Shown: positions 1 to 64,000 of the stretch, piece after piece
Numbering within the stretch: position 1 is the stretch's first letter
Layout of the letters: each line of letters opens with the position of its first letter
DNA from: Phapecoctavirus DIJ07P2
Sequence record: OZ035771.1
Length of the DNA stretch: 64,000 nucleotides
Strand: one strand, 5' to 3'
Translations under genes and position numbers: made by a program
Notes under the pieces: generated by a model
The model's database searches: none
What the model was told of the DNA's origin: nothing
What the model saw: the letters and a program-made list of their open reading frames with translations, nothing else

Positions 1-2625
1 TACATCTTTGATAGTGCTATTGTTACGATCAATGGTGTTATTCAGGTTCTGGGGGAAGCTTTCCGTATAGAAGATAGTAAGATCATCTTATCTGAACCTT
101 TGGGACACGATCCTGCAACAGGGCTGCCAAACAAGCTTTTTGCTTATATTGGTAAAATCGTAGCTTCAGCAGATACAGATCCTAATCTAGAGAACCGTCT
201 TGTTAGTTTAGAAACAAAAACGGAAGAACTAACAGAAAGCATGGATAAAGTCCCTCTGCAAACTATTGCTCGTAAATATGGTTTGTTAGATGATGAGGTG
301 GCTTACGCAACAGCAGGTCAATCGTTAACAGGGATTAAAGCTCTGTATGATCCAGTAGCACAGTCTTCCTACACATTACCTCCTAACATCGCAGGAACTT
401 TAACATCCTTGTCTGTTTCTGGAGTAATGACTTATTCTGGGGGGTCTGTAGATCTTTCTGCACTAGCTGTTGAACGTGGACAGTTTGTTCATTTGCCTAC
501 AAGCTTTGGTAATAACGTAACTCTGACAGCTAAAAATCAGACGATTGGACGTGGTGCTGGTCGTTATCGTTGGGCTGGAAGTTTACCAAAAAGTATTTTG
601 GCCTCTGATACATTGGAGACAAGCGGTGGATTAGGTCCAAATGCATGGGTTCTGACCAATACAGAAGGACTGTTAACCCCTCGTGGTGGAACATACAACG
701 ATTTATTCGATGTTGTCTACTTGTCAGAATTTGCTAACAACACAACAACATATACCACACCAGAAGCGGCTTTCCAAGCGGCACTGTTAGCAGCAAAAGC
801 TTCGAAAAGCAAGATTCTCGATGCTTACGGTTGCGATATGACTTTCACGACAAGCTCTTTTGATATTCAAGGTATCACTTTGCGTGGGGGTGTGTTCCGT
901 GGTCAACGCGACTATCGTGTGCAAAATGCTACAGTAGAAGGCACAACTTTCCGTAACTCTCGTGTTATGTATTGGGGTGGTGCTGTGCGCATGTTCGATT
1001 GTTTGTGGGACGGTGCTCCTCGCGCAGGTCAAGTTGGTAGCTTGGTATTCCAAGGCAACCCAATATCAGGTACTTTTGAAATTGATAATTGTACTTTTAA
1101 AAATGGGTTATATGGCATCCTTCAACAAGGAACAGGGAAACCAGTAACACGCGGTGTCTTCCGTAACCTTACCTTCATGGATATGCAAGGTGATGCAATA
1201 GAACTGAACGTCATCAATAAACATTACGATGATGGTTGTGTGATTGAGAATATTTACCTGTCTAATATCGATGGGACTAACGCTCCTATTCCTCTGTCCA
1301 ACTGGGGTATCGGTATCGGTGTAGCTGGTAAAGGACCATATGGTTACGGAATCCCTGATGATCAATATTGCAAGAATATTACAATTCGTAACGTTTTTGC
1401 AAAACGTTGCCGTCAGATTGTCCACGTAGAAGTTGGTCGTAATATTTCTATCGAAAACATTCATGGCGATCCAGATCAAACCGTATCTGTTGGGACAGGT
1501 TTGGCAACTGGCGCAGTTGTAATGTATGGAAGTAAAGATTTTACGATTGACGGTGTTTATGGAGAGCCTAAAACAGACGGTAGCACACTTGCAAGTAATA
1601 TCCGTATGATTTATTTGGAGTGGGGAACTAACGCAGTTCTGGACGAAGAGGGTAATCCGGTAGTTCCGGCACAGGGCAGACCTTCAAACCCATGCTTTAA
1701 CTATTCTGTTCGTAACATTCACACCAAAACTGGGCGTGTTTTTGCAGGAGTTTCCGCTGGGCCAGGCTATGAAAACAGAGTCAGCTTTGAGAATATCCGT
1801 TGTGCTGCGTTGCAGTTGTTCGGTGTAGCTTCTTGGCTTTCAATGTCTAACATCACCTGTAATATCTTTGATTGTGTTGGTCAACCTGAATCTGGTCCAG
1901 GAACATTTTATGACGGATTCTTCCGTAGAGAAAAATCTGTTCTTGAGATGGTTAACGTAAACTGTTACCCAGATGGCAAGACGATGGTTACTGGTCGTCC
2001 ACAGTGGAGCCGTTGCCGTTACTCGGATATTCATCGTGTCAACTGTAATGTTGAAGCTAATATGTATACCAATATCGCAGGTGGTATTGGAGCTATTGTA
2101 GGGACAACGGGCAAAGTTTATTACTTAGAGCCTAATCCTAGTCGAAACATTGATGGAATGCATTTCCCAACAGGGAAAGAGTTTGACAAAGGTGATATGA
2201 TAGTCAAAGCGGATAATACGTTCTTCCTTGTAACAACAAGTGGGGCATATATTCCAGATATCCCAGCTTTCGGTATTCGAGCTACACAGGCAGGAGATAC
2301 CTTCCTGACACAGAACTTGACTCCTAACGGGACAGCAACAAATGCTTCTTGGTTGTATCATTACCCTCTGTCAGCAGGGACACGTATCCGTATTCCTGGT
2401 GCTGGCGTAGGTGGAGCAGATTTGGACACAGTTATTACTCGTGCACCTTATCAAGATAATGATACGTGGACTAACCCAGTTAAAATAGACATTGCAGATC
2501 CAATTGTAACGCCTACAAGTGCTGGAGTTAGAATTAAAACCATACCTAATGATTCCAGTAATGTTTCTGTAGGTAATACTGCGGTTATTCGCCCAACGCC
2601 AGTAGTAGATGTGCCAACAACCTAA
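1..2625 (+). CDS. tailspike/tail fibre-like protein with parallel beta-helix-type repeats; 5' end lies upstream of window
   Basis: frame open from nt 1 into track ORF 100..2625; Gly/Asn/Thr-rich; repeated rung-like motifs (NITIRNV, ISIENIHG, VRNIHTK, VSFENIRC); hairpin terminator follows. Confidence 0.5.
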   Translation, partial: YIFDSAIVTINGVIQVLGEAFRIEDSKIILSEPLGHDPATGLPNKLFAYIGKIVASADTDPNLENRLVSLETKTEELTESMDKVPLQTIARKYGLLDDEVAYATAGQSLTGIKALYDPVAQSSYTLPPNIAGTLTSLSVSGVMTYSGGSVDLSALAVERGQFVHLPTSFGNNVTLTAKNQTIGRGAGRYRWAGSLPKSILASDTLETSGGLGPNAWVLTNTEGLLTPRGGTYNDLFDVVYLSEFANNTTTYTTPEAAFQAALLAAKASKSKILDAYGCDMTFTTSSFDIQGITLRGGVFRGQRDYRVQNATVEGTTFRNSRVMYWGGAVRMFDCLWDGAPRAGQVGSLVFQGNPISGTFEIDNCTFKNGLYGILQQGTGKPVTRGVFRNLTFMDMQGDAIELNVINKHYDDGCVIENIYLSNIDGTNAPIPLSNWGIGIGVAGKGPYGYGIPDDQYCKNITIRNVFAKRCRQIVHVEVGRNISIENIHGDPDQTVSVGTGLATGAVVMYGSKDFTIDGVYGEPKTDGSTLASNIRMIYLEWGTNAVLDEEGNPVVPAQGRPSNPCFNYSVRNIHTKTGRVFAGVSAGPGYENRVSFENIRCAALQLFGVASWLSMSNITCNIFDCVGQPESGPGTFYDGFFRREKSVLEMVNVNCYPDGKTMVTGRPQWSRCRYSDIHRVNCNVEANMYTNIAGGIGAIVGTTGKVYYLEPNPSRNIDGMHFPTGKEFDKGDMIVKADNTFFLVTTSGAYIPDIPAFGIRATQAGDTFLTQNLTPNGTATNASWLYHYPLSAGTRIRIPGAGVGGADLDTVITRAPYQDNDTWTNPVKIDIADPIVTPTSAGVRIKTIPNDSSNVSVGNTAVIRPTPVVDVPTT

Positions 2626-2631
2626 TGGAGT

Positions 2632-2656
2632 AGAGGGGGATTCCCCCTCTTCTTCC
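2632..2656 (+). terminator. rho-independent terminator
   Basis: agagggggattccccctct hairpin plus T-rich tract directly after stop 2623-2625. Confidence 0.6.
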
Positions 2657-2686
2657 AATAGAATGGTCTAATGATAGGAGAGATAA

Positions 2687-4711
2687 ATGAATTTAACAAG
2701 ACCTAATAGTGCGATAGCCGATCTGGTAGAAGCTACTTATCGAAAACGTCGCAGCTTTGAGGCAGGTTTTACATTACGTAATTCCCGTGAAGTTTTGCTG
2801 TTAGCAGCAGAAGGGAATTATTACCAATGGAAAGGAACTTTTCCTAAAGTAGTTCCAGCAAACTCTACGCCAGCCACCACAGGTGGTATTTCTTCCCTTG
2901 CATGGCAAAGTGTTGGGACCGCTGATGATATAGCAATTATCAATGCCAAGTTTACGGCAATGCAGCAACAGATTGATGATCTGTCGGAAACAATACCTGA
3001 AGCTGGTAAATCGGCTTATCAGATCGCACTTGATAATGGTTTTGTTGGAACAGAAGCACAATGGCTTGCTTCTTTGAAAGGGGATACTGGTGCTCAACTT
3101 AATATTAAAGGATCATTAGCAAGCACTAGTGAACTACCATCTACAGGTAACGTAGCAGGTGATGGTTATATTGTAGGAGATGTAATCTACGCGTGGGATG
3201 GGGCTGTTTGGAAACTTATTTCTTCTCTTGGACCAGAAGGGAAATCAGCTTACGAGGTATGGTTGGCAGAGGGTAATACAGGATCTGTTTATGACTTTCT
3301 TGCCTCTATAAAAGGTGATAAAGGAGACGTTGGTCCTACAGGTCCACAGGGTGCACCTGGTGTCAACGCTAATGGTTTTGATTACCGTGGAGATTTGCCT
3401 TCTACAAGTAACTTACCACAACCTAACTCTGAAAACGTAAGCCAAGCTTATTCTATTAATGGTAATCTTTATGTCTCTAATGGGACAGCTTGGGTCAACA
3501 TGGGTAATATTGTTGGTCCTCAAGGTCCACAAGGTGAGGCAGGTAAAGACGGTCTAGATGGAACAGATGGAGACGAAGGGAAATCTGCATATCGAAGTTG
3601 GCTGGACGCTGGTAATGAAGGGACAGAAGTAGATTTTATTGCCTCGCTTAAAGGTCCAAAAGGAGACAAGGGAGAGCAAGGAGAACGAGGACCACAAGGC
3701 GAATTAGGTCCACAAGGACCAGTGGGTGCAACAGGATCAGGTTTAGAGATTATCGGGGTTCTGAACAGCGAAGCTGAACTTCCTCCGACTGGAGAAGTAG
3801 GTGATGCATATAAAATTAATAATGATTTGTATGTTTGGGTTCAAGATGCTACAGAATGGATGAATGTTGGCAGTCTTGGAGGAACATCAATTACAGCCAA
3901 AGGTCATGTTCCGAACAGCGAGGCTCTCCCTGTTTATAATAACTATGGTGATGCCTACTTAACTGAAGACACTAGTAATCTTTACATCTATACCTACGAT
4001 CAAGACACCAATTCCGCATCTTTTGTTGACATGGGAAGTATTAAAGGTGACAAAGGTGAAAAAGGGGATAAAGGAGATAAGGGTGATCCTGGAACAAACG
4101 GAACCAACGGTACTGATGGGACCAACGGTAAGGACGGCGCACAGTGGTTTGTAGCAACAACTAATCCAGTCGCAGGAGATGGTGTTATCAATGATTACGC
4201 CTTCAATACTACCACTGGGGCAGTGTTTAAGAAAACGGACTCTTCTACGTGGACACTTATAGGAACTCTTCCTAGTATACCAGAAGCTCCTCAAGACGGG
4301 TTGACTTATGGTCGCTCTGATGGAGACTGGATAGAAATATCGGGGTCAGATCCTACGGAAGCTATAACACCAACTAGAGTTACAGCAGGTTTCATGGAAC
4401 TTGAAACAACTACTGCCAACTCTGGAGCATCTTGGACTCCTTCTGGAACTTCCAATATGTATGTTGTTACAGTAACTGACGCTTTGACAGTTGGAGCATG
4501 GCCTGGTGTTACGAGTTCTACAAAACCTAAAGCATTTTCAGCAATGATTTATTTGATTCAAGATACAACGGGACACACGGTTACACTAGATGCGTCTTAT
4601 GGAGCACTGAATGATACAGAAATAGCAACTACTGCTAACGCAGTAACAATTTTGCAATTAACGTATCCTGGTGTGGGTGATATCGTGGACATGGTTGTTG
4701 TAACACGATAG
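2687..4711 (+). CDS. tail fibre protein with collagen-like Gly-X-Y tracts and internal repeats
   Basis: ATG 2687 with SD taggagag; Gly-X-Y runs (KGDKGDVGPTGPQGAPG; KGPKGDKGEQGERGPQGELGPQGPVGATG; KGDKGEKGDKGDKGDPGTNGTNGTDGTNGKDG); 3-4 repeats of GKSAY..W...G..G...F.AS.KG. Confidence 0.6.
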   Translation: MNLTRPNSAIADLVEATYRKRRSFEAGFTLRNSREVLLLAAEGNYYQWKGTFPKVVPANSTPATTGGISSLAWQSVGTADDIAIINAKFTAMQQQIDDLSETIPEAGKSAYQIALDNGFVGTEAQWLASLKGDTGAQLNIKGSLASTSELPSTGNVAGDGYIVGDVIYAWDGAVWKLISSLGPEGKSAYEVWLAEGNTGSVYDFLASIKGDKGDVGPTGPQGAPGVNANGFDYRGDLPSTSNLPQPNSENVSQAYSINGNLYVSNGTAWVNMGNIVGPQGPQGEAGKDGLDGTDGDEGKSAYRSWLDAGNEGTEVDFIASLKGPKGDKGEQGERGPQGELGPQGPVGATGSGLEIIGVLNSEAELPPTGEVGDAYKINNDLYVWVQDATEWMNVGSLGGTSITAKGHVPNSEALPVYNNYGDAYLTEDTSNLYIYTYDQDTNSASFVDMGSIKGDKGEKGDKGDKGDPGTNGTNGTDGTNGKDGAQWFVATTNPVAGDGVINDYAFNTTTGAVFKKTDSSTWTLIGTLPSIPEAPQDGLTYGRSDGDWIEISGSDPTEAITPTRVTAGFMELETTTANSGASWTPSGTSNMYVVTVTDALTVGAWPGVTSSTKPKAFSAMIYLIQDTTGHTVTLDASYGALNDTEIATTANAVTILQLTYPGVGDIVDMVVVTR

Positions 4712-4715
4712 TAGA

Positions 4716-4740
4716 AGCCCCGAAAGGGGCTTTCTTTTTA
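4716..4740 (+). terminator. rho-independent terminator
   Basis: agccccgaaaggggct hairpin followed by ttcttttta. Confidence 0.6.
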
Positions 4741-4752
4741 TGGAGGGTTTAA

Positions 4753-7425
4753 ATGTTTCCAATTCCAATATTTACTATTATGACCAGCACTGGTGTCGTT
4801 CCTCTGCCAGCGGGTATTGTTAAAAAAGTAATCACTTTAGATTACCCAGACAATGCTGGTAATTCTAACAGCAGTTTAGCAATTTTGCTTAACGATGGTA
4901 GATTGTTTACTCAAGGTGCAAACCTTTTTGGTGAGATTGCAGATGGAACTCGTAGTGCACGATGCAACAATTTCTACTTAGCTTCTACTGTAGTAGCAGA
5001 TGTGTTTACCGCAGATCGTTGTTTTGTTATTAAAACTAACAGTGGGGGATGGCAATATTCAGGACTGACAGCAGGGTTAGTAGGATCTATAGCAGCAGGT
5101 GGTACGGATGCATGTGTAACTACTTGGACCAGCTTTCCATCTGTAATAACAGGGACTATCTCTTTAGCCAATCTTAAAGAGGTTAAGGGAGGATATAACA
5201 ACACTCTCTGGTTAATGAATAGTGGTGTTCTTTATGGATCGGGTCAAAACACAGTAGGCAGTTTAGGTGCAAGCACTACTAACGAAGTTTCTACTCCTCG
5301 TCAGATAACAAGCGCAGCAGTTGCTTTTGATGCAGGTTACAACCAATGCTCTTATGTCAACAATGTGGGAACCTTGCGTGTTTGTGGAGCTAGTAAAGGT
5401 TTAGCAGGTAATAATAACACAACAAAAGCTTTTGTAAATGCTACGATATCCACTACTGAAACAGTGTATGTCAAAGATTACATCAATACCGTTTCCCAGA
5501 CAATAGTTGTAGGAGATACCTCCGGTGGAACTGGTACAACAAACTACCTTTATGTTAGATCTAATACAGAAACAACCTACACTAAGCTGGATACCTTTGC
5601 AGCAGGTTTCTCAACATGGAAGTTTCCACCGAGCCGTCACTCTTTTTTCGTTGGGATTAATAATTCCTTGTGGGCTATCGGTAAGAACTATACGGCAAAC
5701 TTAGGTCTGGGGTATGATTCTGCGAGCGGAGATCCACTCCAAGTGGGAAAACCAGTTAAACCTGAAGGAGTGGGTTCCTGGGATATAAACAAGCTCACAA
5801 GCGTTCATACGCTGAATATGGATGTTACTAACCAATTAGGTTATCAAGGAACATTTTTCGTTTATAATGGAAGTATGTATTATTCCGGTATTTGGAAAGA
5901 TGGGAAAGCGTCATATCTGTTCAATAGCGGTCTAAACTATAATAAATTCACACCAATAGCAAGCTCCGTGATTACGGGTGATGTGCTGGCAACTAGCTTA
6001 ACTACAGATTCTTTAGGAATTTGTATTGTAGGTGGAACTAAACAGTTGACACATTCTGTTAGCCCAGAAGGAGGTAAACTTTTCAATATTAAATACACTT
6101 CTTCTGCCCCTGCAAACATGACAATATCATCTACTGGCTTAATGACTTTCCAAGCAGAAGGTGGTTTTGATGCAGGTATGACAGCCTTAAACGCTGAAGG
6201 AACAACTCTATCAGATATCTCTGGAGGATATGCTTCAACATTGAGCGTTTACACCCCTAGCTTATCTGCGATGGATGTAGGAACAACACAAACAATGGTA
6301 GCAGAAATAACGCCAACAGGAGCAGCAAGCTTACCTGGTATGGTTGTTGAGTATACAACTACAGATCCTAGTGTTGCTACAGTAGATCCTACAACTGGCG
6401 TAATAACTGGAGTTGGTGATGGTGGTTGTAGAATTGGTTGCACAGCTACGTATCAAGGTGTTGTTACCGCTTCTGATAGTTCTTATTTAACGGTGAACGC
6501 TGTTGCGGGAAAGGAGTTAGCTCCATCTCCGAGTAGTAGTTTAACGGTTCTAAACGGATATTTCAACCACTCGGCAGATGGGGCGATTACGTTCCCAACT
6601 TTATCGGGTACTGTTACACCAGCTAACTTTGTAGTTAAGGTGGATGACGTTGTAGTTCCTTCAAGTAAAGTAATATTTAGAAATAAAGCTTTCTCTACAG
6701 TGGATAGTTATCCAGCAGGAGAATATAGACTGGCTATTGAATTTGCAAGTGCTTCTGTAGTTAATAATGTTGAGGTATCTATGGAAGCAAATCCAGATCT
6801 TTTAGAATTGTGGGGCGGCAACAGGATTGGTTATTCTACAAGCCCAGCCTCACAGTTCTTAAAAGGTTGTGCTAACTTAAGACGAATAACCTCTGATTGT
6901 TTTAGTAACACATCTTACACCGGAACGTCTATAAGTGGTATTTTCTCTGGCTGCACAAGTTTGACAGCTATCCCTGAAGGATTATTCAGCGATACTTTAT
7001 TTCCTTCGATGACAACAATGTCAAGCACGTTTGAAGGTTGTACGTCTTTAACATCTATTCCTTCTGATTTATTTAAAAATTTATCAAAAGTTACAAGATA
7101 CTCTTACACCTTTAAAAATTGCACCTCTCTTGCAGAAGTTCCAGCCGGAATGTTTGACAATATTCCAACGAAAGTAACCTCTTTAACAGCTACGTTCCAA
7201 GGTTGTTTAGCACTTACAGATTTTAATAAAATCTTTAATGACAACCCAGGGTTAACGGTTTGTGGTCAACGTGGAGCATTGTCTTCTTTCTTTAGTGGAT
7301 GCACAAATCTTACAGGAACAGGAGTAACATTAACAAGCACATTAGGTGGAGCAGCTAATAGTTACCTATTCAGGTATTGCACAAAACTTTCTGATTATAA
7401 CAACATTCCTTCGGGTTATAAATAA
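4753..7425 (+). CDS. tail fibre/receptor-binding protein with Ig-like segment and C-terminal BspA-type leucine-rich repeats
   Basis: ATG 4753, SD ggaggg; C-terminal repeats FSGCTSLTAIPEGLF, FEGCTSLTSIPSDLF, FKNCTSLAEVPAGMF, FQGCLALTDF; Ig-like stretch VTVDPTTGVITGVGDGG. Confidence 0.55.
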   Translation: MFPIPIFTIMTSTGVVPLPAGIVKKVITLDYPDNAGNSNSSLAILLNDGRLFTQGANLFGEIADGTRSARCNNFYLASTVVADVFTADRCFVIKTNSGGWQYSGLTAGLVGSIAAGGTDACVTTWTSFPSVITGTISLANLKEVKGGYNNTLWLMNSGVLYGSGQNTVGSLGASTTNEVSTPRQITSAAVAFDAGYNQCSYVNNVGTLRVCGASKGLAGNNNTTKAFVNATISTTETVYVKDYINTVSQTIVVGDTSGGTGTTNYLYVRSNTETTYTKLDTFAAGFSTWKFPPSRHSFFVGINNSLWAIGKNYTANLGLGYDSASGDPLQVGKPVKPEGVGSWDINKLTSVHTLNMDVTNQLGYQGTFFVYNGSMYYSGIWKDGKASYLFNSGLNYNKFTPIASSVITGDVLATSLTTDSLGICIVGGTKQLTHSVSPEGGKLFNIKYTSSAPANMTISSTGLMTFQAEGGFDAGMTALNAEGTTLSDISGGYASTLSVYTPSLSAMDVGTTQTMVAEITPTGAASLPGMVVEYTTTDPSVATVDPTTGVITGVGDGGCRIGCTATYQGVVTASDSSYLTVNAVAGKELAPSPSSSLTVLNGYFNHSADGAITFPTLSGTVTPANFVVKVDDVVVPSSKVIFRNKAFSTVDSYPAGEYRLAIEFASASVVNNVEVSMEANPDLLELWGGNRIGYSTSPASQFLKGCANLRRITSDCFSNTSYTGTSISGIFSGCTSLTAIPEGLFSDTLFPSMTTMSSTFEGCTSLTSIPSDLFKNLSKVTRYSYTFKNCTSLAEVPAGMFDNIPTKVTSLTATFQGCLALTDFNKIFNDNPGLTVCGQRGALSSFFSGCTNLTGTGVTLTSTLGGAANSYLFRYCTKLSDYNNIPSGYK

Positions 7426-7430
7426 GAAAA

Positions 7431-7457
7431 GGAGCCATTTGGCTCCTTTCTTTTATT
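7431..7457. terminator. probable bidirectional terminator between convergent genes
   Basis: ggagccatttggctcc hairpin flanked by T-rich tract on plus strand and A-rich tract upstream. Confidence 0.55.
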
Positions 7458-7489
7458 CAGCGTTCAACCTCATACACTTGAAACAAACC

Positions 7490-8422
7490 TTAGAAGCAAT
7501 GCAGGAAGTTTCTACCATATTGCAGTCCAATAGGGGCAAATGGAATATCATCGTCGAAGTCCATTGGAGGTTCTTCTTGATTACTTGGAGTTGGTTCTGG
7601 TTGTGGTTCAGGTTTCTTAACTTCTTTCTTCTCTTCTTTCTTAGGCTGTTCTGCGGAACCACGAATGGCAGCAGCAACTTTATCAGACAGAGCCAGAACT
7701 TTACGAGCAGAATCAATCAGATCTTCTACAGAGACAGTCTTAATGGTATGGTCTTTACAAGCATTGAGAATAGCGTGACCAACAGATGCCCCAAGATCAT
7801 AATCATTAATATCAACACCACGAGATTCAGCAACTTCCGATTTCAGCGTGACGGTTGCAGATTGAACAACCCCAGCGATATCGAAAGCATCGCCTTTAAC
7901 ACCATTACGAATCAGTTCCAGTGCACCATTTACTGCGTGACCAGTTTCCAGACCTACAGTATCACGTTTTTTATAGGACTGCTTAGGAGCAGCATCGTTG
8001 GAACCTTTATTGCCAGAAGATTTGTTAGACTTCTGAACACCATCGGTAGACAATACTGTAATACGAGATTTTTTAGTATTGTAGTAAGTCTTACCGCCTT
8101 TATTATCAACGCGATCAATATCAATACTTACTTCTACACCTTTTTCAATAGTGATCCAATTATCACCTTCTTTGACTTGCAGGTTTTCATAACCTTCTTT
8201 CAGTTCAATGTCACCAAGAGAAATCCAAACACCTTTCTCATCTGGTTTAGCACCTTTCTCTTTCAGAACAAGAGAAGCTCGGTGAGTTGAAACAATCGTT
8301 TTTCCTTCCCAATGAAAAGTTTTAGGTTCAGCGAATTTATCCAGTTTAACGTAGTCTACGATACCAGTTGCATAAGTTACGGTTTTGCCTTTACGATCAG
8401 TTTCAGTATTAATTACGGACAT
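7490..8422 (-). CDS. SSB-like ssDNA-binding protein candidate carrying an E. coli SSB-type acidic tail motif
   Basis: ATG 8422 with SD gaggag; Lys/Glu/Pro-rich linker then EEPPMDFDDDIPF (last 9 residues as I recall the E. coli SSB C-terminus), followed by 15 further codons before the stop. Confidence 0.45.
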   Translation of the reverse strand: MSVINTETDRKGKTVTYATGIVDYVKLDKFAEPKTFHWEGKTIVSTHRASLVLKEKGAKPDEKGVWISLGDIELKEGYENLQVKEGDNWITIEKGVEVSIDIDRVDNKGGKTYYNTKKSRITVLSTDGVQKSNKSSGNKGSNDAAPKQSYKKRDTVGLETGHAVNGALELIRNGVKGDAFDIAGVVQSATVTLKSEVAESRGVDINDYDLGASVGHAILNACKDHTIKTVSVEDLIDSARKVLALSDKVAAAIRGSAEQPKKEEKKEVKKPEPQPEPTPSNQEEPPMDFDDDIPFAPIGLQYGRNFLHCF

Positions 8423-8438
8423 TATTATCTCCTCTATA

Positions 8439-8831
8439 TTACATTAATTTTGCACAGAAAGAGCGGAGTCTTTCCATATCATCTTGCTCTAACAGGTATT
8501 TACCTTTACCTATTCCAACTCCAATTTCACCATTAGGAAAATGAACTATTTGCACTGGGAAACCTCCGAGTTTAATTGTGGCAGCTTTGCCTTCTTCGTC
8601 TATAACGTTTCGGATTGTATCTTGCAGTGAAATGAATTCTTTGTTTGTAACAGTGGTTTCAATTATTTCAGATGTTCCAACACGAGCGGTTAGCTTCTTG
8701 TCGCCACCTTGAATAACCAAAATTTGAAAATAAAAAGAGTTGTCAAGACCTACAACATTTTTCTCAACTAGTGTCAAACTGGTGTAGTTTCCATAAACAG
8801 TTTCAACAGCTATCTTAGAACGTTCAGTCAT
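8439..8831 (-). CDS. hypothetical protein (130 aa)
   Basis: track ORF; co-directional tight packing; own promoter upstream. Confidence 0.45.
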   Translation of the reverse strand: MTERSKIAVETVYGNYTSLTLVEKNVVGLDNSFYFQILVIQGGDKKLTARVGTSEIIETTVTNKEFISLQDTIRNVIDEEGKAATIKLGGFPVQIVHFPNGEIGVGIGKGKYLLEQDDMERLRSFCAKLM

Positions 8832-8839
8832 TGAATGCT

Positions 8840-8869
8840 ATCCTATCATAAAATGTTTAATATTGTCAA
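8840..8869 (-). promoter_or_regulatory. sigma70-like promoter (TTGACA-N18-TAGGAT) on minus strand
   Basis: plus-strand tgtcaa at 8864-8869 and atccta at 8840-8845, just upstream of ATG 8831. Confidence 0.4.
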
Positions 8870-8876
8870 GCTTTAA

Positions 8877-9470
8877 TTACCAAGGAATATCATCTTCTTC
8901 CAATCGGGTATCTACTTGAGGTGGACGTGGAACCTTAACCTCTTTCACAAAACGAAGATACGGGAAACGTGTAGCAATTTTAATAACGTGTTTGGCATCT
9001 TCTCTAACATCTTTGTGCAAGAAGCAGATCCCTGTTTCCAAAGTTGTTTCAAAATCTTTAGAGTAATAACAATCCTTTCCATCAAATGCAGCCTGGCAGA
9101 TGGACAGATCAAACTCATTTAGAAAGGTTGTCATTACGCTTGGTTCCATAATCATAAGGTTGCAAAGCTGACCATCACGTTCAAACTCAAAAACGTGTTT
9201 AAGACCAGTAACACCTTCATAATTGTCAGAAGCCTCTTTGTTTCCTAGTTTACGAATATTGGTTCCCATTAAAGCAGATGCAATTAATCCTTGTATTTGT
9301 TCTTCAGTCCGATGTGCAGGAAGGGACGTATAGAAATCCAGATCACGTCCAGCAATATCAAGAATACGCCAATCACGAACAGCACCGCCAGCCAAGACAG
9401 AATTAGGATCAGCGATCTTTAATACGGTAAGAATTTCTTTGGCAATATTGATTTGTTTTGATTTAGTCAT
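8877..9470 (-). CDS. Pol-beta-superfamily nucleotidyltransferase (CCA-adding/poly(A) polymerase head-like)
   Basis: motif LAGGAVRD-x9-GRDLDF (GGxVRD...DxD); C-terminus ...RLEEDDIPW resembles an SSB-type tail. Confidence 0.45.
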   Translation of the reverse strand: MTKSKQINIAKEILTVLKIADPNSVLAGGAVRDWRILDIAGRDLDFYTSLPAHRTEEQIQGLIASALMGTNIRKLGNKEASDNYEGVTGLKHVFEFERDGQLCNLMIMEPSVMTTFLNEFDLSICQAAFDGKDCYYSKDFETTLETGICFLHKDVREDAKHVIKIATRFPYLRFVKEVKVPRPPQVDTRLEEDDIPW

Positions 9471-9681
9471 TGATACGCTCCACAGTTACTTTTACAACAT
9501 CGTCCATATTAATCTCATCCCCCAAGACCTCAATAACACCTTCCTCATAAAGTCTAGCACATTCTTCCCACACTTCAGCTTCCGTCATTCCACCTGCAAT
9601 CTTATTTGCAAGACCTTTAATAACATCTTCATTTTGTTCATCAACAAGAATTGAAACATTAAAGCTCACTAATTTACGCAT
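9463..9681 (-). CDS. hypothetical protein (72 aa)
   Basis: track ORF; ATG 9681 with SD aaggag. Confidence 0.4.
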   Translation of the reverse strand: MRKLVSFNVSILVDEQNEDVIKGLANKIAGGMTEAEVWEECARLYEEGVIEVLGDEINMDDVVKVTVERIND

Positions 9682-9691
9682 TGTTTTCTCC

Positions 9692-9859
9692 TTATACTTC
9701 TAAACGGAAAGTTTCTTTAGATACAAAATCGTATCCACCTTTTTCAAGCCAATCATTGTAAACCTCATCGGCTTGAGACTCTATCATAAAATACCGAGTG
9801 GTAACTTCGTCTCCGACAATACGCACAATTTTATAGCAAATCATGATACCATTTCCCAT
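9692..9859 (-). CDS. small hypothetical protein (55 aa)
   Basis: ATG 9859 overlapping upstream stop (TAATG), SD ggagga; stop at 9692-9694; below track length cut-off. Confidence 0.3.
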   Translation of the reverse strand: MGNGIMICYKIVRIVGDEVTTRYFMIESQADEVYNDWLEKGGYDFVSKETFRLEV

Positions 9860-10050
9860 TAATCTTCCTCCAGATCAATTTCATTATAACAATGTATACA
9901 GAAACCATCATTGTGCATATGTTGTTCATAAGACATATCTTTACCACAAGACCAACAACGGATATCCCCATCGTCCCATTCACGTTCTTCTTCGCCTTCA
10001 AATTCATCTGGTAGGTAAGGCATACCAAAATAATCTAAATCGTAACTCAT
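9859..10050 (-). CDS. small zinc-ribbon protein (63 aa)
   Basis: internal ATG 10050 with SD aggagaag preferred over track start 10155 (which would overlap the polymerase 3' end); CWSCG...CIHC. Confidence 0.4.
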   Translation of the reverse strand: MSYDLDYFGMPYLPDEFEGEEEREWDDGDIRCWSCGKDMSYEQHMHNDGFCIHCYNEIDLEED

Positions 10051-10059
10051 ATCTTCTCC

Positions 10060-10080
10060 TATAAAGGGGCAGAAGCCCCT
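10060..10080 (-). terminator. terminator/attenuator-like hairpin after DNA polymerase gene
   Basis: ggggcagaagcccc hairpin between polymerase stop (10100) and next start; followed on minus strand by TTTATAGG. Confidence 0.3.
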
Positions 10081-10099
10081 TATAAAACAATACGTTAGA

Positions 10100-12697
10100 T
10101 CAATGACAGGATGCCCAGGAATTACCCACATCATATCCGGCAGTAAGCTGAACATTAAGATTGTAAAATTCTCCAGCCTTAGTAACAGCTAAGGCAGCAA
10201 GTTCACCTGCCCGACTATAGGCTGTAAACCATCCACCTTTGGGAGATTCATGAATGTTAGCCCAAATTTGCCCTGTCTCTTTTTCCTTATTATGCTTCCA
10301 TTCTTCGACTTTAGCAAGGCATTCTTTATCAATCTTCTTTTGTTCTTCAGGATCGTCTACTTTCTTCCAACCTAATGATTCAGGTGAAAACCATTTAAAT
10401 TCTACAAGGTTACGAGAAACTTCAAGCTGGGCTTCATCGTGATATGCAATCATTTGTTGCACGAAATCTTTATTCTTCCAGTCATCTTTAAAGAAGTCAA
10501 CACTTAGTCCTTCTTCTTCGATCATGTCGTCATAAATAACCATTGCACGTTTAGCACAGATAACCCCACCACTTTGGAACAGAGAGTTAAGAATCGCGTG
10601 AGCAGAACGAGTAGGAACCTTACGACCGTCAATACCCAAAACATATTGTTTACCAGTCTTAACCCAAAAATCGTTTAAACGTTCTTTAAGACGCGCCAAT
10701 GGGAATGCAGCTTCCCAGAAAGCATCAAACACCAATTGACCTGTAAACTTATCGCTACCAATTGTTTTAGCAACCTTGTCGGCTTGTGCACCATAGGTAA
10801 TACCATACTTAACAGATTTAGCAGGACTACGTTCAAATTTACGTCCAATAGTTTCAGTGATACGTTTTGCCATCATTGTGTGAACATCGTTAGGTTTCTC
10901 TAACAACAGAGCGTTACAATATTCGTGTGGCTCCGGCTCGTACCGCCAACAGTAGTGTGATTCAATTTTTGCTTCCAAAGAGTCGAAGTCGTAGCCGATC
11001 TGGAAGTATTTAGGAACCTCTACACCAAACAAGTTACGCATCTCCCATCCAAACAAAGATGTGACACGAGGGATATTGGCTACAGACCTATGCTTCATAC
11101 GAGAGGTTGCAGCATCACATGTAGCGGCTGGGGTAGGAATACGCCCATCTGCCCTTACTGCGGCTAAGAAACCTTTATCGTATTCTTGATCTTCTTCATC
11201 TTCTTCCCAATCAGCACCGCCACCTAAAATAGAGTTCCTACGATGCTTATACGTTAAGTATTCTACAATCTGAGTAGCATAAGGAAATTTCTCACCCAAA
11301 GCTTGCAGGTTAGGACAAATTTCTTTTTCCTGACCTTTGGTAAAACATGGGTTAGTCAATACTTTAAGACCGCGACCTTTACCTTTTGCTATACGCTCTT
11401 GAATCTTCCTTTCCAAGGTTTCCGGTGTGCACTCCAGATGATCACAACGATCCTGACAAAAATTAGAAGATAGAGTTTGCTCAACGTAAGCTCGAATACC
11501 TTTCTGAAGTTCTTCCTCGCTCTTTTTAATCTTGGTGCCAGATTTAAGAGTCAAGTCTTTATCTTTATATTCAGACGGTACCCAACCTAATCCTACAAGC
11601 CAGTTTTTAATATGGGTTGTATCGTTCAATGTTGCAGGGATATTAGGATCACACAAAGGCTCATCTGCTGCAACTGGCAGTTTCCACTCTTTACCCAACA
11701 TAACTAACCACCAATCGCCATCCCTCTCTTCCAAATGACCATCATGTTTCTTAGCAAAATTGATCATATGGTTAGTTGGCTCTAAGTTCTTTTTAATTTG
11801 CAACTTAGGTGGAATAAAAGCCTTAAGATAACCTTTTGTTGCTGGTTTAGGTGGCAAAATAGGCTCAACGAGTAAACGAAGACGCTCCATTTCTGCATCC
11901 AAAAAAGCAAGGTTCTCTTCTGCTTGCTTCATGTTAAAAGCAAACCCACGGTGTTCCTGGCGTGTAATAATGTCTGCTACACGTTGTTCAAGTTCAAATG
12001 GACCTTCCCATTTATCATAATCACCCCATTCTTCCATGAGGTAATTATATACACTTGTGTTGGCTTTGTTATCATAGATACAGTAATAAAGCATATCCGC
12101 AGCAAAAGTCTTAAATCGATCTTCTTCTGGAATCTCTTTACGGAAATCTATTTTTACATCACCCCCTGCCTTTCGAGAAAGTGCTGCCAAGCTATGTCCT
12201 GATTTGCCCTCAATCTTTCGATCTGGGTTTAACACTTTACTCAAAATCAAGGAGTCAATAAGTTTTACCTTATTTTTGCCCCACGTATTATATTTAACAC
12301 TGTAATCTAAGCCATAAAACAGTTTTGTAGCCAACCAGTCATAGTTGATACCGTTGTGAGCCACAGCCATTTCAACCAGATATTCAGGCTTATCTTTAAA
12401 ATAACCTTCATGATTAATAAAGTCTGGGAAATCTTTTAGTTGAAAATGTGTGTAATCTTGCGCCACATACTCTTTAAGAACATATGTGTATTTACCATCT
12501 GACTCTTCATAAGGACGCCCATCAAAGATGTATTTAGGGCCATCGTGGAAAGCTACTATTTCTCCTGTTTCATGGTTCTCTAAGACAATACAGTGCATTT
12601 GAAATGTGTCTTTGAGACGATAAGGACTAGCTAAATAATCGATAGTATCATTATTCAACAATCCATTTGCTTCAATATCCCATGTAAACTTACTCAC
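10100..12697 (-). CDS. DNA polymerase, family A, with 3'-5' exonuclease domain
   Basis: 865 aa; Exo I-like FTWDIEANGL; motif B-like RSPAKSVKYGITYGAQ; motif C-like IAYHDEAQLEV; GTG start 12697 with SD aaaggagg. Confidence 0.85.
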   Translation of the reverse strand: MSKFTWDIEANGLLNNDTIDYLASPYRLKDTFQMHCIVLENHETGEIVAFHDGPKYIFDGRPYEESDGKYTYVLKEYVAQDYTHFQLKDFPDFINHEGYFKDKPEYLVEMAVAHNGINYDWLATKLFYGLDYSVKYNTWGKNKVKLIDSLILSKVLNPDRKIEGKSGHSLAALSRKAGGDVKIDFRKEIPEEDRFKTFAADMLYYCIYDNKANTSVYNYLMEEWGDYDKWEGPFELEQRVADIITRQEHRGFAFNMKQAEENLAFLDAEMERLRLLVEPILPPKPATKGYLKAFIPPKLQIKKNLEPTNHMINFAKKHDGHLEERDGDWWLVMLGKEWKLPVAADEPLCDPNIPATLNDTTHIKNWLVGLGWVPSEYKDKDLTLKSGTKIKKSEEELQKGIRAYVEQTLSSNFCQDRCDHLECTPETLERKIQERIAKGKGRGLKVLTNPCFTKGQEKEICPNLQALGEKFPYATQIVEYLTYKHRRNSILGGGADWEEDEEDQEYDKGFLAAVRADGRIPTPAATCDAATSRMKHRSVANIPRVTSLFGWEMRNLFGVEVPKYFQIGYDFDSLEAKIESHYCWRYEPEPHEYCNALLLEKPNDVHTMMAKRITETIGRKFERSPAKSVKYGITYGAQADKVAKTIGSDKFTGQLVFDAFWEAAFPLARLKERLNDFWVKTGKQYVLGIDGRKVPTRSAHAILNSLFQSGGVICAKRAMVIYDDMIEEEGLSVDFFKDDWKNKDFVQQMIAYHDEAQLEVSRNLVEFKWFSPESLGWKKVDDPEEQKKIDKECLAKVEEWKHNKEKETGQIWANIHESPKGGWFTAYSRAGELAALAVTKAGEFYNLNVQLTAGYDVGNSWASCH

Positions 12698-13491
12698 TAT
12701 TCCTCCTTTCTAATGTTCTCCAGAACCCACTGAAGTTCTTTTAAACTTAAACTTCTTACTCCCGCAGTTTTACTAGCTTCAGTTTTAAGTAACGGGTAAG
12801 CCTCAATGATACGTGTTTTAAGATCAGAAGTCAAGGCTTTTAAAAAATAGGTAGATGCTTCAGATAAAGAATCTTCTTCTGTTAGCACTTTACCTGCGCT
12901 TGCTCCGGCTCTCCTAACGGCTATGTCGTAGTCTTTGCTGTTACCTAATACGAACAGTCGATTCTCTCCTAAAACAACGGGAGAACGCTTCTGGCTGCGT
13001 TTAATCCATATTTGGAATACACAAGGAACATCCCAAGGTTCTCCATGAAGAATAAAAGATCCTTTGGGACACTCTTCTTCGTGAAGAAGATGCATATAAG
13101 GATTTAGTTTGTGTGCAAAAAAGATTTTTTGAAATGTGCGAGGTAAGATAAAACAAATACCACCTTCGTTATCCAGCATTTCAGCGCAATGGTTAAAGAA
13201 CTTAATGGCAAGACTAGCGTTTTTTCCGAATGGAGGATTACCAACAAAAGCCGTTACACTACCAACAGACTCAACAGATTGAGCTAAAAAATCTGCCTCA
13301 ATACAATCTTCAAACTTAGGGTCAATATCAAAAGAAGTTATGTTTTTAAAGCAAGAAGAGAAAGCTCCTTCTCCCGCAGATGGTTCTACGTAGTTAGCTT
13401 CCTCTCCAAAAATTTCTTTGATCTTATCACATAAGAACCCCGCATAAGCGGGGTTAGTGTAATATTGATCAAGTGTGTTCAACTTGCTCAA
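12697..13491 (-). CDS. DNA N6-adenine methyltransferase
   Basis: motif I-like EPSAGEGAF and motif IV NPPF; TTG start 13491 with SD aaggagg. Confidence 0.55.
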   Translation of the reverse strand: MSKLNTLDQYYTNPAYAGFLCDKIKEIFGEEANYVEPSAGEGAFSSCFKNITSFDIDPKFEDCIEADFLAQSVESVGSVTAFVGNPPFGKNASLAIKFFNHCAEMLDNEGGICFILPRTFQKIFFAHKLNPYMHLLHEEECPKGSFILHGEPWDVPCVFQIWIKRSQKRSPVVLGENRLFVLGNSKDYDIAVRRAGASAGKVLTEEDSLSEASTYFLKALTSDLKTRIIEAYPLLKTEASKTAGVRSLSLKELQWVLENIRKEE

Positions 13492-13500
13492 TAGTCCTCC

Positions 13501-13932
13501 TTAGTTGTTAGCGAACTCAATAGTGAGGTCAACTTTACCATCATCAGAAATAACCATGTTTTTGGTATTTTTAAAGATGATATCTACTTTACCTTCACTT
13601 ACACGACAGAATGCAACACCATCTGCAACTTTATCGATATAATATTTGTAAGAAAGAATACCCACTTTACTACGACCAGCACCTTTTGTGAAAGAAGGGC
13701 TTACATCGAAACGGAAACCTTTAGAAGAAACAACACGGTAAGAACGTCCAGTTGGGATATGTTCAATAACAGAGACATTGTTCTCAACAACTTTTACAGC
13801 AAACTCTTCAGGATGATCCTCAACAATCATGTGTGGGATGGCAAATGCCAACGCTTGTTTGTGTTTAATAACACCAGCACCCAGAGCACCAGCAGCTTTA
13901 ACTTTTGCATTCAGATCGATTGTCATACGCAT
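13501..13932 (-). CDS. hypothetical protein (143 aa)
   Basis: track ORF; ATG 13932 with SD aagaggag; own promoter upstream. Confidence 0.45.
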   Translation of the reverse strand: MRMTIDLNAKVKAAGALGAGVIKHKQALAFAIPHMIVEDHPEEFAVKVVENNVSVIEHIPTGRSYRVVSSKGFRFDVSPSFTKGAGRSKVGILSYKYYIDKVADGVAFCRVSEGKVDIIFKNTKNMVISDDGKVDLTIEFANN

Positions 13933-13965
13933 TTTTACTTCTCCTCTTGTTTGGTTGATGAGACA

Positions 13966-13994
13966 AGTATAAGTCCCTTCCGCAAAGTTGTCAA
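13966..13994 (-). promoter_or_regulatory. sigma70-like promoter (TTGACA-N17-TATACT) on minus strand
   Basis: plus-strand tgtcaa 13989-13994 and agtata 13966-13971; lies between terminator and ATG 13932. Confidence 0.45.
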
Positions 13995-14000
13995 CAGGTA

Positions 14001-14024
14001 TTTTTAATAAAAGGGCCGAAGCCC
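14001..14024 (-). terminator. rho-independent terminator after primase-helicase gene
   Basis: gggcttcggccc hairpin immediately after stop, followed on minus strand by TTTTATTAAAAA. Confidence 0.55.
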
Positions 14025-15803
14025 TTAGTAGTTGCTATCCGTAGGCAAATTAGCAGGATTGTTGAAATACTGCTCTTTGTCATGCAGAGTTGCAGTTCTA
14101 ATGTCATAGTAAAACTGCCCTGCTGGACCAGTCTCTGAGAACTCACGGTTTTTTAGGATAAAGCAATGAGTTGTATTACGTTCTACAGGGTCTTCAGCGG
14201 CTTTATCTCGTTCCAAAGCCAAAGTAATACCAGCGCCTTTAGCCAAGAAACTACTACCCATTGCATCGTCCTCTGTTAAGTGTTCATTGCCACCATTTGC
14301 CGATTTCTTAACGTGTGAGATGACGATAATAGTTATAGCATACTCTTTCATGATGCGCTTCAACCATGTTGCTAACTCTTCCTGGGCTTGAACATCCATA
14401 CCAGAAAGCAAATCAGAATAAGGGTCGATAACAAGAATTGTTACTCCAAAATAGATGATCATCTCCAAAACTTTTTCTTTGATAGACTCCACATCTGCTC
14501 CACGATCATCACACACATAAAAACGTGGTGATCCATCTTCTCTTTCGTAAAAATCTAGGATTTTTTCTTTATTCTCTTCCAAGATTTGAAATTTCTCTTC
14601 CGGTGTTTTCCTGTGTAGAGGAATATGCAGGAACGAGGACAACAGGTTACGAGAATATTTCTTATAAGTTGCTTCCAAGGACAGAATACCTAGGGTATGT
14701 TCTGGGTGCGCAACAATAATATGTTTGGTGATCTCGTTTACCATCAAAGTTTTACCGATACTGGTCTTTGCCAGGATGACTGTAATCTCTTCCTCTACTA
14801 AACCACCACCCAGCATATTTGCAGCAACACGCATAAAAGGAGGCAAGGTAATCATCTTGGATTCCAAGCATTCTAATGCAGCTTCATACAAGACATTAGA
14901 AGCATAAACACCTGCTGGGGTGTATAGACGAGCACTCCAAAAAGCTTTTACGAAATCTTTTGCACGACCTTCTTCCAGATACTGATTGGCATCCTTAAGA
15001 TCCATCTGCATACGGTAGACTTTGTTACGAGGCAGCACCTTAACAATATTTTCAAATGCCTCATTACCTGCTTTGTCATTATCCATGCAAACAATAATCT
15101 TCTTAAATTTTTCAAAGAAAGGGTATTGTGCCTGAACTTGTTTATACATACTGGTTTCACCAGTTGTGCCACTAACTACTGCTGGAAGTTCATATTTGTT
15201 GTCCAAGTTTTCAGACAGCATTTGATAAGCTGCCAGAGCATCGTGTTCACCACCTGTAATTACCACAGTATGAGAACGGTCTGCAAAACGAATTTGTCCA
15301 AAAAGATCTACATCTTTACCTACTTGACCAATAGGTTTACTGAAATCTTTAGGATGAATACGACGCTTAAAACCAACCAATTCTTTACCGATAGTAGTTG
15401 GATATAAACAACTTTCTACTACCATCTGATCCCCTTCCTGACGGTATTCATAACGAACACCATAGAAAGATGAAACTTTTTCTTTAATGCCTCGATAACC
15501 ACGTGGGTTGGTTGATGTTTCTTGAACAATTTTACGATGAATCTGTTTATTAAATTCCGAACCCACAATCTCCTCCTCTTCTTCTAAAACTTCACCATTT
15601 TCTCGTAACCATTCTACGCTAGGAATAGTGTATTCACACGCAAAGCACTTAGCACCTTTATGCTCTCCATTAGAATCTAATCCATAAACCATCAGGTTAT
15701 TACGAGAGCGATCCTTGCCATTTTTCATGCAGCGCGGACAACCTGTATGCCCTTCCTTGCTAAGATCAACATCAAATCCATATTTAGTTATAATGTGCGA
15801 CAC
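14025..15803 (-). CDS. bifunctional primase-helicase (T7 gp4-like)
   Basis: N-terminal Cys4 zinc ribbon (CPRC...CFAC); C-terminal Walker A ILAKTSIGKTL; GTG start 15803 with SD aggag. Confidence 0.75.
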   Translation of the reverse strand: MSHIITKYGFDVDLSKEGHTGCPRCMKNGKDRSRNNLMVYGLDSNGEHKGAKCFACEYTIPSVEWLRENGEVLEEEEEIVGSEFNKQIHRKIVQETSTNPRGYRGIKEKVSSFYGVRYEYRQEGDQMVVESCLYPTTIGKELVGFKRRIHPKDFSKPIGQVGKDVDLFGQIRFADRSHTVVITGGEHDALAAYQMLSENLDNKYELPAVVSGTTGETSMYKQVQAQYPFFEKFKKIIVCMDNDKAGNEAFENIVKVLPRNKVYRMQMDLKDANQYLEEGRAKDFVKAFWSARLYTPAGVYASNVLYEAALECLESKMITLPPFMRVAANMLGGGLVEEEITVILAKTSIGKTLMVNEITKHIIVAHPEHTLGILSLEATYKKYSRNLLSSFLHIPLHRKTPEEKFQILEENKEKILDFYEREDGSPRFYVCDDRGADVESIKEKVLEMIIYFGVTILVIDPYSDLLSGMDVQAQEELATWLKRIMKEYAITIIVISHVKKSANGGNEHLTEDDAMGSSFLAKGAGITLALERDKAAEDPVERNTTHCFILKNREFSETGPAGQFYYDIRTATLHDKEQYFNNPANLPTDSNY

Positions 15804-15815
15804 TTTGTTCTCCTG

Positions 15816-16094
15816 TTAAAATGGTTCGTTAGTCTCCATCATATATTCTGCTTCTAGTTCTTCCATGTGCTTTCTAAATTGGAAAGCAATTTCTGCTACA
15901 GTTACATTTAAATCTTTTTCAAAAACTTCTGTAGATCCTTCATAAAAACGAATACCGTCAATTAAAAGCCCTCCGTGGTAATCCCAATCACTTTCACGAG
16001 AAAGCGGATTAGGTTCTTCATAATAGTAATCCACCTCCACAACCAAGGCTTTCCCGTTATGAGTGGTGTATTCAAAATCAAAAGTGTTAATCAT
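15816..16094 (-). CDS. hypothetical protein (92 aa)
   Basis: track ORF; tight packing upstream of primase-helicase. Confidence 0.45.
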   Translation of the reverse strand: MINTFDFEYTTHNGKALVVEVDYYYEEPNPLSRESDWDYHGGLLIDGIRFYEGSTEVFEKDLNVTVAEIAFQFRKHMEELEAEYMMETNEPF

Positions 16095-17038
16095 TATAGC
16101 TCCTCAAATAAAAGTCTACGACGCTCATTCAACACATCAATGTGATAATGAGTCCTGACATACTTAGCTAATGCTAATCCTTTCTCCATGCAAACATCGG
16201 GAGCACTTAATAAGTATTCCGTAATATCTTTCCACTCGGAAGGTGTTTCAGCAAAGAATAACAAATCTTTAAACTCTTGTGTATGATAATTCTCACGAGG
16301 AGAGCAGATTAAAGGTAAACCCTTAGCACCTGCCTCAAGAATTTTAAGATTGCTTTTTGCATTATTAAACACGTTATCGACCAATGGTGCAAGACTGATT
16401 TGATGACCATCGTAAGATTCCATGTAGTTGGCATATGGTCTTACACCTTCATAAACACTAGTTGGTGCTACATTTTCTCTAATTACAGACCATTCACGAC
16501 TACTTAAAACTTCAGAATCCCTACGAAAACCACATATTGTAAGATCTTTACCAAAATCGGGCAAGATAGCCAAATCTTGTTTATGTGTTTCACTTCCAGC
16601 CCAGACTAATGGAGTTTTGGAGTAGCGATCACGGGTCAACACAAATTGACCTTCATCATAAGGAAGTCCATTAGGGATTATGTGCACATTATCATTGTAT
16701 TGTGAAAGTTCAACTTGCAAGGCAGGTGTCGTAGTTGTAACAAGATCACTGTGCTCTAAAAACCATTTTAAATGTTCACGAATACCTGATTCAAAAATAC
16801 CTTCTAACATGTGTCCTTTTGGAATAACTAAAGAGTCATCCAAATCCATAACCATTTTAAAGCCCAGGTTTTTAAGGGCTAAAAAGCCCTCTTTACCTTT
16901 TGTTGGCACTCCGTTAAAAACGAAAACGTTGTGTTTAGGTTGTGAAGAGAACTGCCTTGAGTAAGGCAGCACTACCCTATGGAAATCGCAGACACTATAA
17001 TTGATTCCGTTATGATTGTCAAGAATTATTTGTCCCAT
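16094..17038 (-). CDS. glycosyltransferase, GT-B fold (GT4-like), paralogue 1
   Basis: C-terminal motif NLKILEAGAKGLPLICS (E-x7-E-like); clear paralogy with next gene. Confidence 0.45.
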   Translation of the reverse strand: MGQIILDNHNGINYSVCDFHRVVLPYSRQFSSQPKHNVFVFNGVPTKGKEGFLALKNLGFKMVMDLDDSLVIPKGHMLEGIFESGIREHLKWFLEHSDLVTTTTPALQVELSQYNDNVHIIPNGLPYDEGQFVLTRDRYSKTPLVWAGSETHKQDLAILPDFGKDLTICGFRRDSEVLSSREWSVIRENVAPTSVYEGVRPYANYMESYDGHQISLAPLVDNVFNNAKSNLKILEAGAKGLPLICSPRENYHTQEFKDLLFFAETPSEWKDITEYLLSAPDVCMEKGLALAKYVRTHYHIDVLNERRRLLFEEL

Positions 17039-17045
17039 ACTTCAC

Positions 17046-18032
17046 CTACAAACTTTCAATAACCTGGCGTCGCAATTCGTTTGCATCTGCCAGATTATAA
17101 TGTGTTCGAACATGTTCCGCTAAGAACAAGCCGCGATCTTCCCGATAGTTCGGATTTCGAAGAAGCTTAACAATTTCGTAATGCCATTCTGCTTTATTCT
17201 CTGCATAAGCAACAGCGCGAGCATCTACAGGGTTAAAATAAGGTAATACCTTAGAACAAACAATCGGAATACCTTTTGCCCCAGCTTCAAGGATTTTGAG
17301 ATTACTTTTACAATTATTAAAATCATTATCTACCAAAGGAGCTATAGCAATAGCATGACTTTCGTAAACACTCATGTAATTATCTAAATCTTTTACAGCA
17401 GCTTTATATTTGGCATTTGGTAAATTTCTACGGATTTTAATCCACTCTTGCCCTGTGATACTCTGCGAAGCTTCATACCCCGCAATAGTAAGAAGTTCAT
17501 CATCAAAAGTGTTAGAGACTAGTCGTAAATCGGGTTCGTGACTAGCACCTCCAGCCCATACAATAGGGGTACCGGATGAACGATCATTTGACAAAGTGAA
17601 TTGTCCACTATCAAAAGGAAGTGCATTTCGGATCACAACAACATTCCTATTTAAGTGACGGATCTTATATGCCAAGTATTCCGTAGTCACAATAACCACA
17701 TCAGCAAGCTTAACCATAGCCACAATAGCATGAGTGTTTGACTCGTATAAACTTGCCAAATAATGCTCTGGATTAAGTTGGTAGAAATCATCTAAATCTA
17801 CAACAATCTTAACACCTTGACGTTTCAGGGACAGAACATATTCTGCCCCTTTAGAATGAATACGGTTAAACACGACAACATCTTTCTTAGGCTGAAAATT
17901 ATTGTTGTTAAATGGTACAACAATACGATGATAATCACAACCACTGTGAGGTTTTGCATCAATTTTCAGTTTAGTCCATTTTTTATTTGACATGTGCCAG
18001 TGCCTCCTCATAAGAAATTCGGATTTTCCCAT
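17046..18032 (-). CDS. glycosyltransferase, GT-B fold (GT4-like), paralogue 2
   Basis: C-terminal motif NLKILEAGAKGIPIVCS; similar length and shared blocks with 16094..17038. Confidence 0.45.
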   Translation of the reverse strand: MGKSEFLMRRHWHMSNKKWTKLKIDAKPHSGCDYHRIVVPFNNNNFQPKKDVVVFNRIHSKGAEYVLSLKRQGVKIVVDLDDFYQLNPEHYLASLYESNTHAIVAMVKLADVVIVTTEYLAYKIRHLNRNVVVIRNALPFDSGQFTLSNDRSSGTPIVWAGGASHEPDLRLVSNTFDDELLTIAGYEASQSITGQEWIKIRRNLPNAKYKAAVKDLDNYMSVYESHAIAIAPLVDNDFNNCKSNLKILEAGAKGIPIVCSKVLPYFNPVDARAVAYAENKAEWHYEIVKLLRNPNYREDRGLFLAEHVRTHYNLADANELRRQVIESL

Positions 18033-18666
18033 TTTTAATATCTTCTAAAGACGCTTTATATTCTTCCCAGTTAATGCCAATAGCAGCTTCTTTCTCTTCT
18101 TTTGTCAGATTAGCAAAAGGCATAGGATTGTTTCCAAAAACATCGTCTGGGTGGATATAAGCCATGATACGAAGTGGACAAGGTATTGCCTGAATACCCT
18201 GATTCAAACCAGCAGCTTTCAAACGGTGTACCCATTCAGCATCTTCAAAACCATAACCGTGAGTGTAAGGGCGGAAATAACCCATCTTCTCAACAACGGC
18301 ACGAGAATACATTGCAAATTGACACATTGCAAGTTCCCAGAGAATAACTTCTCCTTTACTCCCAACAACTTTATCTTTGAAATACTCCGGCATACCAAAG
18401 AAATCCCATCCTCCAGAGACAGCTTGATCTACAAAATATGTTTCCCATCCCTCCATGATTGGGTAGCAATCGTCGTCAAAAATAAACCAATAATCATAAC
18501 CTTCTTCATAAAACTGGTGCATAAGTTCATTCCTGGCGTAAGCTACACCTTTACGATCTGGATCGTTGAATACTCGAAAATCTGCATGTGGATCTGTTAC
18601 AAGATAGTCTTTAAGTGGACGGACACCTACAGTGATAACACCCACTCCGATTTTAATATTTTCCAT
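17983..18666 (-). CDS. putative glycosyltransferase (GT-A-like, acidic DDD motif)
   Basis: WFIFDDDCYP motif; 3' end overlaps next gene start by about 50 nt. Confidence 0.3.
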   Translation of the reverse strand: MENIKIGVGVITVGVRPLKDYLVTDPHADFRVFNDPDRKGVAYARNELMHQFYEEGYDYWFIFDDDCYPIMEGWETYFVDQAVSGGWDFFGMPEYFKDKVVGSKGEVILWELAMCQFAMYSRAVVEKMGYFRPYTHGYGFEDAEWVHRLKAAGLNQGIQAIPCPLRIMAYIHPDDVFGNNPMPFANLTKEEKEAAIGINWEEYKASLEDIKNGKIRISYEEALAHVK

Positions 18667-18674
18667 TTTCTCTC

Positions 18675-19238
18675 CTAGATAGTTTTACTGTGATCGTGAC
18701 AGTGTAATAAATGATGTATAGACCGTTGAGGATTTGTTTGACCTAATCTGTAAATGTGAAACAGATACATTCCCCGCATCAATCCTAACCTCTTTCCTTT
18801 TTCATGTAAAGTGCGAGAGAAAATTAGGTCGAATTGGATAGATTTTTCTTCGAAAGGAATTTCATTCCACAATGATTTTCTAAAAAGCAAAAAGAAACCT
18901 GCCAGAGGTGTTCCGAAAGGAACTTCTTCAACACTCACTTTATGATATTCTCTTGCAATCTTAGCATATTCTATATGGTTTAGAATATCTGGATCATCGT
19001 TAATTTGGTTAGAGAAAAGCTGATAACCACTACCTAACCTGTTACAAGTTGCACCTATTACATCAAAAGGCGGGTTTGACATAACAAGCTCTTCAAGCAT
19101 AGATGGTTGATCAGGTAGGAGGAACATTGTATCGGTATCTCTTAAGCACACCCAACTATCATCTGGAAGAACGGCAATAGCTTCATTGATAGCCTTGCCG
19201 ATATTTCCTGTCAGATAGGGAGTAATATAATAAATCAT
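18675..19238 (-). CDS. putative nucleotide-sugar transferase-like protein
   Basis: CLRDTDTMF acidic motif after N-terminal YYITPYLTGNIGKAINEAI; weak assignment. Confidence 0.3.
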   Translation of the reverse strand: MIYYITPYLTGNIGKAINEAIAVLPDDSWVCLRDTDTMFLLPDQPSMLEELVMSNPPFDVIGATCNRLGSGYQLFSNQINDDPDILNHIEYAKIAREYHKVSVEEVPFGTPLAGFFLLFRKSLWNEIPFEEKSIQFDLIFSRTLHEKGKRLGLMRGMYLFHIYRLGQTNPQRSIHHLLHCHDHSKTI

Positions 19239-19254
19239 TCTCCCCTCCGTTATA

Positions 19255-19446
19255 TTAACTGTCAGCTACAATCCCACGTTTAATCATCTCTTGTTGGATC
19301 TGGATCACACGATCTCGTGCTTCCATATATTCTTTAAAAGATTCTTGGAGATGATCACGAGCTACATCCCGTAGTTTAATCAGTTTGTCGTTTGTCACTT
19401 CTTGAAGAGAGATCTCGCCAGTTTCATTGGTCCCAAGCGTTTTCAT
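19255..19446 (-). CDS. hypothetical protein (63 aa)
   Basis: track ORF in tight gene string. Confidence 0.4.
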   Translation of the reverse strand: MKTLGTNETGEISLQEVTNDKLIKLRDVARDHLQESFKEYMEARDRVIQIQQEMIKRGIVADS

Positions 19447-19654
19447 TTACAACCTCCTTAATAGCTACTGCACAGTTCTTACAAATACATTGACCTTTGT
19501 TCTTAGAAATTTCAATGTAAGGTTCATTTTCGTTTTCTCCGCGTCGTGAGTCGTATATTACTGTATTGAAGCAGACAACGCAAATGTTTTTAATAACGAC
19601 ATATTTTTGCACTTTCTGTTTAGTGCGAAAATTGACTTCAATGACTTCTCCCAT
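19424..19654 (-). CDS. small zinc-ribbon protein (76 aa)
   Basis: ATG 19654 in ATGA overlap with upstream stop, SD ggggag; CVVC...CKNC. Confidence 0.4.
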   Translation of the reverse strand: MGEVIEVNFRTKQKVQKYVVIKNICVVCFNTVIYDSRRGENENEPYIEISKNKGQCICKNCAVAIKEVVNENAWDQ

Positions 19655-19938
19655 CAATGAATCTCCCCTAAAATGTTGTTTTGAGACATTACTGCGGAGC
19701 ATTCTACAGCATCATGAGTCCTTGCAAAACGCTCCCACAACACAGCATCTACTTTAAGAACCATACAAGGATAAATACTGTCGTTGATCATGTCAATGCT
19801 ATATTTATCTACATCCTTTTCATCTTCCATAAACAAAGTAGCGTATGCTTCTAAATGCTTACGGGTGTAGTATACATCCTCTTCAGTAAGACCGACAACC
19901 AGGTAACTTGCTACAACAACAGTATTATCTTCTTGCAT
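19654..19938 (-). CDS. hypothetical protein (94 aa)
   Basis: internal ATG 19938 with SD aggggag, directly after upstream stop; preferred over overlapping track start. Confidence 0.4.
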   Translation of the reverse strand: MQEDNTVVVASYLVVGLTEEDVYYTRKHLEAYATLFMEDEKDVDKYSIDMINDSIYPCMVLKVDAVLWERFARTHDAVECSAVMSQNNILGEIH

Positions 19939-19939
19939 T

Positions 19940-20461
19940 TTAACTCCCCTTTGGTAGATAGAAACCATGCACTTTATCTCGATAAACAAGACGCATATCA
20001 CGTTCCCAGTGTGTCCTTATATTCCGTTTCTTGAAGTATAGAGCACCTTTAGTAACATCTAAAACAGACCGCAATTCAGGAAAATGTTTCTCTAAATAAA
20101 GTAAACGCTCCGCTATTGCTTTTGCTTCCTGCCACTTATCTTTCTCTGTCACGTTAAAAGTTTTCGCATATGAGAATTGCCCTTTCTGGAACAAGACTCC
20201 TCTAACTGTGTTAGGGAAGTAGGTATCATTTCTTCTGTTGATTACCACATTCCCAACGGCATTCATTCCTTTTTTACCCAGACCGCGACCTTCTGCGTAA
20301 ATTGCACAAGCTAATAGAATTTTATCATTATATTGCTTTGTACATTTGTGAACTACTTTAGCGGTTTTTACGTTTGCAGCTTCGGCTTTCGCCACAACAG
20401 GTGTAAATGTAAAAGCAGTTAAGGATAGTAACGCAACTGTTACAAAGTTTTTTATCAGCAA
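19940..20461 (-). CDS. secreted cell-wall hydrolase (SleB/Hydrolase_2-like)
   Basis: signal peptide MLIKNFVTVALLSLTAFTFTPVVAKA; LACAIYAEGRG...NVVINR block; TTG start with SD aaaggagg. Confidence 0.5.
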   Translation of the reverse strand: MLIKNFVTVALLSLTAFTFTPVVAKAEAANVKTAKVVHKCTKQYNDKILLACAIYAEGRGLGKKGMNAVGNVVINRRNDTYFPNTVRGVLFQKGQFSYAKTFNVTEKDKWQEAKAIAERLLYLEKHFPELRSVLDVTKGALYFKKRNIRTHWERDMRLVYRDKVHGFYLPKGS

Positions 20462-20493
20462 ATTTTGCCTCCTTTTTAAGTTAACGAATTTCT

Positions 20494-20544
20494 AGTATAA
20501 CACGATAGAGGCTTTATTGCAAGAGGGGGATTTCTCCCCCCCTC
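20494..20544 (-). promoter_or_regulatory. GC-rich inverted repeat followed by sigma70-like promoter (TTGCAA-N17-TATACT)
   Basis: gagggggatttctccccccctc hairpin 20523-20544 downstream of TerD-like stop; promoter elements 20494-20522. Confidence 0.4.
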
Positions 20545-20562
20545 AAAATCATTTGTTAATTA

Positions 20563-21165
20563 TTATGGACATTCATACCATTCTTTTTTACCACCGAAGG
20601 CCATCACCACATCACAAATATCCAGACCAGCTTTACCTACACCATATGCTTTCAGCTTCCATTCCCCATCTTCACGAACCAAGGAAGCCACGTGGCAGAT
20701 TGTGTTACCAGCTACTTCAGGAGCCAGGAAGTCAAAATCCAGAATTTCCACATTACGCTCGGAGTCGAAGATTTTAAGCATACCTTCAGAAGCATGACCA
20801 AAACGTTTCAGACCTGTATCATCATCAATGGTCAGAACAAAGGCAATCTCTTGTGCATCAGGAGAGATTTTAGCCAGAGTAATATCAATCTGCTCCATGC
20901 TGCCAGTCCCATCACGAACATCGTCACCAGCGAAGGTAGAACGTTCAGGATCAAACTTGTTAGCATAGCAAACCAGATGACGTGCGGACAGCATTTCAGG
21001 ATTGCCAGCGGCATTATGACGACAAACCAGTGCACTTACATCCAGATCCAGTTTAGAATCAGATTTCCAAGAGAATTCCAGGCGCAGTTCTTTCAGAGCC
21101 GGAGCAACTTTCTTCAGGGAAATTTTTTCGCTAGAGCCTTTTTTCAGGGAAATTTTATCAGTCAT
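20563..21165 (-). CDS. TerD-family protein
   Basis: 200 aa; N-terminal ISLKKGSSEKISLKK and length typical of TerD/general stress 16U family. Confidence 0.65.
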   Translation of the reverse strand: MTDKISLKKGSSEKISLKKVAPALKELRLEFSWKSDSKLDLDVSALVCRHNAAGNPEMLSARHLVCYANKFDPERSTFAGDDVRDGTGSMEQIDITLAKISPDAQEIAFVLTIDDDTGLKRFGHASEGMLKIFDSERNVEILDFDFLAPEVAGNTICHVASLVREDGEWKLKAYGVGKAGLDICDVVMAFGGKKEWYECP

Positions 21166-21180
21166 CTTTTGTCTCCTCTA

Positions 21181-21450
21181 TTATTTAAGTGTAATACCAG
21201 TTACAGTCAATTCTACTTCCAAAAGCTTAGATGTGTTTTGGATTGATACTAATTGTGCATGATGGTTTAGTTCTACAGCAGAATAATCATTTTCCCCATC
21301 ATCTACTTTTAAATAAACAATGATTTCACTAAGGTCTAAACCATTTTCGTCAAATGCATTTTCATAGACGAAAGTATCTCCTACATCCAAATCTTTAATG
21401 GTAAGGCATCGTTTATTTACTTTTTGCTCATCAATTTCGAAGTTTAACAC
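21181..21450 (-). CDS. hypothetical protein (89 aa), paralogue of 22472..22750
   Basis: shared block DLDVGDTFVYENAFDENGLD versus DLGIGDTFMYYDAYEDAGLD; SD aggagg. Confidence 0.45.
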   Translation of the reverse strand: MLNFEIDEQKVNKRCLTIKDLDVGDTFVYENAFDENGLDLSEIIVYLKVDDGENDYSAVELNHHAQLVSIQNTSKLLEVELTVTGITLK

Positions 21451-21679
21451 TTCTTCCTCCTAATGTTATCTCCGGTTTGTATATACGAAGAATTATAGCA
21501 TTTTCATTTTCTTTGTCAACCCATTCTTCATAATCGGGCCATACATGAATCTCTACTCTACTTACAATATCTTCCATTCGCACAGTCCCAATGAAATACT
21601 CTTTGAGACTGCGCATAATGAAAGCTTCTCTCTCGCGCCAATAATTTTCTACGACTTGAGAGGCAAGCTCGTCGATCAT
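21431..21679 (-). CDS. hypothetical protein (82 aa)
   Basis: track ORF; overlaps neighbours at both ends. Confidence 0.4.
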   Translation of the reverse strand: MIDELASQVVENYWREREAFIMRSLKEYFIGTVRMEDIVSRVEIHVWPDYEEWVDKENENAIILRIYKPEITLGGRSVKLRN

Positions 21680-22470
21680 TTTTTAGCACCTACTTTAACA
21701 ACCCACTCTCCGAACTCTTCAGATAAGAGTTTGTCATAAAGCTCTGAATCTGTCAAGTCTAAATCTTTAATGCCAATAAAACCAACATTATCATAAGCAT
21801 TTGCCAGTTCTTTCAGGAAGCCAAACTTCTCATTACCAACGCCAACCATGAACCAATAAATAGGTTTATTCTTATTCTCTTCAATAAGACGACGAACAGC
21901 ACTAGGATCACCATTCTCACCATCCGTCTGGAAGAATACAACACCAGGGGTAACGTCAGCACCTGGTTCAGATACAGCTACAACTTTTTCACGCTCTACA
22001 GACACTGTTTCAGTTTTACCAAGCAGACGATTAAAGAAGCCTTTCTTTGGAGCCTCCTCTTGTACCACTTGTTTAGTGGTAATATATTTGGTAACAGTGC
22101 CAAAATACTCATCGTAGATATCTGCCATTACAGGGGCGTAATTTGTTCCACCTCCGATACGAACATTGCGCATACATTTACCAACATAGTCATCGTAAAC
22201 GTCTGCTGTTGCTGGAGTAAGCTCTTGGGAACTCGTATTGAAGGCCCACATATCAATTTGTTGATTATCGTCGAACAGCATACCAAAAGGAAGCAGTTTA
22301 CCTACAAAATCACTCACTACCCCACTAGAATATAGGCCATGCATACTACCAGAAATATCTAGAGCACATGCTACACGAAGAACAATCTTACCTTCATTCA
22401 GGTTCTTATTCTTTTTCAGAGAGAAAGCAAGGTTTTCTTGACGTTTTTTCAGGCTGATTTTCTCGGACAT
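21676..22470 (-). CDS. von Willebrand factor A (vWA) domain protein, TerY-like
   Basis: MIDAS-type DxSxS motif ALDISGSMHG; N-terminus MSEKISLKK resembles the adjacent TerD-like start. Confidence 0.55.
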   Translation of the reverse strand: MSEKISLKKRQENLAFSLKKNKNLNEGKIVLRVACALDISGSMHGLYSSGVVSDFVGKLLPFGMLFDDNQQIDMWAFNTSSQELTPATADVYDDYVGKCMRNVRIGGGTNYAPVMADIYDEYFGTVTKYITTKQVVQEEAPKKGFFNRLLGKTETVSVEREKVVAVSEPGADVTPGVVFFQTDGENGDPSAVRRLIEENKNKPIYWFMVGVGNEKFGFLKELANAYDNVGFIGIKDLDLTDSELYDKLLSEEFGEWVVKVGAKK

Positions 22471-22471
22471 A

Positions 22472-22750
22472 TTATTTCTCCTTCTTAAGTGTAATATTGG
22501 TAACTTCTAAATCTACTTCCACCATATTTGTATCTGGCGGGATGCAATGAGTATAGCCTCGTTGTGCTAGTGATCCATTAATACAGATCGCACTGTTTGT
22601 GGAATTTTTAATGAACACCAAGTTACGGTAGGTATCCAACCCTGCGTCTTCATAGGCATCATAATACATGAATGTGTCCCCTATGCCAAGGTCTTCGAAA
22701 GCAATAGGTAAATCCTGACACTTTTCTTCTTGAATATTGAATCTAAACAC
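22472..22750 (-). CDS. hypothetical protein (92 aa), paralogue of 21181..21450
   Basis: GTG 22750 with SD gaggagg matches the paralogue's N-terminus; track start 22816 would overlap upstream gene by 74 nt. Confidence 0.4.
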   Translation of the reverse strand: MFRFNIQEEKCQDLPIAFEDLGIGDTFMYYDAYEDAGLDTYRNLVFIKNSTNSAICINGSLAQRGYTHCIPPDTNMVEVDLEVTNITLKKEK

Positions 22751-23306
22751 GCATACCTCCTCTACCAATTTTGAAGCCCAAATCGTAAGCTTCCTTAGTG
22801 ATCTTTTGTAACTCACTTATAGAAAGTGTTACAAGAGGATCATCTTCTTCAATTTCCATCTTGTCATCTTCTGTTTCAATGAGAGTATTATGCACTTTGT
22901 GATAAGGGTTGTCAACACGTTTAAACTTATTCTTTTCTGTGCTGAAAAAACAATCTGGATCTTCTTCACCATCACCCCAACCTTGGTTAGGATCTCCGTC
23001 AGATTGTTCTGTAGGGATTTCACCTGTAAAGTACTTTTCCAGCACCATAGCGATACCGTCTCTTGGATTTGAGGAATGCATTAAATCACAAACCTTACCC
23101 CAATCCATAGCCCATTCGAACCGTTCACGAACGCCATTTTCATCCTCCTTTCCAGAGAAAACACAACCATAACTATCATAGTTGCCATACATCTCTTCAA
23201 TAACAACACCATCCTTCAAAAGAAAGAGATAGCAAGGTGATCCGTCGAAAGAAGTAGAAAGGGCAGCTTTGCCCGATTCCTTACACAAAAAGCTAAAACA
23301 ACCCAT
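22743..23306 (-). CDS. hypothetical protein (187 aa), acidic
   Basis: track ORF; no recognisable motif. Confidence 0.45.
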   Translation of the reverse strand: MGCFSFLCKESGKAALSTSFDGSPCYLFLLKDGVVIEEMYGNYDSYGCVFSGKEDENGVRERFEWAMDWGKVCDLMHSSNPRDGIAMVLEKYFTGEIPTEQSDGDPNQGWGDGEEDPDCFFSTEKNKFKRVDNPYHKVHNTLIETEDDKMEIEEDDPLVTLSISELQKITKEAYDLGFKIGRGGMRV

Positions 23307-23503
23307 TACAAACCCTCCTTCAGATTATCAAGAGCTATAGTGGTTTCACAAAAGTCTCCATACGCTTTATGATGTTCTAGAAAAGCTTCAGGTCCACCCC
23401 AATCATTATCTTGTGTATTCCAACCATCAATAAAAGCATCTTCAATGATTGTGATCAGTTCCTGTCGAGTCAACGTAATGGTATCAGGTTTTGGATTATG
23501 CAT
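23306..23503 (-). CDS. hypothetical protein (65 aa)
   Basis: track ORF; start overlaps upstream stop. Confidence 0.35.
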   Translation of the reverse strand: MHNPKPDTITLTRQELITIIEDAFIDGWNTQDNDWGGPEAFLEHHKAYGDFCETTIALDNLKEGL

Positions 23504-23669
23504 CTTCTTCCTCCTCTAAAATACGAAACCCATAGTTACAATAGTCCTGAAAGGTTTCGTGTGCAAGATCTTCTATATCCTCTTGAGACATATCATCTTC
23601 AATTTCGATATCCACAACCTCATTGCATCCACACCAAGCAGTTTCAATATTCACTCGTAAAGTTTTCAT
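23496..23669 (-). CDS. small acidic protein (57 aa)
   Basis: ATG 23669 in ATGA overlap with upstream stop, SD gaggaag; below track cut-off. Confidence 0.3.
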   Translation of the reverse strand: MKTLRVNIETAWCGCNEVVDIEIEDDMSQEDIEDLAHETFQDYCNYGFRILEEEEDA

Positions 23670-23872
23670 TCTTCTTCCTCATTAAATTCCACATCAGAAA
23701 TAACTTTAAATCTACCAAAGTTACGACAACCTTCATAGATATATCCATCACGACAAGCTGCAAAAATATCTGGAGTTTGTAGCTGGGTCATTGGGGCAAA
23801 GCGTTTCTCTTCGTCATAACGAACACCTATTTCTCCAGCTTGTTCGTCAAGCATGTATACACGGATTCTCAT
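23666..23872 (-). CDS. hypothetical protein (68 aa)
   Basis: track ORF; acidic C-terminus. Confidence 0.35.
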   Translation of the reverse strand: MRIRVYMLDEQAGEIGVRYDEEKRFAPMTQLQTPDIFAACRDGYIYEGCRNFGRFKVISDVEFNEEEE

Positions 23873-24981
23873 TTACCCAACCCCTTCTTAACAGCGTCAA
23901 CCATCCCATCTTCGAGAGATTGAACTTCATTGATATAATCAACACGGGCAGCACGGGCTTCCGTATTGATGCGGTTAGTTTCTTCCAACATCTTAACCAA
24001 GTTTTCCTGATCGTGACGCAGAGTTTCAATATCCAACACTTGACGGTTAGCCAGTGCTGCTGCTTCGATCTGATTCTGTGTGGCAAGATCGCTACCCAGT
24101 TTAATTGCCAGGTTAAATTCATCAAGAACGTTATTCTGTGTCTCTGCGGCTTTCATTTGACGTAAGCTCTCAATATACATTGAGAAGTTAGCAGAGTAAG
24201 CAGGAATAACATTATTTACTATGTTACGCGCAGATCGCATTAAGCTTGCAGAAACTTTTTGCATACCTTGCACACGTGGTCCCATTTGGACACACAGTAG
24301 GCGCAATGCTTTTAAATCCGCAATACGAATCTCCAGAAGATCCAAAGTATCTCGGATCGCTTGTCGCTGTTCTACCGCATCTTCTGGAAGAGCAGCCAAA
24401 GCTTGTTCTTCTTTTTCATAGGTTGCTGTTAGAAGCTGCATATCTCGGTTCAAACTTGCAGCATATTGTCCAATAGCTTGATGTAGCTTTTCAAGATATA
24501 CCAAGGAATCTTCTTCTTTGCGAATATCCATTTGAAGGTTCTTTACCAACTCTTCAATACGGTTATTAACATTATCAAACTCCCCAAACAGGTCTTCTTT
24601 CATACCCATAACTTTTTTAATGAGTTTAGTAATACCTTTGCTTTGTTTAATAGAGTTTGGATCAAGTTGTTTTGCCTGTTTAATCAAAGCTGTGAGTCGT
24701 TCACTCATCTGATCGCCTTGATTACTACGTTGATGTTTTAATACCTCGGCATTCAAGGAACGCAAGGTTGTTCCTGCCTCTGCCCCGATCTCTTCGATCT
24801 CTTGTCGTGTCATAGAAGGTAAAACTGGAACTTCTTGCGGTGCCGCTGGTGCATAAACAGGACTGGCATCTAACACGCTTGGAGCGAATACAGATTTACT
24901 TGCATCTGTTGTTGCAGCAAATACGCTCATTTCAGGTTTCTTCTGACAGCCAGTAGCTGCTTTTAAAAATGGACTTGTCAT
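23869..24981 (-). CDS. TelA-like (toxic anion resistance family) coiled-coil protein
   Basis: 370 aa, predominantly helical/charged, size and genomic context (next to TerD, vWA, TerC) fit TelA/KlaA family; weak by sequence alone. Confidence 0.4.
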   Translation of the reverse strand: MTSPFLKAATGCQKKPEMSVFAATTDASKSVFAPSVLDASPVYAPAAPQEVPVLPSMTRQEIEEIGAEAGTTLRSLNAEVLKHQRSNQGDQMSERLTALIKQAKQLDPNSIKQSKGITKLIKKVMGMKEDLFGEFDNVNNRIEELVKNLQMDIRKEEDSLVYLEKLHQAIGQYAASLNRDMQLLTATYEKEEQALAALPEDAVEQRQAIRDTLDLLEIRIADLKALRLLCVQMGPRVQGMQKVSASLMRSARNIVNNVIPAYSANFSMYIESLRQMKAAETQNNVLDEFNLAIKLGSDLATQNQIEAAALANRQVLDIETLRHDQENLVKMLEETNRINTEARAARVDYINEVQSLEDGMVDAVKKGLGK

Positions 24982-25568
24982 TCTTCATTCTCCTCTTCTG
25001 CATCTCTTATATATGGTGAAACACCGTACTCTTTAGCTACTTTAACCCAATCGTCCCATTTATACAACCATAATTTTCCTTCGGTCCCTTCTTTATCTGA
25101 TTTCAACCACATATTAGGTTGCTTACCTGGGTACATGCGATTAGGTTTACGATTATAACCTCTAACACATCTTGTCGCAAACCTATCTACCAGAACAAGA
25201 ACATATTTATATTCGTGGTTCAACGGCTCTTTGGAAGTGGCTTTAGGATTAGCCCCTAACTCTGCTGCCAGTTTTTGCCAATGAGCACCGTGTCTACTAA
25301 ACTTACCCATACAACCATCAATAGCATGAGCAATTTCGTGCTTCATTGTATCCACGATCATATCTCTTGTAGAGTTCTTATGCAAGTGCCAATTTACAAC
25401 AACAATTTTATCTCGGTAATTGCACCAACCAAAAGAGTTATTCACTTTGTTTCTAACGCAAGCTTTATATCCTGCTTCACGTAACATGTTGTAGTAAACA
25501 GGAAAATCTTCTTTTATTTCCTGCATCACTTCCCACCACAAGAGTTGCAAGTCTCTCTCGGTATGCAT
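24978..25568 (-). CDS. SprT-like zinc metallopeptidase-domain protein
   Basis: HExxH motif in MKHEIAHAIDG followed by GAHWQKLAAELG. Confidence 0.4.
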   Translation of the reverse strand: MHTERDLQLLWWEVMQEIKEDFPVYYNMLREAGYKACVRNKVNNSFGWCNYRDKIVVVNWHLHKNSTRDMIVDTMKHEIAHAIDGCMGKFSRHGAHWQKLAAELGANPKATSKEPLNHEYKYVLVLVDRFATRCVRGYNRKPNRMYPGKQPNMWLKSDKEGTEGKLWLYKWDDWVKVAKEYGVSPYIRDAEEENEE

Positions 25569-25571
25569 AAC

Positions 25572-26165
25572 TTACACCTTAAAAGTGAAATGCGTGGTCG
25601 TGGCTTCAAAATCAGGACCAGATAAACGTGCACTGAAATCTGAAATATTTGTAATTAAAAAGCTTTTATGCATACCTAACACAGCCACGCTTTCAATATC
25701 TTCTACTAACATTTCAATCATGTTAGAAACATGGCTGAACGTAGGGTTTTGTTTTTTGATGGTGTAGAAAGAAAGATTCCCACCTGCTGTATAAGATACC
25801 TCTTCAAAATCTTTAATCGTATATTGTGTGCCATCAGTAAAGAAAATGGTAGCTTTATTAGTAGCACGTTTCTTGTTTTTTGGTCCTTTTTTACGTTTAC
25901 TGCGAGTAGGCAAACCGTTTGGGAACACCATAGCTACAAATTCTTCAGGAGAAACCTCCTTACCGAAATCATAACCATAAGAAACAGCGTCTATAAACTC
26001 GTCGTCTTCATTTTTAAAATAATGAAAATAGGGCCAATTTGAGAGATTATCGAGCATCTTATGCTCATCCACAGCAGAGAACGTATCCCTCAAAGCACGT
26101 GTGATTTGCAAAGCATTAGGCAAACTTTTAACACCTGTAATGGAAGTACGAATAGAAATTGTCAT
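25572..26165 (-). CDS. hypothetical protein (197 aa)
   Basis: track ORF; basic patch RSKRKKGPKNKKR. Confidence 0.45.
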   Translation of the reverse strand: MTISIRTSITGVKSLPNALQITRALRDTFSAVDEHKMLDNLSNWPYFHYFKNEDDEFIDAVSYGYDFGKEVSPEEFVAMVFPNGLPTRSKRKKGPKNKKRATNKATIFFTDGTQYTIKDFEEVSYTAGGNLSFYTIKKQNPTFSHVSNMIEMLVEDIESVAVLGMHKSFLITNISDFSARLSGPDFEATTTHFTFKV

Positions 26166-26179
26166 TGTTTTTCTCCTTA

Positions 26180-26617
26180 TTAACGTCGCTTGCTACGAGA
26201 TGAACTCTTTTTACTTAAAGGGCTATTGTAAGATTTACGAGTTGTATAGCTACTATTTGTTTTAAAAGTTTGTCTCGGCTTTTCATAAGTTTTTGTCTCT
26301 TGTTTAGGCTTACCATAAAAATTAGTTTTCGGTTTAGGTGTATTATAATGCTTATTAATAATCGTTCTGTTATCGTTATAATCCCCGCCACTACGATTAC
26401 TACCACCGCTCATCATATGCCCTAACAACATACCTGTAGCAAACTCACCAACACCGCTACTACTAGAACCGCCACCATTGTTGATAATAGTTGTATCTCC
26501 ATCAGATCCTTGTTGGGCGTATTGTTGAGGAGGTTGTTGGTATTGTGCAGGATTTGTTTCATCCTCGCAAGCTGTTAAAAAGATACAACCAATTAAAATC
26601 AGGGCTAGTTTTTTCAT
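26180..26617 (-). CDS. lipoprotein with glycine-zipper and Gly/Ser-rich region
   Basis: start moved to ATG 26617 (SD gaggaaag); signal peptide plus lipobox MKKLALILIGCIFLTAC; GVGEFATGMLLGHMMSGG. Confidence 0.5.
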   Translation of the reverse strand: MKKLALILIGCIFLTACEDETNPAQYQQPPQQYAQQGSDGDTTIINNGGGSSSSGVGEFATGMLLGHMMSGGSNRSGGDYNDNRTIINKHYNTPKPKTNFYGKPKQETKTYEKPRQTFKTNSSYTTRKSYNSPLSKKSSSRSKRR

Positions 26618-26804
26618 ATTTGCTTTCCTCATTTTGACTATTAATACATCTGTGTTTGAAATCTCCAGAGAAGCAATAAATTTGCTCTCCATCTCGGTAT
26701 AAACTCACTTTACTGCCGTTGATTACGCTTGTCAATACAAAAATTACAACAAACAACCCTATTGCAAAACAGATATTTTCAAACACAACCAACAAGTATT
26801 TCAT
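26559..26804 (-). CDS. small membrane protein candidate (81 aa)
   Basis: track ORF; hydrophobic N-terminus; ATGA overlap with upstream stop; 3' end overlaps lipoprotein start by about 59 nt, so uncertain. Confidence 0.3.
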   Translation of the reverse strand: MKYLLVVFENICFAIGLFVVIFVLTSVINGSKVSLYRDGEQIYCFSGDFKHRCINSQNEESKYEKTSPDFNWLYLFNSLRG

Positions 26805-27151
26805 TTTAAAAATACCTCATCATCAGTTTCATTATCCCAGAAGAACAAATCCCAACCATTTGGATCGTTCCATTTGGCTGCTGGAGAAGTCCATATTTGC
26901 TCGATATCAATATTCAAAACTTCACCGTTTCGTTTTGAAACAGCTTTAGTTAATTCCCAACGGGATACAGGCTCCACTTCCCCTGAACCACTCCCACAAC
27001 AAGCTACCACATTAGGAGGCAAATTAATTGGATCTTTGGTCACGATCATAACGCTTACCCCAGGGTAAACTTTTGAAAGATAATCTAAAACGTAATCCAC
27101 ATCACCAGATAAATCCCAAACAAGTTCTTGAATTTCATCAAAATTATTCAT
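26801..27151 (-). CDS. hypothetical protein (116 aa)
   Basis: track ORF; acidic, Trp-rich. Confidence 0.45.
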   Translation of the reverse strand: MNNFDEIQELVWDLSGDVDYVLDYLSKVYPGVSVMIVTKDPINLPPNVVACCGSGSGEVEPVSRWELTKAVSKRNGEVLNIDIEQIWTSPAAKWNDPNGWDLFFWDNETDDEVFLK

Positions 27152-27193
27152 AAGTCTCTCCTATAAAATAGCCTCCCGAAGGAGGCTCATCTA

Positions 27194-28168
27194 TTAAACA
27201 GCAGCTTCTTCTTTTTCAGGGAAGATAAAGCTTGCAATAACACCAAGAGCTAATGTGCCTAGAACAATCATCAGACTTACGTTAGGGGAAATATCATGCG
27301 GGAGGAATGACCACTTGGCATGAAGTGTTTCACCGAACGGGTGATACATAAGTTTAGCACCGACAAACACCAGAACCACAGCAACAGCTTTCTCTAAGTG
27401 AACCAGATATTTCACAGCTACACTTAACACAAAGAAAAGTGCACGTAAACCAAGAACAGCCATCAACATTGCAGAATAAACTAGCAGAGGTTCTTGTGTC
27501 ACACCGATCACAGCCGGAACTGAATCAAAAGAGAAGACAATATCTGTAAGCTCAATTACAAACACACAAAGAAGAGCAGGAGTTGCATATTTAATACCAT
27601 TCTTAATGGTAATGAACTTTTCACCATCCAGTGCATTGTGCACAGGCAGAACTTTACCTACTAAACGAACAGCCCAATGCTTAGAGTAATCAATATCCTC
27701 TTCTTCGTCACCACCTTTGATGATAGCCACGGCAGACCAAGCTACAATCAAACCGAACAACACTTGGACCGACCAATGAAGGTTAAACAAAGCGGTCCCT
27801 GCTGCAACAAAAATACCTCGGAAGACAATGGCTCCTGCAATCCCCCAAAGTAGAATCTTATGTTGGAGATGTGTGCTCTTAATTCCAAAGCTTGCAAAAA
27901 TTGCCATGAACACCATTAGGTTATCTACAGAAAGACTCTTTTCCAACACATAGCCACTTAGGAAAAGCGCGGCAAACTCTTTACCATGTTCTACCCAAAT
28001 GAATGCGTAATACCCTAAAGCTAAAGCAATCCAAAAAACAGACCAAAGCAAAGCAGATTTAATTCCAATTTCTTTATTCTCTTTATGACCAAAGAAATCG
28101 ATACCAATAGACAATGCTAAAATACCAACTAAAACAACTACATCAATAATTGGGAAACCGAGTTGCAT
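27194..28168 (-). CDS. TerC-family integral membrane protein
   Basis: multiple TM helices; characteristic SLSVDNLMVF and FSFDSVPAV motifs; ATG 28168 with SD gagaggag. Confidence 0.6.
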   Translation of the reverse strand: MQLGFPIIDVVVLVGILALSIGIDFFGHKENKEIGIKSALLWSVFWIALALGYYAFIWVEHGKEFAALFLSGYVLEKSLSVDNLMVFMAIFASFGIKSTHLQHKILLWGIAGAIVFRGIFVAAGTALFNLHWSVQVLFGLIVAWSAVAIIKGGDEEEDIDYSKHWAVRLVGKVLPVHNALDGEKFITIKNGIKYATPALLCVFVIELTDIVFSFDSVPAVIGVTQEPLLVYSAMLMAVLGLRALFFVLSVAVKYLVHLEKAVAVVLVFVGAKLMYHPFGETLHAKWSFLPHDISPNVSLMIVLGTLALGVIASFIFPEKEEAAV

Positions 28169-28185
28169 TCTTTTCTCCTCTCTTT

Positions 28186-28244
28186 GCGGGGAACTATTCC
28201 CCGCTTCATGTGATATATCTTACTCTTTTTAAGAACTATGTCAA
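28186..28244 (-). promoter_or_regulatory. sigma70-like promoter plus 5' GC stem-loop cassette (same design as early-gene array) upstream of TerC gene
   Basis: minus strand TTGACA-N16-TAAGAT then atatcacatgaa and stem-loop gcggggaatagttccccgc, SD, ATG 28168. Confidence 0.5.
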
Positions 28245-28247
28245 CAC

Positions 28248-28469
28248 TTATTTTGTTGAATGAGAGGAAAAGATTCCTCGTAATACCGCCAAAATAAACG
28301 AAACACAAACCACGGTCCAGAAGGTTACTGGGACAGTGATATCTGCATGACCCATAACTTCAGCAACATAGTTGTAAGCCAGCAACAGTAACCAAGCTGG
28401 AATCAAACTAAGCATAAAAGCAATAACAAAAAAGCTTACCACTGCAACAATACCTGCAAAAACACCCAT
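28248..28469 (-). CDS. small membrane protein (73 aa)
   Basis: track ORF; two hydrophobic helices. Confidence 0.45.
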   Translation of the reverse strand: MGVFAGIVAVVSFFVIAFMLSLIPAWLLLLAYNYVAEVMGHADITVPVTFWTVVCVSFILAVLRGIFSSHSTK

Positions 28470-28481
28470 ACTAATCTCCTC

Positions 28482-28955
28482 TTAAAGTTTATAAATAGTC
28501 ACATCGTGACCTGTTTTTACTAAAGTTTCTTCAATCATCACTTGGATGATAGCCCAATTACCTCCGGCATGTCCCGCTCCAATCATAGGTAAACCGATCT
28601 TACATTTTTGGTCACGGAGAAGCAAATCATTAGCCATAGCTATTAGTGCATCGTAAAGTGCATCATAGTCCAACTGACGACCTTTACTATTGTATCCATA
28701 ACGATACTGTCCATAAAGGTTGTATACCATAGGGTTAGGATAATCTTCTGGTTCCCCTAAACTAAAAGAACCAAGCTTTTTCTGGTTTCCTGCTCCTGTA
28801 GCTAAATCTGCTTCGTATGCATATGGAAACGCATATTTTATTTGTGGGGCAATACCTGCCCCCATATTACACATACAGTTGCAACAATGAGCAATAACAG
28901 TTACTTCACCTGCTTTAGCGGCATCAATAAGATTACCTGTTTTCATTTTAAGCAT
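28482..28955 (-). CDS. macro domain-like protein
   Basis: start moved to ATG 28955 (SD taaggag) to avoid 92-nt overlap; IAHCCNCMCNMGAGIA and IGLPMIGAGHAGG resemble macro-domain glycine-rich blocks. Confidence 0.4.
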   Translation of the reverse strand: MLKMKTGNLIDAAKAGEVTVIAHCCNCMCNMGAGIAPQIKYAFPYAYEADLATGAGNQKKLGSFSLGEPEDYPNPMVYNLYGQYRYGYNSKGRQLDYDALYDALIAMANDLLLRDQKCKIGLPMIGAGHAGGNWAIIQVMIEETLVKTGHDVTIYKL

Positions 28956-28968
28956 TTTTAGCTCCTTA

Positions 28969-29796
28969 TTACAGAATGTGTTGTTTTGTGTAACGATCCA
29001 AGAATTCAAAGTTTTCAGCATACTTTGAAATTCGGTTGTAACCTTCTCCCAAGCATCCAAAGAAAAGTTGCTCTACATAGTAGTGTGGCAATTGACTAAG
29101 AATGATTTTGAAGTCTTCATGATTTTGGCCCATAAGATATTTAATAGGACGAACAAGACACTGTGCATCACGTTCTTCATTAATCATTTTAACAAACGCT
29201 TCTGGTGTATTAATGTAGTTAAAATTCAGTTTAGCTTCGGTATCTGCTTGATTACCTTCATATTTTGCAAAATACAGGAAGTAAACATCATTTTTAACTT
29301 GATTTTCATCAAGGATCTCAATCAGTTTGTCTTCATGCGTTCCAGTGATATTTACATCATCAATGAATACAAGCTTCTTATCACCCCAGAATTCTTTGTT
29401 ACAGTAGAATGTATCCCCATCAATAAGTTTCTTACGACTAGCTTTATCCAAGAAGCCATAATCGTTAATATAGCTAACTTTACGATGAATAATATCCAGT
29501 TCTGCTGAACGACCTTGATTATATTGTGATTGCAACATGTTAAAGTAATTAATAAAATGATCTGTCATCATTGTTGCAGCATTATGCACATGGTTGTAAG
29601 GAGAAGGAATGATAACAAATTGTTCCCCAATATGTTTCATTGCCACTTGAGCAAAAAACTGAAGTGCCAATTCTTTACCCATACGACGCGCGGCTTGGTT
29701 ACTACCAAATTTCAATTTTGAATAATCTTGGATATCAAAAGTAGCAGTTTCCAGGTCATCAAATTTATTTGCAAAAATTTGAGTTTGATTACGCAT
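28969..29796 (-). CDS. phosphoribosyltransferase (PRTase)-like protein
   Basis: PRPP-binding-type motif KLVFIDDVNITGTHED. Confidence 0.4.
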   Translation of the reverse strand: MRNQTQIFANKFDDLETATFDIQDYSKLKFGSNQAARRMGKELALQFFAQVAMKHIGEQFVIIPSPYNHVHNAATMMTDHFINYFNMLQSQYNQGRSAELDIIHRKVSYINDYGFLDKASRKKLIDGDTFYCNKEFWGDKKLVFIDDVNITGTHEDKLIEILDENQVKNDVYFLYFAKYEGNQADTEAKLNFNYINTPEAFVKMINEERDAQCLVRPIKYLMGQNHEDFKIILSQLPHYYVEQLFFGCLGEGYNRISKYAENFEFLDRYTKQHIL

Positions 29797-30445
29797 TTAC
29801 AATTTCTCCTCTTTTAAGTTTCTCTAGTAAGTCGTTAGGGTTCTTAATATGACAGAAGTTAAATCCTAAGTCAACACATTTTCCATCATATTCTTCACTA
29901 TCGCCTACGTGCAATACTTCGTGCCCTAACAGAGGGATCGGAGAATATGTGAGCGTGCGAGCAAAGAATCGCGGATCTGGTTTACAAAGTAAAGCTTCAT
30001 CCGAGAAATGGGTGAACTCAAAACAATTCCAACTATCAAACTTACAAGCACGACGCAGGATATCCCCTGATATAAAGTTGGTATTGCTCTTAATACTCAA
30101 ATCATAACGTCCCGAAAGATACAGCAAGTACATCGGCAGATCCACGGCTACGTGTGGTGGAAACTTAAGGAACCACTGTTCACACTCGAAACGAAGCTTT
30201 GCAGACTTCCAAGGTGTTATCCCAAGTTCAGAACCAAGTCTTTCCCAGGCGTATGCTGCACACTCGGCTTTGCCTTGAAGTGCTGCATTATCCAGTTCCT
30301 TTTTGATCTTCTTATAAGCTGCTCTTGCTTCCACTTCCGTAATATCTCCATATTTTGCGATAGTCCAGGCTCGCATGTCTGCGTAATTGGAGTTTGCTGT
30401 GATCAGTGTGTTCCATACATCAAAAGAGATATGTTTAATAGTCAT
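29789..30445 (-). CDS. HAD-superfamily hydrolase (dehalogenase-like subfamily)
   Basis: motif I ISFDVWNTLI, motif III LCKPDP, motif IV HVGDSEEYD. Confidence 0.55.
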   Translation of the reverse strand: MTIKHISFDVWNTLITANSNYADMRAWTIAKYGDITEVEARAAYKKIKKELDNAALQGKAECAAYAWERLGSELGITPWKSAKLRFECEQWFLKFPPHVAVDLPMYLLYLSGRYDLSIKSNTNFISGDILRRACKFDSWNCFEFTHFSDEALLCKPDPRFFARTLTYSPIPLLGHEVLHVGDSEEYDGKCVDLGFNFCHIKNPNDLLEKLKRGEIVNA

Positions 30446-30446
30446 A

Positions 30447-31052
30447 TTAAGCCCACCATGCGTCTAAGTTAAGATTACTGTCCACTACCACTTGTTCTAT
30501 GTGGTAGCCTTTTATCTGTATCCCACTGTTCAAGAGCATATCATACGCTTCATTGAAACGCAACTTATCTTCTGCGGAATATAAGCGAGCATTATAAAAT
30601 CGGTAATCAATTTCTTCAGCATTAGAAGAAATACGGAAGAAGTTTGTTTCTACTTCGGGATCACTTGCTGAAGTCTTAATGTGAACTTCTCCATAATTTT
30701 CTTTACTTAGATCCATGAAAAGAACACAGGCAACATGTTTAAACATTCGTTCCAGTTTGTAACGAACAACATTGAAACCTGCATTCTCAAGTTTTTCTAC
30801 ACACTGCAACATTAAAGTAGTGTCGAGATCGCTTTGATACTTTGTTAACATACGATCACGTTGAGACTTTGTATCCCGATGTAAATCAATTGTTGTGCAT
30901 TTGGCACCAATAATCTTAGCTGCTTTCATCAACTCTTCAGAACTAACGTTAGATAAAGTAAGATGAAAATGGGCTTTCCACACTTTTTTAGCAGGGACAC
31001 CAAAAGATTTATCCCCATTATTCGGCATGTTGACTACTACACTATGTTGCAT
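30447..31052 (-). CDS. hypothetical protein (201 aa)
   Basis: track ORF; ATG 31052 with SD gaggag; possible HxT-type motif AHFHLTL, too weak to assign. Confidence 0.45.
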   Translation of the reverse strand: MQHSVVVNMPNNGDKSFGVPAKKVWKAHFHLTLSNVSSEELMKAAKIIGAKCTTIDLHRDTKSQRDRMLTKYQSDLDTTLMLQCVEKLENAGFNVVRYKLERMFKHVACVLFMDLSKENYGEVHIKTSASDPEVETNFFRISSNAEEIDYRFYNARLYSAEDKLRFNEAYDMLLNSGIQIKGYHIEQVVVDSNLNLDAWWA

Positions 31053-31067
31053 TACTTATCTCCTCAC

Positions 31068-31259
31068 TTAAAATGGAAGTCTTTGAAGTTCATCTCCTCC
31101 GATATCAAGTAATTTAGCAACATCTCGATCAGAAAGCAACTCTTTTCTTTGTAAAATATCCACAAGGGTTGCAAGAATCTCCTTAACGTCCCGATCACTG
31201 TTCTTCAACAGTTCTCCTGCCGTCCCTACTCTATCTCCTACAGCAAAATATGTAACCAT
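31068..31259 (-). CDS. hypothetical protein (63 aa)
   Basis: internal ATG 31259 with SD taggaggt preferred over track start that overlaps nrdG. Confidence 0.4.
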   Translation of the reverse strand: MVTYFAVGDRVGTAGELLKNSDRDVKEILATLVDILQRKELLSDRDVAKLLDIGGDELQRLPF

Positions 31260-31272
31260 GAAACCTCCTAAG

Positions 31273-31743
31273 TTAATCTGATTGCCAACCACTTGCCGTT
31301 TTGGTCCATAATCTTTGATTATCTGACCCTCTGAAAGGTTTTGTAGTTGGATTGTTTATTTCATACTTTCCGTCTACAATAATGTCAACAAGATTTTTAA
31401 TATATAAAGGCACTTCCTCAAAAGTATATCCTGTATACACCATTATATCTTTGCTTGACCCATAAACGTCTCTAACCTTTTCTATAAGGCTTTTAACATT
31501 GTAAATATTCTGCGGATCTAATGGTTCTCCTCCTAAAATTGTTAAACCTTTTACAAACGGTCTTGACAAATCTTTTAAAACTTGCTCTACATTTTCGTGA
31601 GTAAACGGTTTCCCGTAAGAATAAGACCAGGCTTTTTGGTTAAAACAGCCACGACAACCGTGGCTACAACCACTAACCCAGAGGGAGCACCTAACTCCCT
31701 CGCCATTAATAAGATCTACAGGTTCATATCCTGCAAAATTCAA
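31273..31743 (-). CDS. nrdG: anaerobic ribonucleotide reductase activating protein (radical SAM)
   Basis: CxxxCxxC cluster CSHGCRGC near N-terminus; about 156 aa; immediately downstream of nrdD; TTG start in TTGA overlap with nrdD stop. Confidence 0.8.
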   Translation of the reverse strand: MNFAGYEPVDLINGEGVRCSLWVSGCSHGCRGCFNQKAWSYSYGKPFTHENVEQVLKDLSRPFVKGLTILGGEPLDPQNIYNVKSLIEKVRDVYGSSKDIMVYTGYTFEEVPLYIKNLVDIIVDGKYEINNPTTKPFRGSDNQRLWTKTASGWQSD

Positions 31744-32711
31744 AGATGTTTCTCCCTTTGCAAAACTTCCTGCATTTTACCTTTGTTGTAAGGGCGTGAA
31801 TTAGGGGCAGAAAGATACCCTGACACACGTCTAACTACAGAAATAGTTTCTTCTTCATGGTTGCCACAATCAGGACACTCAAACCCTTTAGCCGTTGCCT
31901 TAAATTCTCCATGAAAACCACACTTAAAGCATTGATCCACGGGCTGATTAATACCAAAATAGTGAATATGTTCATAAGCGTAGTCTACTAAAGTCTCCAA
32001 AGCTTCTAAGTTATTCTTTAAGTTTGGTGTTTCGACATAACTTATGTTACCACCATTGCTAATCTGTGCAAAACCTGCTTCATAATCCCATTTTTCAAAA
32101 GGATTTGTTACCAACCATACAGGTTGGTGAAAAGAGTTGGTAAGATAATCTCTTTCTACCAAACCTGGGTATTTTTCATTTAAAGCTGTTGCAAACTTAT
32201 AGCACAAGGATTCTGCTGGAGTTCCATAAAGACTAAACGCCAAATTAGATCGTTCTTTAAACACAGCACACACATCTTTCATATGTTGCAGAATGCTTTT
32301 ACCAAGTTCCTTTTTATCTTTTTCTTCTGGATAAAGGATTTCCAAAGCTTCGGCAAGACCTACATAACCAATACTAATAGAAGCATAACCACCTTCAAAC
32401 AAAACACCAATTTCATCATTGGCATTTAAACGCGCTAAAGCCCCTTCCATGAAAAGAATAGGGTTTTCAGATGCTTTGGTATGCCTAATACGGTTTACAC
32501 GTAACATGTGAGCATCGTAGGCTATCTCCATATGTTTATTAAGGAGGTCGGTGAAAGATTCTCCTTTACTTCTCGCTTCCGCAGCAATCAGAGGTAAATT
32601 GATAGAAACTACTCCAAGGTTGAATCGTCCATCATATTTTTCTCCTTGCTCTGTTGCATAGTATGACAAGAAACTTCTACACATTATGTTCAAAGTGGCT
32701 CGCAAGGCCAC
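31740..32711 (-). CDS. nrdD: anaerobic ribonucleotide reductase, C-terminal part (glycyl-radical domain)
   Basis: C-terminal Cys4 (CFKCG...CPDCG) and glycyl-radical motif RVSGYL; separated from N-terminal part by HNH endonuclease insertion. Confidence 0.75.
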   Translation of the reverse strand: MALRATLNIMCRSFLSYYATEQGEKYDGRFNLGVVSINLPLIAAEARSKGESFTDLLNKHMEIAYDAHMLRVNRIRHTKASENPILFMEGALARLNANDEIGVLFEGGYASISIGYVGLAEALEILYPEEKDKKELGKSILQHMKDVCAVFKERSNLAFSLYGTPAESLCYKFATALNEKYPGLVERDYLTNSFHQPVWLVTNPFEKWDYEAGFAQISNGGNISYVETPNLKNNLEALETLVDYAYEHIHYFGINQPVDQCFKCGFHGEFKATAKGFECPDCGNHEEETISVVRRVSGYLSAPNSRPYNKGKMQEVLQREKHL

Positions 32712-33442
32712 TCCCGCACCATTACGTGCTGCTGCATGTCACCATGCAGATCAGACTATATCTTCATGCTTAAAGCATGTCTACCATTTGGGGTGTCATA
32801 GGCTTACACCCTACGCTGCTACATTCATCACAGCTAGTCGTTAGGCATTTCGTAACAGAACTCATAATCATAATTATTTGGTGCTCCTTGCTTTAAGATT
32901 GCAGATATTCTTTTTCTGTCCAACCCTAAAGCGTCAGCACAACATCTCAGACTTTTAAAGTAAAAAACTTCACCAGTAGCCTTATGAGTAGCTTTTACAC
33001 TGTGACACCTTGTGTAGAAAGCATAACAGTTATTATCGTAACCCTCTTGCGTGTTGTCTGGACAAGATCCCCACTCAAGATTGTATACACTGTTGTCTTT
33101 CCTATTGTCACCTTTATGCTTCACATAAGGTAAATTGTCTGGATTGGGTAAAAACGCTTCAGCTACAAGTCTGTGCACCCGAAAGCAAACAGTTTTCTTG
33201 TTTTTACGTATTCTGACAAGTTGGTATCCTGTGTTTATTTCTTCCCACGAGCGAAGGATTCTTTCATCCTTATACCTGGTACAATAAACATTTCCAAGCT
33301 CGTCAATTTCATACCCTTCAAAATCACGAATTTGTTTTCTCATATCAGTACCCCCTTCTTCTGTGTTGGGAGTTCTGTTACGTTTAGCACGGGATTGTCT
33401 CTGTTGAGAGTTCCCCCGTTTAGGCAGATTTTACATGAGCAG
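32712..33442 (-). mobile_element. intervening sequence in nrdD carrying an HNH homing endonuclease gene (group I intron or free-standing insertion)
   Basis: about 730 nt between the two NrdD reading frames; roughly 100-120 nt of non-coding flank on each side of the HNH ORF. Confidence 0.5.
32834..33343 (-). CDS. HNH homing endonuclease
   Basis: FRVHRLVAEAFLPNP...KHKGDNRKDNSVYNLEW pattern typical of phage HNH endonucleases. Confidence 0.65.
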   Translation of the reverse strand: MRKQIRDFEGYEIDELGNVYCTRYKDERILRSWEEINTGYQLVRIRKNKKTVCFRVHRLVAEAFLPNPDNLPYVKHKGDNRKDNSVYNLEWGSCPDNTQEGYDNNCYAFYTRCHSVKATHKATGEVFYFKSLRCCADALGLDRKRISAILKQGAPNNYDYEFCYEMPND

Positions 33443-34324
33443 TTATAGTTTACCCATACTCGTAACGGTACCATCTGCTGATCCCGTAACTTCTTTGTTC
33501 AAAGGGACAGAAATAAAATCTGGATAAATACGATCAGCACAACATGCCAAAGCTTGTTGCTTAAGGTCGTAGTTAGGATCACTAGGTTTCATGTTAACAC
33601 CTTCTTGTAAAAAGAAAATAACTTTAGGGAATACAGGCGTTACATGATCTTTGCCTAGACCGTTACTATGCACTTTAAGATAGTTAGCTGTGATCATTCT
33701 GCCAAAAACAGAGGTATCCAGACCCATACTGATTGTAATAAAAGGAGATTGTCCATTAACACTCATTAAAGTGTTAACCTGATACAAAAGAGTTTGCATA
33801 GCGTCATATACATCTTGTTCGGTCATTTCTAGGGCTTCTTTCCTTGCATAACAACCGTAGCGACGTTTGGTTATCTCCATGTTTTTAAGGAAACTGGCTT
33901 CAACATAAGGACTAAGACCTTTATCAATGTGCGCACACGTCTGACCTCCATACTGACTGGAGGCAACAGCTTGAATGATTTGAGTTAGCACTGTAGTAGC
34001 TACTCCAATAGATTTTGGTTTTTCTATCTGTGCAGCACCGATCTTAAAACCATTCTCTAACATATCTTGATAATTAACAAGACAACAGTTTGTAAGAGGA
34101 GAGAGTAGGTAATCCAAGTCGTGAATATGTCCAAAACCTTCTGTATGCCATTCTGACAAGTTTTTTGGCAGTATCTGTGTCATTGCCATATGTTTGCTTA
34201 AAATCCCCGCCAAGAGATCTCTATGCGTGTTAACGAGGTGGGAAGGTTTGTTTGCATTCTCTCTAGTGTATGTTTCTGAAGTGCGATCTAAAAAAGAAAA
34301 AACATCTTGGTACAAATCTTTCAT
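33443..34324 (-). CDS. nrdD: anaerobic ribonucleotide reductase, N-terminal part
   Basis: 293 aa frame immediately upstream of insertion; combined length with C-terminal part about 616 aa, as expected for NrdD; assignment rests on context and length. Confidence 0.55.
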   Translation of the reverse strand: MKDLYQDVFSFLDRTSETYTRENANKPSHLVNTHRDLLAGILSKHMAMTQILPKNLSEWHTEGFGHIHDLDYLLSPLTNCCLVNYQDMLENGFKIGAAQIEKPKSIGVATTVLTQIIQAVASSQYGGQTCAHIDKGLSPYVEASFLKNMEITKRRYGCYARKEALEMTEQDVYDAMQTLLYQVNTLMSVNGQSPFITISMGLDTSVFGRMITANYLKVHSNGLGKDHVTPVFPKVIFFLQEGVNMKPSDPNYDLKQQALACCADRIYPDFISVPLNKEVTGSADGTVTSMGKL

Positions 34325-34390
34325 TATTAATCCTTATTTTGTGAGTAGAACTATTATTCTACCTCTTCCAACCGAAAAAAGCTTTGAGGG

Positions 34391-34417
34391 AAATCAAAAA
34401 AGGCGCAAAGTGCGCCT
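34391..34417 (-). terminator. rho-independent terminator (possibly bidirectional)
   Basis: aggcgcaaagtgcgcct hairpin flanked by A-run upstream and T-rich tract downstream on plus strand. Confidence 0.5.
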
Positions 34418-34427
34418 TTAAGTTTTA

Positions 34428-35774
34428 TCATTTGGAGAGGAATTGTCTTCCCATGATCTTACCGTTCTTCACAGCAGTCCCATCGTGTCCATTGTAATCC
34501 CAGGTTCCATCGATATTACGCAAGAAGCTATCACGAACAGTATAGGCTTTACCGTTCTCTACTTTACTTTCTTCCACAATGATTGCCATAACAAGCTTAT
34601 TTTCAATTTCGGTAGTAACCGATTCTTTGATACCCTCTGTAACTTCACGATCATATTGGATATAAACTCGCTCCTCGGTTACTTGCACGTCTACCACATT
34701 TTTAAATGTGTAGGTCTGTTGCGTAGTGTAGAGGACACGAACGACACTCTTCTTACCTACTGGCGGCTTCTGACGACGCTTGCGGTAACGTGGAGACGGG
34801 TTAAGTTTAATATAACCTACAATATCTGATCCATCTCCAGAGTGGCTCCAATACAACGTCTCTGCCAACAAACCTTTTCCTTGGTCCCCATTTCGAAAAA
34901 GAACATTAACAGGACCATCACAAGGGCGTCTACCTCCGATGTGGGCTTGGTATTTTGCTGTTCTTGGGAGAACAAAATATTCTTCAATCTGCCATTCACT
35001 ATCGTATTTCTCCCATTCAAAGTGGTTGGCTTTACATACTTCTAAAACACCATTTTTGTAACGGACTTGAACAAAGTCTTCACAAGGTTGAATACCTGTA
35101 TTAGGAATATAGGTAGGCTCTGTGTCTTCTGGTTCAAAAGTCTCTTTTTGTTGTTCCACATCTTCCACTTTTCTTACATGCTTAGTATAAAACATATCTT
35201 TAAACTCCTGTGCTTCAACCTCAACTGCAAATTCATGTTCTCTGACAGCCGGAGGCACAAGGCTTCCACACTCAAGATGTAGAGCATCCAGACCTGCCAT
35301 TTTATCGTAAAAGATAACTTTTCGATACTTCTTACCGTCTTCTGGAATAGCAGGGTCTACTCGTTTAAGACGGGAAGCATCGCTTTTAGTCCAAAAACTC
35401 TTCCCTGTTGTATTATTGAAAGTAGTAATCATTTCTTCAATTTCTTCTTCAGAAAGGTTACTAGTGTCTGTGTAAACATCTTCAATTTTTAGCGTTTTAG
35501 TTTTCTTAAAAATTAAATCTAGCATTGCATCTCCTGTAAAACGTAGTTCATTATCTCCTACTGTCGGCTCTCCAGTAAATTCATCGGTCCCAACTGTGTG
35601 ACAGATGTATGGAAAATTTGTGCAACCGTGTAAAAGAGCATATTGTCCTGTAAGTTTAGGATCTGTCTCTTTAGTCCAACCATATGCAATCTCAATAGCT
35701 TTGCAAAGCCTATCAAACAAGCCACGATTGTTTGCCGCTGTTACCAAATCCTGTTTATGTGCATATACATTCAT
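34428..35774 (-). CDS. hypothetical protein (448 aa)
   Basis: track ORF; no motif recognised. Confidence 0.5.
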   Translation of the reverse strand: MNVYAHKQDLVTAANNRGLFDRLCKAIEIAYGWTKETDPKLTGQYALLHGCTNFPYICHTVGTDEFTGEPTVGDNELRFTGDAMLDLIFKKTKTLKIEDVYTDTSNLSEEEIEEMITTFNNTTGKSFWTKSDASRLKRVDPAIPEDGKKYRKVIFYDKMAGLDALHLECGSLVPPAVREHEFAVEVEAQEFKDMFYTKHVRKVEDVEQQKETFEPEDTEPTYIPNTGIQPCEDFVQVRYKNGVLEVCKANHFEWEKYDSEWQIEEYFVLPRTAKYQAHIGGRRPCDGPVNVLFRNGDQGKGLLAETLYWSHSGDGSDIVGYIKLNPSPRYRKRRQKPPVGKKSVVRVLYTTQQTYTFKNVVDVQVTEERVYIQYDREVTEGIKESVTTEIENKLVMAIIVEESKVENGKAYTVRDSFLRNIDGTWDYNGHDGTAVKNGKIMGRQFLSK

Positions 35775-36325
35775 AATAATCCTCCTCGTTTTATTGCAAT
35801 AGATGCCCTAGGCTCTGCGATACCAGTGGCGTATAAATATGGATGACCTTGTGGAGAAGTTCTCATCCCAAACGAACCTAATTCTAACCCATACATATCT
35901 TCCACGTCAAGACCAATATCTGTCTCTATGATTTGAGTTTGAACTTTGTAATACGTCCAAAAGAAATAGCGCATAGTTTCGGCATACTCTTTGATGGACG
36001 CTCCTGGATAAAACTCAATAATTTCCAACTTCAAGAAAATGTTAAAATGAACATCATCTAATTCTTCCTCTGTTCGGTAGCAAGGTGTTAGAGCCATATA
36101 AGGATGATCTGTTGAAAATTCAAAACCATCTTTCTCCATCTGGAGGAAAGACTGCTCTGCACTGGCTACGTAGAACTTACCATTAGGATGCCCCAAGGGG
36201 CGATCCTCTTTACCTTCTGGTAATGTATATGCAAGGATATCTGCATCTACAAGATAAGGGACTTCCAACATCTCCGCAAACCGTCCATAGTAATCAATAG
36301 CTTGAGCAATAACAGCTACGTTCAT
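35771..36325 (-). CDS. hypothetical protein (184 aa), weak class-II aminoacyl-tRNA synthetase-like motifs
   Basis: ALTPCYRTEE and GLELGSFGMR stretches; not sufficient for assignment. Confidence 0.4.
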   Translation of the reverse strand: MNVAVIAQAIDYYGRFAEMLEVPYLVDADILAYTLPEGKEDRPLGHPNGKFYVASAEQSFLQMEKDGFEFSTDHPYMALTPCYRTEEELDDVHFNIFLKLEIIEFYPGASIKEYAETMRYFFWTYYKVQTQIIETDIGLDVEDMYGLELGSFGMRTSPQGHPYLYATGIAEPRASIAIKRGGLL

Positions 36326-36573
36326 GATCTTCCTCCTGTGCGGAAAGCGCGTTTAGTAATGTTGGACATAATGATTAAATCTTGTAAAGTCATATCTGGG
36401 AACTGTTGTTCTAAAACTCCCTCGACAGCCCCTATAATATCTGACAATTCAACAAGTTGCATTATTTTGCAATCCTGCTCAACAGCATCAAAAAGTTCTT
36501 CTACTTCCTCTTTAATCTTTTCTATGCTGCCATAAGGTTGTTTCTTAATGTCTGTTATGTGATACCCTGCCAT
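36322..36573 (-). CDS. MazG-like all-alpha NTP pyrophosphohydrolase
   Basis: 83 aa; EEVEE-x15-ELSD pattern (E-x2-E ... E-x2-D). Confidence 0.45.
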   Translation of the reverse strand: MAGYHITDIKKQPYGSIEKIKEEVEELFDAVEQDCKIMQLVELSDIIGAVEGVLEQQFPDMTLQDLIIMSNITKRAFRTGGRS

Positions 36574-39204
36574 TTAACGATCCTCTCTGATTTGATTAAT
36601 CTTACGAGCAAGGGCAGCTATAAGCTTATCTTCTTCAGATACAGGAGCCGTGCTCTTACCTAAACGATGCATGTCTAAAATCTCTTGAACAGTTCGGTTC
36701 CATTGCAGACATTTAATACAACGTGTATGTGCAACATACAGAAGATTTCGTTCTGATTCTTCAAGACCTACCCACTCACCCTTCTTATCGTAATTAGAAG
36801 GGAAGTCATTTGCAACAATAACCTGATCCCATTCCAAACCTTTTGATTTGTGGGCTGTAGTTAAAGTAACTTTAGCCGTTGGAGAGTTACGGTGCATACG
36901 TAAAGTGTATGCAATATTATTAGCTTTACCAGAAACAACAATGTTTAAAAGTCGTTTTGCATCAGGATCTGATTCTGCACACTCTACAAATTCTTCCCAA
37001 GAAGTGTAAGGTAGAACTGTCTCATGCTTAACTTTGTCCAAATCACCTCTACGTAAAGCATTAACACTATCAACCATAGAAATGAAATCTTTGGTATCTA
37101 CGTTAATAATAATCTCTTCTCCGTTAGCGATTCGATCCATTGCCTCCATAAGCAAGGTTAAATTCTTGCGAAAGATGATAGTGTAAGGTTTTGTATAGTC
37201 TACAACATCTGATTTGTAGCTACCTACTACAGTATCAAAGCCTTTACCAACCAAAGGATGACGCAAAGGTTCTTTATCGCTTAAAATCATATTGGCAATG
37301 TTTGCCACTTTGGGGCCAAAACGGAAGCAAGCAGTTAATGGAAGCTCTGCCCCATACTTAGCTGTTTCAATCATCATATTAGAGCTACCTCTAAATTGAT
37401 AAATGCAGTTGTGGCTAAGAATTTCATTGCCAAAGAAGTTAGCAGTATCCTCTACTTCAATATCATAATAGATACCCTCACTATCTACAATGTCCACAAT
37501 CTCTTCTGCCGTTACAGTATCACCATCTTTTACCAACACAGACATGCCTTTAAACAAACCCGCTGCCGGAATTAAGTTATATTTGGCAGTGTCTACAGAG
37601 GACATGCATTCTTTTAAAGATGCAAACGGAACTATTTCAAGGATCTTTTGTGCAAAACTCAATGCTTCACAATAAGAATTGAAATATTTACGTACACGGT
37701 AACGACCTTCCAATTTAGCAACACTTACGCTTACACCTGCTTTAATGAGTGAAGCATAGATCGGCATTTCACTTTCTGTCCACTCAAAACTGACTTGTGT
37801 TCCTTTACAACCTTGTGCTCGCAAAGTCACTGTTAACATTTTTCTTTCATCTACTGCACAATTGATGCTGTGCCAATGTGGATAAGCAAAATGATAGTCT
37901 TTATCCTCTAAAAGTTTAAAACCATTCTGTCCGAATTGTTCAAAGATGTTATTGATCCTTTCTTGATTAATGCCGCGTGAACTTGCTTCAAATACACAAG
38001 TAGGAATGCCATATTGTAAACTGTATGCCATTTCTTTTTCCATAGCAGCTTCGCGATTTTCAACAATGTCCAACACCCATAATTTCTGTGCTTTTTCAGA
38101 ACGTGTACGTTGCCCCAGTTTAGAAAAACCTTCTTTATCATCGAATTTGTTAGTGATCCCTACTCGGAAACCTAAATCTTTCCTCCACATTAGGTATACC
38201 ACCATCTGGTCATCTTTCAGAACATAAGATGAAGCCCAAATACGATGGTTATGTGTCATATCTAAAGTTTTACCTGTAGCAGTAATAATATTCCTACCTT
38301 TTGTACGTGTAGATAAAGTCTTATTTGTTACTTTTCTAAATGTAACTTTACCATTAGAATAAGACTCTACCTTATCACCGATTTGCAGGTCTTTCATTGT
38401 AACCTGACCATTCTCGGTGTTAAGTACCGTGTTTTCCGACACACATTGAAATTCATCACCCACAACAACAATACGTTTAGCCGATTTAGCATTACGAAGG
38501 ATAGACAGGAATGCAGGGTTAACATCCTGGAATTCATCTCCAAAAATAATATCGTATCCTAAATCTTCTTTGCTCAATTCAAAGAGTTTCACATAGGTGT
38601 CATGAGTCATAATGGTTTCTGATTTAGGATCAATACGCTCACGCCAAAGTTGCTTCGCATATTTAACAACTTCGTTAATAAGTTTTTGTTCGTTGATGTT
38701 TTTACGTTTTAGGTCTGACATGTGCACTTTAGGAAAATGTTTATGTCCGATATGTTCATCGTCAGAAAACTCATATTTAGCTAAAGTTTGTTTTACCATT
38801 AACCCGATCATTGCACGAGTCAGTAGCACTTTACCATTCTTATCGATCAAGTTCTGAATCTTAAATTTCTTGGCAATCTCACTACCAGTTCCAGCTACGT
38901 TAACATATTGACCTTCTGGACGAGATAATTTGTGTCGAAGGTTTTGTGGAAGACGCTGGTAACAGATAGAATGTAGCGTTCGGCACATAACATTGGGCGG
39001 CATTTTACGTCGAGCTTCCTCTGCCATACTTTTGTTAAATGCCAAATATAGAATACTATCATTTGTGCCATTAGCCAACATATACAGTGTTGACGTTTTA
39101 CCTGATCCAGATTTAGCTTGAATTGTAACGAAACGATTTTCTTTATACCCGCTTTCAATAGCGTATTGTTCATCAGTAGGTGTAAAACTCAATTGTGTAG
39201 ACAC
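36574..39204 (-). CDS. SF1 (UvrD/PcrA-like) DNA helicase containing an in-frame intein
   Basis: Walker A AKSGSGKTS; motif II FGDEFQDV; motif III VVVGDEFQ / CIYQFRGS split by a 346-aa insertion. Confidence 0.7.
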   Translation of the reverse strand: MSTQLSFTPTDEQYAIESGYKENRFVTIQAKSGSGKTSTLYMLANGTNDSILYLAFNKSMAEEARRKMPPNVMCRTLHSICYQRLPQNLRHKLSRPEGQYVNVAGTGSEIAKKFKIQNLIDKNGKVLLTRAMIGLMVKQTLAKYEFSDDEHIGHKHFPKVHMSDLKRKNINEQKLINEVVKYAKQLWRERIDPKSETIMTHDTYVKLFELSKEDLGYDIIFGDEFQDVNPAFLSILRNAKSAKRIVVVGDEFQCVSENTVLNTENGQVTMKDLQIGDKVESYSNGKVTFRKVTNKTLSTRTKGRNIITATGKTLDMTHNHRIWASSYVLKDDQMVVYLMWRKDLGFRVGITNKFDDKEGFSKLGQRTRSEKAQKLWVLDIVENREAAMEKEMAYSLQYGIPTCVFEASSRGINQERINNIFEQFGQNGFKLLEDKDYHFAYPHWHSINCAVDERKMLTVTLRAQGCKGTQVSFEWTESEMPIYASLIKAGVSVSVAKLEGRYRVRKYFNSYCEALSFAQKILEIVPFASLKECMSSVDTAKYNLIPAAGLFKGMSVLVKDGDTVTAEEIVDIVDSEGIYYDIEVEDTANFFGNEILSHNCIYQFRGSSNMMIETAKYGAELPLTACFRFGPKVANIANMILSDKEPLRHPLVGKGFDTVVGSYKSDVVDYTKPYTIIFRKNLTLLMEAMDRIANGEEIIINVDTKDFISMVDSVNALRRGDLDKVKHETVLPYTSWEEFVECAESDPDAKRLLNIVVSGKANNIAYTLRMHRNSPTAKVTLTTAHKSKGLEWDQVIVANDFPSNYDKKGEWVGLEESERNLLYVAHTRCIKCLQWNRTVQEILDMHRLGKSTAPVSEEDKLIAALARKINQIREDR
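37408..38445 (-). mobile_element. intein (346 aa) within helicase motif III
   Basis: begins with Cys (CVSENTVL), block B-like DMTHNHR, ends ILSHN followed by +1 Cys; removal restores GDEFQ-CIYQFRG. Confidence 0.65.
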
Positions 39205-39218
39205 GTATTTCTCCTCTC

Positions 39219-39734
39219 TTAATAAAAACTCTTGACAATCCTCATCATTTCCTTAGCTCTGCTGGCGTAAGGTTCTTTTAGATTAGGTGGCAAATGTGCA
39301 TTAATGTACCCCATTTGTTTTTCCCATGTCCACTTATCTTTAAATCTTGGCATGGTGTCTCCTGCTAAACTGTTTTCTTTTCGTGTTTGAATAATCCAAT
39401 TACATGGAAAATGCACACCACCTTTACGGAAGGGAATATAATGTCCCAATGTGAATGCCTTATTGTTCTTTAAACGTCCAGCTAAATTAAGATTAACAAT
39501 AAGACTACGAAACACGTAGTATTGATAAAGATTGTCAACAGTATATACAGAGTAGTATGCTCTAAGTGCATTATCTCTACTAAGATTACCAACATCCAAA
39601 CTGCACCAGTTTAAATTACTTGGATCGTAGTTGTGATTATCAATCCATTCTTCTCTTTCCTCAAATTCTGCATTAACAGCAGACTGCCCTGCTGTAGATA
39701 CAAAAAGAGAATTTGCATCAAAGAACATACTCAC
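39219..39734 (-). CDS. hypothetical protein (171 aa)
   Basis: track ORF. Confidence 0.45.
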   Translation of the reverse strand: MSMFFDANSLFVSTAGQSAVNAEFEEREEWIDNHNYDPSNLNWCSLDVGNLSRDNALRAYYSVYTVDNLYQYYVFRSLIVNLNLAGRLKNNKAFTLGHYIPFRKGGVHFPCNWIIQTRKENSLAGDTMPRFKDKWTWEKQMGYINAHLPPNLKEPYASRAKEMMRIVKSFY

Positions 39735-39742
39735 TCCCCCCT

Positions 39743-40096
39743 TTAGTTTACATCGTTTAGAGCATTACCAATCTTTAAGATAATAACATCGTTAAGAGCT
39801 TCTTCTCCATTAAGGCCAGAGAAAGCAGGAGTAACGAAAGTTACCATGTAATAATGGTCTTCTTGTAGGATTGCGATAACGCCGTCTAGTTTAACATCTC
39901 CTGTGAAACGAAAAACTTTCAACTTTTGTTCTAAAGGAAGATCTCCTTCGACATTTAAAACCATATCTCCGACACCAAACTTTTCTGCCCCGATGTAGAT
40001 GTAAGCTTGGTCCTCTTTTTTATGGTAATACAATGTTGCTTGTTTGTCTTGTAGTGTTGTGATACCAAACACATCTACATCAATAATATTTTTCAA
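39743..40096 (-). CDS. hypothetical protein (117 aa)
   Basis: track ORF; TTG start with SD aagaggag. Confidence 0.45.
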   Translation of the reverse strand: MKNIIDVDVFGITTLQDKQATLYYHKKEDQAYIYIGAEKFGVGDMVLNVEGDLPLEQKLKVFRFTGDVKLDGVIAILQEDHYYMVTFVTPAFSGLNGEEALNDVIILKIGNALNDVN

Positions 40097-40209
40097 AAAA
40101 TTCTCCTCTTATTTTGTGTTGACCTTATTTCGCATTAACCTGTGGGATACAGAGTTGCGAGATCTGTTTAGAACCTTACCAATCCCTGCATGACTATACC
40201 CTTCACTAT

Positions 40210-40572
40210 TTAACCTAAACACATACGTGCGATCAGACCCTGGATGAGTTTATCTGCTTCTTCACGATCATAGTCGGTATCTTCTATACCACCATCTTCG
40301 TCACGATAAACTTTACCTTCCAGGTACCCAGCATCGATCAAACCAATAATCAAATCGAACTGCCAACAAGAATTACCGAAAGGACGTTTTCCACTGAAAC
40401 TGTCTTCTTCTTCCCAAAGTGTAGAGAGCAGTCGTCTGAAATATTCACGCACAGTAACAGTGCCAAGATCATCGTCTTCAAAAACAACATCTAAAGCATC
40501 TGGTTCAGCTTTATCTACAACAGGCACATAACGTTGACCATTAATAACAACATCTACAATCGTTTCTCTCAT
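40210..40572 (-). CDS. hypothetical protein (120 aa), acidic
   Basis: track ORF. Confidence 0.45.
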   Translation of the reverse strand: MRETIVDVVINGQRYVPVVDKAEPDALDVVFEDDDLGTVTVREYFRRLLSTLWEEEDSFSGKRPFGNSCWQFDLIIGLIDAGYLEGKVYRDEDGGIEDTDYDREEADKLIQGLIARMCLG

Positions 40573-40928
40573 TTTTCCTCCTTCTTGTATTCTAAGAACA
40601 TGTCAACTTCATAAGCTGTCCGTTCATCAAATTTGCTAGGATCTACTAAAATAAAAAGTTGTTTATTTATATCTTGAAACTCTTTTACTACAATGTAAAG
40701 GTGTTTCTTACAAGAGAAGCCTGTTGCTTGATAAGCATCACCCCAATCATCCACACCTTTTAATGTTTCTACATACTTACATTTTATTTTATCTTTACCA
40801 TCTTGGTAAAGTGCTTCACCTCCGAACCATGTGAAGAATTTAGTGCGATCTGCCCCAACCTTGAAGCCGTCACGAGCAGAAGCACTGACAGACACCGCCA
40901 ACATTAGGACAAACAGCAACTTTTTCAT
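40569..40928 (-). CDS. secreted protein (signal peptide)
   Basis: N-terminus MKKLLFVLMLAVSVSASA. Confidence 0.45.
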   Translation of the reverse strand: MKKLLFVLMLAVSVSASARDGFKVGADRTKFFTWFGGEALYQDGKDKIKCKYVETLKGVDDWGDAYQATGFSCKKHLYIVVKEFQDINKQLFILVDPSKFDERTAYEVDMFLEYKKEEK

Positions 40929-41236
40929 TACATCTCCTCGTCAGACTTTTTGTTTTTGTCGAAGACAACGTGCCACTGGCTACCACACCCATCGTTGATG
41001 TAGAACATGATGTAGTTATCATCTTCATCTACAGCATGTCGGTATTCCAATTCGTAGCTATACAGATGAACATTACCTTCGCAACTAGGAGGATTCCAAA
41101 AGTAGACTTCATCATGAGTTTCACACCACTTGTATTGGCTTAAGTCTTCAAATACCAGTGAAGAAGGGTTTGGATGATCCTTAACAGCTTCTTCGTATGC
41201 CTGGTGAACTTCCACTGCTTTCGTTAATGTGCTCAT
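40928..41236 (-). CDS. hypothetical protein (102 aa)
   Basis: track ORF; SD gaggagg. Confidence 0.45.
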   Translation of the reverse strand: MSTLTKAVEVHQAYEEAVKDHPNPSSLVFEDLSQYKWCETHDEVYFWNPPSCEGNVHLYSYELEYRHAVDEDDNYIMFYINDGCGSQWHVVFDKNKKSDEEM

Positions 41237-41409
41237 TATGCCTCCTCATAAGCCTTACAGATGACCAAACGCCAAGTCTGCTTGTAGTGTTCTCTTTTCG
41301 CAAGAGCCTCTTTGTAAGAGGGTATACGTTGCGACAGAAGCATCCATTCACAATCTGCACCCATTCTTCCATAAAGCGCGTAACGGATGTTACTTTGTTT
41401 ATCTCCCAT
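41236..41409 (-). CDS. small hypothetical protein (57 aa)
   Basis: ATG 41409 with SD aaggagg; stop overlaps next ATG (TAATG); preferred over out-of-frame track ORF 41181..41372. Confidence 0.35.
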   Translation of the reverse strand: MGDKQSNIRYALYGRMGADCEWMLLSQRIPSYKEALAKREHYKQTWRLVICKAYEEA

Positions 41410-41452
41410 AAATGCCTCCTTAATCTTGTTTACAAGTATACCCTCTAATTAG

Positions 41453-41650
41453 TTACACTTTTTCCCAAGTACCAAAAGCACAGGAAGGGTAGATTCCAAC
41501 TTGAGGGTTTCCGTTATCATCTTTGAAAGTAAAACTGTTGTTGTCTTTATCAAGAACTGTAGAATAAATCTTACCAACAGTAACGCAGTTGGAAGCTTGA
41601 CCCAGTTCAGTGAGAGTAAGACATTTCATTTTCTGTTTCTTTGTAGCCAT
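41453..41650 (-). CDS. hypothetical protein (65 aa)
   Basis: track ORF. Confidence 0.4.
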   Translation of the reverse strand: MATKKQKMKCLTLTELGQASNCVTVGKIYSTVLDKDNNSFTFKDDNGNPQVGIYPSCAFGTWEKV

Positions 41651-41680
41651 TTATAAAATCTCCTTAGTAAGTGAATCTTT

Positions 41681-41710
41681 ATTCTACACAAAGAGCTTTG
41701 CACATGTCAA
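41681..41710 (-). promoter_or_regulatory. sigma70-like promoter (TTGACA-N18-TAGAAT) on minus strand
   Basis: plus-strand tgtcaa 41705-41710 and attcta 41681-41686 upstream of ATG 41650. Confidence 0.4.
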
Positions 41711-41732
41711 GTAACTCTTTGTCAGATTAGTC

Positions 41733-42002
41733 TTAATGATTGGTGATGTTGATCACAATCTTGGTTTCAACTTTAGCCCAACAGGAGTCTGCTTCATTAA
41801 AACGACTATTCACAATGTATTCTCCTGCACGAGAACCTGTTAAACACACTGCACCTGTATCTGTAGCCAAATAGTATTCTCGTTCTTGTTCATCTACTTC
41901 TGCAATGTAATAGTAGAAAACAGACATAGGTTCAATTTCAGATAAACGGTATAACTTTGGAACAGGGGATTTCTCGATAAACTCAACAGAAGTTTTACTC
42001 AT
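41733..42002 (-). CDS. hypothetical protein (89 aa)
   Basis: track ORF. Confidence 0.4.
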   Translation of the reverse strand: MSKTSVEFIEKSPVPKLYRLSEIEPMSVFYYYIAEVDEQEREYYLATDTGAVCLTGSRAGEYIVNSRFNEADSCWAKVETKIVINITNH

Positions 42003-42235
42003 TTGTTTTCTCCTAGATCTAAACTAATTAAGAAGTCACGAAGGATGATCATTTGTTCTGTAGACAATGATAATACACCTTCTCCATAAATATCACCAGA
42101 CCATTCAGCAGTAAAATCTAACACACCAGTACCAGGGAACCAGTCTACTGTGATCTGATTACCATTAGAATCAGGTAGTACACCATTAACTAACATAACA
42201 CACTCTCCTATTATTGTTCTTGATCTTACGATCAT
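41999..42235 (-). CDS. hypothetical protein (78 aa)
   Basis: track ORF; 135-nt leader with TTGACT promoter-like site upstream. Confidence 0.4.
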   Translation of the reverse strand: MIVRSRTIIGECVMLVNGVLPDSNGNQITVDWFPGTGVLDFTAEWSGDIYGEGVLSLSTEQMIILRDFLISLDLGENK

Positions 42236-42372
42236 CTACCGATAAGAACAAGTACTTAAATCTCTGTTCTTCGAACATCTAACGATAGAGATTAATCTAT
42301 TACATAATCTACACTCGCTATCGCTCGACCCTTCGGGGTTAGGGTAGCATATTTTTTGAAAAAAGTCAACAC

Positions 42373-42723
42373 TTATTTTTTGGTAAGTAGATAAATCAAT
42401 TGTTCACCTGCTTCTGGTGCATATAGTGCTTTAGTATCGAAGTCAAAGAAGTGAGTGACCCCTGTTACTTTGGATACCCGGATAGATAATCGTGCAAGCT
42501 TAAGCAGATTATCCATTTCCGCAATCTTTGCACGAAACACTGCACGTGTAGCGTCAAAAGCTGCATGTGGCATGTATTTACGATTTAGACTACTACGTTT
42601 AAATTTACGATAATCTGCAATGATCTTGTTGCGTTCTTTGTTCAAGTGCTTTACCAGTGCAGTGTATACATGTGGTTCTTTGTTAGCCATTGTTAATCTC
42701 CTCTTCATATGTTGGTAGTGCAT
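42373..42723 (-). CDS. hypothetical protein (116 aa), basic
   Basis: track ORF. Confidence 0.45.
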   Translation of the reverse strand: MHYQHMKRRLTMANKEPHVYTALVKHLNKERNKIIADYRKFKRSSLNRKYMPHAAFDATRAVFRAKIAEMDNLLKLARLSIRVSKVTGVTHFFDFDTKALYAPEAGEQLIYLLTKK

Positions 42724-42895
42724 GGTATGCGATCACAGGTGCCAAGTCAAAATAAAAATGACCATTGATAACAGCTATCGTGCCATTGCGTGTTTTGTTA
42801 ACTTCACAGAATCCCTTCTTGCCGTTTGCCATGATTACAAGCCACTCTCCGATAGGAACATCCTCGGTACCAGATACTTTAATCCATCCACTCAC
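42683..42895 (-). CDS. hypothetical protein (70 aa)
   Basis: track ORF; 3' end overlaps next gene, start uncertain. Confidence 0.35.
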   Translation of the reverse strand: MSGWIKVSGTEDVPIGEWLVIMANGKKGFCEVNKTRNGTIAVINGHFYFDLAPVIAYHALPTYEEEINNG

Positions 42896-43149
42896 TTTAC
42901 TTCCCCTTTGTAATCGGACACTATACCAGGTCTTACTTTTGCCTTAAGATGTTTCAACTCTACCATAGGAGTTGCCACTTGTATAGGGCTAACTTCAACC
43001 TTGTAGATAGTATATTCATAAGTCGCATATTTACCGATGGAATGCAAATACTTAATTGCGTGTTCAGGGGAATCTGCTTCAACATACCCTAAATCTTTCG
43101 TAGTACGACCTTCGGTATCGCCTTCAGTGGTTACGTGATAAAGTGTCAT
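42892..43149 (-). CDS. hypothetical protein (85 aa)
   Basis: track ORF. Confidence 0.4.
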   Translation of the reverse strand: MTLYHVTTEGDTEGRTTKDLGYVEADSPEHAIKYLHSIGKYATYEYTIYKVEVSPIQVATPMVELKHLKAKVRPGIVSDYKGEVK

Positions 43150-43469
43150 AAAACCTCCTTCTGGTTGGCTGCTTCAATCATAACGTTAAGAGTCTCCATA
43201 CCGCTTTCAACTGCTTGAGCAATCTCTTGGAACACTGTTTTCTTAAAGATGTATAAAGATCCTGCCTGTAAGCGTTGCACACAGCATAAGAGGGTTTGGT
43301 GATCCATAACAAAGTCTCCATAAGCACAATCAATTTTCCCTGTGATTGGGTTGTCTCGTGAGCGAGGATCGTATTCTAATGTGATATGCGTTACACCAGG
43401 TAAAGTAACAAACTGACAACGGATGTTGACACGTGGTGCAATTGACACGCTAAACAAACTGTTTGACAT
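43146..43469 (-). CDS. hypothetical protein (107 aa)
   Basis: track ORF; SD gaggagg. Confidence 0.45.
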   Translation of the reverse strand: MSNSLFSVSIAPRVNIRCQFVTLPGVTHITLEYDPRSRDNPITGKIDCAYGDFVMDHQTLLCCVQRLQAGSLYIFKKTVFQEIAQAVESGMETLNVMIEAANQKEVL

Positions 43470-43616
43470 TTAAACCTCCTCGTAGTAAGGCAAAGCTTTG
43501 ATCAGCTGTTCTGAAGTGCCATTCTCTGTCCATGTAACCCCGTTGTCAAGAGAAACATACCCTTTCTTATCGATAAATTTACGGAGACAACCAGTGAACT
43601 TGTTTTTGTAGATCAT
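43470..43616 (-). CDS. small hypothetical protein (48 aa)
   Basis: ATG 43616 in ATGA overlap with upstream stop; own stop abuts next ATG; below track cut-off. Confidence 0.3.
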   Translation of the reverse strand: MIYKNKFTGCLRKFIDKKGYVSLDNGVTWTENGTSEQLIKALPYYEEV

Positions 43617-44047
43617 TTCTTCTTTCCTTTCTTTAATTTGTTGTGACCTTTACCCTTATAAAGCTTGTGATTACGAGCAGATGGGTTATTTTGGTTCTCC
43701 AGTCGGCTAACAGGTGTATTCCAAAGATTTCCTGCTACAAAAGATGCTGCCACAAGTTCTTCCAGGTATACGAAATCCAAAGCAGGTATCTTTGTTTCCC
43801 TCATCTTGCGTTCTACATTAGACAACACGCCTTCTTCCTTACTGTCTTCTTTTTCAATTACAGACCAACCCTCTTCCTGCCAAGCTTCCCCTCTGAACCA
43901 AGTTTCCATGTTATAACCGTGTTCGTCGAGAATAACACCATCTCGCATCTCAAACCATTCACCACCGCAAAAATAGCTGTGCTCAACACGTCTACCTTCC
44001 TTCATTGCTTCTTTAGCTTCGGTCCAAGTCAGTTTGATGTTTTGCAT
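43613..44047 (-). CDS. hypothetical protein (144 aa), first gene of leftward block
   Basis: track ORF; ATG 44047 with SD gagaggag; Lys-rich C-terminus. Confidence 0.45.
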   Translation of the reverse strand: MQNIKLTWTEAKEAMKEGRRVEHSYFCGGEWFEMRDGVILDEHGYNMETWFRGEAWQEEGWSVIEKEDSKEEGVLSNVERKMRETKIPALDFVYLEELVAASFVAGNLWNTPVSRLENQNNPSARNHKLYKGKGHNKLKKGKKK

Positions 44048-44077
44048 TTGTTTTCTCCTCTCGTTTTGTATGAGTTG

Positions 44078-44105
44078 ATCTTAACAGGACTAAAAAGCAT
44101 GTCAA
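44078..44105 (-). promoter_or_regulatory. sigma70-like promoter (TTGACA-N16-TAAGAT) for leftward gene block
   Basis: plus-strand tgtcaa 44100-44105 and atctta 44078-44083; same -10 flavour as early array. Confidence 0.45.
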
Positions 44106-44108
44106 TAC

Positions 44109-44137
44109 TTGATCTGAAATTATTTTCAGGTATCATA
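44109..44137 (+). promoter_or_regulatory. sigma70-like promoter (TTGATC-N16-TATCAT) for rightward gene block
   Basis: back-to-back with the leftward promoter in the 114-nt divergent intergenic region. Confidence 0.35.
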
Positions 44138-44161
44138 TATGAATATTAACAAGAGAGGTAG

Positions 44162-44455
44162 ATGATGAACATTACTTTAGCAACTAAGAATATTTCTGAA
44201 ACAATTAACGGTTTTGGTGTCATTGTAGCCTTACACGGTAACAACGAGAAATGGTTGGCTTCTTTTGAAGAGGATCGTCAGCACAACATTATTTTAGATG
44301 CTCCTATAAAAATTATGCATATTGTTGGTGAAAGCAAAGTGCTCACTTCCTCCCGTTCAAAAGAACAAATTACAAATGAATTAGTAAAACTGCTTGACAA
44401 TGTTCTTAACATGTTTGATAATGCACCCATCGATACAAAACGTGTCTTAATGTGA
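44162..44455 (+). CDS. hypothetical protein (97 aa)
   Basis: track ORF; SD agagagg. Confidence 0.45.
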   Translation: MMNITLATKNISETINGFGVIVALHGNNEKWLASFEEDRQHNIILDAPIKIMHIVGESKVLTSSRSKEQITNELVKLLDNVLNMFDNAPIDTKRVLM

Positions 44456-44467
44456 GAGGAGAACAAA

Positions 44468-44752
44468 ATGTACTATTCACAAGACGAAGCAGCAAACATT
44501 AAACTGGCAGTTGGCGATCTTATTGTGTCACCTAACTACCATTGGGATAACACAGATTTGGTTGAAGTAGTAACTCATGTTGGGTTTGAGGGCGTTGTGC
44601 TCTACACCCTGGGCGGAGGTGTTGTTGGGGAAATGGAACGTTATACAACAACGAAGAAACTGGTAAGCTCTTATCGCATGTTTTTACACCAAGGTTCGGA
44701 AGAGTATACAGCTTTCTTGTTGAAATTAGACGCAGATCGGGAGAAGGCATGA
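44468..44752 (+). CDS. hypothetical protein (94 aa)
   Basis: track ORF; SD gagaggag. Confidence 0.45.
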   Translation: MYYSQDEAANIKLAVGDLIVSPNYHWDNTDLVEVVTHVGFEGVVLYTLGGGVVGEMERYTTTKKLVSSYRMFLHQGSEEYTAFLLKLDADREKA

Positions 44753-45108
44753 TGAAAATTGTACACGATGAAATTCAAATAGAAGAAAGTGACCTGATGG
44801 ATTTGGATGCAGCTTTGGGGAAGGTAATCTATGCAGGAATTAAAGCCTTCCGTGAGAAGGCAAACAATAGCACGTTTGTCATGATCCCCACTAAACTGAT
44901 GCGTGTTTTGTATCCAAATAGAAGTGCGCCGTATACAGATGAAGAAGAGGAGACAGGTAGAAGGGAGTGGTTAAATATTTTAGAAAAGATGGAGAATGCT
45001 TTTATTGATAGCGGTAATCCAGAAATCGTGTATGCTGAAGATCAAAGGAAGGCACGATTAGAGGGCCGTCTTTTATTCGCTAGTTATTTTGATAATCTTT
45101 GGAGCTAA
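44749..45108 (+). CDS. hypothetical protein (119 aa)
   Basis: track ORF; ATGA overlap with upstream stop. Confidence 0.45.
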   Translation: MMKIVHDEIQIEESDLMDLDAALGKVIYAGIKAFREKANNSTFVMIPTKLMRVLYPNRSAPYTDEEEETGRREWLNILEKMENAFIDSGNPEIVYAEDQRKARLEGRLLFASYFDNLWS

Positions 45109-45110
45109 AT

Positions 45111-45287
45111 ATGTCTGAATTCTTCACAATGGCTTTCTTAGGGATCTATCTGATTATTAGTGCTGTTGGCTTAATCATGTCTCTAATAGAAGAAATGGGA
45201 ATTAATTGGAATTGTGCATTCGGTATAGCTCTTATGCTCACTCCGGTTTGGATCTACATCTGCAAAGCAGTTGAACTAATTGGTTAA
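45111..45287 (+). CDS. small membrane protein (58 aa)
   Basis: ATG 45111 with SD ggag; two hydrophobic helices. Confidence 0.4.
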   Translation: MSEFFTMAFLGIYLIISAVGLIMSLIEEMGINWNCAFGIALMLTPVWIYICKAVELIG

Positions 45288-45298
45288 TAGGGGGTAAT

Positions 45299-45550
45299 AT
45301 GATTCAGTTCCAAAAAGGTCAAAAGATGACGGTATACGACGCAAAAGATATGGAATTTGCACTTGAACTTCTCGAAGATGCAGGTTTTGTGTGGATCAAC
45401 GGCGGAGAGAAGCCTACGGCTTGGCTTCCACATGAAAAAGTAGTCAACCACACCTTTCCTGACAGTATCAACTGGCATTCTGATGGTAAGATTTGCCGTG
45501 GAAGTTACCCAACAGGTGTCGAGTGGACCATTAAATTAGGAGGGCTTTAA
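45299..45550 (+). CDS. hypothetical protein (83 aa)
   Basis: track ORF. Confidence 0.4.
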   Translation: MIQFQKGQKMTVYDAKDMEFALELLEDAGFVWINGGEKPTAWLPHEKVVNHTFPDSINWHSDGKICRGSYPTGVEWTIKLGGL

Positions 45551-45551
45551 T

Positions 45552-45890
45552 ATGTTTAGTAAAGAGATGAGAGACGTAATTGCCACTCTGGTAGTTGATC
45601 ATGGTGTTGAAGTTGAGCGTCACGTTTGGAAAGATGAGCCTCCTTTCTTTGATTTGGCATCACGGGCTAAAAGTCACATGTATCTCCTTGAAGACGATAA
45701 GGATTTTATTCTGCGTATGCGTTATGATCGAGAGTTTAGAATTCCTCTTGACACAGATCCTGATGATGTAGTATTGTGGTTGGCAGAGCATTTCGCATTT
45801 AACGCTCTACACGGAAGAAGTTTTGGTAATGAACGTTGGGATACCATTTGTCGTAAACATAATATTGAACCAGAATACGGGAGTCTTTAA
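45552..45890 (+). CDS. hypothetical protein (112 aa)
   Basis: track ORF. Confidence 0.45.
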   Translation: MFSKEMRDVIATLVVDHGVEVERHVWKDEPPFFDLASRAKSHMYLLEDDKDFILRMRYDREFRIPLDTDPDDVVLWLAEHFAFNALHGRSFGNERWDTICRKHNIEPEYGSL

Positions 45891-46141
45891 TGCTAAATAT
45901 CAAGCCTAAGATGATTACTGAAGATCAAAAAGATTACATTTATAAATGTGGTCGGGTGTGGAAAGAATACACTAAAGGTAATGAAGTTATTGTAGTTACG
46001 GAACATGCTATTTCTTTATCAGATCTTTTTGGTGATTATTTGCAAGTCATTAAAATTGGTATTGACAGAGGTTTGGTGCAGGTGTTAACATTATCCCAAG
46101 TTGAAGCAGAACACTTAGACAAAATCATTGTCGAGTTCTAA
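45890..46141 (+). CDS. hypothetical protein (83 aa)
   Basis: track ORF. Confidence 0.4.
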   Translation: MLNIKPKMITEDQKDYIYKCGRVWKEYTKGNEVIVVTEHAISLSDLFGDYLQVIKIGIDRGLVQVLTLSQVEAEHLDKIIVEF

Positions 46142-46154
46142 GAGGAGAAAGAAT

Positions 46155-46319
46155 ATGATCTCTTTAGAATCAATAGCTTTTAAGAAGGGGTATACCGCAG
46201 GGTTCAAGTTTGGTATGTTTAATAAAGTAAATCCATATTGTCCAAAGACACACAAAAAGGAATTCGAAGAATGGGAAGATGGATTTTCTAAAGGCTACCA
46301 GGCAAAGGGTTGGTTGTAA
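46155..46319 (+). CDS. small hypothetical protein (54 aa)
   Basis: ATG 46155 with SD aagaggag, preferred over track start 46128. Confidence 0.4.
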   Translation: MISLESIAFKKGYTAGFKFGMFNKVNPYCPKTHKKEFEEWEDGFSKGYQAKGWL

Positions 46320-46328
46320 GGAGAGAAT

Positions 46329-46493
46329 ATGATTTTAAACTTCATCATCAACTTGTGTTTGACATTGGGACTACTCTGTGCAATAGTATCCCCTCTGGTT
46401 GGTGAATATTTTTCTGAACTGGCGATGTTTATAGTTCTTGGTGCGGCTGTTGCTAACATGTTTGTCGCTGCGATTTGTATGTTGTGGGAATAG
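46329..46493 (+). CDS. small membrane protein (54 aa)
   Basis: ATG 46329 with SD aaggagag; hydrophobic throughout; stop TAG 46491-46493; below track cut-off. Confidence 0.4.
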   Translation: MILNFIINLCLTLGLLCAIVSPLVGEYFSELAMFIVLGAAVANMFVAAICMLWE

Positions 46494-46504
46494 GAGGGAA
46501 GTTT

Positions 46505-46861
46505 ATGAAAAAATTAATCTTAGCCACATTGCTGGCTACCGTAAGCTTCACCACTTACGCTCAAAAATTTGTAGCAGTTAAAACAGATATTGGTAAAGAT
46601 GTTGTGATCACAGGCAACAAGTTTTACTATACACCTGGGAATGGTGTTCTAGAAGAGTGCAAAGATGTTGAGGCATATACAGGAAAAGAAGATAACACGG
46701 AACGTCCTTTTTATTCGATTATAGCTACTTGCAAAAATGAAATAGTAGCTATTAAACAATACAAAGATGCACCTGGAGGAGAGTACTTATTAATCAAGAA
46801 TATTAAGAGTGAAAAAACTGCAAAGTTTACAGTAATTATTTTAAAAGGAGAAACGTTCTAA
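46505..46861 (+). CDS. secreted protein (118 aa)
   Basis: ATG 46505 with SD aggaggg; signal peptide MKKLILATLLATVSFTTYAQ. Confidence 0.45.
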   Translation: MKKLILATLLATVSFTTYAQKFVAVKTDIGKDVVITGNKFYYTPGNGVLEECKDVEAYTGKEDNTERPFYSIIATCKNEIVAIKQYKDAPGGEYLLIKNIKSEKTAKFTVIILKGETF

Positions 46862-48000
46862 TGAAATACACTATTTTTGGAGATGTGGCTGTTGTAAATA
46901 AGGAATATGGTGTTGAAGCTAATAAACTTCCTGCTGGAGTTTGGGTTGTCAACTGCGATCCGCACGGTAACTACTCTTTAGTGCGTGGCGAAAGTTTCTC
47001 TCTTCCGAACACTCTTTATGGGGAAACTAAAGACCGCGCCGCACATATTATTAAAACATTTGCTCGTCGTAGTAAAGAAGGTAAAAATACTGGGGTGTTA
47101 CTGACAGGGACAAAGGGCAGTGGTAAGACGATGTTAGCTAAACTGATTAGCATGTCCCTAATGTCCACAGAAGGTTTAGGTATTCCAACCATTTTGGTGA
47201 CACAGCCTTACACAGATGCTGGATTCTTAGAATTTATGAGTAAAATTACAGATCGTGCTGTTGTTTTATTTGACGAGTTTGATAAAGTGTACGCTAAGAA
47301 AGAAGATCAGGAAGCACTGTTGACCTTGTTGGATGGAACAGGAAGTGGAAATAAACTTTACATCCTCACTAAAAATAGTGGCTATATCTCGGAATATTTT
47401 GTAAACCGTCCTAGTCGTATCTACTACAGTTTCAATTACGATAAACTGTCTAGTGAAACTATGTTAGATTACTTGGATAAGAACTTGGTAAATAAAAAGC
47501 ACGTAGATAACTTCCAACGTTTATGGGATGTTAGCACAGAGTTGTCTTTCGATGTTATTCAAGGCATTGTAGAAGAATTGAATTTCTATCCAAAAATGAC
47601 TTTTAAAGAATGTCTGGAAATGATGGGTATTTCTTTAGGCAACGATGCTAAATGGAATGTGGCTTCTATCGTAGCTAATGGCAAAACACTGAAGGTGAAT
47701 TGGATCAATAACTGGCACGACTTCACCCCTACTAAGTTTTTGTCGGGTGCTTGTTCCCTGAACATCTATCTGCAAAGCTTGAAAGATGATGAAGTTGAAG
47801 CAATGGAAACCAACAGTTATGTTATCCTGGATGAAGATGGTGATCCACATATTGATCTATGTGCAACGGCGGATGGTCTAACTTGTGATCTGATTGAAGG
47901 TGGTAAGATTCTGGTTATGAGCACTACACCAGGAAACACTCTGCGAGTGGTGCTGGAGCCTGTAACACAACGTTCCACCACACTGGGTAGCGTGTTCTAA
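46861..48000 (+). CDS. AAA-type ATPase
   Basis: Walker A GVLLTGTKGSGKTMLAKLI and Walker B VVLFDEFDKV. Confidence 0.55.
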   Translation: MKYTIFGDVAVVNKEYGVEANKLPAGVWVVNCDPHGNYSLVRGESFSLPNTLYGETKDRAAHIIKTFARRSKEGKNTGVLLTGTKGSGKTMLAKLISMSLMSTEGLGIPTILVTQPYTDAGFLEFMSKITDRAVVLFDEFDKVYAKKEDQEALLTLLDGTGSGNKLYILTKNSGYISEYFVNRPSRIYYSFNYDKLSSETMLDYLDKNLVNKKHVDNFQRLWDVSTELSFDVIQGIVEELNFYPKMTFKECLEMMGISLGNDAKWNVASIVANGKTLKVNWINNWHDFTPTKFLSGACSLNIYLQSLKDDEVEAMETNSYVILDEDGDPHIDLCATADGLTCDLIEGGKILVMSTTPGNTLRVVLEPVTQRSTTLGSVF

Positions 48001-48015
48001 TAAGGCTACCTTATT

Positions 48016-48042
48016 AAACCCGCTTCGGCGGGTTTTGTTATA
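48016..48042 (+). terminator. rho-independent terminator
   Basis: aaacccgcttcggcgggttt hairpin plus tgttat. Confidence 0.55.
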
Positions 48043-48077
48043 TTGATTTCAGTTTAATAGGAAGAGAATTGTTAGAT

Positions 48078-49076
48078 ATGCCAGTAAAGAAGAGTATTGA
48101 AACATATATGGAAGAATGTAAGCCGATAGCTGAGGCTAAAGGGATTACCATTCTCGGCACGTATGGAGAAGATAAAGGTGTGCATACGAAGATGATCAAT
48201 AGTTGTGAGCATGGTCATGAATGGAATACTACAACGTTTCACAGTTTTAAAGATGGTCGAGGTTGTCCTAAGTGCGCCTACAGGGAACGTTCGAAAAAGA
48301 GAAGCAAAGCTATCACTATTCCAGACCAGCAACACATACAAGATTTTATGAAGGTAGGTAAATTTAAGGAAGGCACTATTTTCACCAATACAGGGGAACG
48401 TAAAGGGTGTGATATAGTATGGATGGTTGAATGTCCTGTTTGCTCTCATGATGAATATGTGGAAGCTGGGGTGTGTGATGGTAAATTCTATGCTACCGGA
48501 AGTCATCTTAAACGTGGGTGTCTCCCTTGCCGCTGTTCTACGAGTTACAAATACACAGAGGATCAGACCACCTATAGAACAAGAAAGGAAGTAGAAAGGA
48601 GAGGATATATATTGGTAGGATGGATCGGTAAACCTTCAACAATGGGTAAGTTTAAATATAGATGTAAGGAGCACGGGGAACAGATAGGGCGTGCAGATGG
48701 TTTGCTACATAAGGGGAGTGGGTGTCCGCAGTGCGGGGGCCAAAATCAACAACAATGTTACATTAATCATATTTATGATGAAGATGGTATTCTTTGTGCA
48801 CTGAAGTTTGGTATTGCCAATAGTAGTGATCGCCGTATCAAAGAACAGAATAGCCGCAATGTGTTTACTATGAGACAAGTTCAAGTGTGGCAGTTCCCCA
48901 CTGTGAAGCAGTGTAAAAATTCAGAAAAGTATTGCAAAAAGGTGTTAGACACAGAAGCAGTGAGCAAATATGCTATGCCAGACGGCTACACAGAAACAGT
49001 GGAGCTATCTTGTCTGGCATCAATACAAAACATTTATAAACTTTATGGTGGAATATTACAGGAGGAAACATGTTAG
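48078..49076 (+). CDS. zinc-ribbon-rich protein with C-terminal GIY-YIG/T5orf172-like region
   Basis: four CxxC pairs (CPKCAY, CPVCSH, CLPCRC, CPQCGG); C-terminal YINHIYDEDGILCALKFGIANSSDRRIKEQ; ATG 48078 with SD aggaagag. Confidence 0.4.
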   Translation: MPVKKSIETYMEECKPIAEAKGITILGTYGEDKGVHTKMINSCEHGHEWNTTTFHSFKDGRGCPKCAYRERSKKRSKAITIPDQQHIQDFMKVGKFKEGTIFTNTGERKGCDIVWMVECPVCSHDEYVEAGVCDGKFYATGSHLKRGCLPCRCSTSYKYTEDQTTYRTRKEVERRGYILVGWIGKPSTMGKFKYRCKEHGEQIGRADGLLHKGSGCPQCGGQNQQQCYINHIYDEDGILCALKFGIANSSDRRIKEQNSRNVFTMRQVQVWQFPTVKQCKNSEKYCKKVLDTEAVSKYAMPDGYTETVELSCLASIQNIYKLYGGILQEETC

Positions 49077-49435
49077 TTGACGTTCAAATTATGCGCAACG
49101 AAAGAATGGACTTCTTTGAAGCAGTAGAGAAACATCTGATCAGATGGGACTATGAATTTGTTCCTGCTGGATGTGGACCAGTAGAGCATTTAGCGGAAGA
49201 CGACGATGTATACATGATCATTCGTCAAGTGTACCAGACAGACCAGTGTGAAGAAACTCCCGAACTGATTTTGTTTGAGTGTAAAGATCTTGCAAAATAT
49301 TTTGACTATGGCGGAAAAGAGGGTCATAATCTCTCCAGATACAATAAACGTCTACTTATCTTAGACTACATGCGGAACAATAAACACAAACTCATCGACG
49401 CAGACGCAGTTTATGGCTACTGGTGGATGGATTAA
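49070..49435 (+). CDS. hypothetical protein (121 aa)
   Basis: track ORF; SD aggagg. Confidence 0.45.
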   Translation: MLVDVQIMRNERMDFFEAVEKHLIRWDYEFVPAGCGPVEHLAEDDDVYMIIRQVYQTDQCEETPELILFECKDLAKYFDYGGKEGHNLSRYNKRLLILDYMRNNKHKLIDADAVYGYWWMD

Positions 49436-49448
49436 CAAAGGAGAAACT

Positions 49449-49628
49449 ATGGCACGTTTAGCAGACCATGAAATCTTTAAACCTATTCTGAACCACTATG
49501 ATGAACTTAAAGCAGTGTTGGATTGTTATAGAGAGGATGAAGAACGTTTGGAAGTCAATCTTAAGATAGTTCTGATGAAAGCTTTTCAAGACGGGCAAGC
49601 TAAAGTTTTAGAAGGCATGAAAAAATGA
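49449..49628 (+). CDS. small hypothetical protein (59 aa)
   Basis: ATG 49449 with SD aaaggag, preferred over track start 49413. Confidence 0.4.
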   Translation: MARLADHEIFKPILNHYDELKAVLDCYREDEERLEVNLKIVLMKAFQDGQAKVLEGMKK

Positions 49629-50167
49629 GAATAACTGATGAATATGTATTCTTCTTTTCACATAAAGATGTGTTTAGTAATTGGTATATTGCACCCTTTA
49701 CAGAAACTGAACCAGGTTACAATGAGACTTTCTGTTGTGTTGAGCAATATATGATGTGGCGTAAGGCTTTGCTGTTCAAGGATCATGCGATTGCAGCAGC
49801 TATCCTTGATCACTCAACTATACGTGACAACGAGAGGAAACAAGCATACTACAAACGTATGGGTCGAGCGGTATCTGGTTTTAATAATGATATGTGGGAA
49901 GAGAACCGTGAGCGTATTGTTATGCGAGGTTTATGCTTGAAATATGTACAGAATCCAGATTTGTATGCAGACTTACACCTTTACCAATACAAAACGTTTG
50001 TTGAAGCAAGTCCTTACGATAAGGTTTACGGTATTGGAATGGGAATGTATGAACCAGGGGTGCTAAATCCGGTCAACTGGAAAGGGCAAAATCTTTTAGG
50101 TAAATATCATAACAAACTGATCGAAATACTTTTCCCAGACAAAATACCGCAAAGACGATATTTGTGA
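49625..50167 (+). CDS. NADAR (YbiA-like) domain protein
   Basis: FSNWYIAPF ... VEQYMMWRKALLF ... YKRMGRAV ... WEENRERIVMRGLCLKYVQNPDL ... EASPYDKVYGIGMG matches YbiA/NADAR pattern. Confidence 0.65.
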   Translation: MRITDEYVFFFSHKDVFSNWYIAPFTETEPGYNETFCCVEQYMMWRKALLFKDHAIAAAILDHSTIRDNERKQAYYKRMGRAVSGFNNDMWEENRERIVMRGLCLKYVQNPDLYADLHLYQYKTFVEASPYDKVYGIGMGMYEPGVLNPVNWKGQNLLGKYHNKLIEILFPDKIPQRRYL

Positions 50168-50222
50168 TATTTTAACTTTTTTCATTTTTAGAACAAAGGT
50201 GTCACTTTGTAGCACAGAAATA

Positions 50223-50260
50223 AGGCTCCTACAGCACCGTAGAGAGCCTATTATTTTGTC
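50223..50260 (+). terminator. rho-independent terminator after rightward early block
   Basis: aggctcctacagcaccgtagagagcct interrupted hairpin followed by attattttgtc. Confidence 0.5.
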
Positions 50261-50390
50261 CTATACAAACCCTTGTCTTTTTCAGTTTGCATCACTAGGA
50301 TTCGATCTGAGTGGGTTCCTGAAGGTCTGCCAATAAGATTAAAGGTTATCTCAAATTCCCACTACCTATTATCTCAAAAATCCCTCAAAT

Positions 50391-50596
50391 TATTTAAACT
50401 TTTTAAGAATTTACAAAAGTGAAAGTTGAAAACCAAAATTTAAAGTTTAGGAAAATTATCTTAAAATGTCAGATACAAAACAAAACTCAAAAGTCAAGGA
50501 AAATTTTAAAAATTTTGCGCGCCCACAGTATTTAAAGTTTTTTTGCTTTTACAAAAATGAAAGTACAAAAGCAAAATTTAAAGTTTACAAAAATTT
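50391..50596. repeat. AT-rich direct repeats (two ~65-bp copies plus a degenerate middle copy)
   Basis: tatttaaaCtttttaagaatttacaaaaGtgaaagt...caaaatttaaagttta versus tatttaaaGtttttttgcttttacaaaaAtgaaagt...caaaatttaaagttta. Confidence 0.6.
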
Positions 50597-50607
50597 ATGC
50601 AGATGGG

Positions 50608-50721
50608 AATGAGAAGAGTTCTCATATGGAAATGCAAATGATAATGATTCGCATTTAGGTTTATAAATGAGATTGATTCTTATTTGATAAGGTAAATGAT
50701 AATCATTCTCATTTAGAGAAT
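50608..50721. promoter_or_regulatory. cluster of palindromic TTCTCAT/ATGAGAA-type boxes resembling Fur boxes
   Basis: atgagaaGAGttctcat (perfect IR); aaatgataatgattcgcattt; aaatgataatcattctcatttagagaatg (cattctc-N5-gagaatg). Confidence 0.45.
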
Positions 50722-50972
50722 GACGCGCAGGGGCGGTGTTTGTCTCGCGCTCCCGTGTCCCCTCGCCATGTAATAAGAATAACAGATCCAGCCAGGAAAG
50801 CAAGCGATTATTTTATCTTTACATTTCTTTACAAATATATAGCGCCCAGCCTACCGGCGATCAACCTTCCAACCAGCGCCCTGGTATGTTAGCCCCGCCT
50901 TTACGCCGTGGGGGTGGCGCTTCCTCTTCTGTATGTAAAACAGTATAAGCCCGATCCCTGGGCTTGTCAAGA

Positions 50973-51239
50973 TTATTTTTTGTTTTCTTGCCAGGTTAGG
51001 ACACCTAGCCAAAAATGAATATCACCTTTTCCCCAATGTGGTATATTGCTTTCTTTCCCACCTTCACGCGCCCAGGTAAAACCGCCCGTGTAACTTTGTA
51101 ATTGATAACTATCCTCGACCTTATAATCTGATAGGTTGAGAACTGTTTCAACCTTTAAGCCCGTTGCGCTTGCTACCTGGTGCACCGTGCCGCCTTGCCA
51201 GCCCAATGAGTGCATAAGGTGTAATGTAGTATTTGTCAT
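50973..51239 (-). CDS. hypothetical protein (88 aa), isolated leftward gene
   Basis: track ORF; only weak SD; sits inside otherwise non-coding GC-rich island, so uncertain. Confidence 0.3.
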   Translation of the reverse strand: MTNTTLHLMHSLGWQGGTVHQVASATGLKVETVLNLSDYKVEDSYQLQSYTGGFTWAREGGKESNIPHWGKGDIHFWLGVLTWQENKK

Positions 51240-51348
51240 GGTGTCGCCCTTTCTTTGTTGTGCGCCCTGGTTGGCGCGGTAGAAAGATGATAGCCCTTTC
51301 CTTTATATATAGCAAGCAAAAAGAAAATAAAAAAGATTGAAAAAGTGA

Positions 51349-51406
51349 TTGACGTTCGCCAGGTGGCGGCATAATATTTACCACGTAGGGCGGCAATGGT
51401 GCCGCT
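51349..51406 (+). promoter_or_regulatory. early promoter + 5' stem-loop cassette, unit 1
   Basis: TTGACG, N16, ATAATA; ccacgtaggg then stem-loop ggcggcaATGGtgccgct; ATG 51427. Confidence 0.55.
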
Positions 51407-51426
51407 CATTATTTGGAATTAAGATC

Positions 51427-51624
51427 ATGGCAACATTGCACATTGTGGCGAAAGCTGGACAAATCAACGTAGTAGTAAACGGTTTTACTGAGTTCAGTCA
51501 TCCCCAGGATGATCATGAAACGGTTTTATCTTTCATTGATTCACTGTTAGAAATGGGAGTCATTACAGAAGACCAGCACGCTACAAAATGCAAACGCGTT
51601 AATCAGATTGCAGGAATAGAATAA
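51427..51624 (+). CDS. small early protein (65 aa)
   Basis: first ATG downstream of cassette 1; track start 51349 lies in promoter. Confidence 0.5.
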   Translation: MATLHIVAKAGQINVVVNGFTEFSHPQDDHETVLSFIDSLLEMGVITEDQHATKCKRVNQIAGIE

Positions 51625-51630
51625 AAAGTA

Positions 51631-51690
51631 TTGACAACAACCAACAACCTGATAAGATGTATCACATAAGGCGGGAAATGGTTTCCCGCT
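51631..51690 (+). promoter_or_regulatory. early promoter + 5' stem-loop cassette, unit 2
   Basis: TTGACA, N16, TAAGAT; stem-loop ggcgggaaaTGGtttcccgc; SD gagag; ATG 51714. Confidence 0.6.
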
Positions 51691-51713
51691 CACAACAGAA
51701 GAGAGAAATCATC

Positions 51714-51986
51714 ATGGCATCATATAGCGCAACAATGATCGTAGCTGGTACCACTGGTAAACCTATGAGCGGTGGCGGATCTTTCGCTAATATTAATATT
51801 GATGGGCGTTTATCCCTGGACGCAGCGATCACCGTGGCGCGGGAAACATTTAAGAAAGAATGTGATTTCAACAAGCAAGATTATTTAGGTTTTGCTATTG
51901 AAAAAACGGCGCGTTTTGTTGATTATAAAAGTCCGAAAATGGTTGATACTACACTAAAAGCGCAAGATGTAGCCTTTTTGCTTTAA
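51714..51986 (+). CDS. small early protein (90 aa)
   Basis: ATG 51714 with SD; track start 51657 lies in -10 region. Confidence 0.5.
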   Translation: MASYSATMIVAGTTGKPMSGGGSFANINIDGRLSLDAAITVARETFKKECDFNKQDYLGFAIEKTARFVDYKSPKMVDTTLKAQDVAFLL

Positions 51987-51988
51987 GG

Positions 51989-52046
51989 CTTGACATTAAC
52001 GAATAATTTGTTAATATGTTACATAAAGCGGGAACTATTCCCGCTA
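51989..52046 (+). promoter_or_regulatory. early promoter + 5' stem-loop cassette, unit 3
   Basis: TTGACA, N16, TAATAT; stem-loop agcgggaaCTAttcccgct; ATG 52063. Confidence 0.6.
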
Positions 52047-52062
52047 TTTGTAAGGTGGTAGA

Positions 52063-52320
52063 ATGTTTTACATCAAATTAAAAGGTCACGTGATCGCGTT
52101 CAAGGATAACGCTTTTTACAGATTAGCAAAATATGCGTTAATACATCCCCATTATGTTTATATAAGGGGGCGTGATGAAATAAATATCTTTGATCAAACA
52201 ACATGCGAGAACATCGAGATCCGCAAGGTTGGCGTACGTGACTATCGTACATCTTTCTACCCTTGCAAGGATTCAGCAAGTCTTTTTAAAGTATGCCAAT
52301 TGTTGAAAAAAGGTGGTTAA
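52063..52320 (+). CDS. small early protein (85 aa)
   Basis: track ORF; SD aaggtgg. Confidence 0.5.
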   Translation: MFYIKLKGHVIAFKDNAFYRLAKYALIHPHYVYIRGRDEINIFDQTTCENIEIRKVGVRDYRTSFYPCKDSASLFKVCQLLKKGG

Positions 52321-52321
52321 T

Positions 52322-52879
52322 ATGGGCCGCGAATATGTGATCCAGTCTTGGGTAAAACATGAAGCAGATGATCCGCGCATCATTCCTGATTATCTTGTCG
52401 ATGAATCCACGGGCTATAGCGGGGAGCAAATAGGTAACAGATTAGCACGTAGTAACGGCAACGTAAAAGCGCGTTATGTGCGCCCTGGCTGGCTGGCAAA
52501 TGGTAACGCTGATTTATCCAGTGCGGAAGATGCGAGCGACGGCGCGAAAGATAATCCTTTGTACAAAGTTGATCCGGCTTTTCGTGTCCTGGATGAATAC
52601 CCCAGCAAGATAGCGGCGCTCGATCAGGCCCTGGAAAGTAAGCGCATCACCTGGACCGCTTACAACATGGCAAAAAACGTACTTGATGGTAAATTGATTC
52701 AAGCTGAAAGAAAATTAGCCAAAATTGCAGCCATAGCCCAGGAGGAAGACGAGGAGACAACGGAAGAGGAAGAGTACGAAGAGATCCCGCCGTTGTTGTG
52801 TGTTGATGCTTTTCCTGATTATCAGCCGACAGAGGAAGAAAAAAGGATCGCACTAGAAAACTTTGAAAATAGTCTTTGA
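52322..52879 (+). CDS. early protein (185 aa) with acidic C-terminal region
   Basis: ATG 52322 with SD aaaggtgg; EEDEETTEEEEYEE tract; second cistron of unit 3. Confidence 0.5.
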   Translation: MGREYVIQSWVKHEADDPRIIPDYLVDESTGYSGEQIGNRLARSNGNVKARYVRPGWLANGNADLSSAEDASDGAKDNPLYKVDPAFRVLDEYPSKIAALDQALESKRITWTAYNMAKNVLDGKLIQAERKLAKIAAIAQEEDEETTEEEEYEEIPPLLCVDAFPDYQPTEEEKRIALENFENSL

Positions 52880-52934
52880 CATATCGCCGCCACTGGCATA
52901 ATATTTACCACGTAGGGCGGCAATGGTGCCGCTC
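52876..52934 (+). promoter_or_regulatory. early promoter + 5' stem-loop cassette, unit 4
   Basis: TTGACA, N16, ATAATA; stem-loop gggcggcaATGGtgccgct; ATG 52962. Confidence 0.55.
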
Positions 52935-52961
52935 ATAGTGAAATTATGCAAGAGGCTTACA

Positions 52962-53057
52962 ATGATTAATAAAGGAAATAGCTTGACGGTTGGAACGATT
53001 AACGCTATCATTCTCGCCGTTCCATTTTGGGTTGTAGTAGCGGCTATTATTTTCTAA
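52962..53057 (+). CDS. hydrophobic micro-protein (31 aa)
   Basis: only ORF between cassettes 4 and 5; SD agagg; MINKGNSLTVGTINAIILAVPFWVVVAAIIF. Confidence 0.35.
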   Translation: MINKGNSLTVGTINAIILAVPFWVVVAAIIF

Positions 53058-53066
53058 AAAATATTC

Positions 53067-53127
53067 TTGACAACGTTTTTTAATCTGATAAGATGTATCA
53101 CATAGGGCGGCGGAATACTTCCCCGCC
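53067..53127 (+). promoter_or_regulatory. early promoter + 5' stem-loop cassette, unit 5
   Basis: TTGACA, N16, TAAGAT; stem-loop ggcggcggaatacttccccgcc; ATG 53149. Confidence 0.6.
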
Positions 53128-53148
53128 AAAACAAAAAAGGGTAACACA

Positions 53149-53511
53149 ATGAGCAAGCAAATCAATACTATCATGTTTAATCTGGTATCTTTCCGCGATG
53201 ATATGAAAAATTTACCACGTGAAACGGTTGATATTCATGTTTCAGCTTATCGCGCCCTTATTGACATGTTACCGCTAAAACGTGATCAACATGCCGCTAA
53301 TATGATGCTTAATGCTATGCTTAAAAAGATGATTCAAACGGATCTCACCCTGGCATATGAGTATCAAGGGCGCTTATATGCAAATTACAACAGAGCGGTA
53401 CCTGGTCTGGGAAGTACTGAAGAGTTGCACGGCTTAAACCTGGATCAAAACACTTGGGATAGTATGCGCCGCGTTATGGTATGGGCCGAAAGCGGTAAAA
53501 TTTACGAATAA
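53149..53511 (+). CDS. small early protein (120 aa)
   Basis: track ORF; SD aaggg. Confidence 0.5.
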   Translation: MSKQINTIMFNLVSFRDDMKNLPRETVDIHVSAYRALIDMLPLKRDQHAANMMLNAMLKKMIQTDLTLAYEYQGRLYANYNRAVPGLGSTEELHGLNLDQNTWDSMRRVMVWAESGKIYE

Positions 53512-53517
53512 AAACGG

Positions 53518-53574
53518 TTGACACTGTTTTTTATTCTGGTATAGTTTATCACGTAGGGCGGCAATGGTGCCGCC
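53518..53574 (+). promoter_or_regulatory. early promoter + 5' stem-loop cassette, unit 6
   Basis: TTGACA, N16, TATAGT; stem-loop gggcggcaATGGtgccgcc; ATG 53595. Confidence 0.6.
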
Positions 53575-53594
53575 AACAATAAAAGGTTAACATC

Positions 53595-53774
53595 ATGACC
53601 ATCATTGCAAAAACTGAGATTATAGGTTTAGATTCGATCCTCCTGGCTTATGAGGAAACTTTAAAAATGTATGTAGTGACCTATGGTGATTATGTGCGTG
53701 AATACGAATACATTGATCTTGCTTTCGAATGTTACATTCGCCAGGTCAATAAAGCCTATAACGATTATCGTTAA
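53595..53774 (+). CDS. small early protein (59 aa)
   Basis: ATG 53595 with SD aaaagg; stop 53772-53774; below track cut-off. Confidence 0.45.
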   Translation: MTIIAKTEIIGLDSILLAYEETLKMYVVTYGDYVREYEYIDLAFECYIRQVNKAYNDYR

Positions 53775-53793
53775 AAGTTTTAGTCTTATACTA

Positions 53794-53846
53794 TTGACAA
53801 TGAGTGATAGTATAAGCATAATAACTTTTATCGGGAATACTTCCCA
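53794..53846 (+). promoter_or_regulatory. early promoter + short 5' stem-loop cassette, unit 7
   Basis: TTGACA, N17, CATAAT; short stem gggaaTACttccc; ATG 53871. Confidence 0.5.
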
Positions 53847-53870
53847 CTAACCAAAAAAGAGAGTAATATC

Positions 53871-54236
53871 ATGGCTATTAATATCAATGTTTCCTCTTAT
53901 GCTACCCTGGCTGACACGGCTAAAATTGAATTATCCAGCATTGAGGCGGTGCATATTAGCGCCCGTCGTTGGTTTCAACAGTCCTACGGTAACACATATT
54001 TTTCTTTAATGGTTGACGTTGAGATCGGCGGTAAACTGATCGAGGTGGTTAACGTTCCGTTTCAATATGGTTATGGTGATCATTTTGATACCGTCGCCCT
54101 GGAAGAATTTAGCAAGGTTATTAATATGGAAGGTAAAGAGTTTTCACGCGGCGCGTATCTTTCCCGTTTTTGCCGTGATAATGGGATCACTGTATACAGT
54201 CATGCGAGCGATGTTAAACGTAAAAAAGATTTATAA
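53871..54236 (+). CDS. small early protein (121 aa)
   Basis: track ORF; SD agagag. Confidence 0.5.
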   Translation: MAININVSSYATLADTAKIELSSIEAVHISARRWFQQSYGNTYFSLMVDVEIGGKLIEVVNVPFQYGYGDHFDTVALEEFSKVINMEGKEFSRGAYLSRFCRDNGITVYSHASDVKRKKDL

Positions 54237-54242
54237 AAAGCA

Positions 54243-54302
54243 TTGACAGCACGAATAAAAAGAGTAAACTGTATTACATAGAGAGCGGGAACACTTCCCG
54301 CC
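54243..54302 (+). promoter_or_regulatory. early promoter + 5' stem-loop cassette, unit 8
   Basis: TTGACA, N16, TAAACT; stem-loop gcgggaaCACttcccgc; ATG 54327. Confidence 0.6.
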
Positions 54303-54326
54303 TCACTGAAAAAAGAGATTAACATC

Positions 54327-54566
54327 ATGGCTAAATCAAAAATGTTCTTAGGTCACAAAAATAAAACTCATTGGAATGTAAGCCTTTGGATTAATAACGA
54401 TGAATCGTTATATCGGTTGGCGAAAGAATTTATCGCCGCTAATACTAATCGTAATGATGCTGCCCGTGATATGATGTTATTCCTGGAACAAACTGGACAA
54501 GATAAAACTCCAGACGGTTTCAAGTATAGCACTACAGCGATCCGCGCCGCGATGGTTGGAATGTAA
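54327..54566 (+). CDS. small early protein (79 aa)
   Basis: track ORF; SD agagat. Confidence 0.5.
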   Translation: MAKSKMFLGHKNKTHWNVSLWINNDESLYRLAKEFIAANTNRNDAARDMMLFLEQTGQDKTPDGFKYSTTAIRAAMVGM

Positions 54567-54579
54567 AGGAGATATAAAA

Positions 54580-54660
54580 ATGAAACATCGTTCTACCTAT
54601 CTAACAAAACGTTTTAGCTTAGATCATAAATTGGGCTATTACGGAAGAAATAGAAAATAA
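54580..54660 (+). CDS. basic micro-protein (26 aa)
   Basis: ATG 54580 with strong SD aaggag 7 nt upstream; MKHRSTYLTKRFSLDHKLGYYGRNRK; second cistron of unit 8. Confidence 0.3.
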   Translation: MKHRSTYLTKRFSLDHKLGYYGRNRK

Positions 54661-54661
54661 T

Positions 54662-54722
54662 TTGACAACGTTTAAAATTAGTGTAAGATGTATCACATAG
54701 GGCGGGAAGTGGTTTCCCGCCA
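54662..54722 (+). promoter_or_regulatory. early promoter + 5' stem-loop cassette, unit 9
   Basis: TTGACA, N16, TAAGAT; stem-loop ggcgggaagTGGtttcccgcc; ATG 54744. Confidence 0.6.
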
Positions 54723-54743
54723 ACAACAGAGAGATTAAAGATT

Positions 54744-54971
54744 ATGGCTATCAATATTGTTCGCGTATCCGGCACCGTTGGCACTTCCCAAGTTATTGCA
54801 GTTGTAACAAACAAAAAGATTAATGATGTATGTGAAAGCTTGAATAAGTGGGCTATTGTTAATTTTGGGGAATATGCAAGCGTCGAGTACATCGAATCCT
54901 ACCAGGTGCCAACCATCAGCCTAACCGATCTCAACGTTGATCGCTTGTTGTGCCTGGATGAATTAATCTGA
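54744..54971 (+). CDS. small early protein (75 aa)
   Basis: track ORF; SD agagat. Confidence 0.5.
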   Translation: MAINIVRVSGTVGTSQVIAVVTNKKINDVCESLNKWAIVNFGEYASVEYIESYQVPTISLTDLNVDRLLCLDELI

Positions 54972-54981
54972 AAAAAGATTG

Positions 54982-55039
54982 TTGACACCGGAAAGAAAAA
55001 GAGTAGAATATATTACATAGGGCGGCAATGGTGCCGCTC
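54982..55039 (+). promoter_or_regulatory. early promoter + 5' stem-loop cassette, unit 10
   Basis: TTGACA, N16, TAGAAT; stem-loop gggcggcaATGGtgccgct; ATG 55063. Confidence 0.6.
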
Positions 55040-55062
55040 ACAACAGAAGAGAGATTATCACG

Positions 55063-55278
55063 ATGGCTAATATCCGCACTTTACTGAAAAATGCAAGTCA
55101 AGTTTTATTTTCAGATGATGAGTATTTCAATAAAGACATTACAGGCGTGAAAAATTTAAAAGACGTGAAGGATGTTATCGGTATTCGTGGATCTTTACGT
55201 AAAGGTGACTACTATGGTAACAAGGTGCAATATAAACTGTCAAAGGATTACAATTTTACTTTGACAATTATTTCATAA
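55063..55278 (+). CDS. small early protein (71 aa)
   Basis: track ORF; SD agagag. Confidence 0.5.
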   Translation: MANIRTLLKNASQVLFSDDEYFNKDITGVKNLKDVKDVIGIRGSLRKGDYYGNKVQYKLSKDYNFTLTIIS

Positions 55279-55284
55279 AACCGC

Positions 55285-55346
55285 TTGCAATACTGCAAAA
55301 ATAAAGTAAACTGTATTCATCAAGGCGGTGGAATAGCCAACCGCCT
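55285..55346 (+). promoter_or_regulatory. early promoter + 5' stem-loop cassette, unit 11
   Basis: TTGCAA, N16, TAAACT; stem-loop aggcggtggaatagccaaccgcct; ATG 55370. Confidence 0.5.
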
Positions 55347-55369
55347 AACAAAGAGAAGAGGAAAACATC

Positions 55370-55537
55370 ATGATCACTTTCGCTACCCGTGAAGCCGCTC
55401 GCAACGTTGCACGTAAAGTTAACGCCGCCAACCTGGGCGCTACGCTTAAAGCTCCGGTAAAAGATGAATCAGGCAAATGGATCTTCCCTGGTCTGCGTCA
55501 TGCTGACAAGTTAGGTACTTTAAGCCTTAAAAAATAA
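55370..55537 (+). CDS. small early protein (55 aa), basic
   Basis: ATG 55370 with SD gaggaaaa; stop 55535-55537; shares MITFA N-terminus with next gene; below track cut-off. Confidence 0.45.
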   Translation: MITFATREAARNVARKVNAANLGATLKAPVKDESGKWIFPGLRHADKLGTLSLKK

Positions 55538-55540
55538 TCG

Positions 55541-55580
55541 TTGACTTTTCGTTATAGCGCCTTACAATGGGCGCTATAGA
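55541..55580 (+). promoter_or_regulatory. early promoter with -10 embedded in palindrome, unit 12
   Basis: TTGACT, N16, TACAAT lying in loop of agcgccTTACAATGggcgct; ATG 55613. Confidence 0.45.
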
Positions 55581-55612
55581 GAAGAGAAACCACTACTAAC
55601 AAGGAAACCATT

Positions 55613-55834
55613 ATGATCACTTTCGCTATTGTCGCCGTTGTTGCTGGTCAAGTTTACGTAAATGAGACATTTACTACAGAAGACAAGGCAGCAGGAGATA
55701 TAACCGCCGTTTACAATGAGTGCAAGGCAGTAGAAAGGATGTTAGCGCCTTGTATGCTAATGAGTGAACGCCAGGACGGAATAACAGTATTTACTAACAT
55801 TGGAACAGGGTACCAAATGGTAGTAACAAAATAA
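55613..55834 (+). CDS. small early protein (73 aa)
   Basis: track ORF; hydrophobic N-terminus MITFAIVAVVAG. Confidence 0.5.
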   Translation: MITFAIVAVVAGQVYVNETFTTEDKAAGDITAVYNECKAVERMLAPCMLMSERQDGITVFTNIGTGYQMVVTK

Positions 55835-55837
55835 AGC

Positions 55838-55896
55838 TTGACACCGATTTAATTTTTAGTAAACTGTTACACGTAGGGCGGGAATAGTTCCCGCTC
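55838..55896 (+). promoter_or_regulatory. early promoter + 5' stem-loop cassette, unit 13
   Basis: TTGACA, N16, TAAACT; stem-loop gggcgggaaTAGttcccgct; ATG 55914. Confidence 0.6.
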
Positions 55897-55913
55897 AAAA
55901 AGAGAGAAAGATC

Positions 55914-56267
55914 ATGAAAGCACAAAATGCAATTAAAGAGTACATCCTTGCCGCTATCGGTTTTAATGATTACGGTATTACAACAGAAAAAGAGAAGATC
56001 GCGGAATTGATGCGCCGTTTTAATTCCGAGTACTGGTACCCTGATAACCAATCACGTTTTAATTATAGTATTGTTAAAGCACTTGCATCATGGTTACAAG
56101 GTTTGCCATCAGATATTAATATCGCTTTCGAATATTGGGAAGTGGATCGCTTGTTAACATCCTGGGGATACATTAAAGAGAATAGCAGCGATGATAAAAT
56201 CCAACGAGAAAGGGAAAATTATTGGCTTTATATTGCAGGCGTGATCCTTGCTTGCTCTTATGAATGA
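55914..56267 (+). CDS. small early protein (117 aa)
   Basis: track ORF; SD agagag. Confidence 0.5.
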   Translation: MKAQNAIKEYILAAIGFNDYGITTEKEKIAELMRRFNSEYWYPDNQSRFNYSIVKALASWLQGLPSDINIAFEYWEVDRLLTSWGYIKENSSDDKIQRERENYWLYIAGVILACSYE

Positions 56268-56273
56268 TAAACC

Positions 56274-56327
56274 TTGACAATTTTACAAAACAGTTTAAAT
56301 TAACAATATAGCGGCAATGGTGCCGCT
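56274..56327 (+). promoter_or_regulatory. early promoter + 5' stem-loop cassette, unit 14
   Basis: TTGACA, N16, TAAATT; stem-loop agcggcaATGGtgccgct; ATG 56347. Confidence 0.5.
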
Positions 56328-56346
56328 CATATAAAGAGGAAACAAA

Positions 56347-56493
56347 ATGAATACATCTAATCGCGCAGAAAAAATTCAATCTTCCAAGATCCGCAAGGCC
56401 TGGAACGAGGAAGTGATCCGCAAAGGCGACAAGCGTAATAAAACAAAGCGCGGGAAGAGTGACAAATATAATTGGATGGATTTAGAGGATTAA
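56347..56493 (+). CDS. basic small protein (48 aa)
   Basis: ATG 56347 with SD aagagg; Lys/Arg-rich; stop 56491-56493; terminator follows. Confidence 0.45.
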   Translation: MNTSNRAEKIQSSKIRKAWNEEVIRKGDKRNKTKRGKSDKYNWMDLED

Positions 56494-56500
56494 CATAACA

Positions 56501-56528
56501 AGGGCGCACCAAGCGCCCTTTCTTTTTA
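56501..56528 (+). terminator. rho-independent terminator (conserved caagggcgcacNaagcgccc type)
   Basis: gggcgcaccaagcgccc hairpin followed by tttctttttat. Confidence 0.6.
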
Positions 56529-56548
56529 TATGCAGAGGATAAACAAAG

Positions 56549-56734
56549 ATGACTTTAAACGAGCTTAAAACAGCCTACAACGCAACATTAAAAATAGCCG
56601 TGCGTTACCGTGATGCGTATGGTTTTATCGCGCAGGGCGTGATCCTGGGCTTTTCTGACGATGGTTTGATCTATGTTGATGCACATCACAACAAGGTTAA
56701 ACCTGAAAACGTCATTAATATAAAATATCTTTAA
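56549..56734 (+). CDS. small early protein (61 aa)
   Basis: track ORF; no cassette of its own (follows terminator). Confidence 0.4.
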   Translation: MTLNELKTAYNATLKIAVRYRDAYGFIAQGVILGFSDDGLIYVDAHHNKVKPENVINIKYL

Positions 56735-56740
56735 AAATGG

Positions 56741-56800
56741 TTGACACCATAACCGGACCTGTTAAACTGTATTACATCAGGCGGGGAATAGTTCCCCACC
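56741..56800 (+). promoter_or_regulatory. early promoter + 5' stem-loop cassette, unit 15
   Basis: TTGACA, N16, TAAACT; stem-loop aggcggggaaTAGttccccacc; ATG 56820. Confidence 0.6.
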
Positions 56801-56819
56801 ATACAAAAAGGTAAATATT

Positions 56820-57026
56820 ATGATCACCGCAAAACAAGAAAAAATCATTATCGACGTTGCAGCCGTTGCCGCTATCGCTATTATTGGATCTTATTATGAT
56901 ACCCGTTTCCCGTCGGCTATGCATGAGGTCGCCGCCGTTGCATCAGTTGGCGTACTGTTTTACGTTGGTAAACGCTATTTATCACCAATGATTAACAAGC
57001 TGACACCGTGGAAAAATAAAGGTTGA
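56820..57026 (+). CDS. small membrane protein (68 aa)
   Basis: track ORF; hydrophobic VAAVAAIAIIG and VAAVASVGVLFYV segments. Confidence 0.5.
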   Translation: MITAKQEKIIIDVAAVAAIAIIGSYYDTRFPSAMHEVAAVASVGVLFYVGKRYLSPMINKLTPWKNKG

Positions 57027-57080
57027 TCCTGTTTTACATTATGTTATAGTTATCGTGTAGGGCGGCAATGGTGCCGCGCC
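57023..57080 (+). promoter_or_regulatory. early promoter + 5' stem-loop cassette, unit 16
   Basis: TTGATC, N16, TATAGT; stem-loop gggcggcaATGGtgccgcg; ATG 57098. Confidence 0.5.
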
Positions 57081-57097
57081 CCTTTGAGGATGCAATC

Positions 57098-57382
57098 ATG
57101 AGTAAAGCTAACACCGTGCTAATGTTTTCCCTGATTAATGATCTCGCTTACTTGTCCAACATGACGCAGGAGGGTAACACATTAACGGCAACATTCACCA
57201 ATAAGCTTGACCGAGTGATCATCGTCTCACTGAAAACAGTTAGTAAAGGCTTTTACTTGTTAGCTTATCATTGTATCACTGATACCGATGAGACAAGCCA
57301 GGACTATAGCGCCCCTTTCCCTGAATCAATGGCACGGGAGATCATCGCCGCCGTTGTAAATGATGGTTTGTTTACTGCATAA
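57098..57382 (+). CDS. small early protein (94 aa)
   Basis: ATG 57098 with SD gagga; track start 57068 lies within stem-loop. Confidence 0.5.
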   Translation: MSKANTVLMFSLINDLAYLSNMTQEGNTLTATFTNKLDRVIIVSLKTVSKGFYLLAYHCITDTDETSQDYSAPFPESMAREIIAAVVNDGLFTA

Positions 57383-57400
57383 AATAATTTAGAAAAAGGC

Positions 57401-57458
57401 TTGCAATCATTTTGAGATAGTGTATATTTAATTCATAGGGCGGCGGGAATAGTTCCCA
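57401..57458 (+). promoter_or_regulatory. early promoter + 5' stem-loop cassette, unit 17
   Basis: TTGCAA, N16, TATATT; stem-loop gggcggcgggaatagttccc; ATG 57481. Confidence 0.5.
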
Positions 57459-57480
57459 AAGCAAACGAGAGGATTACACG

Positions 57481-57600
57481 ATGAGCAAGTACACAGTAGA
57501 ATACACGGTAGAGAATCCGGCAGTATCCGAAGGTAAAAAGATGACATTTACCATCAGTATAATCGCTTTCGTTGTCACTATCTTATCAATCATCTTATAA
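57481..57600 (+). CDS. micro-protein (39 aa) with C-terminal transmembrane helix
   Basis: ATG 57481 with SD gagagg; MSKYTVEYTVENPAVSEGKKMTFTISIIAFVVTILSIIL; stop 57598-57600. Confidence 0.4.
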   Translation: MSKYTVEYTVENPAVSEGKKMTFTISIIAFVVTILSIIL

Positions 57601-57610
57601 GGTGCACACC

Positions 57611-57772
57611 ATGAAAACAACAGATATTATCAAAGAGATCGCCCTTGCCGCTGGCGTTGAGATCGAGGAAGTGATCGCGCTCAATCTTACAGAAAACGAT
57701 CTGCGCAACTATGAAGCGGAAAGCGTGAAAGCAAGTGGCGCGGTCCTGGCATATAATCCGGCTAACAAATAG
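57611..57772 (+). CDS. small early protein (53 aa)
   Basis: ATG 57611 with SD aaggtg, preferred over track start 57572 which overlaps previous micro-ORF. Confidence 0.4.
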   Translation: MKTTDIIKEIALAAGVEIEEVIALNLTENDLRNYEAESVKASGAVLAYNPANK

Positions 57773-57773
57773 T

Positions 57774-57830
57774 TTGACAAGCTGAATCAACCTGATAAGA
57801 TGTATCACATAGGGGCGACAAGCGCCCCGC
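57774..57830 (+). promoter_or_regulatory. early promoter + 5' stem-loop cassette, unit 18
   Basis: TTGACA, N16, TAAGAT; stem-loop ggggcgACAAgcgcccc; ATG 57850. Confidence 0.6.
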
Positions 57831-57849
57831 CTAACAGAGAGATAGAATC

Positions 57850-58128
57850 ATGACCATCGCCAAATTATCCGCCGAAGAAATCGAACAAGTGCTAACTACT
57901 AACCTGGAACAATGGAAACGTGAGGCAGATATACAATCAGCACAATGGCTTAACGAGAAGTTAACACCGGATGATCTGAGTAAGATTATAGATCCTCAAT
58001 TCTACGAAGATATTCACGACACCGTTTTAAGCGTCGAGGATGTACTTGATAAGCATTATATTGCTACTGATTTGCAGGTTTACGGGCGTAAAAACTTTAT
58101 TACTATTCACGACATTTACAATAACTAA
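57850..58128 (+). CDS. small early protein (92 aa)
   Basis: track ORF; SD agagag. Confidence 0.5.
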   Translation: MTIAKLSAEEIEQVLTTNLEQWKREADIQSAQWLNEKLTPDDLSKIIDPQFYEDIHDTVLSVEDVLDKHYIATDLQVYGRKNFITIHDIYNN

Positions 58129-58136
58129 GGGATAAC

Positions 58137-58265
58137 ATGAATCCGAAAGATATGCAAGCATGGAAAGGGTACGACGATCTAAGCGCCTTGCGCAATAAGT
58201 CAAGCCGTAACCTTAGACGGTTAGAAGCAAAGAAAAAGAAAAAACAGTTTGACAAGTCCGCTTAA
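58137..58265 (+). CDS. Lys-rich micro-protein (42 aa)
   Basis: ATG 58137 with SD aaggg; ...RNLRRLEAKKKKKQFDKSA; 3' end overlaps next -35. Confidence 0.35.
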   Translation: MNPKDMQAWKGYDDLSALRNKSSRNLRRLEAKKKKKQFDKSA

Positions 58266-58305
58266 TCTGGTAAAGTGTATCTCGTAGGGCGGCAATGATG
58301 CCGCT
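58249..58305 (+). promoter_or_regulatory. early promoter + 5' stem-loop cassette, unit 19
   Basis: TTGACA, N16, TAAAGT; stem-loop gggcggcaATGAtgccgct; ATG 58326. Confidence 0.6.
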
Positions 58306-58325
58306 CACAAGAAGAGAGAAAAATC

Positions 58326-58610
58326 ATGAAGATCACAAAAAGCCTAACTAATTATGCAGCACGTCGCGGATTATGCTTAACCGTTGAAAACTCAGGGAAA
58401 GAAGACTTTTTGTGTTTTTGGGAGCTTGAAAATGATTGCGAGTGGATGTTTTCTTATTCTATCTGCGAAGATCAAAACGGTTGTTTGTTAACCTGGCGCG
58501 GTAATATCTATTTACCGGAAGAAATTAAAGAAGAGTTACCAGGTACGATCATGACAGAGAGACAGCTTAAGGAAGTGATCAATTTTGTAGGGCAAAACAT
58601 TAAAAAATAA
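58326..58610 (+). CDS. small early protein (94 aa)
   Basis: track ORF; SD agagag. Confidence 0.5.
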   Translation: MKITKSLTNYAARRGLCLTVENSGKEDFLCFWELENDCEWMFSYSICEDQNGCLLTWRGNIYLPEEIKEELPGTIMTERQLKEVINFVGQNIKK

Positions 58611-58612
58611 TT

Positions 58613-58673
58613 TGACAGCACGCAAACAACGTAGTAAAGTTTACCACATAGGGCGGCGGAATGGTCCACCGCT
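58613..58673 (+). promoter_or_regulatory. early promoter + 5' stem-loop cassette, unit 20
   Basis: TTGACA, N17, TAAAGT; stem-loop ggcggcggaATGGtccaccgc; ATG 58696. Confidence 0.6.
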
Positions 58674-58695
58674 CACAACAGAAGAGAAACAAATC

Positions 58696-58866
58696 ATGAT
58701 CCCGACTATGTTTTATGTATCGCGCAAAGGTCACAATATTTTTTGGTCTGAAGATTTAAATGAAGCCATGACGTTTGCCCGTGATCGTGTTGCTATCGGT
58801 GGCGTTAACATCACCGTAACCGATGAAAATGGCATTGAATACTATAACGGCGACGATGAAGAGTAA
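58696..58866 (+). CDS. small early protein (56 aa)
   Basis: ATG 58696 with SD agaga; track start 58612 lies in promoter. Confidence 0.45.
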   Translation: MIPTMFYVSRKGHNIFWSEDLNEAMTFARDRVAIGGVNITVTDENGIEYYNGDDEE

Positions 58867-58871
58867 TTAAT

Positions 58872-58893
58872 AAGGCGGGGAATACTTCCCGCC
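58872..58893 (+). promoter_or_regulatory. cassette-type GC stem-loop located downstream of a gene (terminator or RNA processing/stability element)
   Basis: ggcggggaatacttcccgcc directly after stop 58864-58866, not followed by a clean T-tract. Confidence 0.35.
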
Positions 58894-58932
58894 ACGCAGT
58901 GAATTTTCCGTTTGGGAAGTAAAAAATAAATC

Positions 58933-58994
58933 TTGACGATAATTTGTTATCTGATAGAATGTATTTCGTAGGGCGGGGCAATAAGGCAAGCCCA
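58933..58994 (+). promoter_or_regulatory. early promoter cassette with weak stem-loop, unit 21
   Basis: TTGACG, N16, TAGAAT; gtatttcgtagggcgggg then weak gggc..gccc stem; ATG 59011. Confidence 0.5.
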
Positions 58995-59010
58995 CAAAGA
59001 GGAAAATAAA

Positions 59011-59379
59011 ATGAGCAAATCAGCAATTAAAGCACTTGAAAAAGCACAAGAAGTGATCGCAACGTCAACCACTGGCGCAAAGGTTAATCTCGTTTGTTAT
59101 CTGACAGATGAAACTATCCGTAAAAATTGGCGTAATGCTGATTTACTGGCTTGCTTATTGATTAATAGTGTCGCTAATGCTTTCCAGTGTGAAACAGCCG
59201 AGAGCCTGGAGGAAAACTTGTTTGATAATATGGATCAAGCCATTGAAACCTATATACAATCAAACCTGGATAGCTGGAACAGTAAAACATGGCCCGACAA
59301 TTTACGCGATACAACTGATCAACTGATCCGCCTTGCCCTGATGGTTGAACGCGATAACGTTTACAACAGCACAAAGTAA
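59011..59379 (+). CDS. small early protein (122 aa)
   Basis: track ORF; SD agagga. Confidence 0.5.
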   Translation: MSKSAIKALEKAQEVIATSTTGAKVNLVCYLTDETIRKNWRNADLLACLLINSVANAFQCETAESLEENLFDNMDQAIETYIQSNLDSWNSKTWPDNLRDTTDQLIRLALMVERDNVYNSTK

Positions 59380-59387
59380 GATTATAC

Positions 59388-59410
59388 AAGGGCGCACTAA
59401 GCGCCCTTTA
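59388..59410 (+). terminator. rho-independent terminator (conserved caagggcgcacNaagcgccc type)
   Basis: gggcgcactaagcgccc hairpin then tttaacg. Confidence 0.5.
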
Positions 59411-59443
59411 ACGTAAAGAAATGTAAATAATGCGCTATCCCTA

Positions 59444-59475
59444 TTGACAGGGGATCGGCGTTATATTATATTTAA
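59444..59475 (+). promoter_or_regulatory. early promoter without GC stem-loop, unit 22
   Basis: TTGACA, N16-18, TATATT; ATG 59518. Confidence 0.45.
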
Positions 59476-59517
59476 CTTACTGGCAGCAAACAACGAAACG
59501 AAACAAAGGACAACATC

Positions 59518-59937
59518 ATGAACATTAAATCAAATAATCCAGCTTACTCCTTCGATAACGCTTTTTGTCACGGTAGCGCCGCCAAAGGCTTCGAAATCGA
59601 TGGTAAATTGGTTATCGTGAACGTTGACGGGGAAGAGGTTGCAGTGTATCCGGTAAACGATGTTAAAAGCCGTTTACAATGCCGCATGGATGTTACCGCA
59701 TATCAGCTTGATCCGGTCCGTGTAGTTGCCCTGGTATTAGAGGAAGAGATCAAAGCAATGCATCACAGTAATAAGTTTATTGGTGACGCGCAGGATAATA
59801 TGAACGTTTGCCGCCATAAAGTTAATGAAGCATTGAAAGAATGCGGTTTTAAGGATCTGATGATTAAACGTGATGAAAAATTCCGCTTTCGTAATGACCT
59901 GGCAAACCGGATCTACTCAATCTATGAAGCTTTATAA
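59518..59937 (+). CDS. small early protein (139 aa)
   Basis: track ORF; SD aaagga. Confidence 0.5.
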   Translation: MNIKSNNPAYSFDNAFCHGSAAKGFEIDGKLVIVNVDGEEVAVYPVNDVKSRLQCRMDVTAYQLDPVRVVALVLEEEIKAMHHSNKFIGDAQDNMNVCRHKVNEALKECGFKDLMIKRDEKFRFRNDLANRIYSIYEAL

Positions 59938-59952
59938 TCGACAACAAAACAA

Positions 59953-59980
59953 GGGGCGCACAAAGCGCCCTTTCTTTTTG
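59953..59980 (+). terminator. rho-independent terminator (conserved caaggggcgcacaaagcgccc type)
   Basis: ggggcgcacaaagcgccc hairpin followed by tttctttttg. Confidence 0.6.
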
Positions 59981-60059
59981 CCCGAACAATGTTGATAGCT
60001 TTCGCCTATGAAAAACCGACACAGAACAAAACTGAATAAATCGCGGTATCGAGCTAATC

Positions 60060-60480
60060 AACCAGCAAACGAATAACCATACCTCCCAGGGTTACAGGCT
60101 GTTAGAGAGCCATTTAGAGCGGTTAAAATCGATCAACAACCAACAACAAACCATCAAAAACACCCTTTTACCTCCTTTCTAGTGCAATGATAACCATTAT
60201 CATCTACCCATGATTATCTATGCAATATAAGCGCATAATTATAATGTTGATAATAGTTCGCAACAACTAACCAACAAACAACATAAAACAATAAGCAAAC
60301 TAATCATAATCAAAGGAATAATAGCAAGATGATTGATAACGACAAACAATCGAACCATGATGAATACTAAGCAAGATAACGATAACACGACAAAACAACC
60401 AACTAACGAACAATAACAAACGAAACCATTAAAATAATAACTATTAGCAAAATAGTGCCTGAATGAAATCATTACAAAAC
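60060..60480. repeat. strand-biased A+C-rich (plus strand) non-coding tract with short caacaa/gataacga-type repeats
   Basis: plus strand nearly devoid of G and T runs, e.g. caaccaacaacaaaccatcaaaaacaccc and gataacgacaaacaatcgaacc / gataacgataacacgacaaaacaacc. Confidence 0.5.
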
Positions 60481-60507
60481 GAATCATTCACAGAGTCATC
60501 ATTAGCA

Positions 60508-60660
60508 CGCTATGCCGGACACATAGCGAGCTAATAATAAGCCAACTACACCCCAACAATCATAACCATCGGTGACGGTTATTTCTTGTTACTGCGTAGC
60601 TTGCAATAATTGCAAGCGTAATGACGCTTACACTTATTGCGCTGGCTTATTATTAGCATT
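60508..60660. repeat. nested inverted repeats (potential cruciform / large stem-loop)
   Basis: cgctatg-N7-catagcg (60508-60528); 14-bp arms gctaataataagcc (60530-60543) and ggcttattattagc (60644-60657) flanking perfect 19-bp palindrome gcttgcaataattgcaagc (60599-60617). Confidence 0.55.
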
Positions 60661-60964
60661 ATATGTAATTACCAAGATCATAACATTAGCGCAATAACAA
60701 TAGTCATTGTAATAATTACATGAGTTATCACTATCGTTCAGTGTGATCATCATTAGCACAGTGAATAATTGCACGTAGCAACATGAGCGAATAGCGACAG
60801 GTTGCATAGTGTGCACATAGTGTATAAACATACAAGAAAATAAAGGCTAATCTTTTGGGGGCGAATACTATCGCGTAGCGATATGTTGAGCACCTTCTCT
60901 TAAACGTAAATAAAATCAGAAAATTCTTGATTTATTTTAGTTTTTATGTTAATAAACGTTTAAA

Positions 60965-60983
60965 TAATAATCATTCTCATATA
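60965..60983. promoter_or_regulatory. TTCTCAT-type Fur-box-like site
   Basis: ataataatcattctcatat. Confidence 0.4.
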
Positions 60984-61140
60984 AATAATAGTCTGCTTGT
61001 CATGAGCGGGATTAGTTGACAATGTTCCGTCATATGATGAAGTTGCCAAGCCATTGATAAATAAGTGTTTGTGTGATTTATAATCAGGTGGCCCACCTTG
61101 TCGCTATGTTGGCATGAGCCTTGCATAAGTCATTGAATAC

Positions 61141-61166
61141 GAATGATAATTATTCTCATTCGCATG
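61141..61166. promoter_or_regulatory. TTCTCAT-type Fur-box-like palindromic site
   Basis: gaatgataattattctcattcgcatg (gaatga-N9-tcattc). Confidence 0.4.
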
Positions 61167-61501
61167 ATATTTGGGAATTGTCGCTGCGTGGACCTGACGG
61201 CCCGAAAATTCGCGTTAAGCACTTCTTACGTATACGCCATGATTTTTGCCATATGATATTGATTCTATTAGATATTCTTGCCATTATTGCCATGAAACAT
61301 GGTGTCCCGAAATAATCTCTCCCCGTAGATATTTTGGGTTACTTTTTATACAAGAGTGGGGTGTCAAAAATAATCAGTATATATGGGATAATTGATAGGA
61401 ATCCCCTATGATAATTCGATTGTAATTCCCTAAGATTGATCGTATGATGTTGGTGATTGATGATTGCCATGAAAGATGGCTAACGATGAGAGGAGATTGT
61501 C

Positions 61502-61876
61502 ATGCAAGAGAGTAAAAATGTTCCGTTGAGTAGTGCAACATTGCTTCGCTTCTATAAAGCATGGATTGCCAACTATCCTGCAATGAATCGCACAACGAGT
61601 GGCTTATGTGGTTGTCTGGTAGATTATGTAAATGATTTTGTTGGTGAGACAACTAGAGAAGAAGATAGAAGATGGCGGGATAGTTTGTTGGACCGTTTGA
61701 AATATGAAATGAGGAAACAATTTACATGTGCAGGGCTGGACTATAATCTTCCGTTCAATGCAGATTGCATGGATTACCTTTCAGAGTGTATAAACTTGGC
61801 GTGTCATACCAACACGTTACGTCTTCAGTGGGTGAAAGACAGAATTGAAGATGCAAATAATGCTTGCATTGAATAA
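61502..61876 (+). CDS. hypothetical protein (124 aa), Cys-rich
   Basis: track ORF; SD gagaggag. Confidence 0.5.
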   Translation: MQESKNVPLSSATLLRFYKAWIANYPAMNRTTSGLCGCLVDYVNDFVGETTREEDRRWRDSLLDRLKYEMRKQFTCAGLDYNLPFNADCMDYLSECINLACHTNTLRLQWVKDRIEDANNACIE

Positions 61877-61925
61877 AGATGTTTGTATAATGGATGACAT
61901 AACAGATAGCCAATGAGGAGATGAA

Positions 61926-62135
61926 ATGAAGAATTTGAAAACTGTCACAATGTTCTTGACTAATCCTACACGTGTGCAAGCACTGGCTAAAGCCAGCCGT
62001 GTAGCTGTAGAATTCCAAAACTTTAAGCCGTCCGTTGTGACAGGCAGTGAAACGTGTGTTATCGATTTCATTAACGAATACTTCCGAGGGAATCCGGTTG
62101 GTCGTTACTTTATTAAGGGTCTGAAGGATGCATAA
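61926..62135 (+). CDS. hypothetical protein (69 aa)
   Basis: track ORF; SD gaggag; TTGTATAAT -10-like site upstream. Confidence 0.45.
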   Translation: MKNLKTVTMFLTNPTRVQALAKASRVAVEFQNFKPSVVTGSETCVIDFINEYFRGNPVGRYFIKGLKDA

Positions 62136-62358
62136 CATGAAACGCATGAAAATTCGTATTGAGAATGATGGTGGTTATAAAGGATTGGCACATGCAAAAT
62201 TTCCACTTGTGTTGGAAGCTACGGTGGAATACAGTGGGCTTGCTCATGTGCGATTCTCGAAGATGATGGAAGTGCAGGAATGGTTTTGGGACGAGATAGA
62301 TGCACGAGAAGGAGAAGATTATGTTTTCTTTCCTCACGAATATAACATTGTCTATTAA
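62128..62358 (+). CDS. hypothetical protein (76 aa)
   Basis: track ORF; overlaps upstream gene by 8 nt. Confidence 0.45.
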   Translation: MHNMKRMKIRIENDGGYKGLAHAKFPLVLEATVEYSGLAHVRFSKMMEVQEWFWDEIDAREGEDYVFFPHEYNIVY

Positions 62359-62361
62359 AGG

Positions 62362-62610
62362 TTGTGTGCAATGATCACACCACAACAGAATGAAGCAGCA
62401 ATGGATCTTCTTGATAGTTTGTATTTCGATAATTGGTACTCTGAATGTGAATGGATGAATATGCAAACTCTGAAAGAGAAGACAAAAGCGTTGATTACAG
62501 TAGATCAATTTCTTGCAGAGACGGAAAGAATGAATTATGATATGGCATCTCGCGCACGACGCGTTTCCATTTTCAATAAAATGTTAGCATTATGGGGAGG
62601 TAGAAAATGA
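62362..62610 (+). CDS. hypothetical protein (82 aa)
   Basis: track ORF. Confidence 0.45.
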   Translation: MCAMITPQQNEAAMDLLDSLYFDNWYSECEWMNMQTLKEKTKALITVDQFLAETERMNYDMASRARRVSIFNKMLALWGGRK

Positions 62611-62834
62611 GACAATTCACTATACTGGAAGCACATGTGCAATGTGTTGCAGATTATGTCAAAGAACATTCAAGTTTGTTGGATGTAACCTGTGCAGTGC
62701 AAAATGATGTAGGTATTGTCTGTGTGCAACATATCCTATCTGAAACTCGTTACGAAGTATTCCGTGCTACCTTGTTTGGATGTGATCGTGTGAACTGGGT
62801 AAAAGAACGTGTAGCAGAAGAAATAATTGGTTGA
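62607..62834 (+). CDS. hypothetical protein (75 aa)
   Basis: track ORF; ATGA overlap with upstream stop. Confidence 0.45.
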   Translation: MRQFTILEAHVQCVADYVKEHSSLLDVTCAVQNDVGIVCVQHILSETRYEVFRATLFGCDRVNWVKERVAEEIIG

Positions 62835-62859
62835 CAGAAGGATCTGTCTTTGTCATAAT
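62831..62859 (+). promoter_or_regulatory. sigma70-like promoter (TTGACAGAAG type, N17, CATAAT)
   Basis: ttgacagaaggatctgtctttgtcataat upstream of ATG 62889; no GC stem-loop. Confidence 0.45.
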
Positions 62860-62888
62860 CATCTCATCGAAACAGAGAGGAGAAAATC

Positions 62889-63302
62889 ATGAAAAAGTTT
62901 ATTTGCACCCGTTCCACTAACAGTGATATCCTTGTAGGTAAGGTTATCAAAGGAGAACTCTTCCATGCAAACGGTAAGAAATATATTCTGCTGAAAGATT
63001 CTTTCAACGGGGAATATCCGCGCTGCACTTTCTTCAATTACAACACTCCATTTGCTTTAGAAGGAGATGCTTGGGAATGGGCTGAACTCAATCCTTGTTG
63101 TGAGGAAGAAGAATCTATGTTCTTAGGTTTAAACGTTTACCGTGTAGATTACACCATGTGCGGAGCGGAACATTCTGTTCGCGTAGAAGCCGAATCCAAA
63201 CTACAAGCACCTTTCAAGGCAGGATTGACTTTGGGTCATTGTTTGGCAAACATTGAAGATGTTGTGATCCAAAGAGTTGTTTTAGAGAAAGAGGCTATTT
63301 GA
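62889..63302 (+). CDS. hypothetical protein (137 aa)
   Basis: track ORF; SD agagaggag. Confidence 0.5.
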   Translation: MKKFICTRSTNSDILVGKVIKGELFHANGKKYILLKDSFNGEYPRCTFFNYNTPFALEGDAWEWAELNPCCEEEESMFLGLNVYRVDYTMCGAEHSVRVEAESKLQAPFKAGLTLGHCLANIEDVVIQRVVLEKEAI

Positions 63303-63327
63303 CAGAAGACGGTACAATATTTAAAAT
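63299..63327 (+). promoter_or_regulatory. sigma70-like promoter (TTGACAGAAG type, N17, TAAAAT)
   Basis: ttgacagaagacggtacaatatttaaaat overlapping upstream stop; ATG 63357. Confidence 0.45.
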
Positions 63328-63356
63328 ATAAAGATTAACCACAAAAGGAGAGAAAC

Positions 63357-63656
63357 ATGCAAGTTGAAGACCTGATCAAGATTCTGAATAAAGCCAAAGA
63401 GAAGGGTGCTATCAAAGACTGGAAACGTGAAACAAGTGAAGATTTATCTCATTGTTGTCGAGAATTTTACATTGAAGGTATTGCTAACGATCATTATACT
63501 ATTGAATGGTATATTAACTTAATGACTCTTAAACACGGTTCATTTGAGGTTTGGTTTGATGACATTGATGTAAATGGTTTTCATCCTGGCTATAAAATCG
63601 CTATGCAGTTATCTTATCGTAGAGAAGTTGTAGCACATTTGGGTTTACATAACTAA
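63357..63656 (+). CDS. hypothetical protein (99 aa)
   Basis: track ORF; SD aaaggagag. Confidence 0.5.
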   Translation: MQVEDLIKILNKAKEKGAIKDWKRETSEDLSHCCREFYIEGIANDHYTIEWYINLMTLKHGSFEVWFDDIDVNGFHPGYKIAMQLSYRREVVAHLGLHN

Positions 63657-63666
63657 GGAGAAAAGA

Positions 63667-63990
63667 ATGCAAGCAGTTGTTAACGAAGCTATTATGAACT
63701 TATCCTTCTTGTTAGCTGGTTTAGGAGGTGTTCTCATAGGTTTGGCTCTTATCTGGTGTATTCGTCGATTAATCGGGTACCGACAAAAAGGTGTTTCATG
63801 TTTTGTATCTTACAATTTTACAACTGCTTACAGCAATGAGGTTGGATCTGGTAATGCTCAAGCATTTTTACCAACATATCCTCCTACGGTGGAGGATATT
63901 CGAAACTTGGAAGTAGAACTTATGGGACTAAGTGATAACTATACATCTCTCGTTATTCAAAATATTTTTCGACTAAAACAGGAGGCGTGA
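63667..63990 (+). CDS. membrane-anchored hypothetical protein (107 aa)
   Basis: track ORF; SD aaggagaaaag; N-terminal TM helix LSFLLAGLGGVLIGLALIWCI. Confidence 0.5.
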   Translation: MQAVVNEAIMNLSFLLAGLGGVLIGLALIWCIRRLIGYRQKGVSCFVSYNFTTAYSNEVGSGNAQAFLPTYPPTVEDIRNLEVELMGLSDNYTSLVIQNIFRLKQEA

Positions 63991-64000
63991 ATGAAGGCAC

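Follow-up and report, generated by a model that had tools for sequence, protein, structure and literature searches.

A probable Ter-type HAD–phosphoribosyltransferase pair and a probably separate macrodomain gene are neighbors in Phapecoctavirus DIJ07P2

We explored the question of whether three neighboring genes of Phapecoctavirus DIJ07P2, which encode a macrodomain protein, a phosphoribosyltransferase (PRTase) and a HAD-fold hydrolase, serve a single pathway. An initial annotation had proposed that the three together build and dephosphorylate a phosphoribosyl adduct or remove ADP-ribose modifications, and it offered two alternatives for their purpose, namely the countering of ADP-ribosylating host defenses or a small-molecule pathway linked to nearby Ter genes. 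The window examined here is the whole 64,000-nucleotide stretch of DNA (OZ035771.1), which shows ~98% nucleotide identity to published Phapecoctavirus (phAPEC8-like coliphage) genomes. We propose, with a probability of roughly 65%, that the interval at 28482-30445 consists of two functionally separate neighboring units, a Ter pair of HAD and PRTase_3 and an anti-DarT macrodomain. Each of the two earlier alternatives fits a different subset of the genes, since the macrodomain supports counter-defense and the PRTase and HAD support a Ter pathway. On this reading the macrodomain gene is a separate, widespread phage gene, and HAD and PRTase_3 are the enzyme pair of the tellurite-resistance-type (Ter) stress system of the phage.

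The HAD, PRTase_3 and macrodomain genes are part of a long minus-strand operon in this phAPEC8-like myovirus. The HAD-fold hydrolase (29789..30445, 218 aa) comes first in the predicted Ter biosynthetic pair, and PRTase_3 (PF15610), a ComF-like type I PRTase of 275 aa (28969..29796), comes second. The start of the PRTase_3 gene overlaps the stop of the HAD gene by 8 nt (...GTAAATGCGTAA), and the two form a translationally coupled pair. The stand-alone macrodomain (28482..28955, 157 aa) has its own Shine-Dalgarno sequence, AAGGAG; its ATG at 28955 lies 6 nt past this element, straight after the PRTase stop codon, and the equivalent start is the one annotated in relatives. A 192-aa macrodomain ORF from TTG 29060 was rejected as a mechanical artefact. 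The description of the three genes as consecutive and overlapping is therefore correct for HAD and PRTase but not for PRTase and macrodomain, which are 13 nt apart. The six peptide motifs quoted for these proteins were all found, in place, in the minus-strand ORFs.

Further along the same strand, a small predicted membrane protein (28248..28469, 73 aa) is encoded between the macrodomain and TerC genes and is also kept in a related phage. A sigma-70-like promoter, TTGACA-16-TAAGAT (28217..28244, minus strand), is located upstream of TerC, and the phAPEC8 record has a promoter annotated at the equivalent place. TerC, an integral membrane protein of the TerC family (27194..28168; PF03741, 3e-40), has a terminator-like hairpin after its gene, at 27170-27187. 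The minus strand also encodes TelA (23869..24981; PF05816, 1.7e-33), a vWA-TerF-like protein (21676..22470; PF10138, 1.6e-37) and a TerD-domain protein (20563..21165; PF02342, 3.2e-28). These four Ter genes are within 10 kb of the HAD-PRTase_3 pair, so that TerD, vWA-TerF, TelA, TerC, PRTase_3 and HAD are all on one strand inside 20563-30445. The pair is also adjoined in this phage by anaerobic ribonucleotide reductase genes.

What this analysis shows directly are the folds and motifs, the families to which the proteins belong and the statistics of gene context. The domain calls of the initial annotation held up, as the family matches of the PRTase (PF15610, 9e-42), the macrodomain (phrog_335, 3.7e-54) and the HAD protein (phrog_14393 'hydrolase', 3e-117) are all well above chance. 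Profile and structure comparison, which had been suggested for assigning subfamily and clade, identified the PRTase as ComF-like PRTase_3 and placed the macrodomain in the ALC1-like/SCO6735 clade. The PF15610 match covers residues 11-266 of 275 and scores 143.7 bits (cut-off 28.7). The family itself was presumably defined from the 2012 Ter analysis. The PRPP loop, L142-VFIDDVNITGTHE-155, is composed of a hydrophobic strand, two acidic residues and then T-G-x-T. Its residues D146, D147, T151, G152, T153, H154 and E155 (motif DDVxITGTHE) are invariant in 45 homologues, as are the S65-P-Y-N68 loop and the flexible-loop residues. Since a PDB sequence search with PRTase_3 gave no meaningful match, fold comparison was needed. 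It revealed a type I PRTase fold with ComF as the best structural match; generic type I PRTases came next, at 6–19% identity. PRTase_3 is 9% identical to Helicobacter pylori ComFC (PDB 7P0H), but it shows no detectable zinc-finger N-terminal domain and, unlike ComFC, carries ~90 residues of family-specific C-terminal helices. A literature search on Ter and PRTase terms found no biochemical data on its PRPP-dependent activity or acceptor.

The HAD protein contains motif I as D9-V-W11-N-T13, motif III as K155 and motif IV as G181-D182...D187, and residues D9, T13, K155, D182 and D187 are invariant in eight homologues. The Asp+2 residue, the general acid/base of phosphatases and mutases, is absent. 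This position is W11, likewise invariant in eight phage sequences, and 17 additional homologues from phages and bacteria have W or Y there; for eight rhizobial sequences the stretch compared ended short of the motif. The expectation that catalytic residues would be present on alignment thus stood for the PRPP loop, the macrodomain Asn/Gln and HAD motifs I, III and IV, but not for HAD Asp+2. The protein scores below the cut-off for Pfam Hydrolase PF00702 (21.2 versus 26.4 bits) and for all NCBIfam HAD-IA subfamilies, and a rhizobial member of its family passes both Pfam Hydrolase (38.2 bits) and HAD_2. The PDB HAD protein 2om6 (7.6e-5) has the identical motif FDVWNTL, and therefore also Trp at +2. 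As Trp or Tyr replaces Asp+2 in all HAD homologues examined, simple dephosphorylation of a nucleotide to a nucleoside is not assured, and the loss of this residue across the linked HAD family warns against presuming a plain nucleotide phosphatase step.

The genomic context of the pair points to Ter. HAD followed by PRTase_3 was found in the same order across unrelated phages and bacteria, in ~45 loci. The HAD gene lies just upstream of PRTase_3 or overlaps it in phi92, XaC1, Rhizobium phage Y65, CcrColossus and metagenomic jumbo phages as well as in rhizobia, Bacteroidales, Peribacteria and Pedococcus. Genes for TerC, TerD, TelA or vWA-TerF adjoin the pair in several independent lineages, for example in locus L008, with the order TelA-vWA-TerC-HAD-PRTase-TerD, and in loci L010, L027, L032, L034, L044, L045, L047 and L048. 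The loci of rhizobia, XaC1-like phages and Rhizobium phages contain the pair with no Ter neighbors detectable by tblastn with the window proteins (E≤1e-4), a search in which divergent copies may be missed so that absences are less certain than presences. The association with Ter is frequent but not obligatory.

A minimal two-enzyme "Ter biosynthetic module" was predicted by Anantharaman, Iyer and Aravind in 2012, as paraphrased in PMC7824862 and PMC11994780, and PRTase and HAD form its invariant core (PMC11994780). The HAD-PRTase_3 pair here matches this minimal module, with which it shares both Pfam PRTase_3 and the obligate pairing of HAD with PRTase. As in known Ter systems, TerC, TerD, TelA and vWA-TerF co-occur with the PRTase-HAD module, and phage-borne copies were known already. 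Ter modules occur in phages, for which a role in superinfection competition has been proposed (PMC7824862; Iyer et al. 2021). The present version has two genes, with no ATP-grasp, second PRTase or HpcH-like lyase seen in the block, and no TerB was seen in the Ter block of the phage. It is set apart by residing in a strictly lytic 150-kb coliphage and by the Trp at Asp+2 of its HAD. A nucleoside-like Ter ligand and the phenotypes of tellurite, phage and colicin resistance are predictions (PMC7824862, PMC11994780, PMC8115787). The suggestion that PRTase and HAD belong to a Ter-linked small-molecule pathway is accordingly supported by conserved gene context and had been predicted earlier (PMC7824862, PMC11994780). 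Literature searches on phi92 or Phapecoctavirus together with tellurite, and on phAPEC8 with TerC and macrodomains, found nothing relevant.

From these observations we infer all of the biochemical activities proposed here as well as the function of the Ter block in the biology of the phage. PRTase_3 would join PRPP to a base-like acceptor to give a ribonucleotide-like compound, and HAD would process a phosphoryl group on this product. The TerD, TelA and vWA components may then sense the resulting nucleoside-like ligand at TerC in the membrane. The block would probably serve to change the envelope of the infected cell, for instance so that superinfecting phages are kept out.

The macrodomain belongs to the Tk.4/AdfM family. 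It was matched by Pfam Macro PF01661 at 23.7 bits (cut-off 22), and its phrog_335 match compares with 1.3e-65 for RB27 Tk.4. It is 38% identical to T4-type Tk.4 (BLASTP E=1e-20), with which it shares PHROG 335 and an Asn...Gln active-site signature. Like T4 Tk.4 and PhiKZ gp104 (AdfM), it is a stand-alone macrodomain of ~155 aa encoded by a phage as an orphan antitoxin-like gene. Among solved structures, Streptomyces coelicolor SCO6735 (PDB 5E3B) was the best match (E=7e-13, ~34% identity), followed by T. aquaticus DarG (1.6e-6) and TARG1 (8e-6). SCO6735, a bacterial chromosomal protein unlike the phage macrodomain, has the H-x-x-N and G-Q motifs in common with it, including the essential Asn and Gln. 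The key residues are H23, N26, Q83 and the G126-AGHAGG loop. N26 corresponds to N22 of DarG and N27 of SCO6735, and Q83 corresponds to Q85 of SCO6735 and to a Gln in Tk.4, a position occupied by Lys in DarG and TARG1. The active site of AdfM/Tk.4, with Asn and either Gln or Lys at the position of DarG K80 and SCO6735 Q85, is therefore present, although PhiKZ AdfM is reported to have Lys (K78) where the window protein has Gln. The macrodomain is the most diverged protein of the block, with 90% amino acid identity to phage EF1-1 versus 97–100% for its neighbors.

The only NCBIfam and PADLOC matches of the macrodomain were to DarG models. The NF048014 score was 38 bits against an equivalog cut-off of 250 and covers profile positions 2-147 of 338 only. 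DarG of DarTG2 has a homologous macrodomain, but the window protein lacks the C-terminal DarT-binding domain and the catalytic Lys80, and its sequence is closer to those of SCO6735/BT1257 than to that of DarG. No DarT gene is present beside it in the window, and its assignment as a true DarG antitoxin was rejected for want of the binding domain and a DarT neighbor. An Appr>p processing pathway (Tpt1/KptA, 2H phosphodiesterase and Poa1p-type macrodomain) was likewise rejected, as neither the 2H partner nor a Poa1p-type macrodomain was found.

Published work on homologues points to a likely substrate. SCO6735 hydrolyzes the bond between ADP-ribose and thymidine on DNA, for which its Asn27 and Gln85 are needed (PMC9411070), PhiKZ AdfM (gp104) strips DarT2 ADP-ribose from DNA (PMC13309987), and a tk.4 knockout sensitizes T4 to DarTG2 (bioRxiv 10.1101/2025.11.20.689424). 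The macrodomain would be an orphan DarG/SCO6735-like ADP-ribosylglycohydrolase that most likely removes DarT2-type ADP-ribose from thymidines of phage DNA. The plus-strand gene at 49625..50167, previously called NADAR, passes both the Pfam (PF08719, 8e-35) and the TIGRFAM (TIGR02464, 114 bits versus a cut-off of 73.7) thresholds. It is a candidate AdfN-like counterpart of the AdfN NADAR proteins T4 30.3, Bas32 and Bas60, and diverse phage NADARs reverse DarT1 guanosine ADP-ribosylation (PMC11825919). It would carry out the equivalent removal of DarT1-type guanosine adducts and is a probable partner of the macrodomain against DNA ADP-ribosylation. Judged by sequence, the macrodomain is most likely an anti-DarTG2 factor that complements an AdfN-like, anti-DarTG1 NADAR. 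The proposal that the two proteins counter ADP-ribosylating defenses gains support from their homology to AdfM (T4 Tk.4 and PhiKZ gp104) and AdfN, which have been characterized experimentally. A literature search on Stephanstirmvirinae and DarTG found nothing relevant.

We considered whether the three genes could nonetheless form a true three-enzyme pathway, in which PRTase_3 forms an adduct, HAD dephosphorylates it and the macrodomain binds or hydrolyzes the product or a precursor, the Ter metabolite being related to ADP-ribose at least in Stephanstirmvirinae. Macrodomains bind ribose-phosphate ligands, no terminator-like site separates the three genes, and their order is kept from Phapecoctavirus to Justusliebigvirus although the macrodomains are only 50% identical. 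However, the macrodomain adjoins PRTase_3 only in Stephanstirmvirinae. In ~34 HAD-PRTase_3 loci of other phage and bacterial lineages tblastn detected no adjacent copy, the only one in the vicinity being 6.4 kb away (L044). Even within related phages, one locus (L037) has two unrelated genes inserted between PRTase and macrodomain. The macrodomain family is present in ~2,976 phage records, most of them without PRTase_3, which is found in 156 (a ~19-fold difference); no macrodomain fusions occur among the best 120 PRTase_3 homologues, and the T4 homologue has been shown to act alone against DarTG2. These observations speak against the single pathway of the initial annotation, which we regard as very unlikely. 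Since the macrodomain and PRTase genes are probably co-transcribed and their adjacency is kept from phAPEC8 to phi92, a functional link specific to this lineage is possible. In its strongest form, the macrodomain would have been recruited into the Ter pathway in Stephanstirmvirinae, the PRTase_3/HAD signal would be an ADP-ribose- or phosphoribosyl-type molecule that it binds, edits or destroys, and the substrate of HAD would be a phosphoanhydride or another kind of activated phosphate rather than a simple monoester. We consider this form highly speculative and most improbable, but if true, it would give the first access to the chemistry of the Ter signal.

The two units could also be separate and yet have other functions. 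HAD and PRTase_3 might be a salvage device for nucleotides or NAD+ that serves replication or opposes NAD+-depleting defenses instead of Ter signaling. The neighboring anaerobic ribonucleotide reductase genes would suit such a device, as would an NMN adenylyltransferase/Nudix gene two genes from the pair in Rhizobium phage Y65 and the RNA ligase, CCA-adding enzyme and Nudix genes that surround it in XaC1-like phages. However, the recurrent neighbors in independent lineages are TerD, TerC, TelA and vWA genes and the HAD is missing the acid/base residue typical of phosphatases. Known phage NAD+ pathways use nicotinamide/nicotinate PRTase or PRPP-synthetase-like enzymes, to which there was no match in sequence or fold. 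We consider salvage quite improbable. For the macrodomain, the alternative to DNA hydrolysis is a Poa1p-like ADP-ribose-1''-phosphate phosphatase or a protein or RNA de-ADP-ribosylase, which might for instance regulate phage ADP-ribosyltransferases or oppose RNA-targeting ARTs like CmdT. Its family is labeled 'phosphatase' in PHROG and many GenBank records, SCO6735 is partly active on ADP-ribosylated protein (PMC9411070), and the AdfN authors suggested RNA ADP-ribosylation as a target of some phage counter-defenses (PMC11825919). Since the protein shares only 38% identity with Tk.4 and has no counterpart of the catalytic Lys found in DarG and TARG1, its substrate could be RNA- or protein-linked ADP-ribose. 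We consider this unlikely.

On the preferred reading of two units, there is nothing conceptually new in the HAD-PRTase_3 pair, the macrodomain or NADAR, the Ter reading having been predicted in earlier literature. What the Ter biosynthetic module makes has been a standing question in the field since the 2012 prediction, and the compact set of six Ter genes (TerD, vWA-TerF, TelA, TerC, HAD and PRTase_3), all on the same strand of a lytic coliphage amenable to laboratory culture, makes for a convenient study system. The macrodomain and NADAR would place Stephanstirmvirinae among the phages with orphan antitoxin-like enzymes against both DarTG types, which matters for the host range of phAPEC8- and phi92-like phages used in therapy. 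Directly upstream of HAD, the minus strand encodes a 201-aa protein (30447..31052) that resembles PADLOC 'AbiEi' models and is outside the conserved HAD-PRTase module.

The initial annotation had joined three minus-strand genes, encoding a HAD hydrolase (29789-30445), a PRTase_3 protein (28969-29796) and a macrodomain (28482-28955), into one candidate pathway. The observation is real, with every quoted motif found in the ORFs of the window, but what it brings together is two modules, each of a known kind, that lie side by side. HAD and PRTase_3 form the predicted minimal biosynthetic pair of the tellurite-resistance-type Ter system and belong with the TerC, TelA, vWA-TerF and TerD genes of this phage. 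The macro gene encodes a macrodomain of the AdfM type, phage proteins countering DarTG2, and its functional company is probably the NADAR gene. Since both modules have already been predicted or shown for relatives, there is little new here; what remains of interest is chiefly the Ter metabolite and the atypical HAD active site.

Over the 4.2-kb region around the triad, identity to many Phapecoctavirus genomes, PNJ1809-36, nepoznato and phAPEC8 among them, is 97-98%, and the source of the window is therefore an E. coli myovirus of the phAPEC8 type, in the subfamily Stephanstirmvirinae. The minus strand carries genes from about 8 to about 44 kb. In the direction of transcription, nrdD is followed by nrdG, a 74-aa ORF, a 201-aa ORF (30447-31052), HAD, PRTase_3 (PF15610, E=9e-42), macro (PF01661, just over the gathering score), a 73-aa membrane ORF, TerC (27194-28168; profile match 3e-40), several small or unknown ORFs with a SprT-like protein after them, TelA (23869-24981; profile match 1.7e-33), a vWA-TerF-like gene (21676-22470), TerD (20563-21165) and then the endolysin. 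The nrdD gene looks split into ORFs at 33443-34324 and 31740-32711 (minus strand; stretch 31740-34324), with a 169-aa ORF (32834-33343, minus) between them that we took, by its position only, as a homing endonuclease. The nrdD of phage EF1-1 is a single uninterrupted 1815-nt gene and that of phi92 is annotated as a spliced variant; the interruption is probably due to a mobile intron that carries its endonuclease. Further along, four consecutive genes at 16094-19238 (minus), flanked by primase/helicase and endolysin/TerD genes, are annotated as glycosyltransferases in relatives (EF1-1 gp189-192) and could be linked to DNA or surface glycosylation.

The three genes had been described as overlapping, which holds for HAD and PRTase (8 nt) and for no other pair among them. 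A gap of 1 nt lies between the 201-aa gene and the start codon of HAD. The mechanical list has a 192-aa macro ORF that begins at a TTG within the PRTase coding sequence; the true start is the ATG at 28955, preceded by TAAGGAGCTAAAA, a Shine-Dalgarno site right after the PRTase stop codon, and a 474-nt gene is annotated at this position in published relatives. A sigma-70-like promoter (TTGACA-16-TAAGAT, 28244-28217, minus) lies between the 73-aa ORF and TerC, where the phAPEC8 record also annotates one, and a GC-rich hairpin with a T-run (AGCCTCC-TTCG-GGAGGCT, 27187-27170, minus) resembles a terminator just 3' of TerC, which seems to form a separate transcription unit. One relative annotates the TerC counterpart as alx-like. 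No terminator-like site was found in the stretch from the 201-aa gene through HAD and PRTase to macro, and these four are probably co-transcribed; the evidence is weak since promoter and terminator counts in the region do not surpass shuffled expectation. Co-transcription of unrelated early genes in runs is usual in large phages.

The distribution of the PRTase was examined by tblastn, which matched 156 of 50,697 phage records. These include Phapecoctavirus, Justusliebigvirus (phi92), Klebsiella relatives, the Xanthomonas jumbo phage XaC1, Rhizobium phages, and Caulobacter and Brevundimonas jumbo phages; most of the non-Phapecoctavirus matches listed carry the annotation "phosphoribosyltransferase / hydrolase". 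In the annotated regions of phi92, XaC1, RHph_Y65 and CcrColossus, HAD is immediately upstream of PRTase_3 and usually overlaps it, and metagenomic contigs have the same arrangement. Scans of GTDB genomes and IMG/VR added 36 loci. When the window proteins were run by tblastn over all fetched loci, almost every locus had HAD immediately 5' of PRTase_3, and these included loci of rhizobia, of Bacteroidales, of a Peribacteria MAG and of the actinobacterium Pedococcus. HAD-PRTase_3 is thus a conserved two-gene cassette.

Ter genes adjoin this cassette in many independent lineages. The order is TelA-vWA-TerC-x-HAD-PRTase-TerD in loci L008/L040, vWA-TerD-TerD-x-TelA...HAD...PRTase in L010 and TerD-TerD-vWA-HAD-PRTase in Pedococcus (L034); two TerD genes flank the pair in Bacteroidales (L027 and L032), as do Ter genes in L044, L045, L047 and L048. 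This context agrees with the literature, in which PRTase plus HAD is given as the invariant core of the Ter biosynthetic module (2012 prediction; PMC11994780) and such modules are noted in phages, with a proposed part in superinfection competition (Iyer et al., PMC7824862). No Ter neighbours were detectable for the pair in Sinorhizobium (unknown-HAD-PRTase-ClpP-like), in Rhizobium phages, where an NMNAT/Nudix gene is near, or in XaC1-like phages, where it is surrounded by genes for RNA ligase, DUF2828, CCA-adding enzyme and Nudix proteins, so its association with Ter is frequent and not obligatory. In Sinorhizobium terangae (L024, 8834-11591), an apparent small operon comprises a 151-aa unknown, HAD, PRTase_3 and the ClpP-like protease, with no Ter genes detectable nearby; the protease recalls StiP, which occurs in Bacillus Ter clusters. 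In the XaC1-like loci (L006, 8967-11168; L003, 7941-9527), a 530-aa DUF2828/DUF7788 protein and a weak 2H-SAK match follow the pair and the surroundings include ribosome-hibernation genes, a context that is RNA-repair-like, not Ter.

The PRPP loop of the PRTase (L142-VFIDDVNITGTHE-155) is canonical and invariant over 45 homologues (44-79% identity), as are S65-P-Y-N68 and residues in the flexible segment 100-130. The protein is a ComF-like type I PRTase whose C-terminal helices, about 90 residues, are specific to the family. There is no close characterised enzyme from which to infer its acceptor. The HAD protein scored 21.2 bits against Pfam, under the 26.4-bit cut-off, and matched phrog_14393 'hydrolase' (3e-117) and the solved HAD protein 2om6 (7.6e-5), which has the identical FDVWNTL motif. 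Its invariant residues are the nucleophile Asp9, Thr13, Lys155, Asp182 and Asp187. Canonical HAD phosphatases and mutases have Asp at position +2 of motif I; in the window HAD this position is a Trp, invariant in 8 phage sequences. Other PRTase_3-linked HADs read DLWLT (Bacteroidales), DVWVT (Pedococcus), DVWQT (Peribacteria) and DFYNT (one phage contig). Phage and bacterial members share the loss of this Asp, which is a trait of the family and not decay of one copy. Phosphoryl chemistry stays plausible, as the Mg-binding motif IV is kept. The leaving group may need no protonation, as with an activated phosphate, or the cap domain may provide a residue that stands in for the Asp. The textbook step from nucleotide to nucleoside is weakened by the non-Asp residue.

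For the macrodomain, NCBIfam and PADLOC matched only DarG, over its macrodomain part only and far under the equivalog cut-off. The clade assignment by comparison that had been called for placed it in the ALC1-like clade, to which its best solved relatives SCO6735 (7e-13), BT1257, T. aquaticus DarG and human TARG1 all belong, and in phrog_335 (3.7e-54). The T4-type protein RB27 Tk.4 falls in the same PHROG (1.3e-65) and is 38% identical (E=1e-20). T4 tk.4, named adfM, was identified in a transposon screen and by clean deletion as required on DarTG2-expressing hosts (bioRxiv 10.1101/2025.11.20.689424), and PhiKZ gp104 AdfM strips DarT2-made ADP-ribose from DNA (PMC13309987). SCO6735 cleaves thymidine-linked ADP-ribose on DNA, for which Asn27 and Gln85 are essential, the latter at the position of the catalytic Lys in DarG and TARG1 (PMC9411070). 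N26 and Q83 of the window macro align with these two residues, and Tk.4 likewise has Gln at the Q83 position, whereas DarG and TARG1 have Lys. From these relatives and this alignment, the macro protein most likely counters DarTG2 as an orphan ADP-ribosylglycohydrolase acting on DNA. The proposed NADAR gene (49625-50167) was confirmed by a PF08719 match (8e-35); AdfN enzymes, which counter DarTG1, were recruited by phages several times from the NADAR superfamily (PMC11825919).

A single three-gene pathway is not supported by the distribution of the macro family. It was found by tblastn in 2,976 phage records (T4-like, FelixO1-like, PB1-like, Vi1-like, Rheinheimera, Vibrio and others), about 19 times as many as PRTase_3. 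Contigs of Stephanstirmvirinae type (L001, L002, L014, L035-L039) are the only fetched loci in which macro adjoins PRTase_3, and tblastn found no adjacent macro in the approximately 34 other HAD-PRTase loci; in L044 a macro of 30% identity lies 6.4 kb from the pair. The small chance that macro was drawn into the Ter pathway in Stephanstirmvirinae adds to the remaining interest. Even inside the subfamily, the link is loose and macro behaves as a separate, widespread phage gene. Its upstream partner is variable, since in the related phage contig L037 (9122-10519) a 127-aa and a 188-aa gene separate it from PRTase and in phi92 a 100-residue N-terminal extension is fused to it. No macro fusions occur among the best 120 PRTase_3 homologues. 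The start of the 188-aa gene product resembles the extension of phi92 gp185 (cf. L002, 7851-8567), and inspection by eye suggests a MazG-type pyrophosphohydrolase motif at its end (ECADWL...ECADV). Compared with EF1-1 (L001), macro has 90% aa identity and every neighbouring protein 97-100%, consistent with faster turnover. In L014, HAD is 77% identical to that of the window and the flanking PRTase and 201-aa genes 99-100%; the two divergences suggest allele exchange by recombination within the region.

The 201-aa protein has no Pfam match, and its narrow family of 34 homologues, none with an informative name, has invariant H28, H30, T32, H124 and K126. Homologues elsewhere are not beside PRTase/HAD, and we treated the gene as unrelated to the pair; in one contig a homologue has an Acb1 gene next to it and a NADAR gene close by. 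An AF2 model (pLDDT 82.9) has a duplicated ferredoxin-like fold, for which the PDB matches are generic ferredoxin-like domains only; its other structural matches are uncharacterised proteins, from phages (Rheinheimera, Aeromonas and Acinetobacter ME3) and from giant viruses. Two 'AbiEi' antitoxin models of PADLOC matched at about 1e-12 over nearly the full length, and the protein may, like the macro, be an orphan antitoxin-like product that serves counter-defence.

Follow-up and report, generated by a model that had tools for sequence, protein, structure and literature searches.

The nrdD gene of coliphage DIJ07P2 very probably carries a mobile group I intron of the T4 nrdD and td lineage, inserted directly before the radical cysteine codon

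The nrdD (sunY) intron of phage T4 is mobile and encodes an endonuclease, and the ribosome-binding sites of the T4 intron endonucleases, including that of the td intron, are sequestered in hairpins (PMC2988022). HNH-bearing introns of a related Vequintavirinae phage have been found by RT-PCR to be spliced (PMC7344957). A different outcome is known from Aeromonas phage Aeh1, in which nrdA is split by the HNH endonuclease gene mobE; there is no self-splicing intron, and two polypeptides are made (PMC3653736). In the nrdD gene of phage phi92 (FR775895 / NC_023693), which shares the subfamily Stephanstirmvirinae with DIJ07P2, an intron occupies the same insertion site as the element described here, and the phi92 GenBank record already joins both nrdD exons as a "spliced variant." Searching the literature, we found no paper on the DIJ07P2 nrdD intron and no RNA or protein evidence for it or for any 99%-identical copy.

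The DNA that we analyzed, here called the window, is a 64-kb stretch of DIJ07P2, a phAPEC8-like coliphage (Phapecoctavirus) with 98.8% identity to phage nepoznato. A preliminary description had reported that nrdD is interrupted by an HNH gene, and we found this interruption, with all of its parts on the minus strand (Table 1). The upstream frame of 293 aa and the downstream frame of 323 aa ending in RVSGYL were both present as open reading frames (ORFs) with the matching Pfam domains, and the 100 to 120 nt said to flank the HNH ORF measured 99 nt and 122 nt. Two other figures needed correction. The separation of about 730 nt reflects a real interruption, but positions 32712-33442 mark the ends of the ORFs; alignment with the uninterrupted nrdD of phAPEC8 left an exact gap of 770 nt, 32682..33451. 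At their inner ends both frames run into the intron, the upstream one with its last 2 codons and the downstream one with its first 10. Likewise, the two frames had been summed to about 616 aa and equated with a normal NrdD, and an intact NrdD is indeed restored, but the true exons encode 291 plus 313 aa, 604 aa in all. The nrdG gene and the nrdD stop codon overlap by 4 nt.

Removal of the insert gave a 604-aa NrdD that was identical to phAPEC8 NrdD at 602 of 604 positions and aligned end to end with T4 NrdD (PDB 1H78; E = 5e-168). The insertion point lies between Gly291 and Cys292, the latter aligning with the radical cysteine, C290, of T4 NrdD. The predicted spliced junction reads ...AGUAUGGGU-UGUAGAAGU... 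in the RNA and ...VTSMG-CRSF... in the peptide. The insert is preceded by a U and ends ...CAUAAUG, its final base being G. The bare fact that a gene is interrupted would also fit an intein, a translational bypass element, or a sequencing or assembly artifact, readings whose probability we consider negligible: the insert is 770 nt long and has its own gene. An intein was rejected because translation of exon 1 would end after two codons of the insert, making read-through impossible, and an artifact was rejected because ten independent GenBank records contain the same insert at 99.5 to 99.9% identity.

TABLE 1 Features of the DIJ07P2 nrdD locus, by position in the window (ribozyme elements as predicted)
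Feature	Position	Strand	Remarks
nrdG (activating enzyme), context	31273..31743	-	Pfam Fer4_12 and Radical_SAM; phAPEC8 annotation
nrdD downstream open frame	31740..32711	-	323 aa; NRDD 263-562 and Gly_radical; ends ...RRVSGYL...
nrdD exon 2	31740..32681	-	Codons 292-604 and stop; starts UGU, Cys292; contains glycyl-radical motif RVSGYL
Co-conversion tract	32644..32681	-	38 nt at the start of exon 2; same sequence in Justusliebigvirus VEcB, which has the intron
Group I intron	32682..33451	-	770 nt; exact gap versus uninterrupted phAPEC8 nrdD; first base 33451, terminal G 32682
Core 3' half	32692..32839	-	Rfam alignment and pair counts; includes P7.1 and P7.2
P9.2	32692..32714	-	Contains GGGAG
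P9.1	32716..32729	-	
P9	32732..32749	-	
P7 3' strand UAGUC	32754..32758	-	
P8	32765..32779	-	
P3 3' strand	32780..32785	-	
Putative intron HNH homing endonuclease gene	32834..33343	-	169 aa; in P6a loop
P7 5' strand GACUA	32835..32839	-	
P6a 3' strand GUUCUGUUACG	32851..32861	-	Within 3' end of endonuclease ORF
Hairpin over endonuclease Shine-Dalgarno	33350..33373	-	ACUCCC pairs with GGGGGU; fold -14.2 kcal/mol, z = -2.84
P6a 5' strand CGUAACAGAAC	33372..33382	-	Perfect 11-bp pairing with 32851..32861 across endonuclease ORF
Core 5' half	33389..33428	-	P3 5' strand UCUGCC 33423..33428; P4 33414..33419 with 33389..33394; P5 33406..33409 with 33398..33401
Internal guide sequence GCUCAU	33435..33440	-	Intron nt 12-17; pairs with exon AUGGGU as P1
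UAA stop of exon-1 frame	33443..33445	-	In P1 loop, two codons into intron
nrdD upstream open frame	33443..34324	-	293 aa; Pfam NRDD positions 1-263
Proposed P10 intron strand CUAUA	33444..33448	-	Pairs with first five bases of exon 2, UGUAG (32677..32681); read from sequence
P1 exon strand AUGGGU	33452..33457	-	Last six bases of exon 1; final U in U-G wobble at 5' splice site
nrdD exon 1	33452..34324	-	873 nt, codons 1-291; alignment with intronless phAPEC8 nrdD; Pfam NRDD 1-263

The ends of the insert fit the flanking exons. The predicted P1 duplex has 7 bp (-6.0 kcal/mol), and in it the terminal exon U pairs with G12 of the intron. The exon-1 frame stops at codon 294, inside the P1 loop, so ribosomes on unspliced RNA would halt short of the ribozyme core. 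The proposed P10 of the DIJ07P2 intron has only 5 bp, with 3 nt between it and the P1 strand; the same-site introns of BPSELC-1 and Vibrio phage F99 have a P10 of 8 bp that co-varies with exon 2.

The interruption is not a chance pattern, since the Rfam group I model (RF00028) matched it with an E value of 7.6e-8 in a 4-kb region and 1.2e-6 over the whole window, where this was the sole match. Its score, 39.7 bits, falls short of the gathering score, 50, on account of the 510-nt ORF loop in P6a, and for the same reason the Rfam alignment misplaces the 5' half of the intron. Among the controls, a T4-type td intron, which is proven and also has its ORF in P6a, scored 39.3 bits, below the threshold for the same reason, and the T4 nrdD intron scored 105 bits. 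The natural ORF-less copy in phi92, with the same core, reached 70.6 bits and so passed the gathering score.

Elements P1 to P9, for which the preliminary description had suggested a search, were recovered from P1 through P9.2 with strong covariation. RNAalifold independently found P3, P4, P5, P7.1, P7.2, P8, P9, and P9.2, with compensatory changes in 33 of 55 pairs. When the P7 pseudoknot was included in a full model, 94.3% of cells were paired, versus 38 to 45% with slid partners, and 38 of 75 pairs were doubly changed, versus 7 to 11 in the slid controls; none of 500 shuffles reached the observed pairing and covariation values. P7 itself changed from U-A to C-G in 2 of 10 sequences. Both P7.1 and P7.2 were independently predicted, with changes on both sides in four of five and four of six pairs, respectively, and a single-sequence fold of the ORF-less form gave the same helices (z = -4.05). 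Helices P7.1 and P7.2 between P7 and P3' are the mark of subgroup IA in the Michel-Westhof classification, and the presence of these extra helices indicates that the DIJ07P2 nrdD intron is of the T4 nrdD-like IA type. The exact insertion after a U and ending in G, the restored NrdD, the complete covarying core, and the co-variation of P10 in relatives bear out one of two alternatives offered in the preliminary description, a group I intron with a homing endonuclease. We conclude that the insert in nrdD is very probably a mobile, self-splicing group I intron from the same lineage as those of T4 nrdD (sunY) and td.

The other alternative was a split gene with two separately translated polypeptides. 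On this reading the ribozyme would be inactive in vivo or the endonuclease would act as a free-standing element, no splicing would take place, and active NrdD would be assembled from a polypeptide of 293 aa ending ...SMGKL and another of about 321 aa whose translation begins at a UUG or GUG within the insert. In its favor, there are two open frames, an SD-like GGGAG is followed after 5 nt by an in-frame UUG at 32705, and RefSeq lists two coding sequences in nepoznato, nieznany, and VEcB. There are precedents as well: the split RNR of Aeh1 is functional (PMC3653736), and in phage CB7 one insertion that contains an HNH gene failed to splice (PMC7344957). In Aeh1 as in DIJ07P2, an HNH endonuclease gene sits within a phage RNR gene whose annotation gives two ORFs, but the DIJ07P2 endonuclease gene is surrounded by a complete, covarying ribozyme whose P1 and P10 fit these very exons. 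The translation signals are also better explained as parts of that ribozyme. The downstream frame does have the ATG and the GGGAG attributed to it, but the intron ends with this ATG, as part of its conserved 3' terminus ...AAUG, and the GGGAG proposed as a Shine-Dalgarno sequence forms the 5' side of P9.2, a conserved helix whose loop contains the UUG. Nor are such starts conserved among same-site introns: Felix O1-like BPSELC-1 has no in-frame start between the last stop and exon 2, and in F99 the terminal AUG is the sole one. Moreover, ORF-less derivatives keep the ribozyme, with a 3' core that is 100% identical, as expected if the gene needs splicing but not if the spacer were inert, and the break between the polypeptides would fall directly before the catalytic Cys that aligns with T4 C290. 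We therefore regard two separately made polypeptides as a very improbable arrangement, although the GGGAG and UUG may allow some independent translation of the C-terminal part of NrdD.

The comparison with the T-even nrd introns made at the outset was apt, but neither the insertion site nor the endonuclease family is that of the T4 nrdD intron. The two share a host gene, and their cores are 70.5% identical over 87% of the length. They have an identical guide, GCUCAU, and an identical GCUCAUGUAAAAUCUGCCUAAA stretch; both have P7.1 and P7.2, both lack a P2 hairpin between P1 and P3, and in both a stop codon closes the exon-1 frame shortly after the intron begins. However, the T4 intron interrupts codon Tyr180 (phase 1), whereas that of DIJ07P2 is found about 111 codons farther downstream, between codons 291 and 292. 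The endonucleases differ as well: T4 has the GIY-YIG enzyme I-TevII in the P9.1 region, and DIJ07P2 has an HNH enzyme in P6a. The T4 td intron, with I-TevI, resembles the DIJ07P2 intron in having its ORF in the P6a loop, in its similar core, and in the same 3' end, GAACAUAAUG. Its endonuclease ribosome-binding site is hairpin-sequestered (PMC2988022), as folding predicts for DIJ07P2. It differs in its host gene, its GIY-YIG endonuclease, its P2 hairpin, and its guide sequence. The phi92 and DIJ07P2 ribozymes agree at every position of the 3' 177 nt, and a single base, in the P5 loop, separates their 5' parts; the phi92 intron is a 279-nt ORF-less form, to which DIJ07P2 adds a 490-nt insertion in P6a that contains the HNH gene.

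We looked across related phages to see how the element is distributed. Most Phapecoctavirus genomes are without the intron and a few carry it; phi92-type phages have the ORF-less form. Introns of the same family occupy the same site in six lineages (Phapecoctavirus, Justusliebigvirus, rV5-like HMD-6 and relatives, Avunavirus, Felixounavirus, and Vibrio phages), and across them the nrdD site occurs as empty, endonuclease-bearing, and endonuclease-less alleles. Between DIJ07P2 and Justusliebigvirus VEcB, the intron matched at 767 of 769 positions (99.7%), whereas the exons were 73% and 77% identical. Compared with phAPEC8, which has no intron, DIJ07P2 shows a cluster of eight synonymous differences in the first 30 nt of exon 2 (P = 1.6e-7), inside the tract that is identical in VEcB. 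Because the intron is nearly identical across genera whose exons have diverged and because this exon-2 tract traveled with it, the sequences indicate that the intron moved recently between genera, together with a co-converted stretch of exon 2.

The intron ORF ends in the codons GAA AUG CCU AAC GAC UAG, which double as P6/J6-7/P7 core sequence. Its product matched PHROG 59 (HNH endonuclease; E = 3.8e-34) and, over its full length in a phmmer search, I-HmuI from the DNA polymerase intron of Bacillus phage SPO1 (PDB 1U3E; 169 versus 174 aa; E = 8.7e-9). Each is encoded in a phage group I intron, and the DIJ07P2 protein appears to share with I-HmuI an HNH motif, with a conserved His and two Asn, and a C-terminal NUMOD/helix-turn-helix part; identity is low, however, and the target genes differ. 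In I-HmuI the catalytic residues are reportedly a general-base His, a preceding metal-binding Asp74, and two Asn. The His and both Asn aligned in the DIJ07P2 protein, but Lys stands at the position of Asp74.

This substitution, together with Pfam scores just under the cutoffs (HNH_3, 22.0 versus 24.8; I-HmuI_NUMOD-like, 25.4 versus 27) and the existence of ORF-less derivatives, which show that the ORF can be lost, would suit an intron that splices but whose HNH gene no longer homes, being a decaying passenger or a maturase only, with the element fixed and immobile in its lineage. We think this unlikely. The dN/dS was 0.044 against the HMD-6 copy of the ORF (the copies being 84% identical), which indicates that the protein is under purifying selection. 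An Asp lies three residues after the His, and the resulting x-H-x-x-D is shared with the Vibrio phage F99 homologue and so looks like a trait of the subfamily rather than decay. Finally, 99.7% intron identity against about 25% exon divergence, with a sharp exon-2 tract, points to a very recent transfer of the endonuclease type.

For a mobile self-splicing intron we propose the following course of events. The nrdD gene would be transcribed as one pre-mRNA, in which the guide GCUCAU would pair with exon-1 AUGGGU to form P1; the P3-P9 core would then fold, with the long P6a arm closing around the endonuclease ORF. An external guanosine would attack 3' of the U in the U-G wobble, P10 (UGUAG with CUAUA) would align exon 2, and the exons would be joined after the terminal G to give an mRNA for one 604-aa NrdD, with Gly291 followed by the radical-bearing Cys292. 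Since the unspliced exon-1 frame ends two codons into the intron and the endonuclease ribosome-binding site is predicted to be held in a hairpin, translation should rarely enter the ribozyme core. In a mixed infection, the 169-aa I-HmuI-like HNH protein would cut or nick intronless nrdD alleles, and repair would copy the intron and the first 30 to 40 nt of exon 2 into the recipient, which would constitute homing.

How the two nrdD insertion sites arose is a separate matter. The identical guide GCUCAU is used on near-identical 6-nt exon targets, AUGAGU in T4 and AUGGGU in DIJ07P2, and the endonucleases are unrelated and lie in different loops. A guide shared by two sites in nrdD is the pattern that reverse splicing would leave, and ectopic endonuclease homing predicts it less directly. 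The DIJ07P2 and T4 ribozymes might thus be sister copies, one of which reached its new site by guide-directed transposition through reverse splicing, with the endonucleases acquired separately later; we consider this rather doubtful. The spliced DIJ07P2 nrdD contains three ATG[AG]GT sites, and the shared guide could therefore simply reflect selection for any splicing-permissive site.

The element is an ordinary, partly annotated representative of a well-known kind of selfish element, and it leaves current understanding unchanged. Its value lies mainly in annotation: in the RefSeq records of nepoznato, nieznany, and VEcB, nrdD appears as two genes and the endonuclease is called a hypothetical protein, and these entries should be replaced by a single joined nrdD coding sequence, together with an intron feature and a homing endonuclease gene. 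It is a further example of mobile introns whose insertion sites in phage nucleotide metabolism genes are the most conserved codons, those essential for catalysis (here the site directly before the radical cysteine), and of their passage between phage genera with a short flanking stretch of exon. Because the six-lineage family occurs in the empty, endonuclease-bearing, and endonuclease-less states, it could be a natural series for the study of the homing cycle.

This region was 98.8% identical to Escherichia phage nepoznato (Phapecoctavirus). Alignments with most Phapecoctavirus genomes, that of the type phage phAPEC8 included, were broken in two, and about 770 nt had no counterpart there. Alignment with the uninterrupted phAPEC8 nrdD gene placed the insert as a single clean gap of 770 nt. 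The preliminary description had nrdD as two frames separated by an HNH endonuclease gene; the ORF list and Pfam bore this out, but the strand and the exact boundaries needed correction. The genomic junctions read ...AGU AUG GGU/AAACUAUAAC ... GAACAUAAUG/UGU AGA AGU..., with the insert preceded by U, ending in G, and lying between codons. After splicing, the exon junction would read ...AGUAUGGGU/UGUAGAAGU....

Joining the flanks gave a 604-aa protein that is identical to phAPEC8 NrdD at 602 of 604 residues and aligns end to end with the crystallized T4 NrdD (1H78; E = 5e-168). The first codon of exon 2 encodes a cysteine that aligns with T4 Cys290, the thiyl-radical cysteine of the class III RNR active site, and the insert therefore directly precedes the catalytic cysteine codon. 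At the far end of the gene, the nrdD stop codon shares bases with the UUG start codon of nrdG (TTGA), as is also annotated in phAPEC8, which suggests translational coupling.

Positions of features in and around nrdD in the window
Feature	Position	Strand	Basis
nrdG	31273..31743	minus	ORF list
nrdG start/nrdD stop overlap	31740..31743		TTGA
nrdD downstream frame, 323 aa, GUG start	31740..32711	minus	Pfam NRDD profile positions 263-562 and glycyl-radical domain
Insert	32682..33451	minus	Alignment with phAPEC8 nrdD
RF00028 match	32732..32971		Rfam
Sigma-70-like match	32783..32755	minus	TAGACA-17-TATAGT, 10/12
Endonuclease frame, 169 aa	32834..33343	minus	ORF list; weak Pfam HNH_3 and I-HmuI NUMOD-like matches
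nrdD upstream frame, 293 aa	33443..34324	minus	ORF list; Pfam NRDD profile positions 1-263
Hairpin with T-runs	34399..34419	both	9 bp, GC-rich
448-aa ORF	34428..35774	minus	

The sole RNA-family match that Rfam returned across the 64-kb window was to group I introns (RF00028; 39.7 bits, E = 7.6e-8 for the 4-kb region) and lay within the insert. This is below the Rfam gathering score (50), and the 5' half of the alignment was misplaced inside the ORF, in both cases because the core is split by a large ORF. As controls, we scored a T4-type td intron, a proven self-splicer in which the ORF likewise sits in P6a (39.3 bits), the T4 nrdD intron (105 bits), and the natural 279-nt ORF-less intron found at the same site in phage phi92 (70.6 bits, E = 5e-18). 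The phi92 intron is identical to that of the window over the 3' 177 nt and differs at one base, in the P5 loop, in the 5' part. Over 87% of its length, the core matches the T4 nrdD intron at 70.5% identity. The minimum-energy fold of the ORF-less form, computed from the single sequence, contained the same helices as the model below (z = -4.05).

We then aligned ten cores with their ORFs excised: those of the window, phi92, the rV5-like phage HMD-6, Avunavirus 24-2-1, T4 nrdD, Felixounavirus BPSELC-1, the Vibrio phages F99 and 10AMN, td, and an Aeromonas phage terminase intron. Unaided, RNAalifold recovered P3, P4, P5, P7.1, P7.2, P8, P9, and P9.2, with compensatory changes in 33 of 55 pairs. 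In the full model (P1, P3-P6a, the P7 pseudoknot, P7.1, P7.2, P8, P9, P9.1, and P9.2), 94.3% of cells were paired, compared with 38-45% when partners were slid by 1-3 columns, and 38 pairs had changes on both sides, compared with 7-11 in the slid versions; none of 500 shuffles reached the observed values. In the more distant introns, MAFFT misaligns the P6a, P9.1, and P1/P10 strands; these helices are therefore undercounted, and P1 and P10 were checked separately by duplex folding. RNAalifold also proposed an extra 4-bp helix between AGCA (nt 722-725), just 3' of P9, and UGCU (intron nt 11-14), which shares bases with the guide sequence (columns 265-268 and 37-40 of the core alignment); one of its pairs varies between U-A and A-U. 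Both P1 and P9.1 compete with this helix, which was therefore kept out of the model and may be a chance pairing. The first of the two options in the preliminary description is strongly supported: the insert is a group I intron.

In P1, the end of exon 1 (AUGGGU) pairs with the guide sequence GCUCAU (intron nt 12-17), leaving a U-G wobble at the splice site, and a candidate P10 forms between UGUAG, with which exon 2 opens, and CUAUA (intron nt 4-8); it has five base pairs. The BPSELC-1 and F99 introns lie at exactly the same Gly/Cys position, and each has a P10 stronger than that of the window: UGUAGAGC with GCUCUAUA in BPSELC-1 (8 bp, -11.3 kcal/mol) and UGCCGAUC with GAUUGGCA in F99 (8 bp, -12.2 kcal/mol). 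The intron strand of P10 covaries with exon 2, a concerted change that is hard to account for unless splicing is under selection. The exon 1 frame runs into a UAA stop two codons inside the intron, as it does in the T4 introns.

The second option in the preliminary description was a split gene, in which NrdD is made as two polypeptides without splicing. In phage CB7, one HNH-containing insertion failed to splice and four others spliced (PMC7344957). The translation signals proposed for the downstream frame turned out to belong to the intron. The supposed GGGAG Shine-Dalgarno sequence falls in the 5' strand of P9.2 (GGAGUGG with CCACUUU), a helix that covaries across the family, and the in-frame AUG comes from the 3' end of the intron, where ...AAUG is conserved. 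In BPSELC-1, no start codon in frame with exon 2 follows the last stop, and F99 has the terminal AUG only; the translation signals are therefore not conserved, whereas the ribozyme is. The ribozyme is also unchanged in the ORF-less derivatives, and a break at this point would part the catalytic cysteine from the strand that precedes it. We regard a split nrdD as highly improbable.

We also rejected an intein, translational bypass, and an assembly artifact, given the in-frame stop and the presence of the same insert in ten independent records. A promoter inside the intron driving exon 2 was considered as well. The best sigma-70-like match of the region overlaps the conserved P3'/P8/J8-7 core, and we judged it a coincidence because such matches are no more numerous in the region than in shuffles. 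Between nrdD and the 448-aa ORF lies a hairpin with a T-run on both strands, which looks like a bidirectional intrinsic terminator; it gave a weak, subthreshold Rfam match to STnc40.

The endonuclease ORF of the group I intron occupies intron nt 109-618, within the P6a loop, and a perfect 11-bp P6a helix (CGUAACAGAAC with GUUCUGUUACG) closes around it. Its final six codons, including the stop (GAA AUG CCU AAC GAC UAG), form the P6/J6-7/P7 core; the F99 endonuclease at the Gly/Cys site likewise ends in ...EMPND. We could place the product as an HNH protein because it matched I-HmuI (PDB 1U3E) across its whole length (E = 8.7e-9) and the HNH endonuclease family PHROG 59 (E = 3.8e-34). The general-base His and two Asn residues of I-HmuI align, and the Asp preceding the His is replaced by Lys. 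Comparison with the 84%-identical HMD-6 copy gave a dS of 1.13, a dN of 0.05, and a dN/dS of 0.044, and the protein is therefore under purifying selection. The endonuclease Shine-Dalgarno sequence is paired within a predicted hairpin (-14.2 kcal/mol, z = -2.84).

Relatives of the phage show all three states of the homing cycle. Most Phapecoctavirus genomes have empty sites. The intron with its ORF is present in nepoznato, nieznany, and 536P1, at 99.2-99.9% identity in the Justusliebigvirus phages VEcB, arall, phiWec187, and SD2, and at 84% in HMD-6 (unclassified in its own record), JEP1, and other coliphages of about 140 kb. The ORF-less intron is found in phi92, cardinal, ECGD1, and PD06. The exons of the window share 73% and 77% identity with those of VEcB, and its intron is the same at 767 of 769 positions; exon 2 opens with 38 identical nt, and exon 1 has no such tract. 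Compared with intronless phAPEC8, the opening 30 nt of exon 2 contain eight differences, all of them synonymous (P = 1.6e-7 against a background rate of 2.1%), and these intron-linked bases include the P10-forming UGUAG. The pattern is the signature of recent cross-genus homing with one-sided co-conversion.

Several comparison sequences held further interruptions. Salmonella phage BPSELC-1 (L010, ~1352..1756) has its related intron (56 bits in Rfam) with a P6a extension lacking an intact ORF. The F99 annotation (L007, 1..3669) breaks nrdD into at least four pieces and includes two HNH endonuclease genes, and the HNH-bearing intron at the Gly/Cys site is one of the interruptions. In Avunavirus 24-2-1 (L006), a second gap, of about 360 nt, separates annotated nrdD fragments (2739..3097); we found no Rfam group I match covering it, and it may reflect either a different kind of element or a problem in sequencing. 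Vibrio phage vB_VibM_10AMN (L009, 468..1612) has four tandem Rfam group I matches in about 1.2 kb (468-612, 672-927, 1011-1329, and 1386-1612), separated by very short exons of an unannotated host gene. GenBank records MG065639-MG065690, labeled as Campylobacter jejuni phages (A110a, A13b, A135, A138, A140-A142, A145, A147, A150, B15, C2, C3, and C7), have nrdD regions near-identical to those of E. coli phages of the phAPEC8, phi92, and HMD-6/JEP1 types, and their host labels look doubtful.

The phi92 GenBank record already annotates the same intron without its ORF, with a joined CDS called a "spliced variant," and is the only one so joined. RefSeq records NC_052658, NC_052663, and NC_052659, which together cover the close relatives nepoznato, nieznany, and VEcB, give nrdD as two independent CDSs and label the intron endonuclease a hypothetical protein. 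Our literature search found no publication on the window's nrdD intron; the rV5 paper reported only terminase introns, and the coverage of the phage RNR survey lies outside the phages with this intron.

The element is very probably a mobile group I intron of an ordinary kind that encodes an HNH homing endonuclease. Its closest characterized relative is the T4 nrdD (sunY) intron. The two have the gene, ribozyme lineage, and guide sequence in common, but the T4 intron lies in codon Tyr180, about 111 codons upstream of the site in the window, and encodes the GIY-YIG enzyme I-TevII after P9 (PMC2988022) rather than an HNH enzyme. In the position of its ORF and in its 3' end, the element is similar to the td intron. 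It is a new member of the T4 nrd/td intron family, with a different site and a different endonuclease. Two sister ribozymes in one gene share a guide sequence and have near-identical 6-nt targets at two sites, which is compatible with a guide-directed jump of the ribozyme between sites and is the sole mildly unusual point about the intron.

Follow-up and report, generated by a model that had tools for sequence, protein, structure and literature searches.

The window analysed was the whole 64,000-nt stretch of DNA from Phapecoctavirus DIJ07P2 (OZ035771.1). It was found to contain a helicase gene on the minus strand, a strand that the sequence-only reading of this DNA had not given. The host protein is, by its motifs and profile matches, a UvrD-type SF1 helicase. 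The ORF matched the Pfam models UvrD-helicase (49.5 bits), UvrD_C (41.4 bits) and AAA_19 (38.1 bits), all above their cut-offs, followed by phrog_1967 DNA helicase (E 7e-157), and the best solved relative was FBH1 (E 5e-34). The hallmarks of SF1 UvrD/Rep helicases were all found in the protein, namely AKSGSGKT, GDEFQD and GDEFQ/CIYQFRG, where the slash marks the position of an insert of 346 aa. The features of the locus are collected in Table 1. The nrdD gene was likewise found to be split by a 779-nt insert holding an I-HmuI-like HNH ORF, the second selfish element that had been suspected there. The Rfam search at gathering threshold returned nothing over 31000-40000, and the nrdD insert was thereby not confirmed as a group I intron.

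Table 1. Features of the intein-interrupted helicase locus of DIJ07P2 (positions in the window)
Feature	Position	Strand	Remarks
Helicase precursor ORF, GTG start, predicted SF1 UvrD/Rep-type, intein-interrupted	36574..39204	minus	876 aa
GAGGAG, Shine-Dalgarno-like, 6 nt 5' of the helicase GTG start	39211..39216	minus	direct sequence reading
N-extein, aa 1-253: Walker A AKSGSGKT, motif II GDEFQD, VVVGDEFQ as first half of motif III	38446..39204	minus	
Predicted class 1 intein, 346 aa, Cys1 to His345-Asn346	37408..38445	minus	precursor aa 254-599, 1038 nt
Hint N-terminal part, intein aa 1-77: block A Cys1, block B T64-H-N-H67	38215..38445	minus	TIGR01445 and Pfam Hint matches
Inserted-domain core, intein aa 78-160, candidate divergent GIY-YIG-like nuclease	37966..38214	minus	
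Rest of inserted domain, intein aa 161-287: helical linker and beta-beta-alpha-beta-alpha-beta subdomain	37585..37965	minus	models
Hint C-terminal part, intein aa 288-346: block F YDIEVED, block G ILSHN	37408..37584	minus	TIGR01443 above cut-off
+1 Cys codon TGC, C-extein residue 1	37405..37407	minus	
Co-conversion tract, first 273 nt of C-extein, donor-type	37135..37407	minus	79 consecutive informative sites
C-extein remainder: helicase 2A/2B domains, UvrD_C, stop codon; Phapecoctavirus-type	36574..37134	minus	

The insertion point was found between Gln253 and the +1 Cys in motif III, reading GDEFQ/C...SHN/CIYQFRG. The first residue of the insert, Cys1 (Cys254 of the precursor), directly follows GDEFQ and opens the sequence CVSENTVL, whereas the end reads YDIEVED...ILSHN/C and contains the block F Asp, the penultimate His and the terminal Asn, followed by the +1 Cys. 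The insert had been delimited in the sequence-only reading as 346 aa at 37408-38445, from CVSENTVL to ILSHN before a Cys, and these limits proved exact to the base. The T64-H-N-H67 string within the insert, correctly recognised there as block B, supplies the TxxH of that block, with H67 aligned to the His of (S/T)PNH in homologues; it belongs to the splicing domain and is no nuclease motif. Removal of the insert leaves a 530-aa helicase reading GDEFQ-CIYQFRG, whose junction was aligned gap-free with motif III of human FBH1 (VGDPHQQIYTFRGA) as well as of UvrD (VVGDPDQSIYKFRGA). Together with the UvrD-type Pfam matches, these alignments bear out the placement of the insertion in motif III of an SF1 helicase.

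Among intein models, TIGR01443 intein_Cterm scored 23.4 bits on the insert against a cut-off of 15.6, Pfam Hint lay exactly on its cut-off at 29.7 bits, and Intein_splicing, at 33.6 bits, fell slightly below its cut-off of 35.8. When the intein was compared with PDB sequences by phmmer, the intein matches were marginal only (E > 0.2). The AlphaFold2 model of the intein (pLDDT 89.4, pTM 0.86) was found to contain a Hint fold with an all-beta part at aa 1-77. Target TM-scores of 0.78-0.84 were obtained for the modelled Hint part with the mini-inteins of gp41-1, RecA and DnaB, and the PI-SceI and VMA inteins were matched as well, with E down to 4e-8. With all splicing residues in place, the insert is predicted to be a class 1 intein, in agreement with the earlier assignment. 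Autocatalytic splicing is inferred because phage isolates carrying the intein in this conserved helicase motif are viable.

The alignment with intein-free homologues, which had been suggested as a check, was run and gave a consistent result in two genera. The intein-free alleles of the Phapecoctavirus phages 536P1 and vB_Ec-G1 (1593 nt, 530 aa) and of the Justusliebigvirus phages J-01 and inny (1737 nt) were found to lack exactly these 1038 nt, and the intein-free target site reads GTGGGTGATGARTTTCAG followed by AGTATTTATCAGTTCCGTGGAAGC, with the insertion point between the two. About 37 records contained the intein and about 95 did not, and helicases without the segment, of 530 aa and 578 aa, were the majority form in related phages. 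The intein reading thus withstands the comparison that could have overturned it, as intein-free alleles exist, and the segment is very unlikely to be an integral domain. No intein was found in the other Phapecoctavirus-backbone records of the phage collection. The Justusliebigvirus alleles with and without the intein were 98-100% identical except near the insertion site, where the two differed over some 25 nt on the upstream side and some 65 nt on the downstream side, foreign flanks that are shorter than the donor tract of DIJ07P2.

Among representative homologues, the site GDxxQ/C was found in 98 of 120, and the N-terminal Cys was found in all 120 representatives with a complete N-terminal junction. 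Of 100 homologues, 88 ended in HN. The +1 position was occupied by S, C or T in all but two of the 100, with 79 cases of Ser and 17 of Cys. A word-indexed protein search gave 2 matches with the intein alone and 11 with an alignment as the query.

The helicase gene of DIJ07P2 was found to be a mosaic. Every informative site in nt 1-756 of the gene was of the Phapecoctavirus type, followed by phi92-type sequence in nt 759-2070 and again by Phapecoctavirus-type sequence from nt 2073 to the end. The 5' switch to the donor type lies within 1-4 nt of the intein insertion point. The 273-nt tract was 100% identical to phi92 and PaulScherrer and 64-72% identical to the Phapecoctavirus alleles, and the intein itself was 99.6% identical at the DNA level to that of phi92 gp198. 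Outside the tract and the intein, the helicase gene was 97-100% of the Phapecoctavirus type and the flanks of the locus were 96-99% identical to Phapecoctavirus; over 30000-40214, 100-nt bins with less than 93% identity to 536P1 were found solely at the tract. The mosaic gene had no equal in the phage collection, in which the best match was 94.3%. The gene conversion is centred on the intein, and the maker of the break is not identifiable from the mosaic.

These switches show that the intein copy in DIJ07P2 was not inherited vertically, the intein and the 273 nt having been copied from a phi92-like Justusliebigvirus. The acquisition is recent and the donor a phage of another genus. The +1 residue was Ser (AGT or AGC) in all four intein-free alleles examined and Cys in DIJ07P2, and the change from Ser to Cys came with the tract. 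The presence/absence polymorphism at one site, together with the donor-type flanks, marks the intein as a probable homing element, and the one-sided co-conversion tract is most likely the trace left by its homing from one genus to another.

An extra domain of about 210 aa was found between the splicing blocks of the intein. The earlier suggestion that the insert has room for an endonuclease was thus borne out as regards size, whereas the two classes named with it were not recovered. The inserted domain contained neither a Pfam or NCBIfam match to LAGLIDADG nor a family match to HNH in Pfam, NCBIfam or PHROGs, and an HNH identity was rejected accordingly. A LAGLIDADG identity was rejected from the topology and from the invariant residues, all of which lie in one subdomain; the Foldseek matches to LAGLIDADG proteins were weak (probability 0.1-0.3, TM about 0.2).

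The core of the domain (aa 78-160) showed a beta-beta-alpha-beta-alpha topology in the model and contained conserved Y84, R94, G96, R113, E117, W123 and E138, each kept in at least 149 of 154 sequences. Y84, R113 and E138, kept in at least 151 of the 154, fit the GIY-YIG catalytic order and structural element; at the other catalytic positions of that superfamily the YIG Tyr is replaced by R94 and the His/Tyr by E117, and the Asn position is variable. The remaining part (aa 161-287) contained R252 and K253, conserved in close homologues. Its matches, to small folds of the alpha/beta sandwich kind, were all weak, and it may have a DNA-binding role. The dN/dS of the core was 0.029 in comparison with the KP2025 copy, and the inserted domain is under strong purifying selection. 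The domain family comprised 642 representative clusters, nearly all within UvrD-type proteins.

The recurrent family matches of the domain were weak and were confined to Pfam families of the GIY-YIG clan (10 of 68 members), other families occurring as singletons. PF01541 was matched by 7 of the 68 members with a best E of just 0.006, and the DIJ07P2 copy itself had no match to it in the Pfam search. The core profile matched nothing among PDB sequences even up to E 10, the inserted domain had no Foldseek match in the PDB below E 1e-3, and hhalign of the core profile against the I-TevI family alignment gave no match, the reference being shallow (9 close relatives) and the comparison of low power. 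The core most likely adopts a divergent GIY-YIG-like fold, on evidence that is no more than moderate. We take the inserted domain to be the homing endonuclease of the intein and infer that it cleaves DNA. It is proposed tentatively, as a possibility a little short of even, that the domain found in several hundred UvrD-helicase inteins is an active homing endonuclease of the GIY-YIG type, strongly diverged and joined in frame to the intein; DIJ07P2 would then record its move across genera.

The locus is very probably explained by a class 1 intein in motif III that carries a putative endonuclease domain and was copied, with 273 nt of flank, from a phi92-like Justusliebigvirus. The 876-aa precursor would be translated, and the Hint domain would then run the standard four-step splicing, in which Cys1 undergoes an N-S acyl shift, trans-thioesterification to the +1 Cys follows, Asn346 cyclises and an S-N shift completes the reaction. 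The products would be a 530-aa helicase whose motif III is intact and the free intein of 346 aa. In a mixed infection, the intein-free allele would be cut near the insertion site and the break repaired with the intein-bearing allele as the template, the copying being one-directional (synthesis-dependent strand annealing) or the resection asymmetric. A break close to the insertion site and one-directional copying are suggested because the tract begins no more than 3 nt 5' and extends 273 nt 3'.

Ordinary homologous recombination during co-infection could yield the same mosaic pattern with no endonuclease break, and mosaicism is general among the phages of this subfamily. The inserted domain would then be no nuclease or an inactive one, for example a DNA-binding or structural remnant, with which the absence of a significant match to known nuclease models agrees. 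This explanation is nevertheless unlikely, as the sole donor-type patch over 30000-40214 adjoins the intein and its 5' switch lies no more than 3 nt from the insertion point, whereas the Justusliebigvirus alleles differ just beside the site, as repeated site-specific invasion predicts. A decaying remnant is also at odds with the low dN/dS of the core and with its near-invariant Tyr, Arg and Glu in 154 diverse sequences.

It is considerably less probable that a free-standing endonuclease encoded by the donor phage makes the break in trans, in the manner of T4 mobE and I-TevIII, and that the intein domain serves another purpose. Trans-homing is documented in T4 (PMC2790892), and the gene immediately upstream of the helicase (39219-39734) is homologous to phi92 gp200, for which the phi92 entry gives a 'predicted HNH endonuclease-like fold'. 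That gene, however, was found in intein-free phages as well and contained no Pfam HNH match, and it was rejected as a trans-acting HNH endonuclease; the co-conversion tract, moreover, extends away from it. Hundreds of unrelated genomes contain inteins with this domain at that site of the helicase, which points to the domain, and not to a neighbouring gene, as the mobility function. Although splicing is read from the sequence and the assembly was made from sequencing reads, it is scarcely credible that the segment is an unexcised integral or regulatory helicase domain, since it breaks motif III, holds every splicing residue and is missing from the majority form, or that the mosaic arose when sequences of two phages were joined during assembly. 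Such a chimera was rejected since NCBI and, independently, a Logan assembly both contain the identical protein, and since at the two switch points the Phapecoctavirus and Justusliebigvirus sequence types have just 2-8 bases in common, a match too short for an assembler to cross.

The preferred reading, homing of the intein from a phi92-like phage, makes the locus a clean natural case of an intein crossing phage genera, with recombination end points mapped to 2-3 nt and with empty sites of either kind to compare it with. Each of the two genera has isolates with the intein and isolates without it, and the system looks suited to the measurement of homing in coliphage crosses. By the co-conversion, 91 codons of an essential helicase were replaced and the residue after the motif III Gln was changed from Ser to Cys, so that a selfish element is seen reshaping its own host gene. 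The inserted-domain family is large, conserved and unannotated, with no Pfam model. If it is of the GIY-YIG type, it would extend the short list of intein endonucleases by a class that is undocumented in frame within an intein, and would provide a new, compact site-specific nuclease scaffold. The intein itself emerged as ordinary, and the further results are the cross-genus acquisition with its co-conversion tract and the inserted-domain family.

GenBank entries of phi92-like phages (PaulScherrer, JohannJBalmer and ZYD) already carry an annotation of this intein, and the call is not new; the label in PaulScherrer and JohannJBalmer is 'intein-containing UvrD / Rep family helicase precursor'. 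Such annotation in coliphages seems to be poorly known, because a 2024 paper still states that inteins in coliphages are unreported (PMC11162368). The closest known systems, phi92 gp198, PaulScherrer (MZ501100, bas60_0082) and JohannJBalmer, were found to contain the same element of 346 aa at the same insertion point with 96-99.6% DNA identity, followed by the +1 Cys and the first 273 nt of the C-extein shared with DIJ07P2. The host gene of DIJ07P2 is, however, the Phapecoctavirus orthologue of 876 aa, whereas that of phi92 encodes 924 aa, and the exteins are about 65-85% identical at the DNA level.

The bacterial UvrD/PcrA helicase inteins, 16 UvrD inteins being listed by Novikova et al. 2016 (PMC4760082), are likewise of class 1 and lie in the SF1 ATPase core. 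The homologues found here share with the DIJ07P2 intein the site GDxxQ/(S/C)IYxFRG and the inserted domain, whereas the bacterial inteins occupy chromosomal genes and mostly have Ser at the +1 position, which is Cys in DIJ07P2. A survey of mycobacteriophage inteins (PMC5050341) covered neither this UvrD-type helicase site nor this inserted domain. The LAGLIDADG inteins PI-SceI, VMA and RecA match the DIJ07P2 intein in the Hint fold and the splicing residues, but the classical LAGLIDADG inteins contain one acidic residue per half, whereas the invariant polar residues of DIJ07P2 all lie in one subdomain.

The nuclease domains of I-TevI, the Seg proteins, UvrC and SLX1 showed no significant sequence or profile match to the DIJ07P2 domain. 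Canonical GIY-YIG domains contain the YIG Tyr and a His/Tyr where the DIJ07P2 domain contains Arg and Glu, the latter domain lying in frame inside an intein; in a 2006 survey of the superfamily, GIY-YIG domains were not found in inteins (PMC1564403). The homing of T4 introns and seg genes likewise leaves an asymmetric donor tract beside the element and takes place between related co-infecting phages, whereas in DIJ07P2 the vehicle is an intein and the transfer, read from genomes and not from crosses, spans two genera.

The helicase precursor gene was found to be a single open reading frame with GAGGAG upstream of its start codon at a spacing of 6 nt, and to lie on the minus strand, which the sequence-only reading had not given. 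Its translation was found to contain VVVGDEFQ followed by an insert of 346 aa, which starts with CVSENTVL, contains THNH and ends with ILSHN, followed by CIYQFRG; the residues and limits proposed earlier for the insert were reproduced exactly. The helicase has two copies of the pentapeptide GDEFQ, in motif II (GDEFQD; aa 221-225, 38530-38544) and in motif III (GDEFQ/C, the slash marking the insertion point; aa 249-253, 38446-38460). The exteins were found to match Pfam UvrD-helicase (49.5 bits), UvrD_C (41.4) and AAA_19 (38.1), all above the cut-offs, as well as PHROG 1967 'DNA helicase' (E 7e-157). After conceptual splicing, the 530-aa protein was compared with human FBH1 (motif III VGDPHQQIYTFRGA) and with the UvrD proteins of Deinococcus and E. 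coli (GDPDQSIYKFRGA in the same motif), and the alignment ran over the junction without a gap. This agrees with the proposed insertion of an intein in motif III; the helicase is of the UvrD type.

Of the intein models, TIGR01443 intein_Cterm matched the insert with 23.4 bits against a cut-off of 15.6, the score of Pfam Hint (29.7) equalled its cut-off, and that of Intein_splicing was slightly below (33.6 against 35.8). The class 1 residue set was complete, with Cys1, T64-x-x-H67 in block B, Asp328 in block F, His345-Asn346 and Cys at the +1 position, the first residue of the C-extein. The AlphaFold2 model of the intein, for which 11 homologues were used as input, was confident (pLDDT 89.4, pTM 0.86), and its splicing part was found to match the solved mini-inteins gp41-1, Mtu RecA and Npu DnaB (target TM-scores 0.78-0.84) as well as the endonuclease-bearing inteins VMA, PI-SceI and PI-PfuI (E down to 4e-8). 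The insert is accordingly classed as the class 1 intein that had been proposed and is predicted to splice. Both the earlier observation and its interpretation were confirmed, with splicing, cleavage and homing deduced from sequence and comparison.

Features of the helicase and nrdD regions (positions in the window unless stated otherwise)
Feature	Position	Strand	Remarks
nrdD (anaerobic ribonucleotide reductase), two ORFs	31740-34324		split by insert
nrdD insert	32673-33451		779 nt
I-HmuI-like HNH endonuclease ORF in nrdD insert	32834-33343	minus	169 aa
Helicase precursor ORF	36574-39204	minus	single ORF, 876 aa, GTG start
Foreign extein tract	37135-37407	minus	Justusliebigvirus-type informative sites
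Intein	37408-38445	minus	346 aa, 1038 nt
Inserted domain	intein aa 78-287	minus	about 210 residues between splicing blocks
Homologue of phi92 gp200	39219-39734	minus	directly upstream of helicase

Around the gene, the window shares 96-99% identity with genomes of Phapecoctavirus, among them 536P1 and vB_Ec-G1, and the helicase gene of these genomes is intein-free and 1593 nt long. The intein DNA was 99.6% identical to that of the Justusliebigvirus phi92 (4 differences in 1038 nt), whereas the exteins of the two phages were only about 65-85% identical. The gene was aligned to two Phapecoctavirus and two Justusliebigvirus alleles and scored at the 405 positions consistently differing between the genera. 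Gene nt 1-756 were found to be of Phapecoctavirus type, followed by nt 759-2070 of Justusliebigvirus type, comprising the intein with the 273 nt of C-extein that follow it, and by Phapecoctavirus type again from nt 2073 to the end. Identity of the 273-nt tract to phi92 was 100%, with 79 informative sites in a row, and this tract alone contained 100-nt bins below 93% identity to 536P1 across 30000-40214 (median 99%). In the phage collection, the intein was found in none of about 75 Phapecoctavirus-type records and the mosaic of the window in no record at all, the best match over 36950-38750 being 94.3%. These comparisons assign the window's copy of the intein to an origin in another genus. The same coliphage-type helicase intein, at 97% identity, was also found in MG065639, MG065645, MG065656 and MG065689 ('Campylobacter phage', host C. 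jejuni), which have phi92-like genome sizes and may be genomes of Justusliebigvirus under a wrong label or from contamination.

In homing, an allele without the intein (empty) is cut and repaired from an allele with it (occupied), flanking markers being co-converted, and a mobile element with an adjoining donor-type tract is the classical signature. The tract was found to be strongly one-sided around the insertion point, extending no further than 3 nt in the 5′ direction and for 273 nt in the 3′ direction. In the simplest reading, the break would have been made close to the insertion point or exactly there, the donor would have been invaded by the N-extein end, and synthesis would have run through the intein and 273 nt further until the new strand annealed again; the outcome would be the same with asymmetric resection. 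The +1 position after the motif III Gln was occupied by Ser (AGT or AGC) in all four empty alleles examined and by Cys (TGC) in all occupied ones, and this codon lies inside the tract, so that its own splice-junction nucleophile arrived with the intein and 91 helicase codons were changed.

Justusliebigvirus was found to be polymorphic for the intein, with about 36 records containing it and about 20 containing an uninterrupted junction. Outside the flanks of the insertion site (about 25 nt upstream, about 65 nt downstream), occupied and empty alleles of this genus were 98-100% identical, and these short differing flanks point to earlier invasions with shorter tracts. About 7-26 nt 3′ of the site (C-extein, 37380-37400), the empty alleles of both genera contained CAGTTCCGTGGAAGCCA and the occupied alleles CAATTTAGAGGTAGCTC, in which the Q-F-R-G-S codons differ synonymously only, followed by a change of the next codon from Gln (empty) to Ser (occupied). 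Speculatively, this stretch may be the recognition region of the endonuclease, together with changes protecting the occupied alleles.

Ordinary recombination could also have produced the mosaic without a targeted break, but it leaves unexplained that the sole foreign patch in 10 kb adjoins the intein, that the Justusliebigvirus alleles differ only at the insertion site and that the inserted domain is strongly conserved. A break made in trans by an endonuclease from the neighbouring gene is unlikely; the phi92 record gives gp200 a 'predicted HNH endonuclease-like fold', but the homologue in the window had no Pfam match and no nuclease match and is also found in intein-free phages, and in hundreds of unrelated genomes the inserted domain accompanies the intein. 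In phi92 an additional gene of 477 nt, gp199, lies between gp200 and the helicase, and it is absent from the window. It is very unlikely that the 346-aa segment is a non-spliced integral domain, as the gene of the closest relatives lacks exactly these 1038 nt; the refutation envisaged earlier, homologues having the segment as an integral domain, thus fails. An assembly artefact is likewise very unlikely as the origin of the mosaic, because the parental types have only 2-8 identical bases in common at the switch points and the exact 876-aa protein was found both in NCBI, in a 144.8-kb genome, and in the Logan assembly of run ERR12949680, so that the mosaic is present in two sources.

Homing of the intein is the preferred reading, and its inserted domain was not recognized by Pfam, NCBIfam or PHROGs. 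An exhaustive search with the domain found 642 representative clusters at E ≤1e-3 (61 of these below 1e-30), nearly all inside long UvrD-type proteins. Among homologues with complete junctions, the insertion was at motif III (GDxxQ/C) in 98 of 120, at motif II (DE/C) in 11 and just after motif II in 7, and the +1 residue was Ser in 79 of 100 and Cys in 17. These counts place the intein, as judged from its homologues, in a large family of helicase inteins with a common private domain, some members of which use the DE/C insertion of motif II and not motif III; one homologue was found in a glycosyltransferase. Each of Y84, R94, G96, R113, E117, W123 and E138 was kept by no fewer than 149 of the 154 sequences compared, whose pairwise identity was ≤50%. 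Against the copy of Klebsiella phage KP2025, dN/dS was 0.029 for the core (aa 78-160); the N-terminal Hint part had 0.28 and the remainder of the insert 0.23. By these measures the domain is not decaying. The endonuclease-like domain is a member of a large family without a database model. The orthologous helicase of Klebsiella phage KP13-16 (L005, OP617741; 1706-5302) has 1198 aa and appears to contain two inteins, the first LAGLIDADG-type and inside the Walker A loop (GTGK/...VTHN/TSTL), followed by a copy of the motif III intein (66% identical).

In the models, the core of the inserted domain is beta-beta-alpha-beta-alpha in topology, and after it come helices and a second subdomain, beta-beta-alpha-beta-alpha-beta. 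Its conserved positions are placed as in GIY-YIG nucleases, with a strand-1 Tyr, x-V/I-G in strand 2, a first-helix Arg with a conserved residue four positions on, and Glu in the helix after strand 3, but two canonical catalytic positions are substituted (Tyr by Arg, and His/Tyr by Glu). In Pfam scans of 68 diverse members, each run singly, only GIY-YIG (7 members, best E 0.006), T5orf172 (2) and Tox-URI2 (1) recurred, which share one fold class, and all others were singletons; the top weak PHROGs matches of the domain were 'homing endonuclease' families. PF01541 (GIY-YIG) did not match the window's own copy, and nothing was found with the family profile against PDB sequences or with hhalign against a shallow I-TevI alignment. 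With Foldseek, all matches were at E 1e-3 or above, among them weak LAGLIDADG ones that superposed poorly. On this balance, a divergent GIY-YIG-like nuclease is the best hypothesis for the core, with a chance of about one half of being right. The earlier expectation of an additional domain in the insert was borne out; the LAGLIDADG and HNH classes suggested for it were tested and did not fit.

The HNH insertion noticed earlier in nrdD was found as well, with its I-HmuI-like ORF, and it splits the gene. The insert is present in 536P1 and nepoznato and absent from vB_Ec-G1, and its ORF matched HNH_3 and I-HmuI_NUMOD-like slightly below the cut-offs. At 32731-32766, 33-36 nt are shared without a difference (100% identity) with the td gene region in many T4-like phages, which suggests that the insert holds a conserved group I intron core; Rfam at the gathering threshold found no intron.

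The helicase gene was matched by 124 phage records, of which 37 contained the intein. The BASEL phages PaulScherrer and JohannJBalmer are annotated with an 'intein-containing UvrD / Rep family helicase precursor' and the intein as a mature peptide, vB_EcoM_ZYD has a similar label, and phi92 gp198 contains the same element, with only a helicase with 'discontinuous domains' in its record. According to the BASEL paper, inteins were found by comparative annotation (PMC8594841), and a published survey lists 16 UvrD inteins of bacteria (PMC4760082). The intein call is therefore correct and not new, this being a known intein annotated in sister phages. The GIY-YIG domain was said in a 2006 superfamily survey to be absent from known inteins (PMC1564403), and the 2025 actinophage intein survey described LAGLIDADG, HNH, Vsr-like and endonuclease VII-like domains and named GIY-YIG just in passing, in a list (bioRxiv 10.1101/2025.01.02.630785). 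Beside these known cases, the copy in the window adds a new host genus, and its homing footprint is unusually clear.
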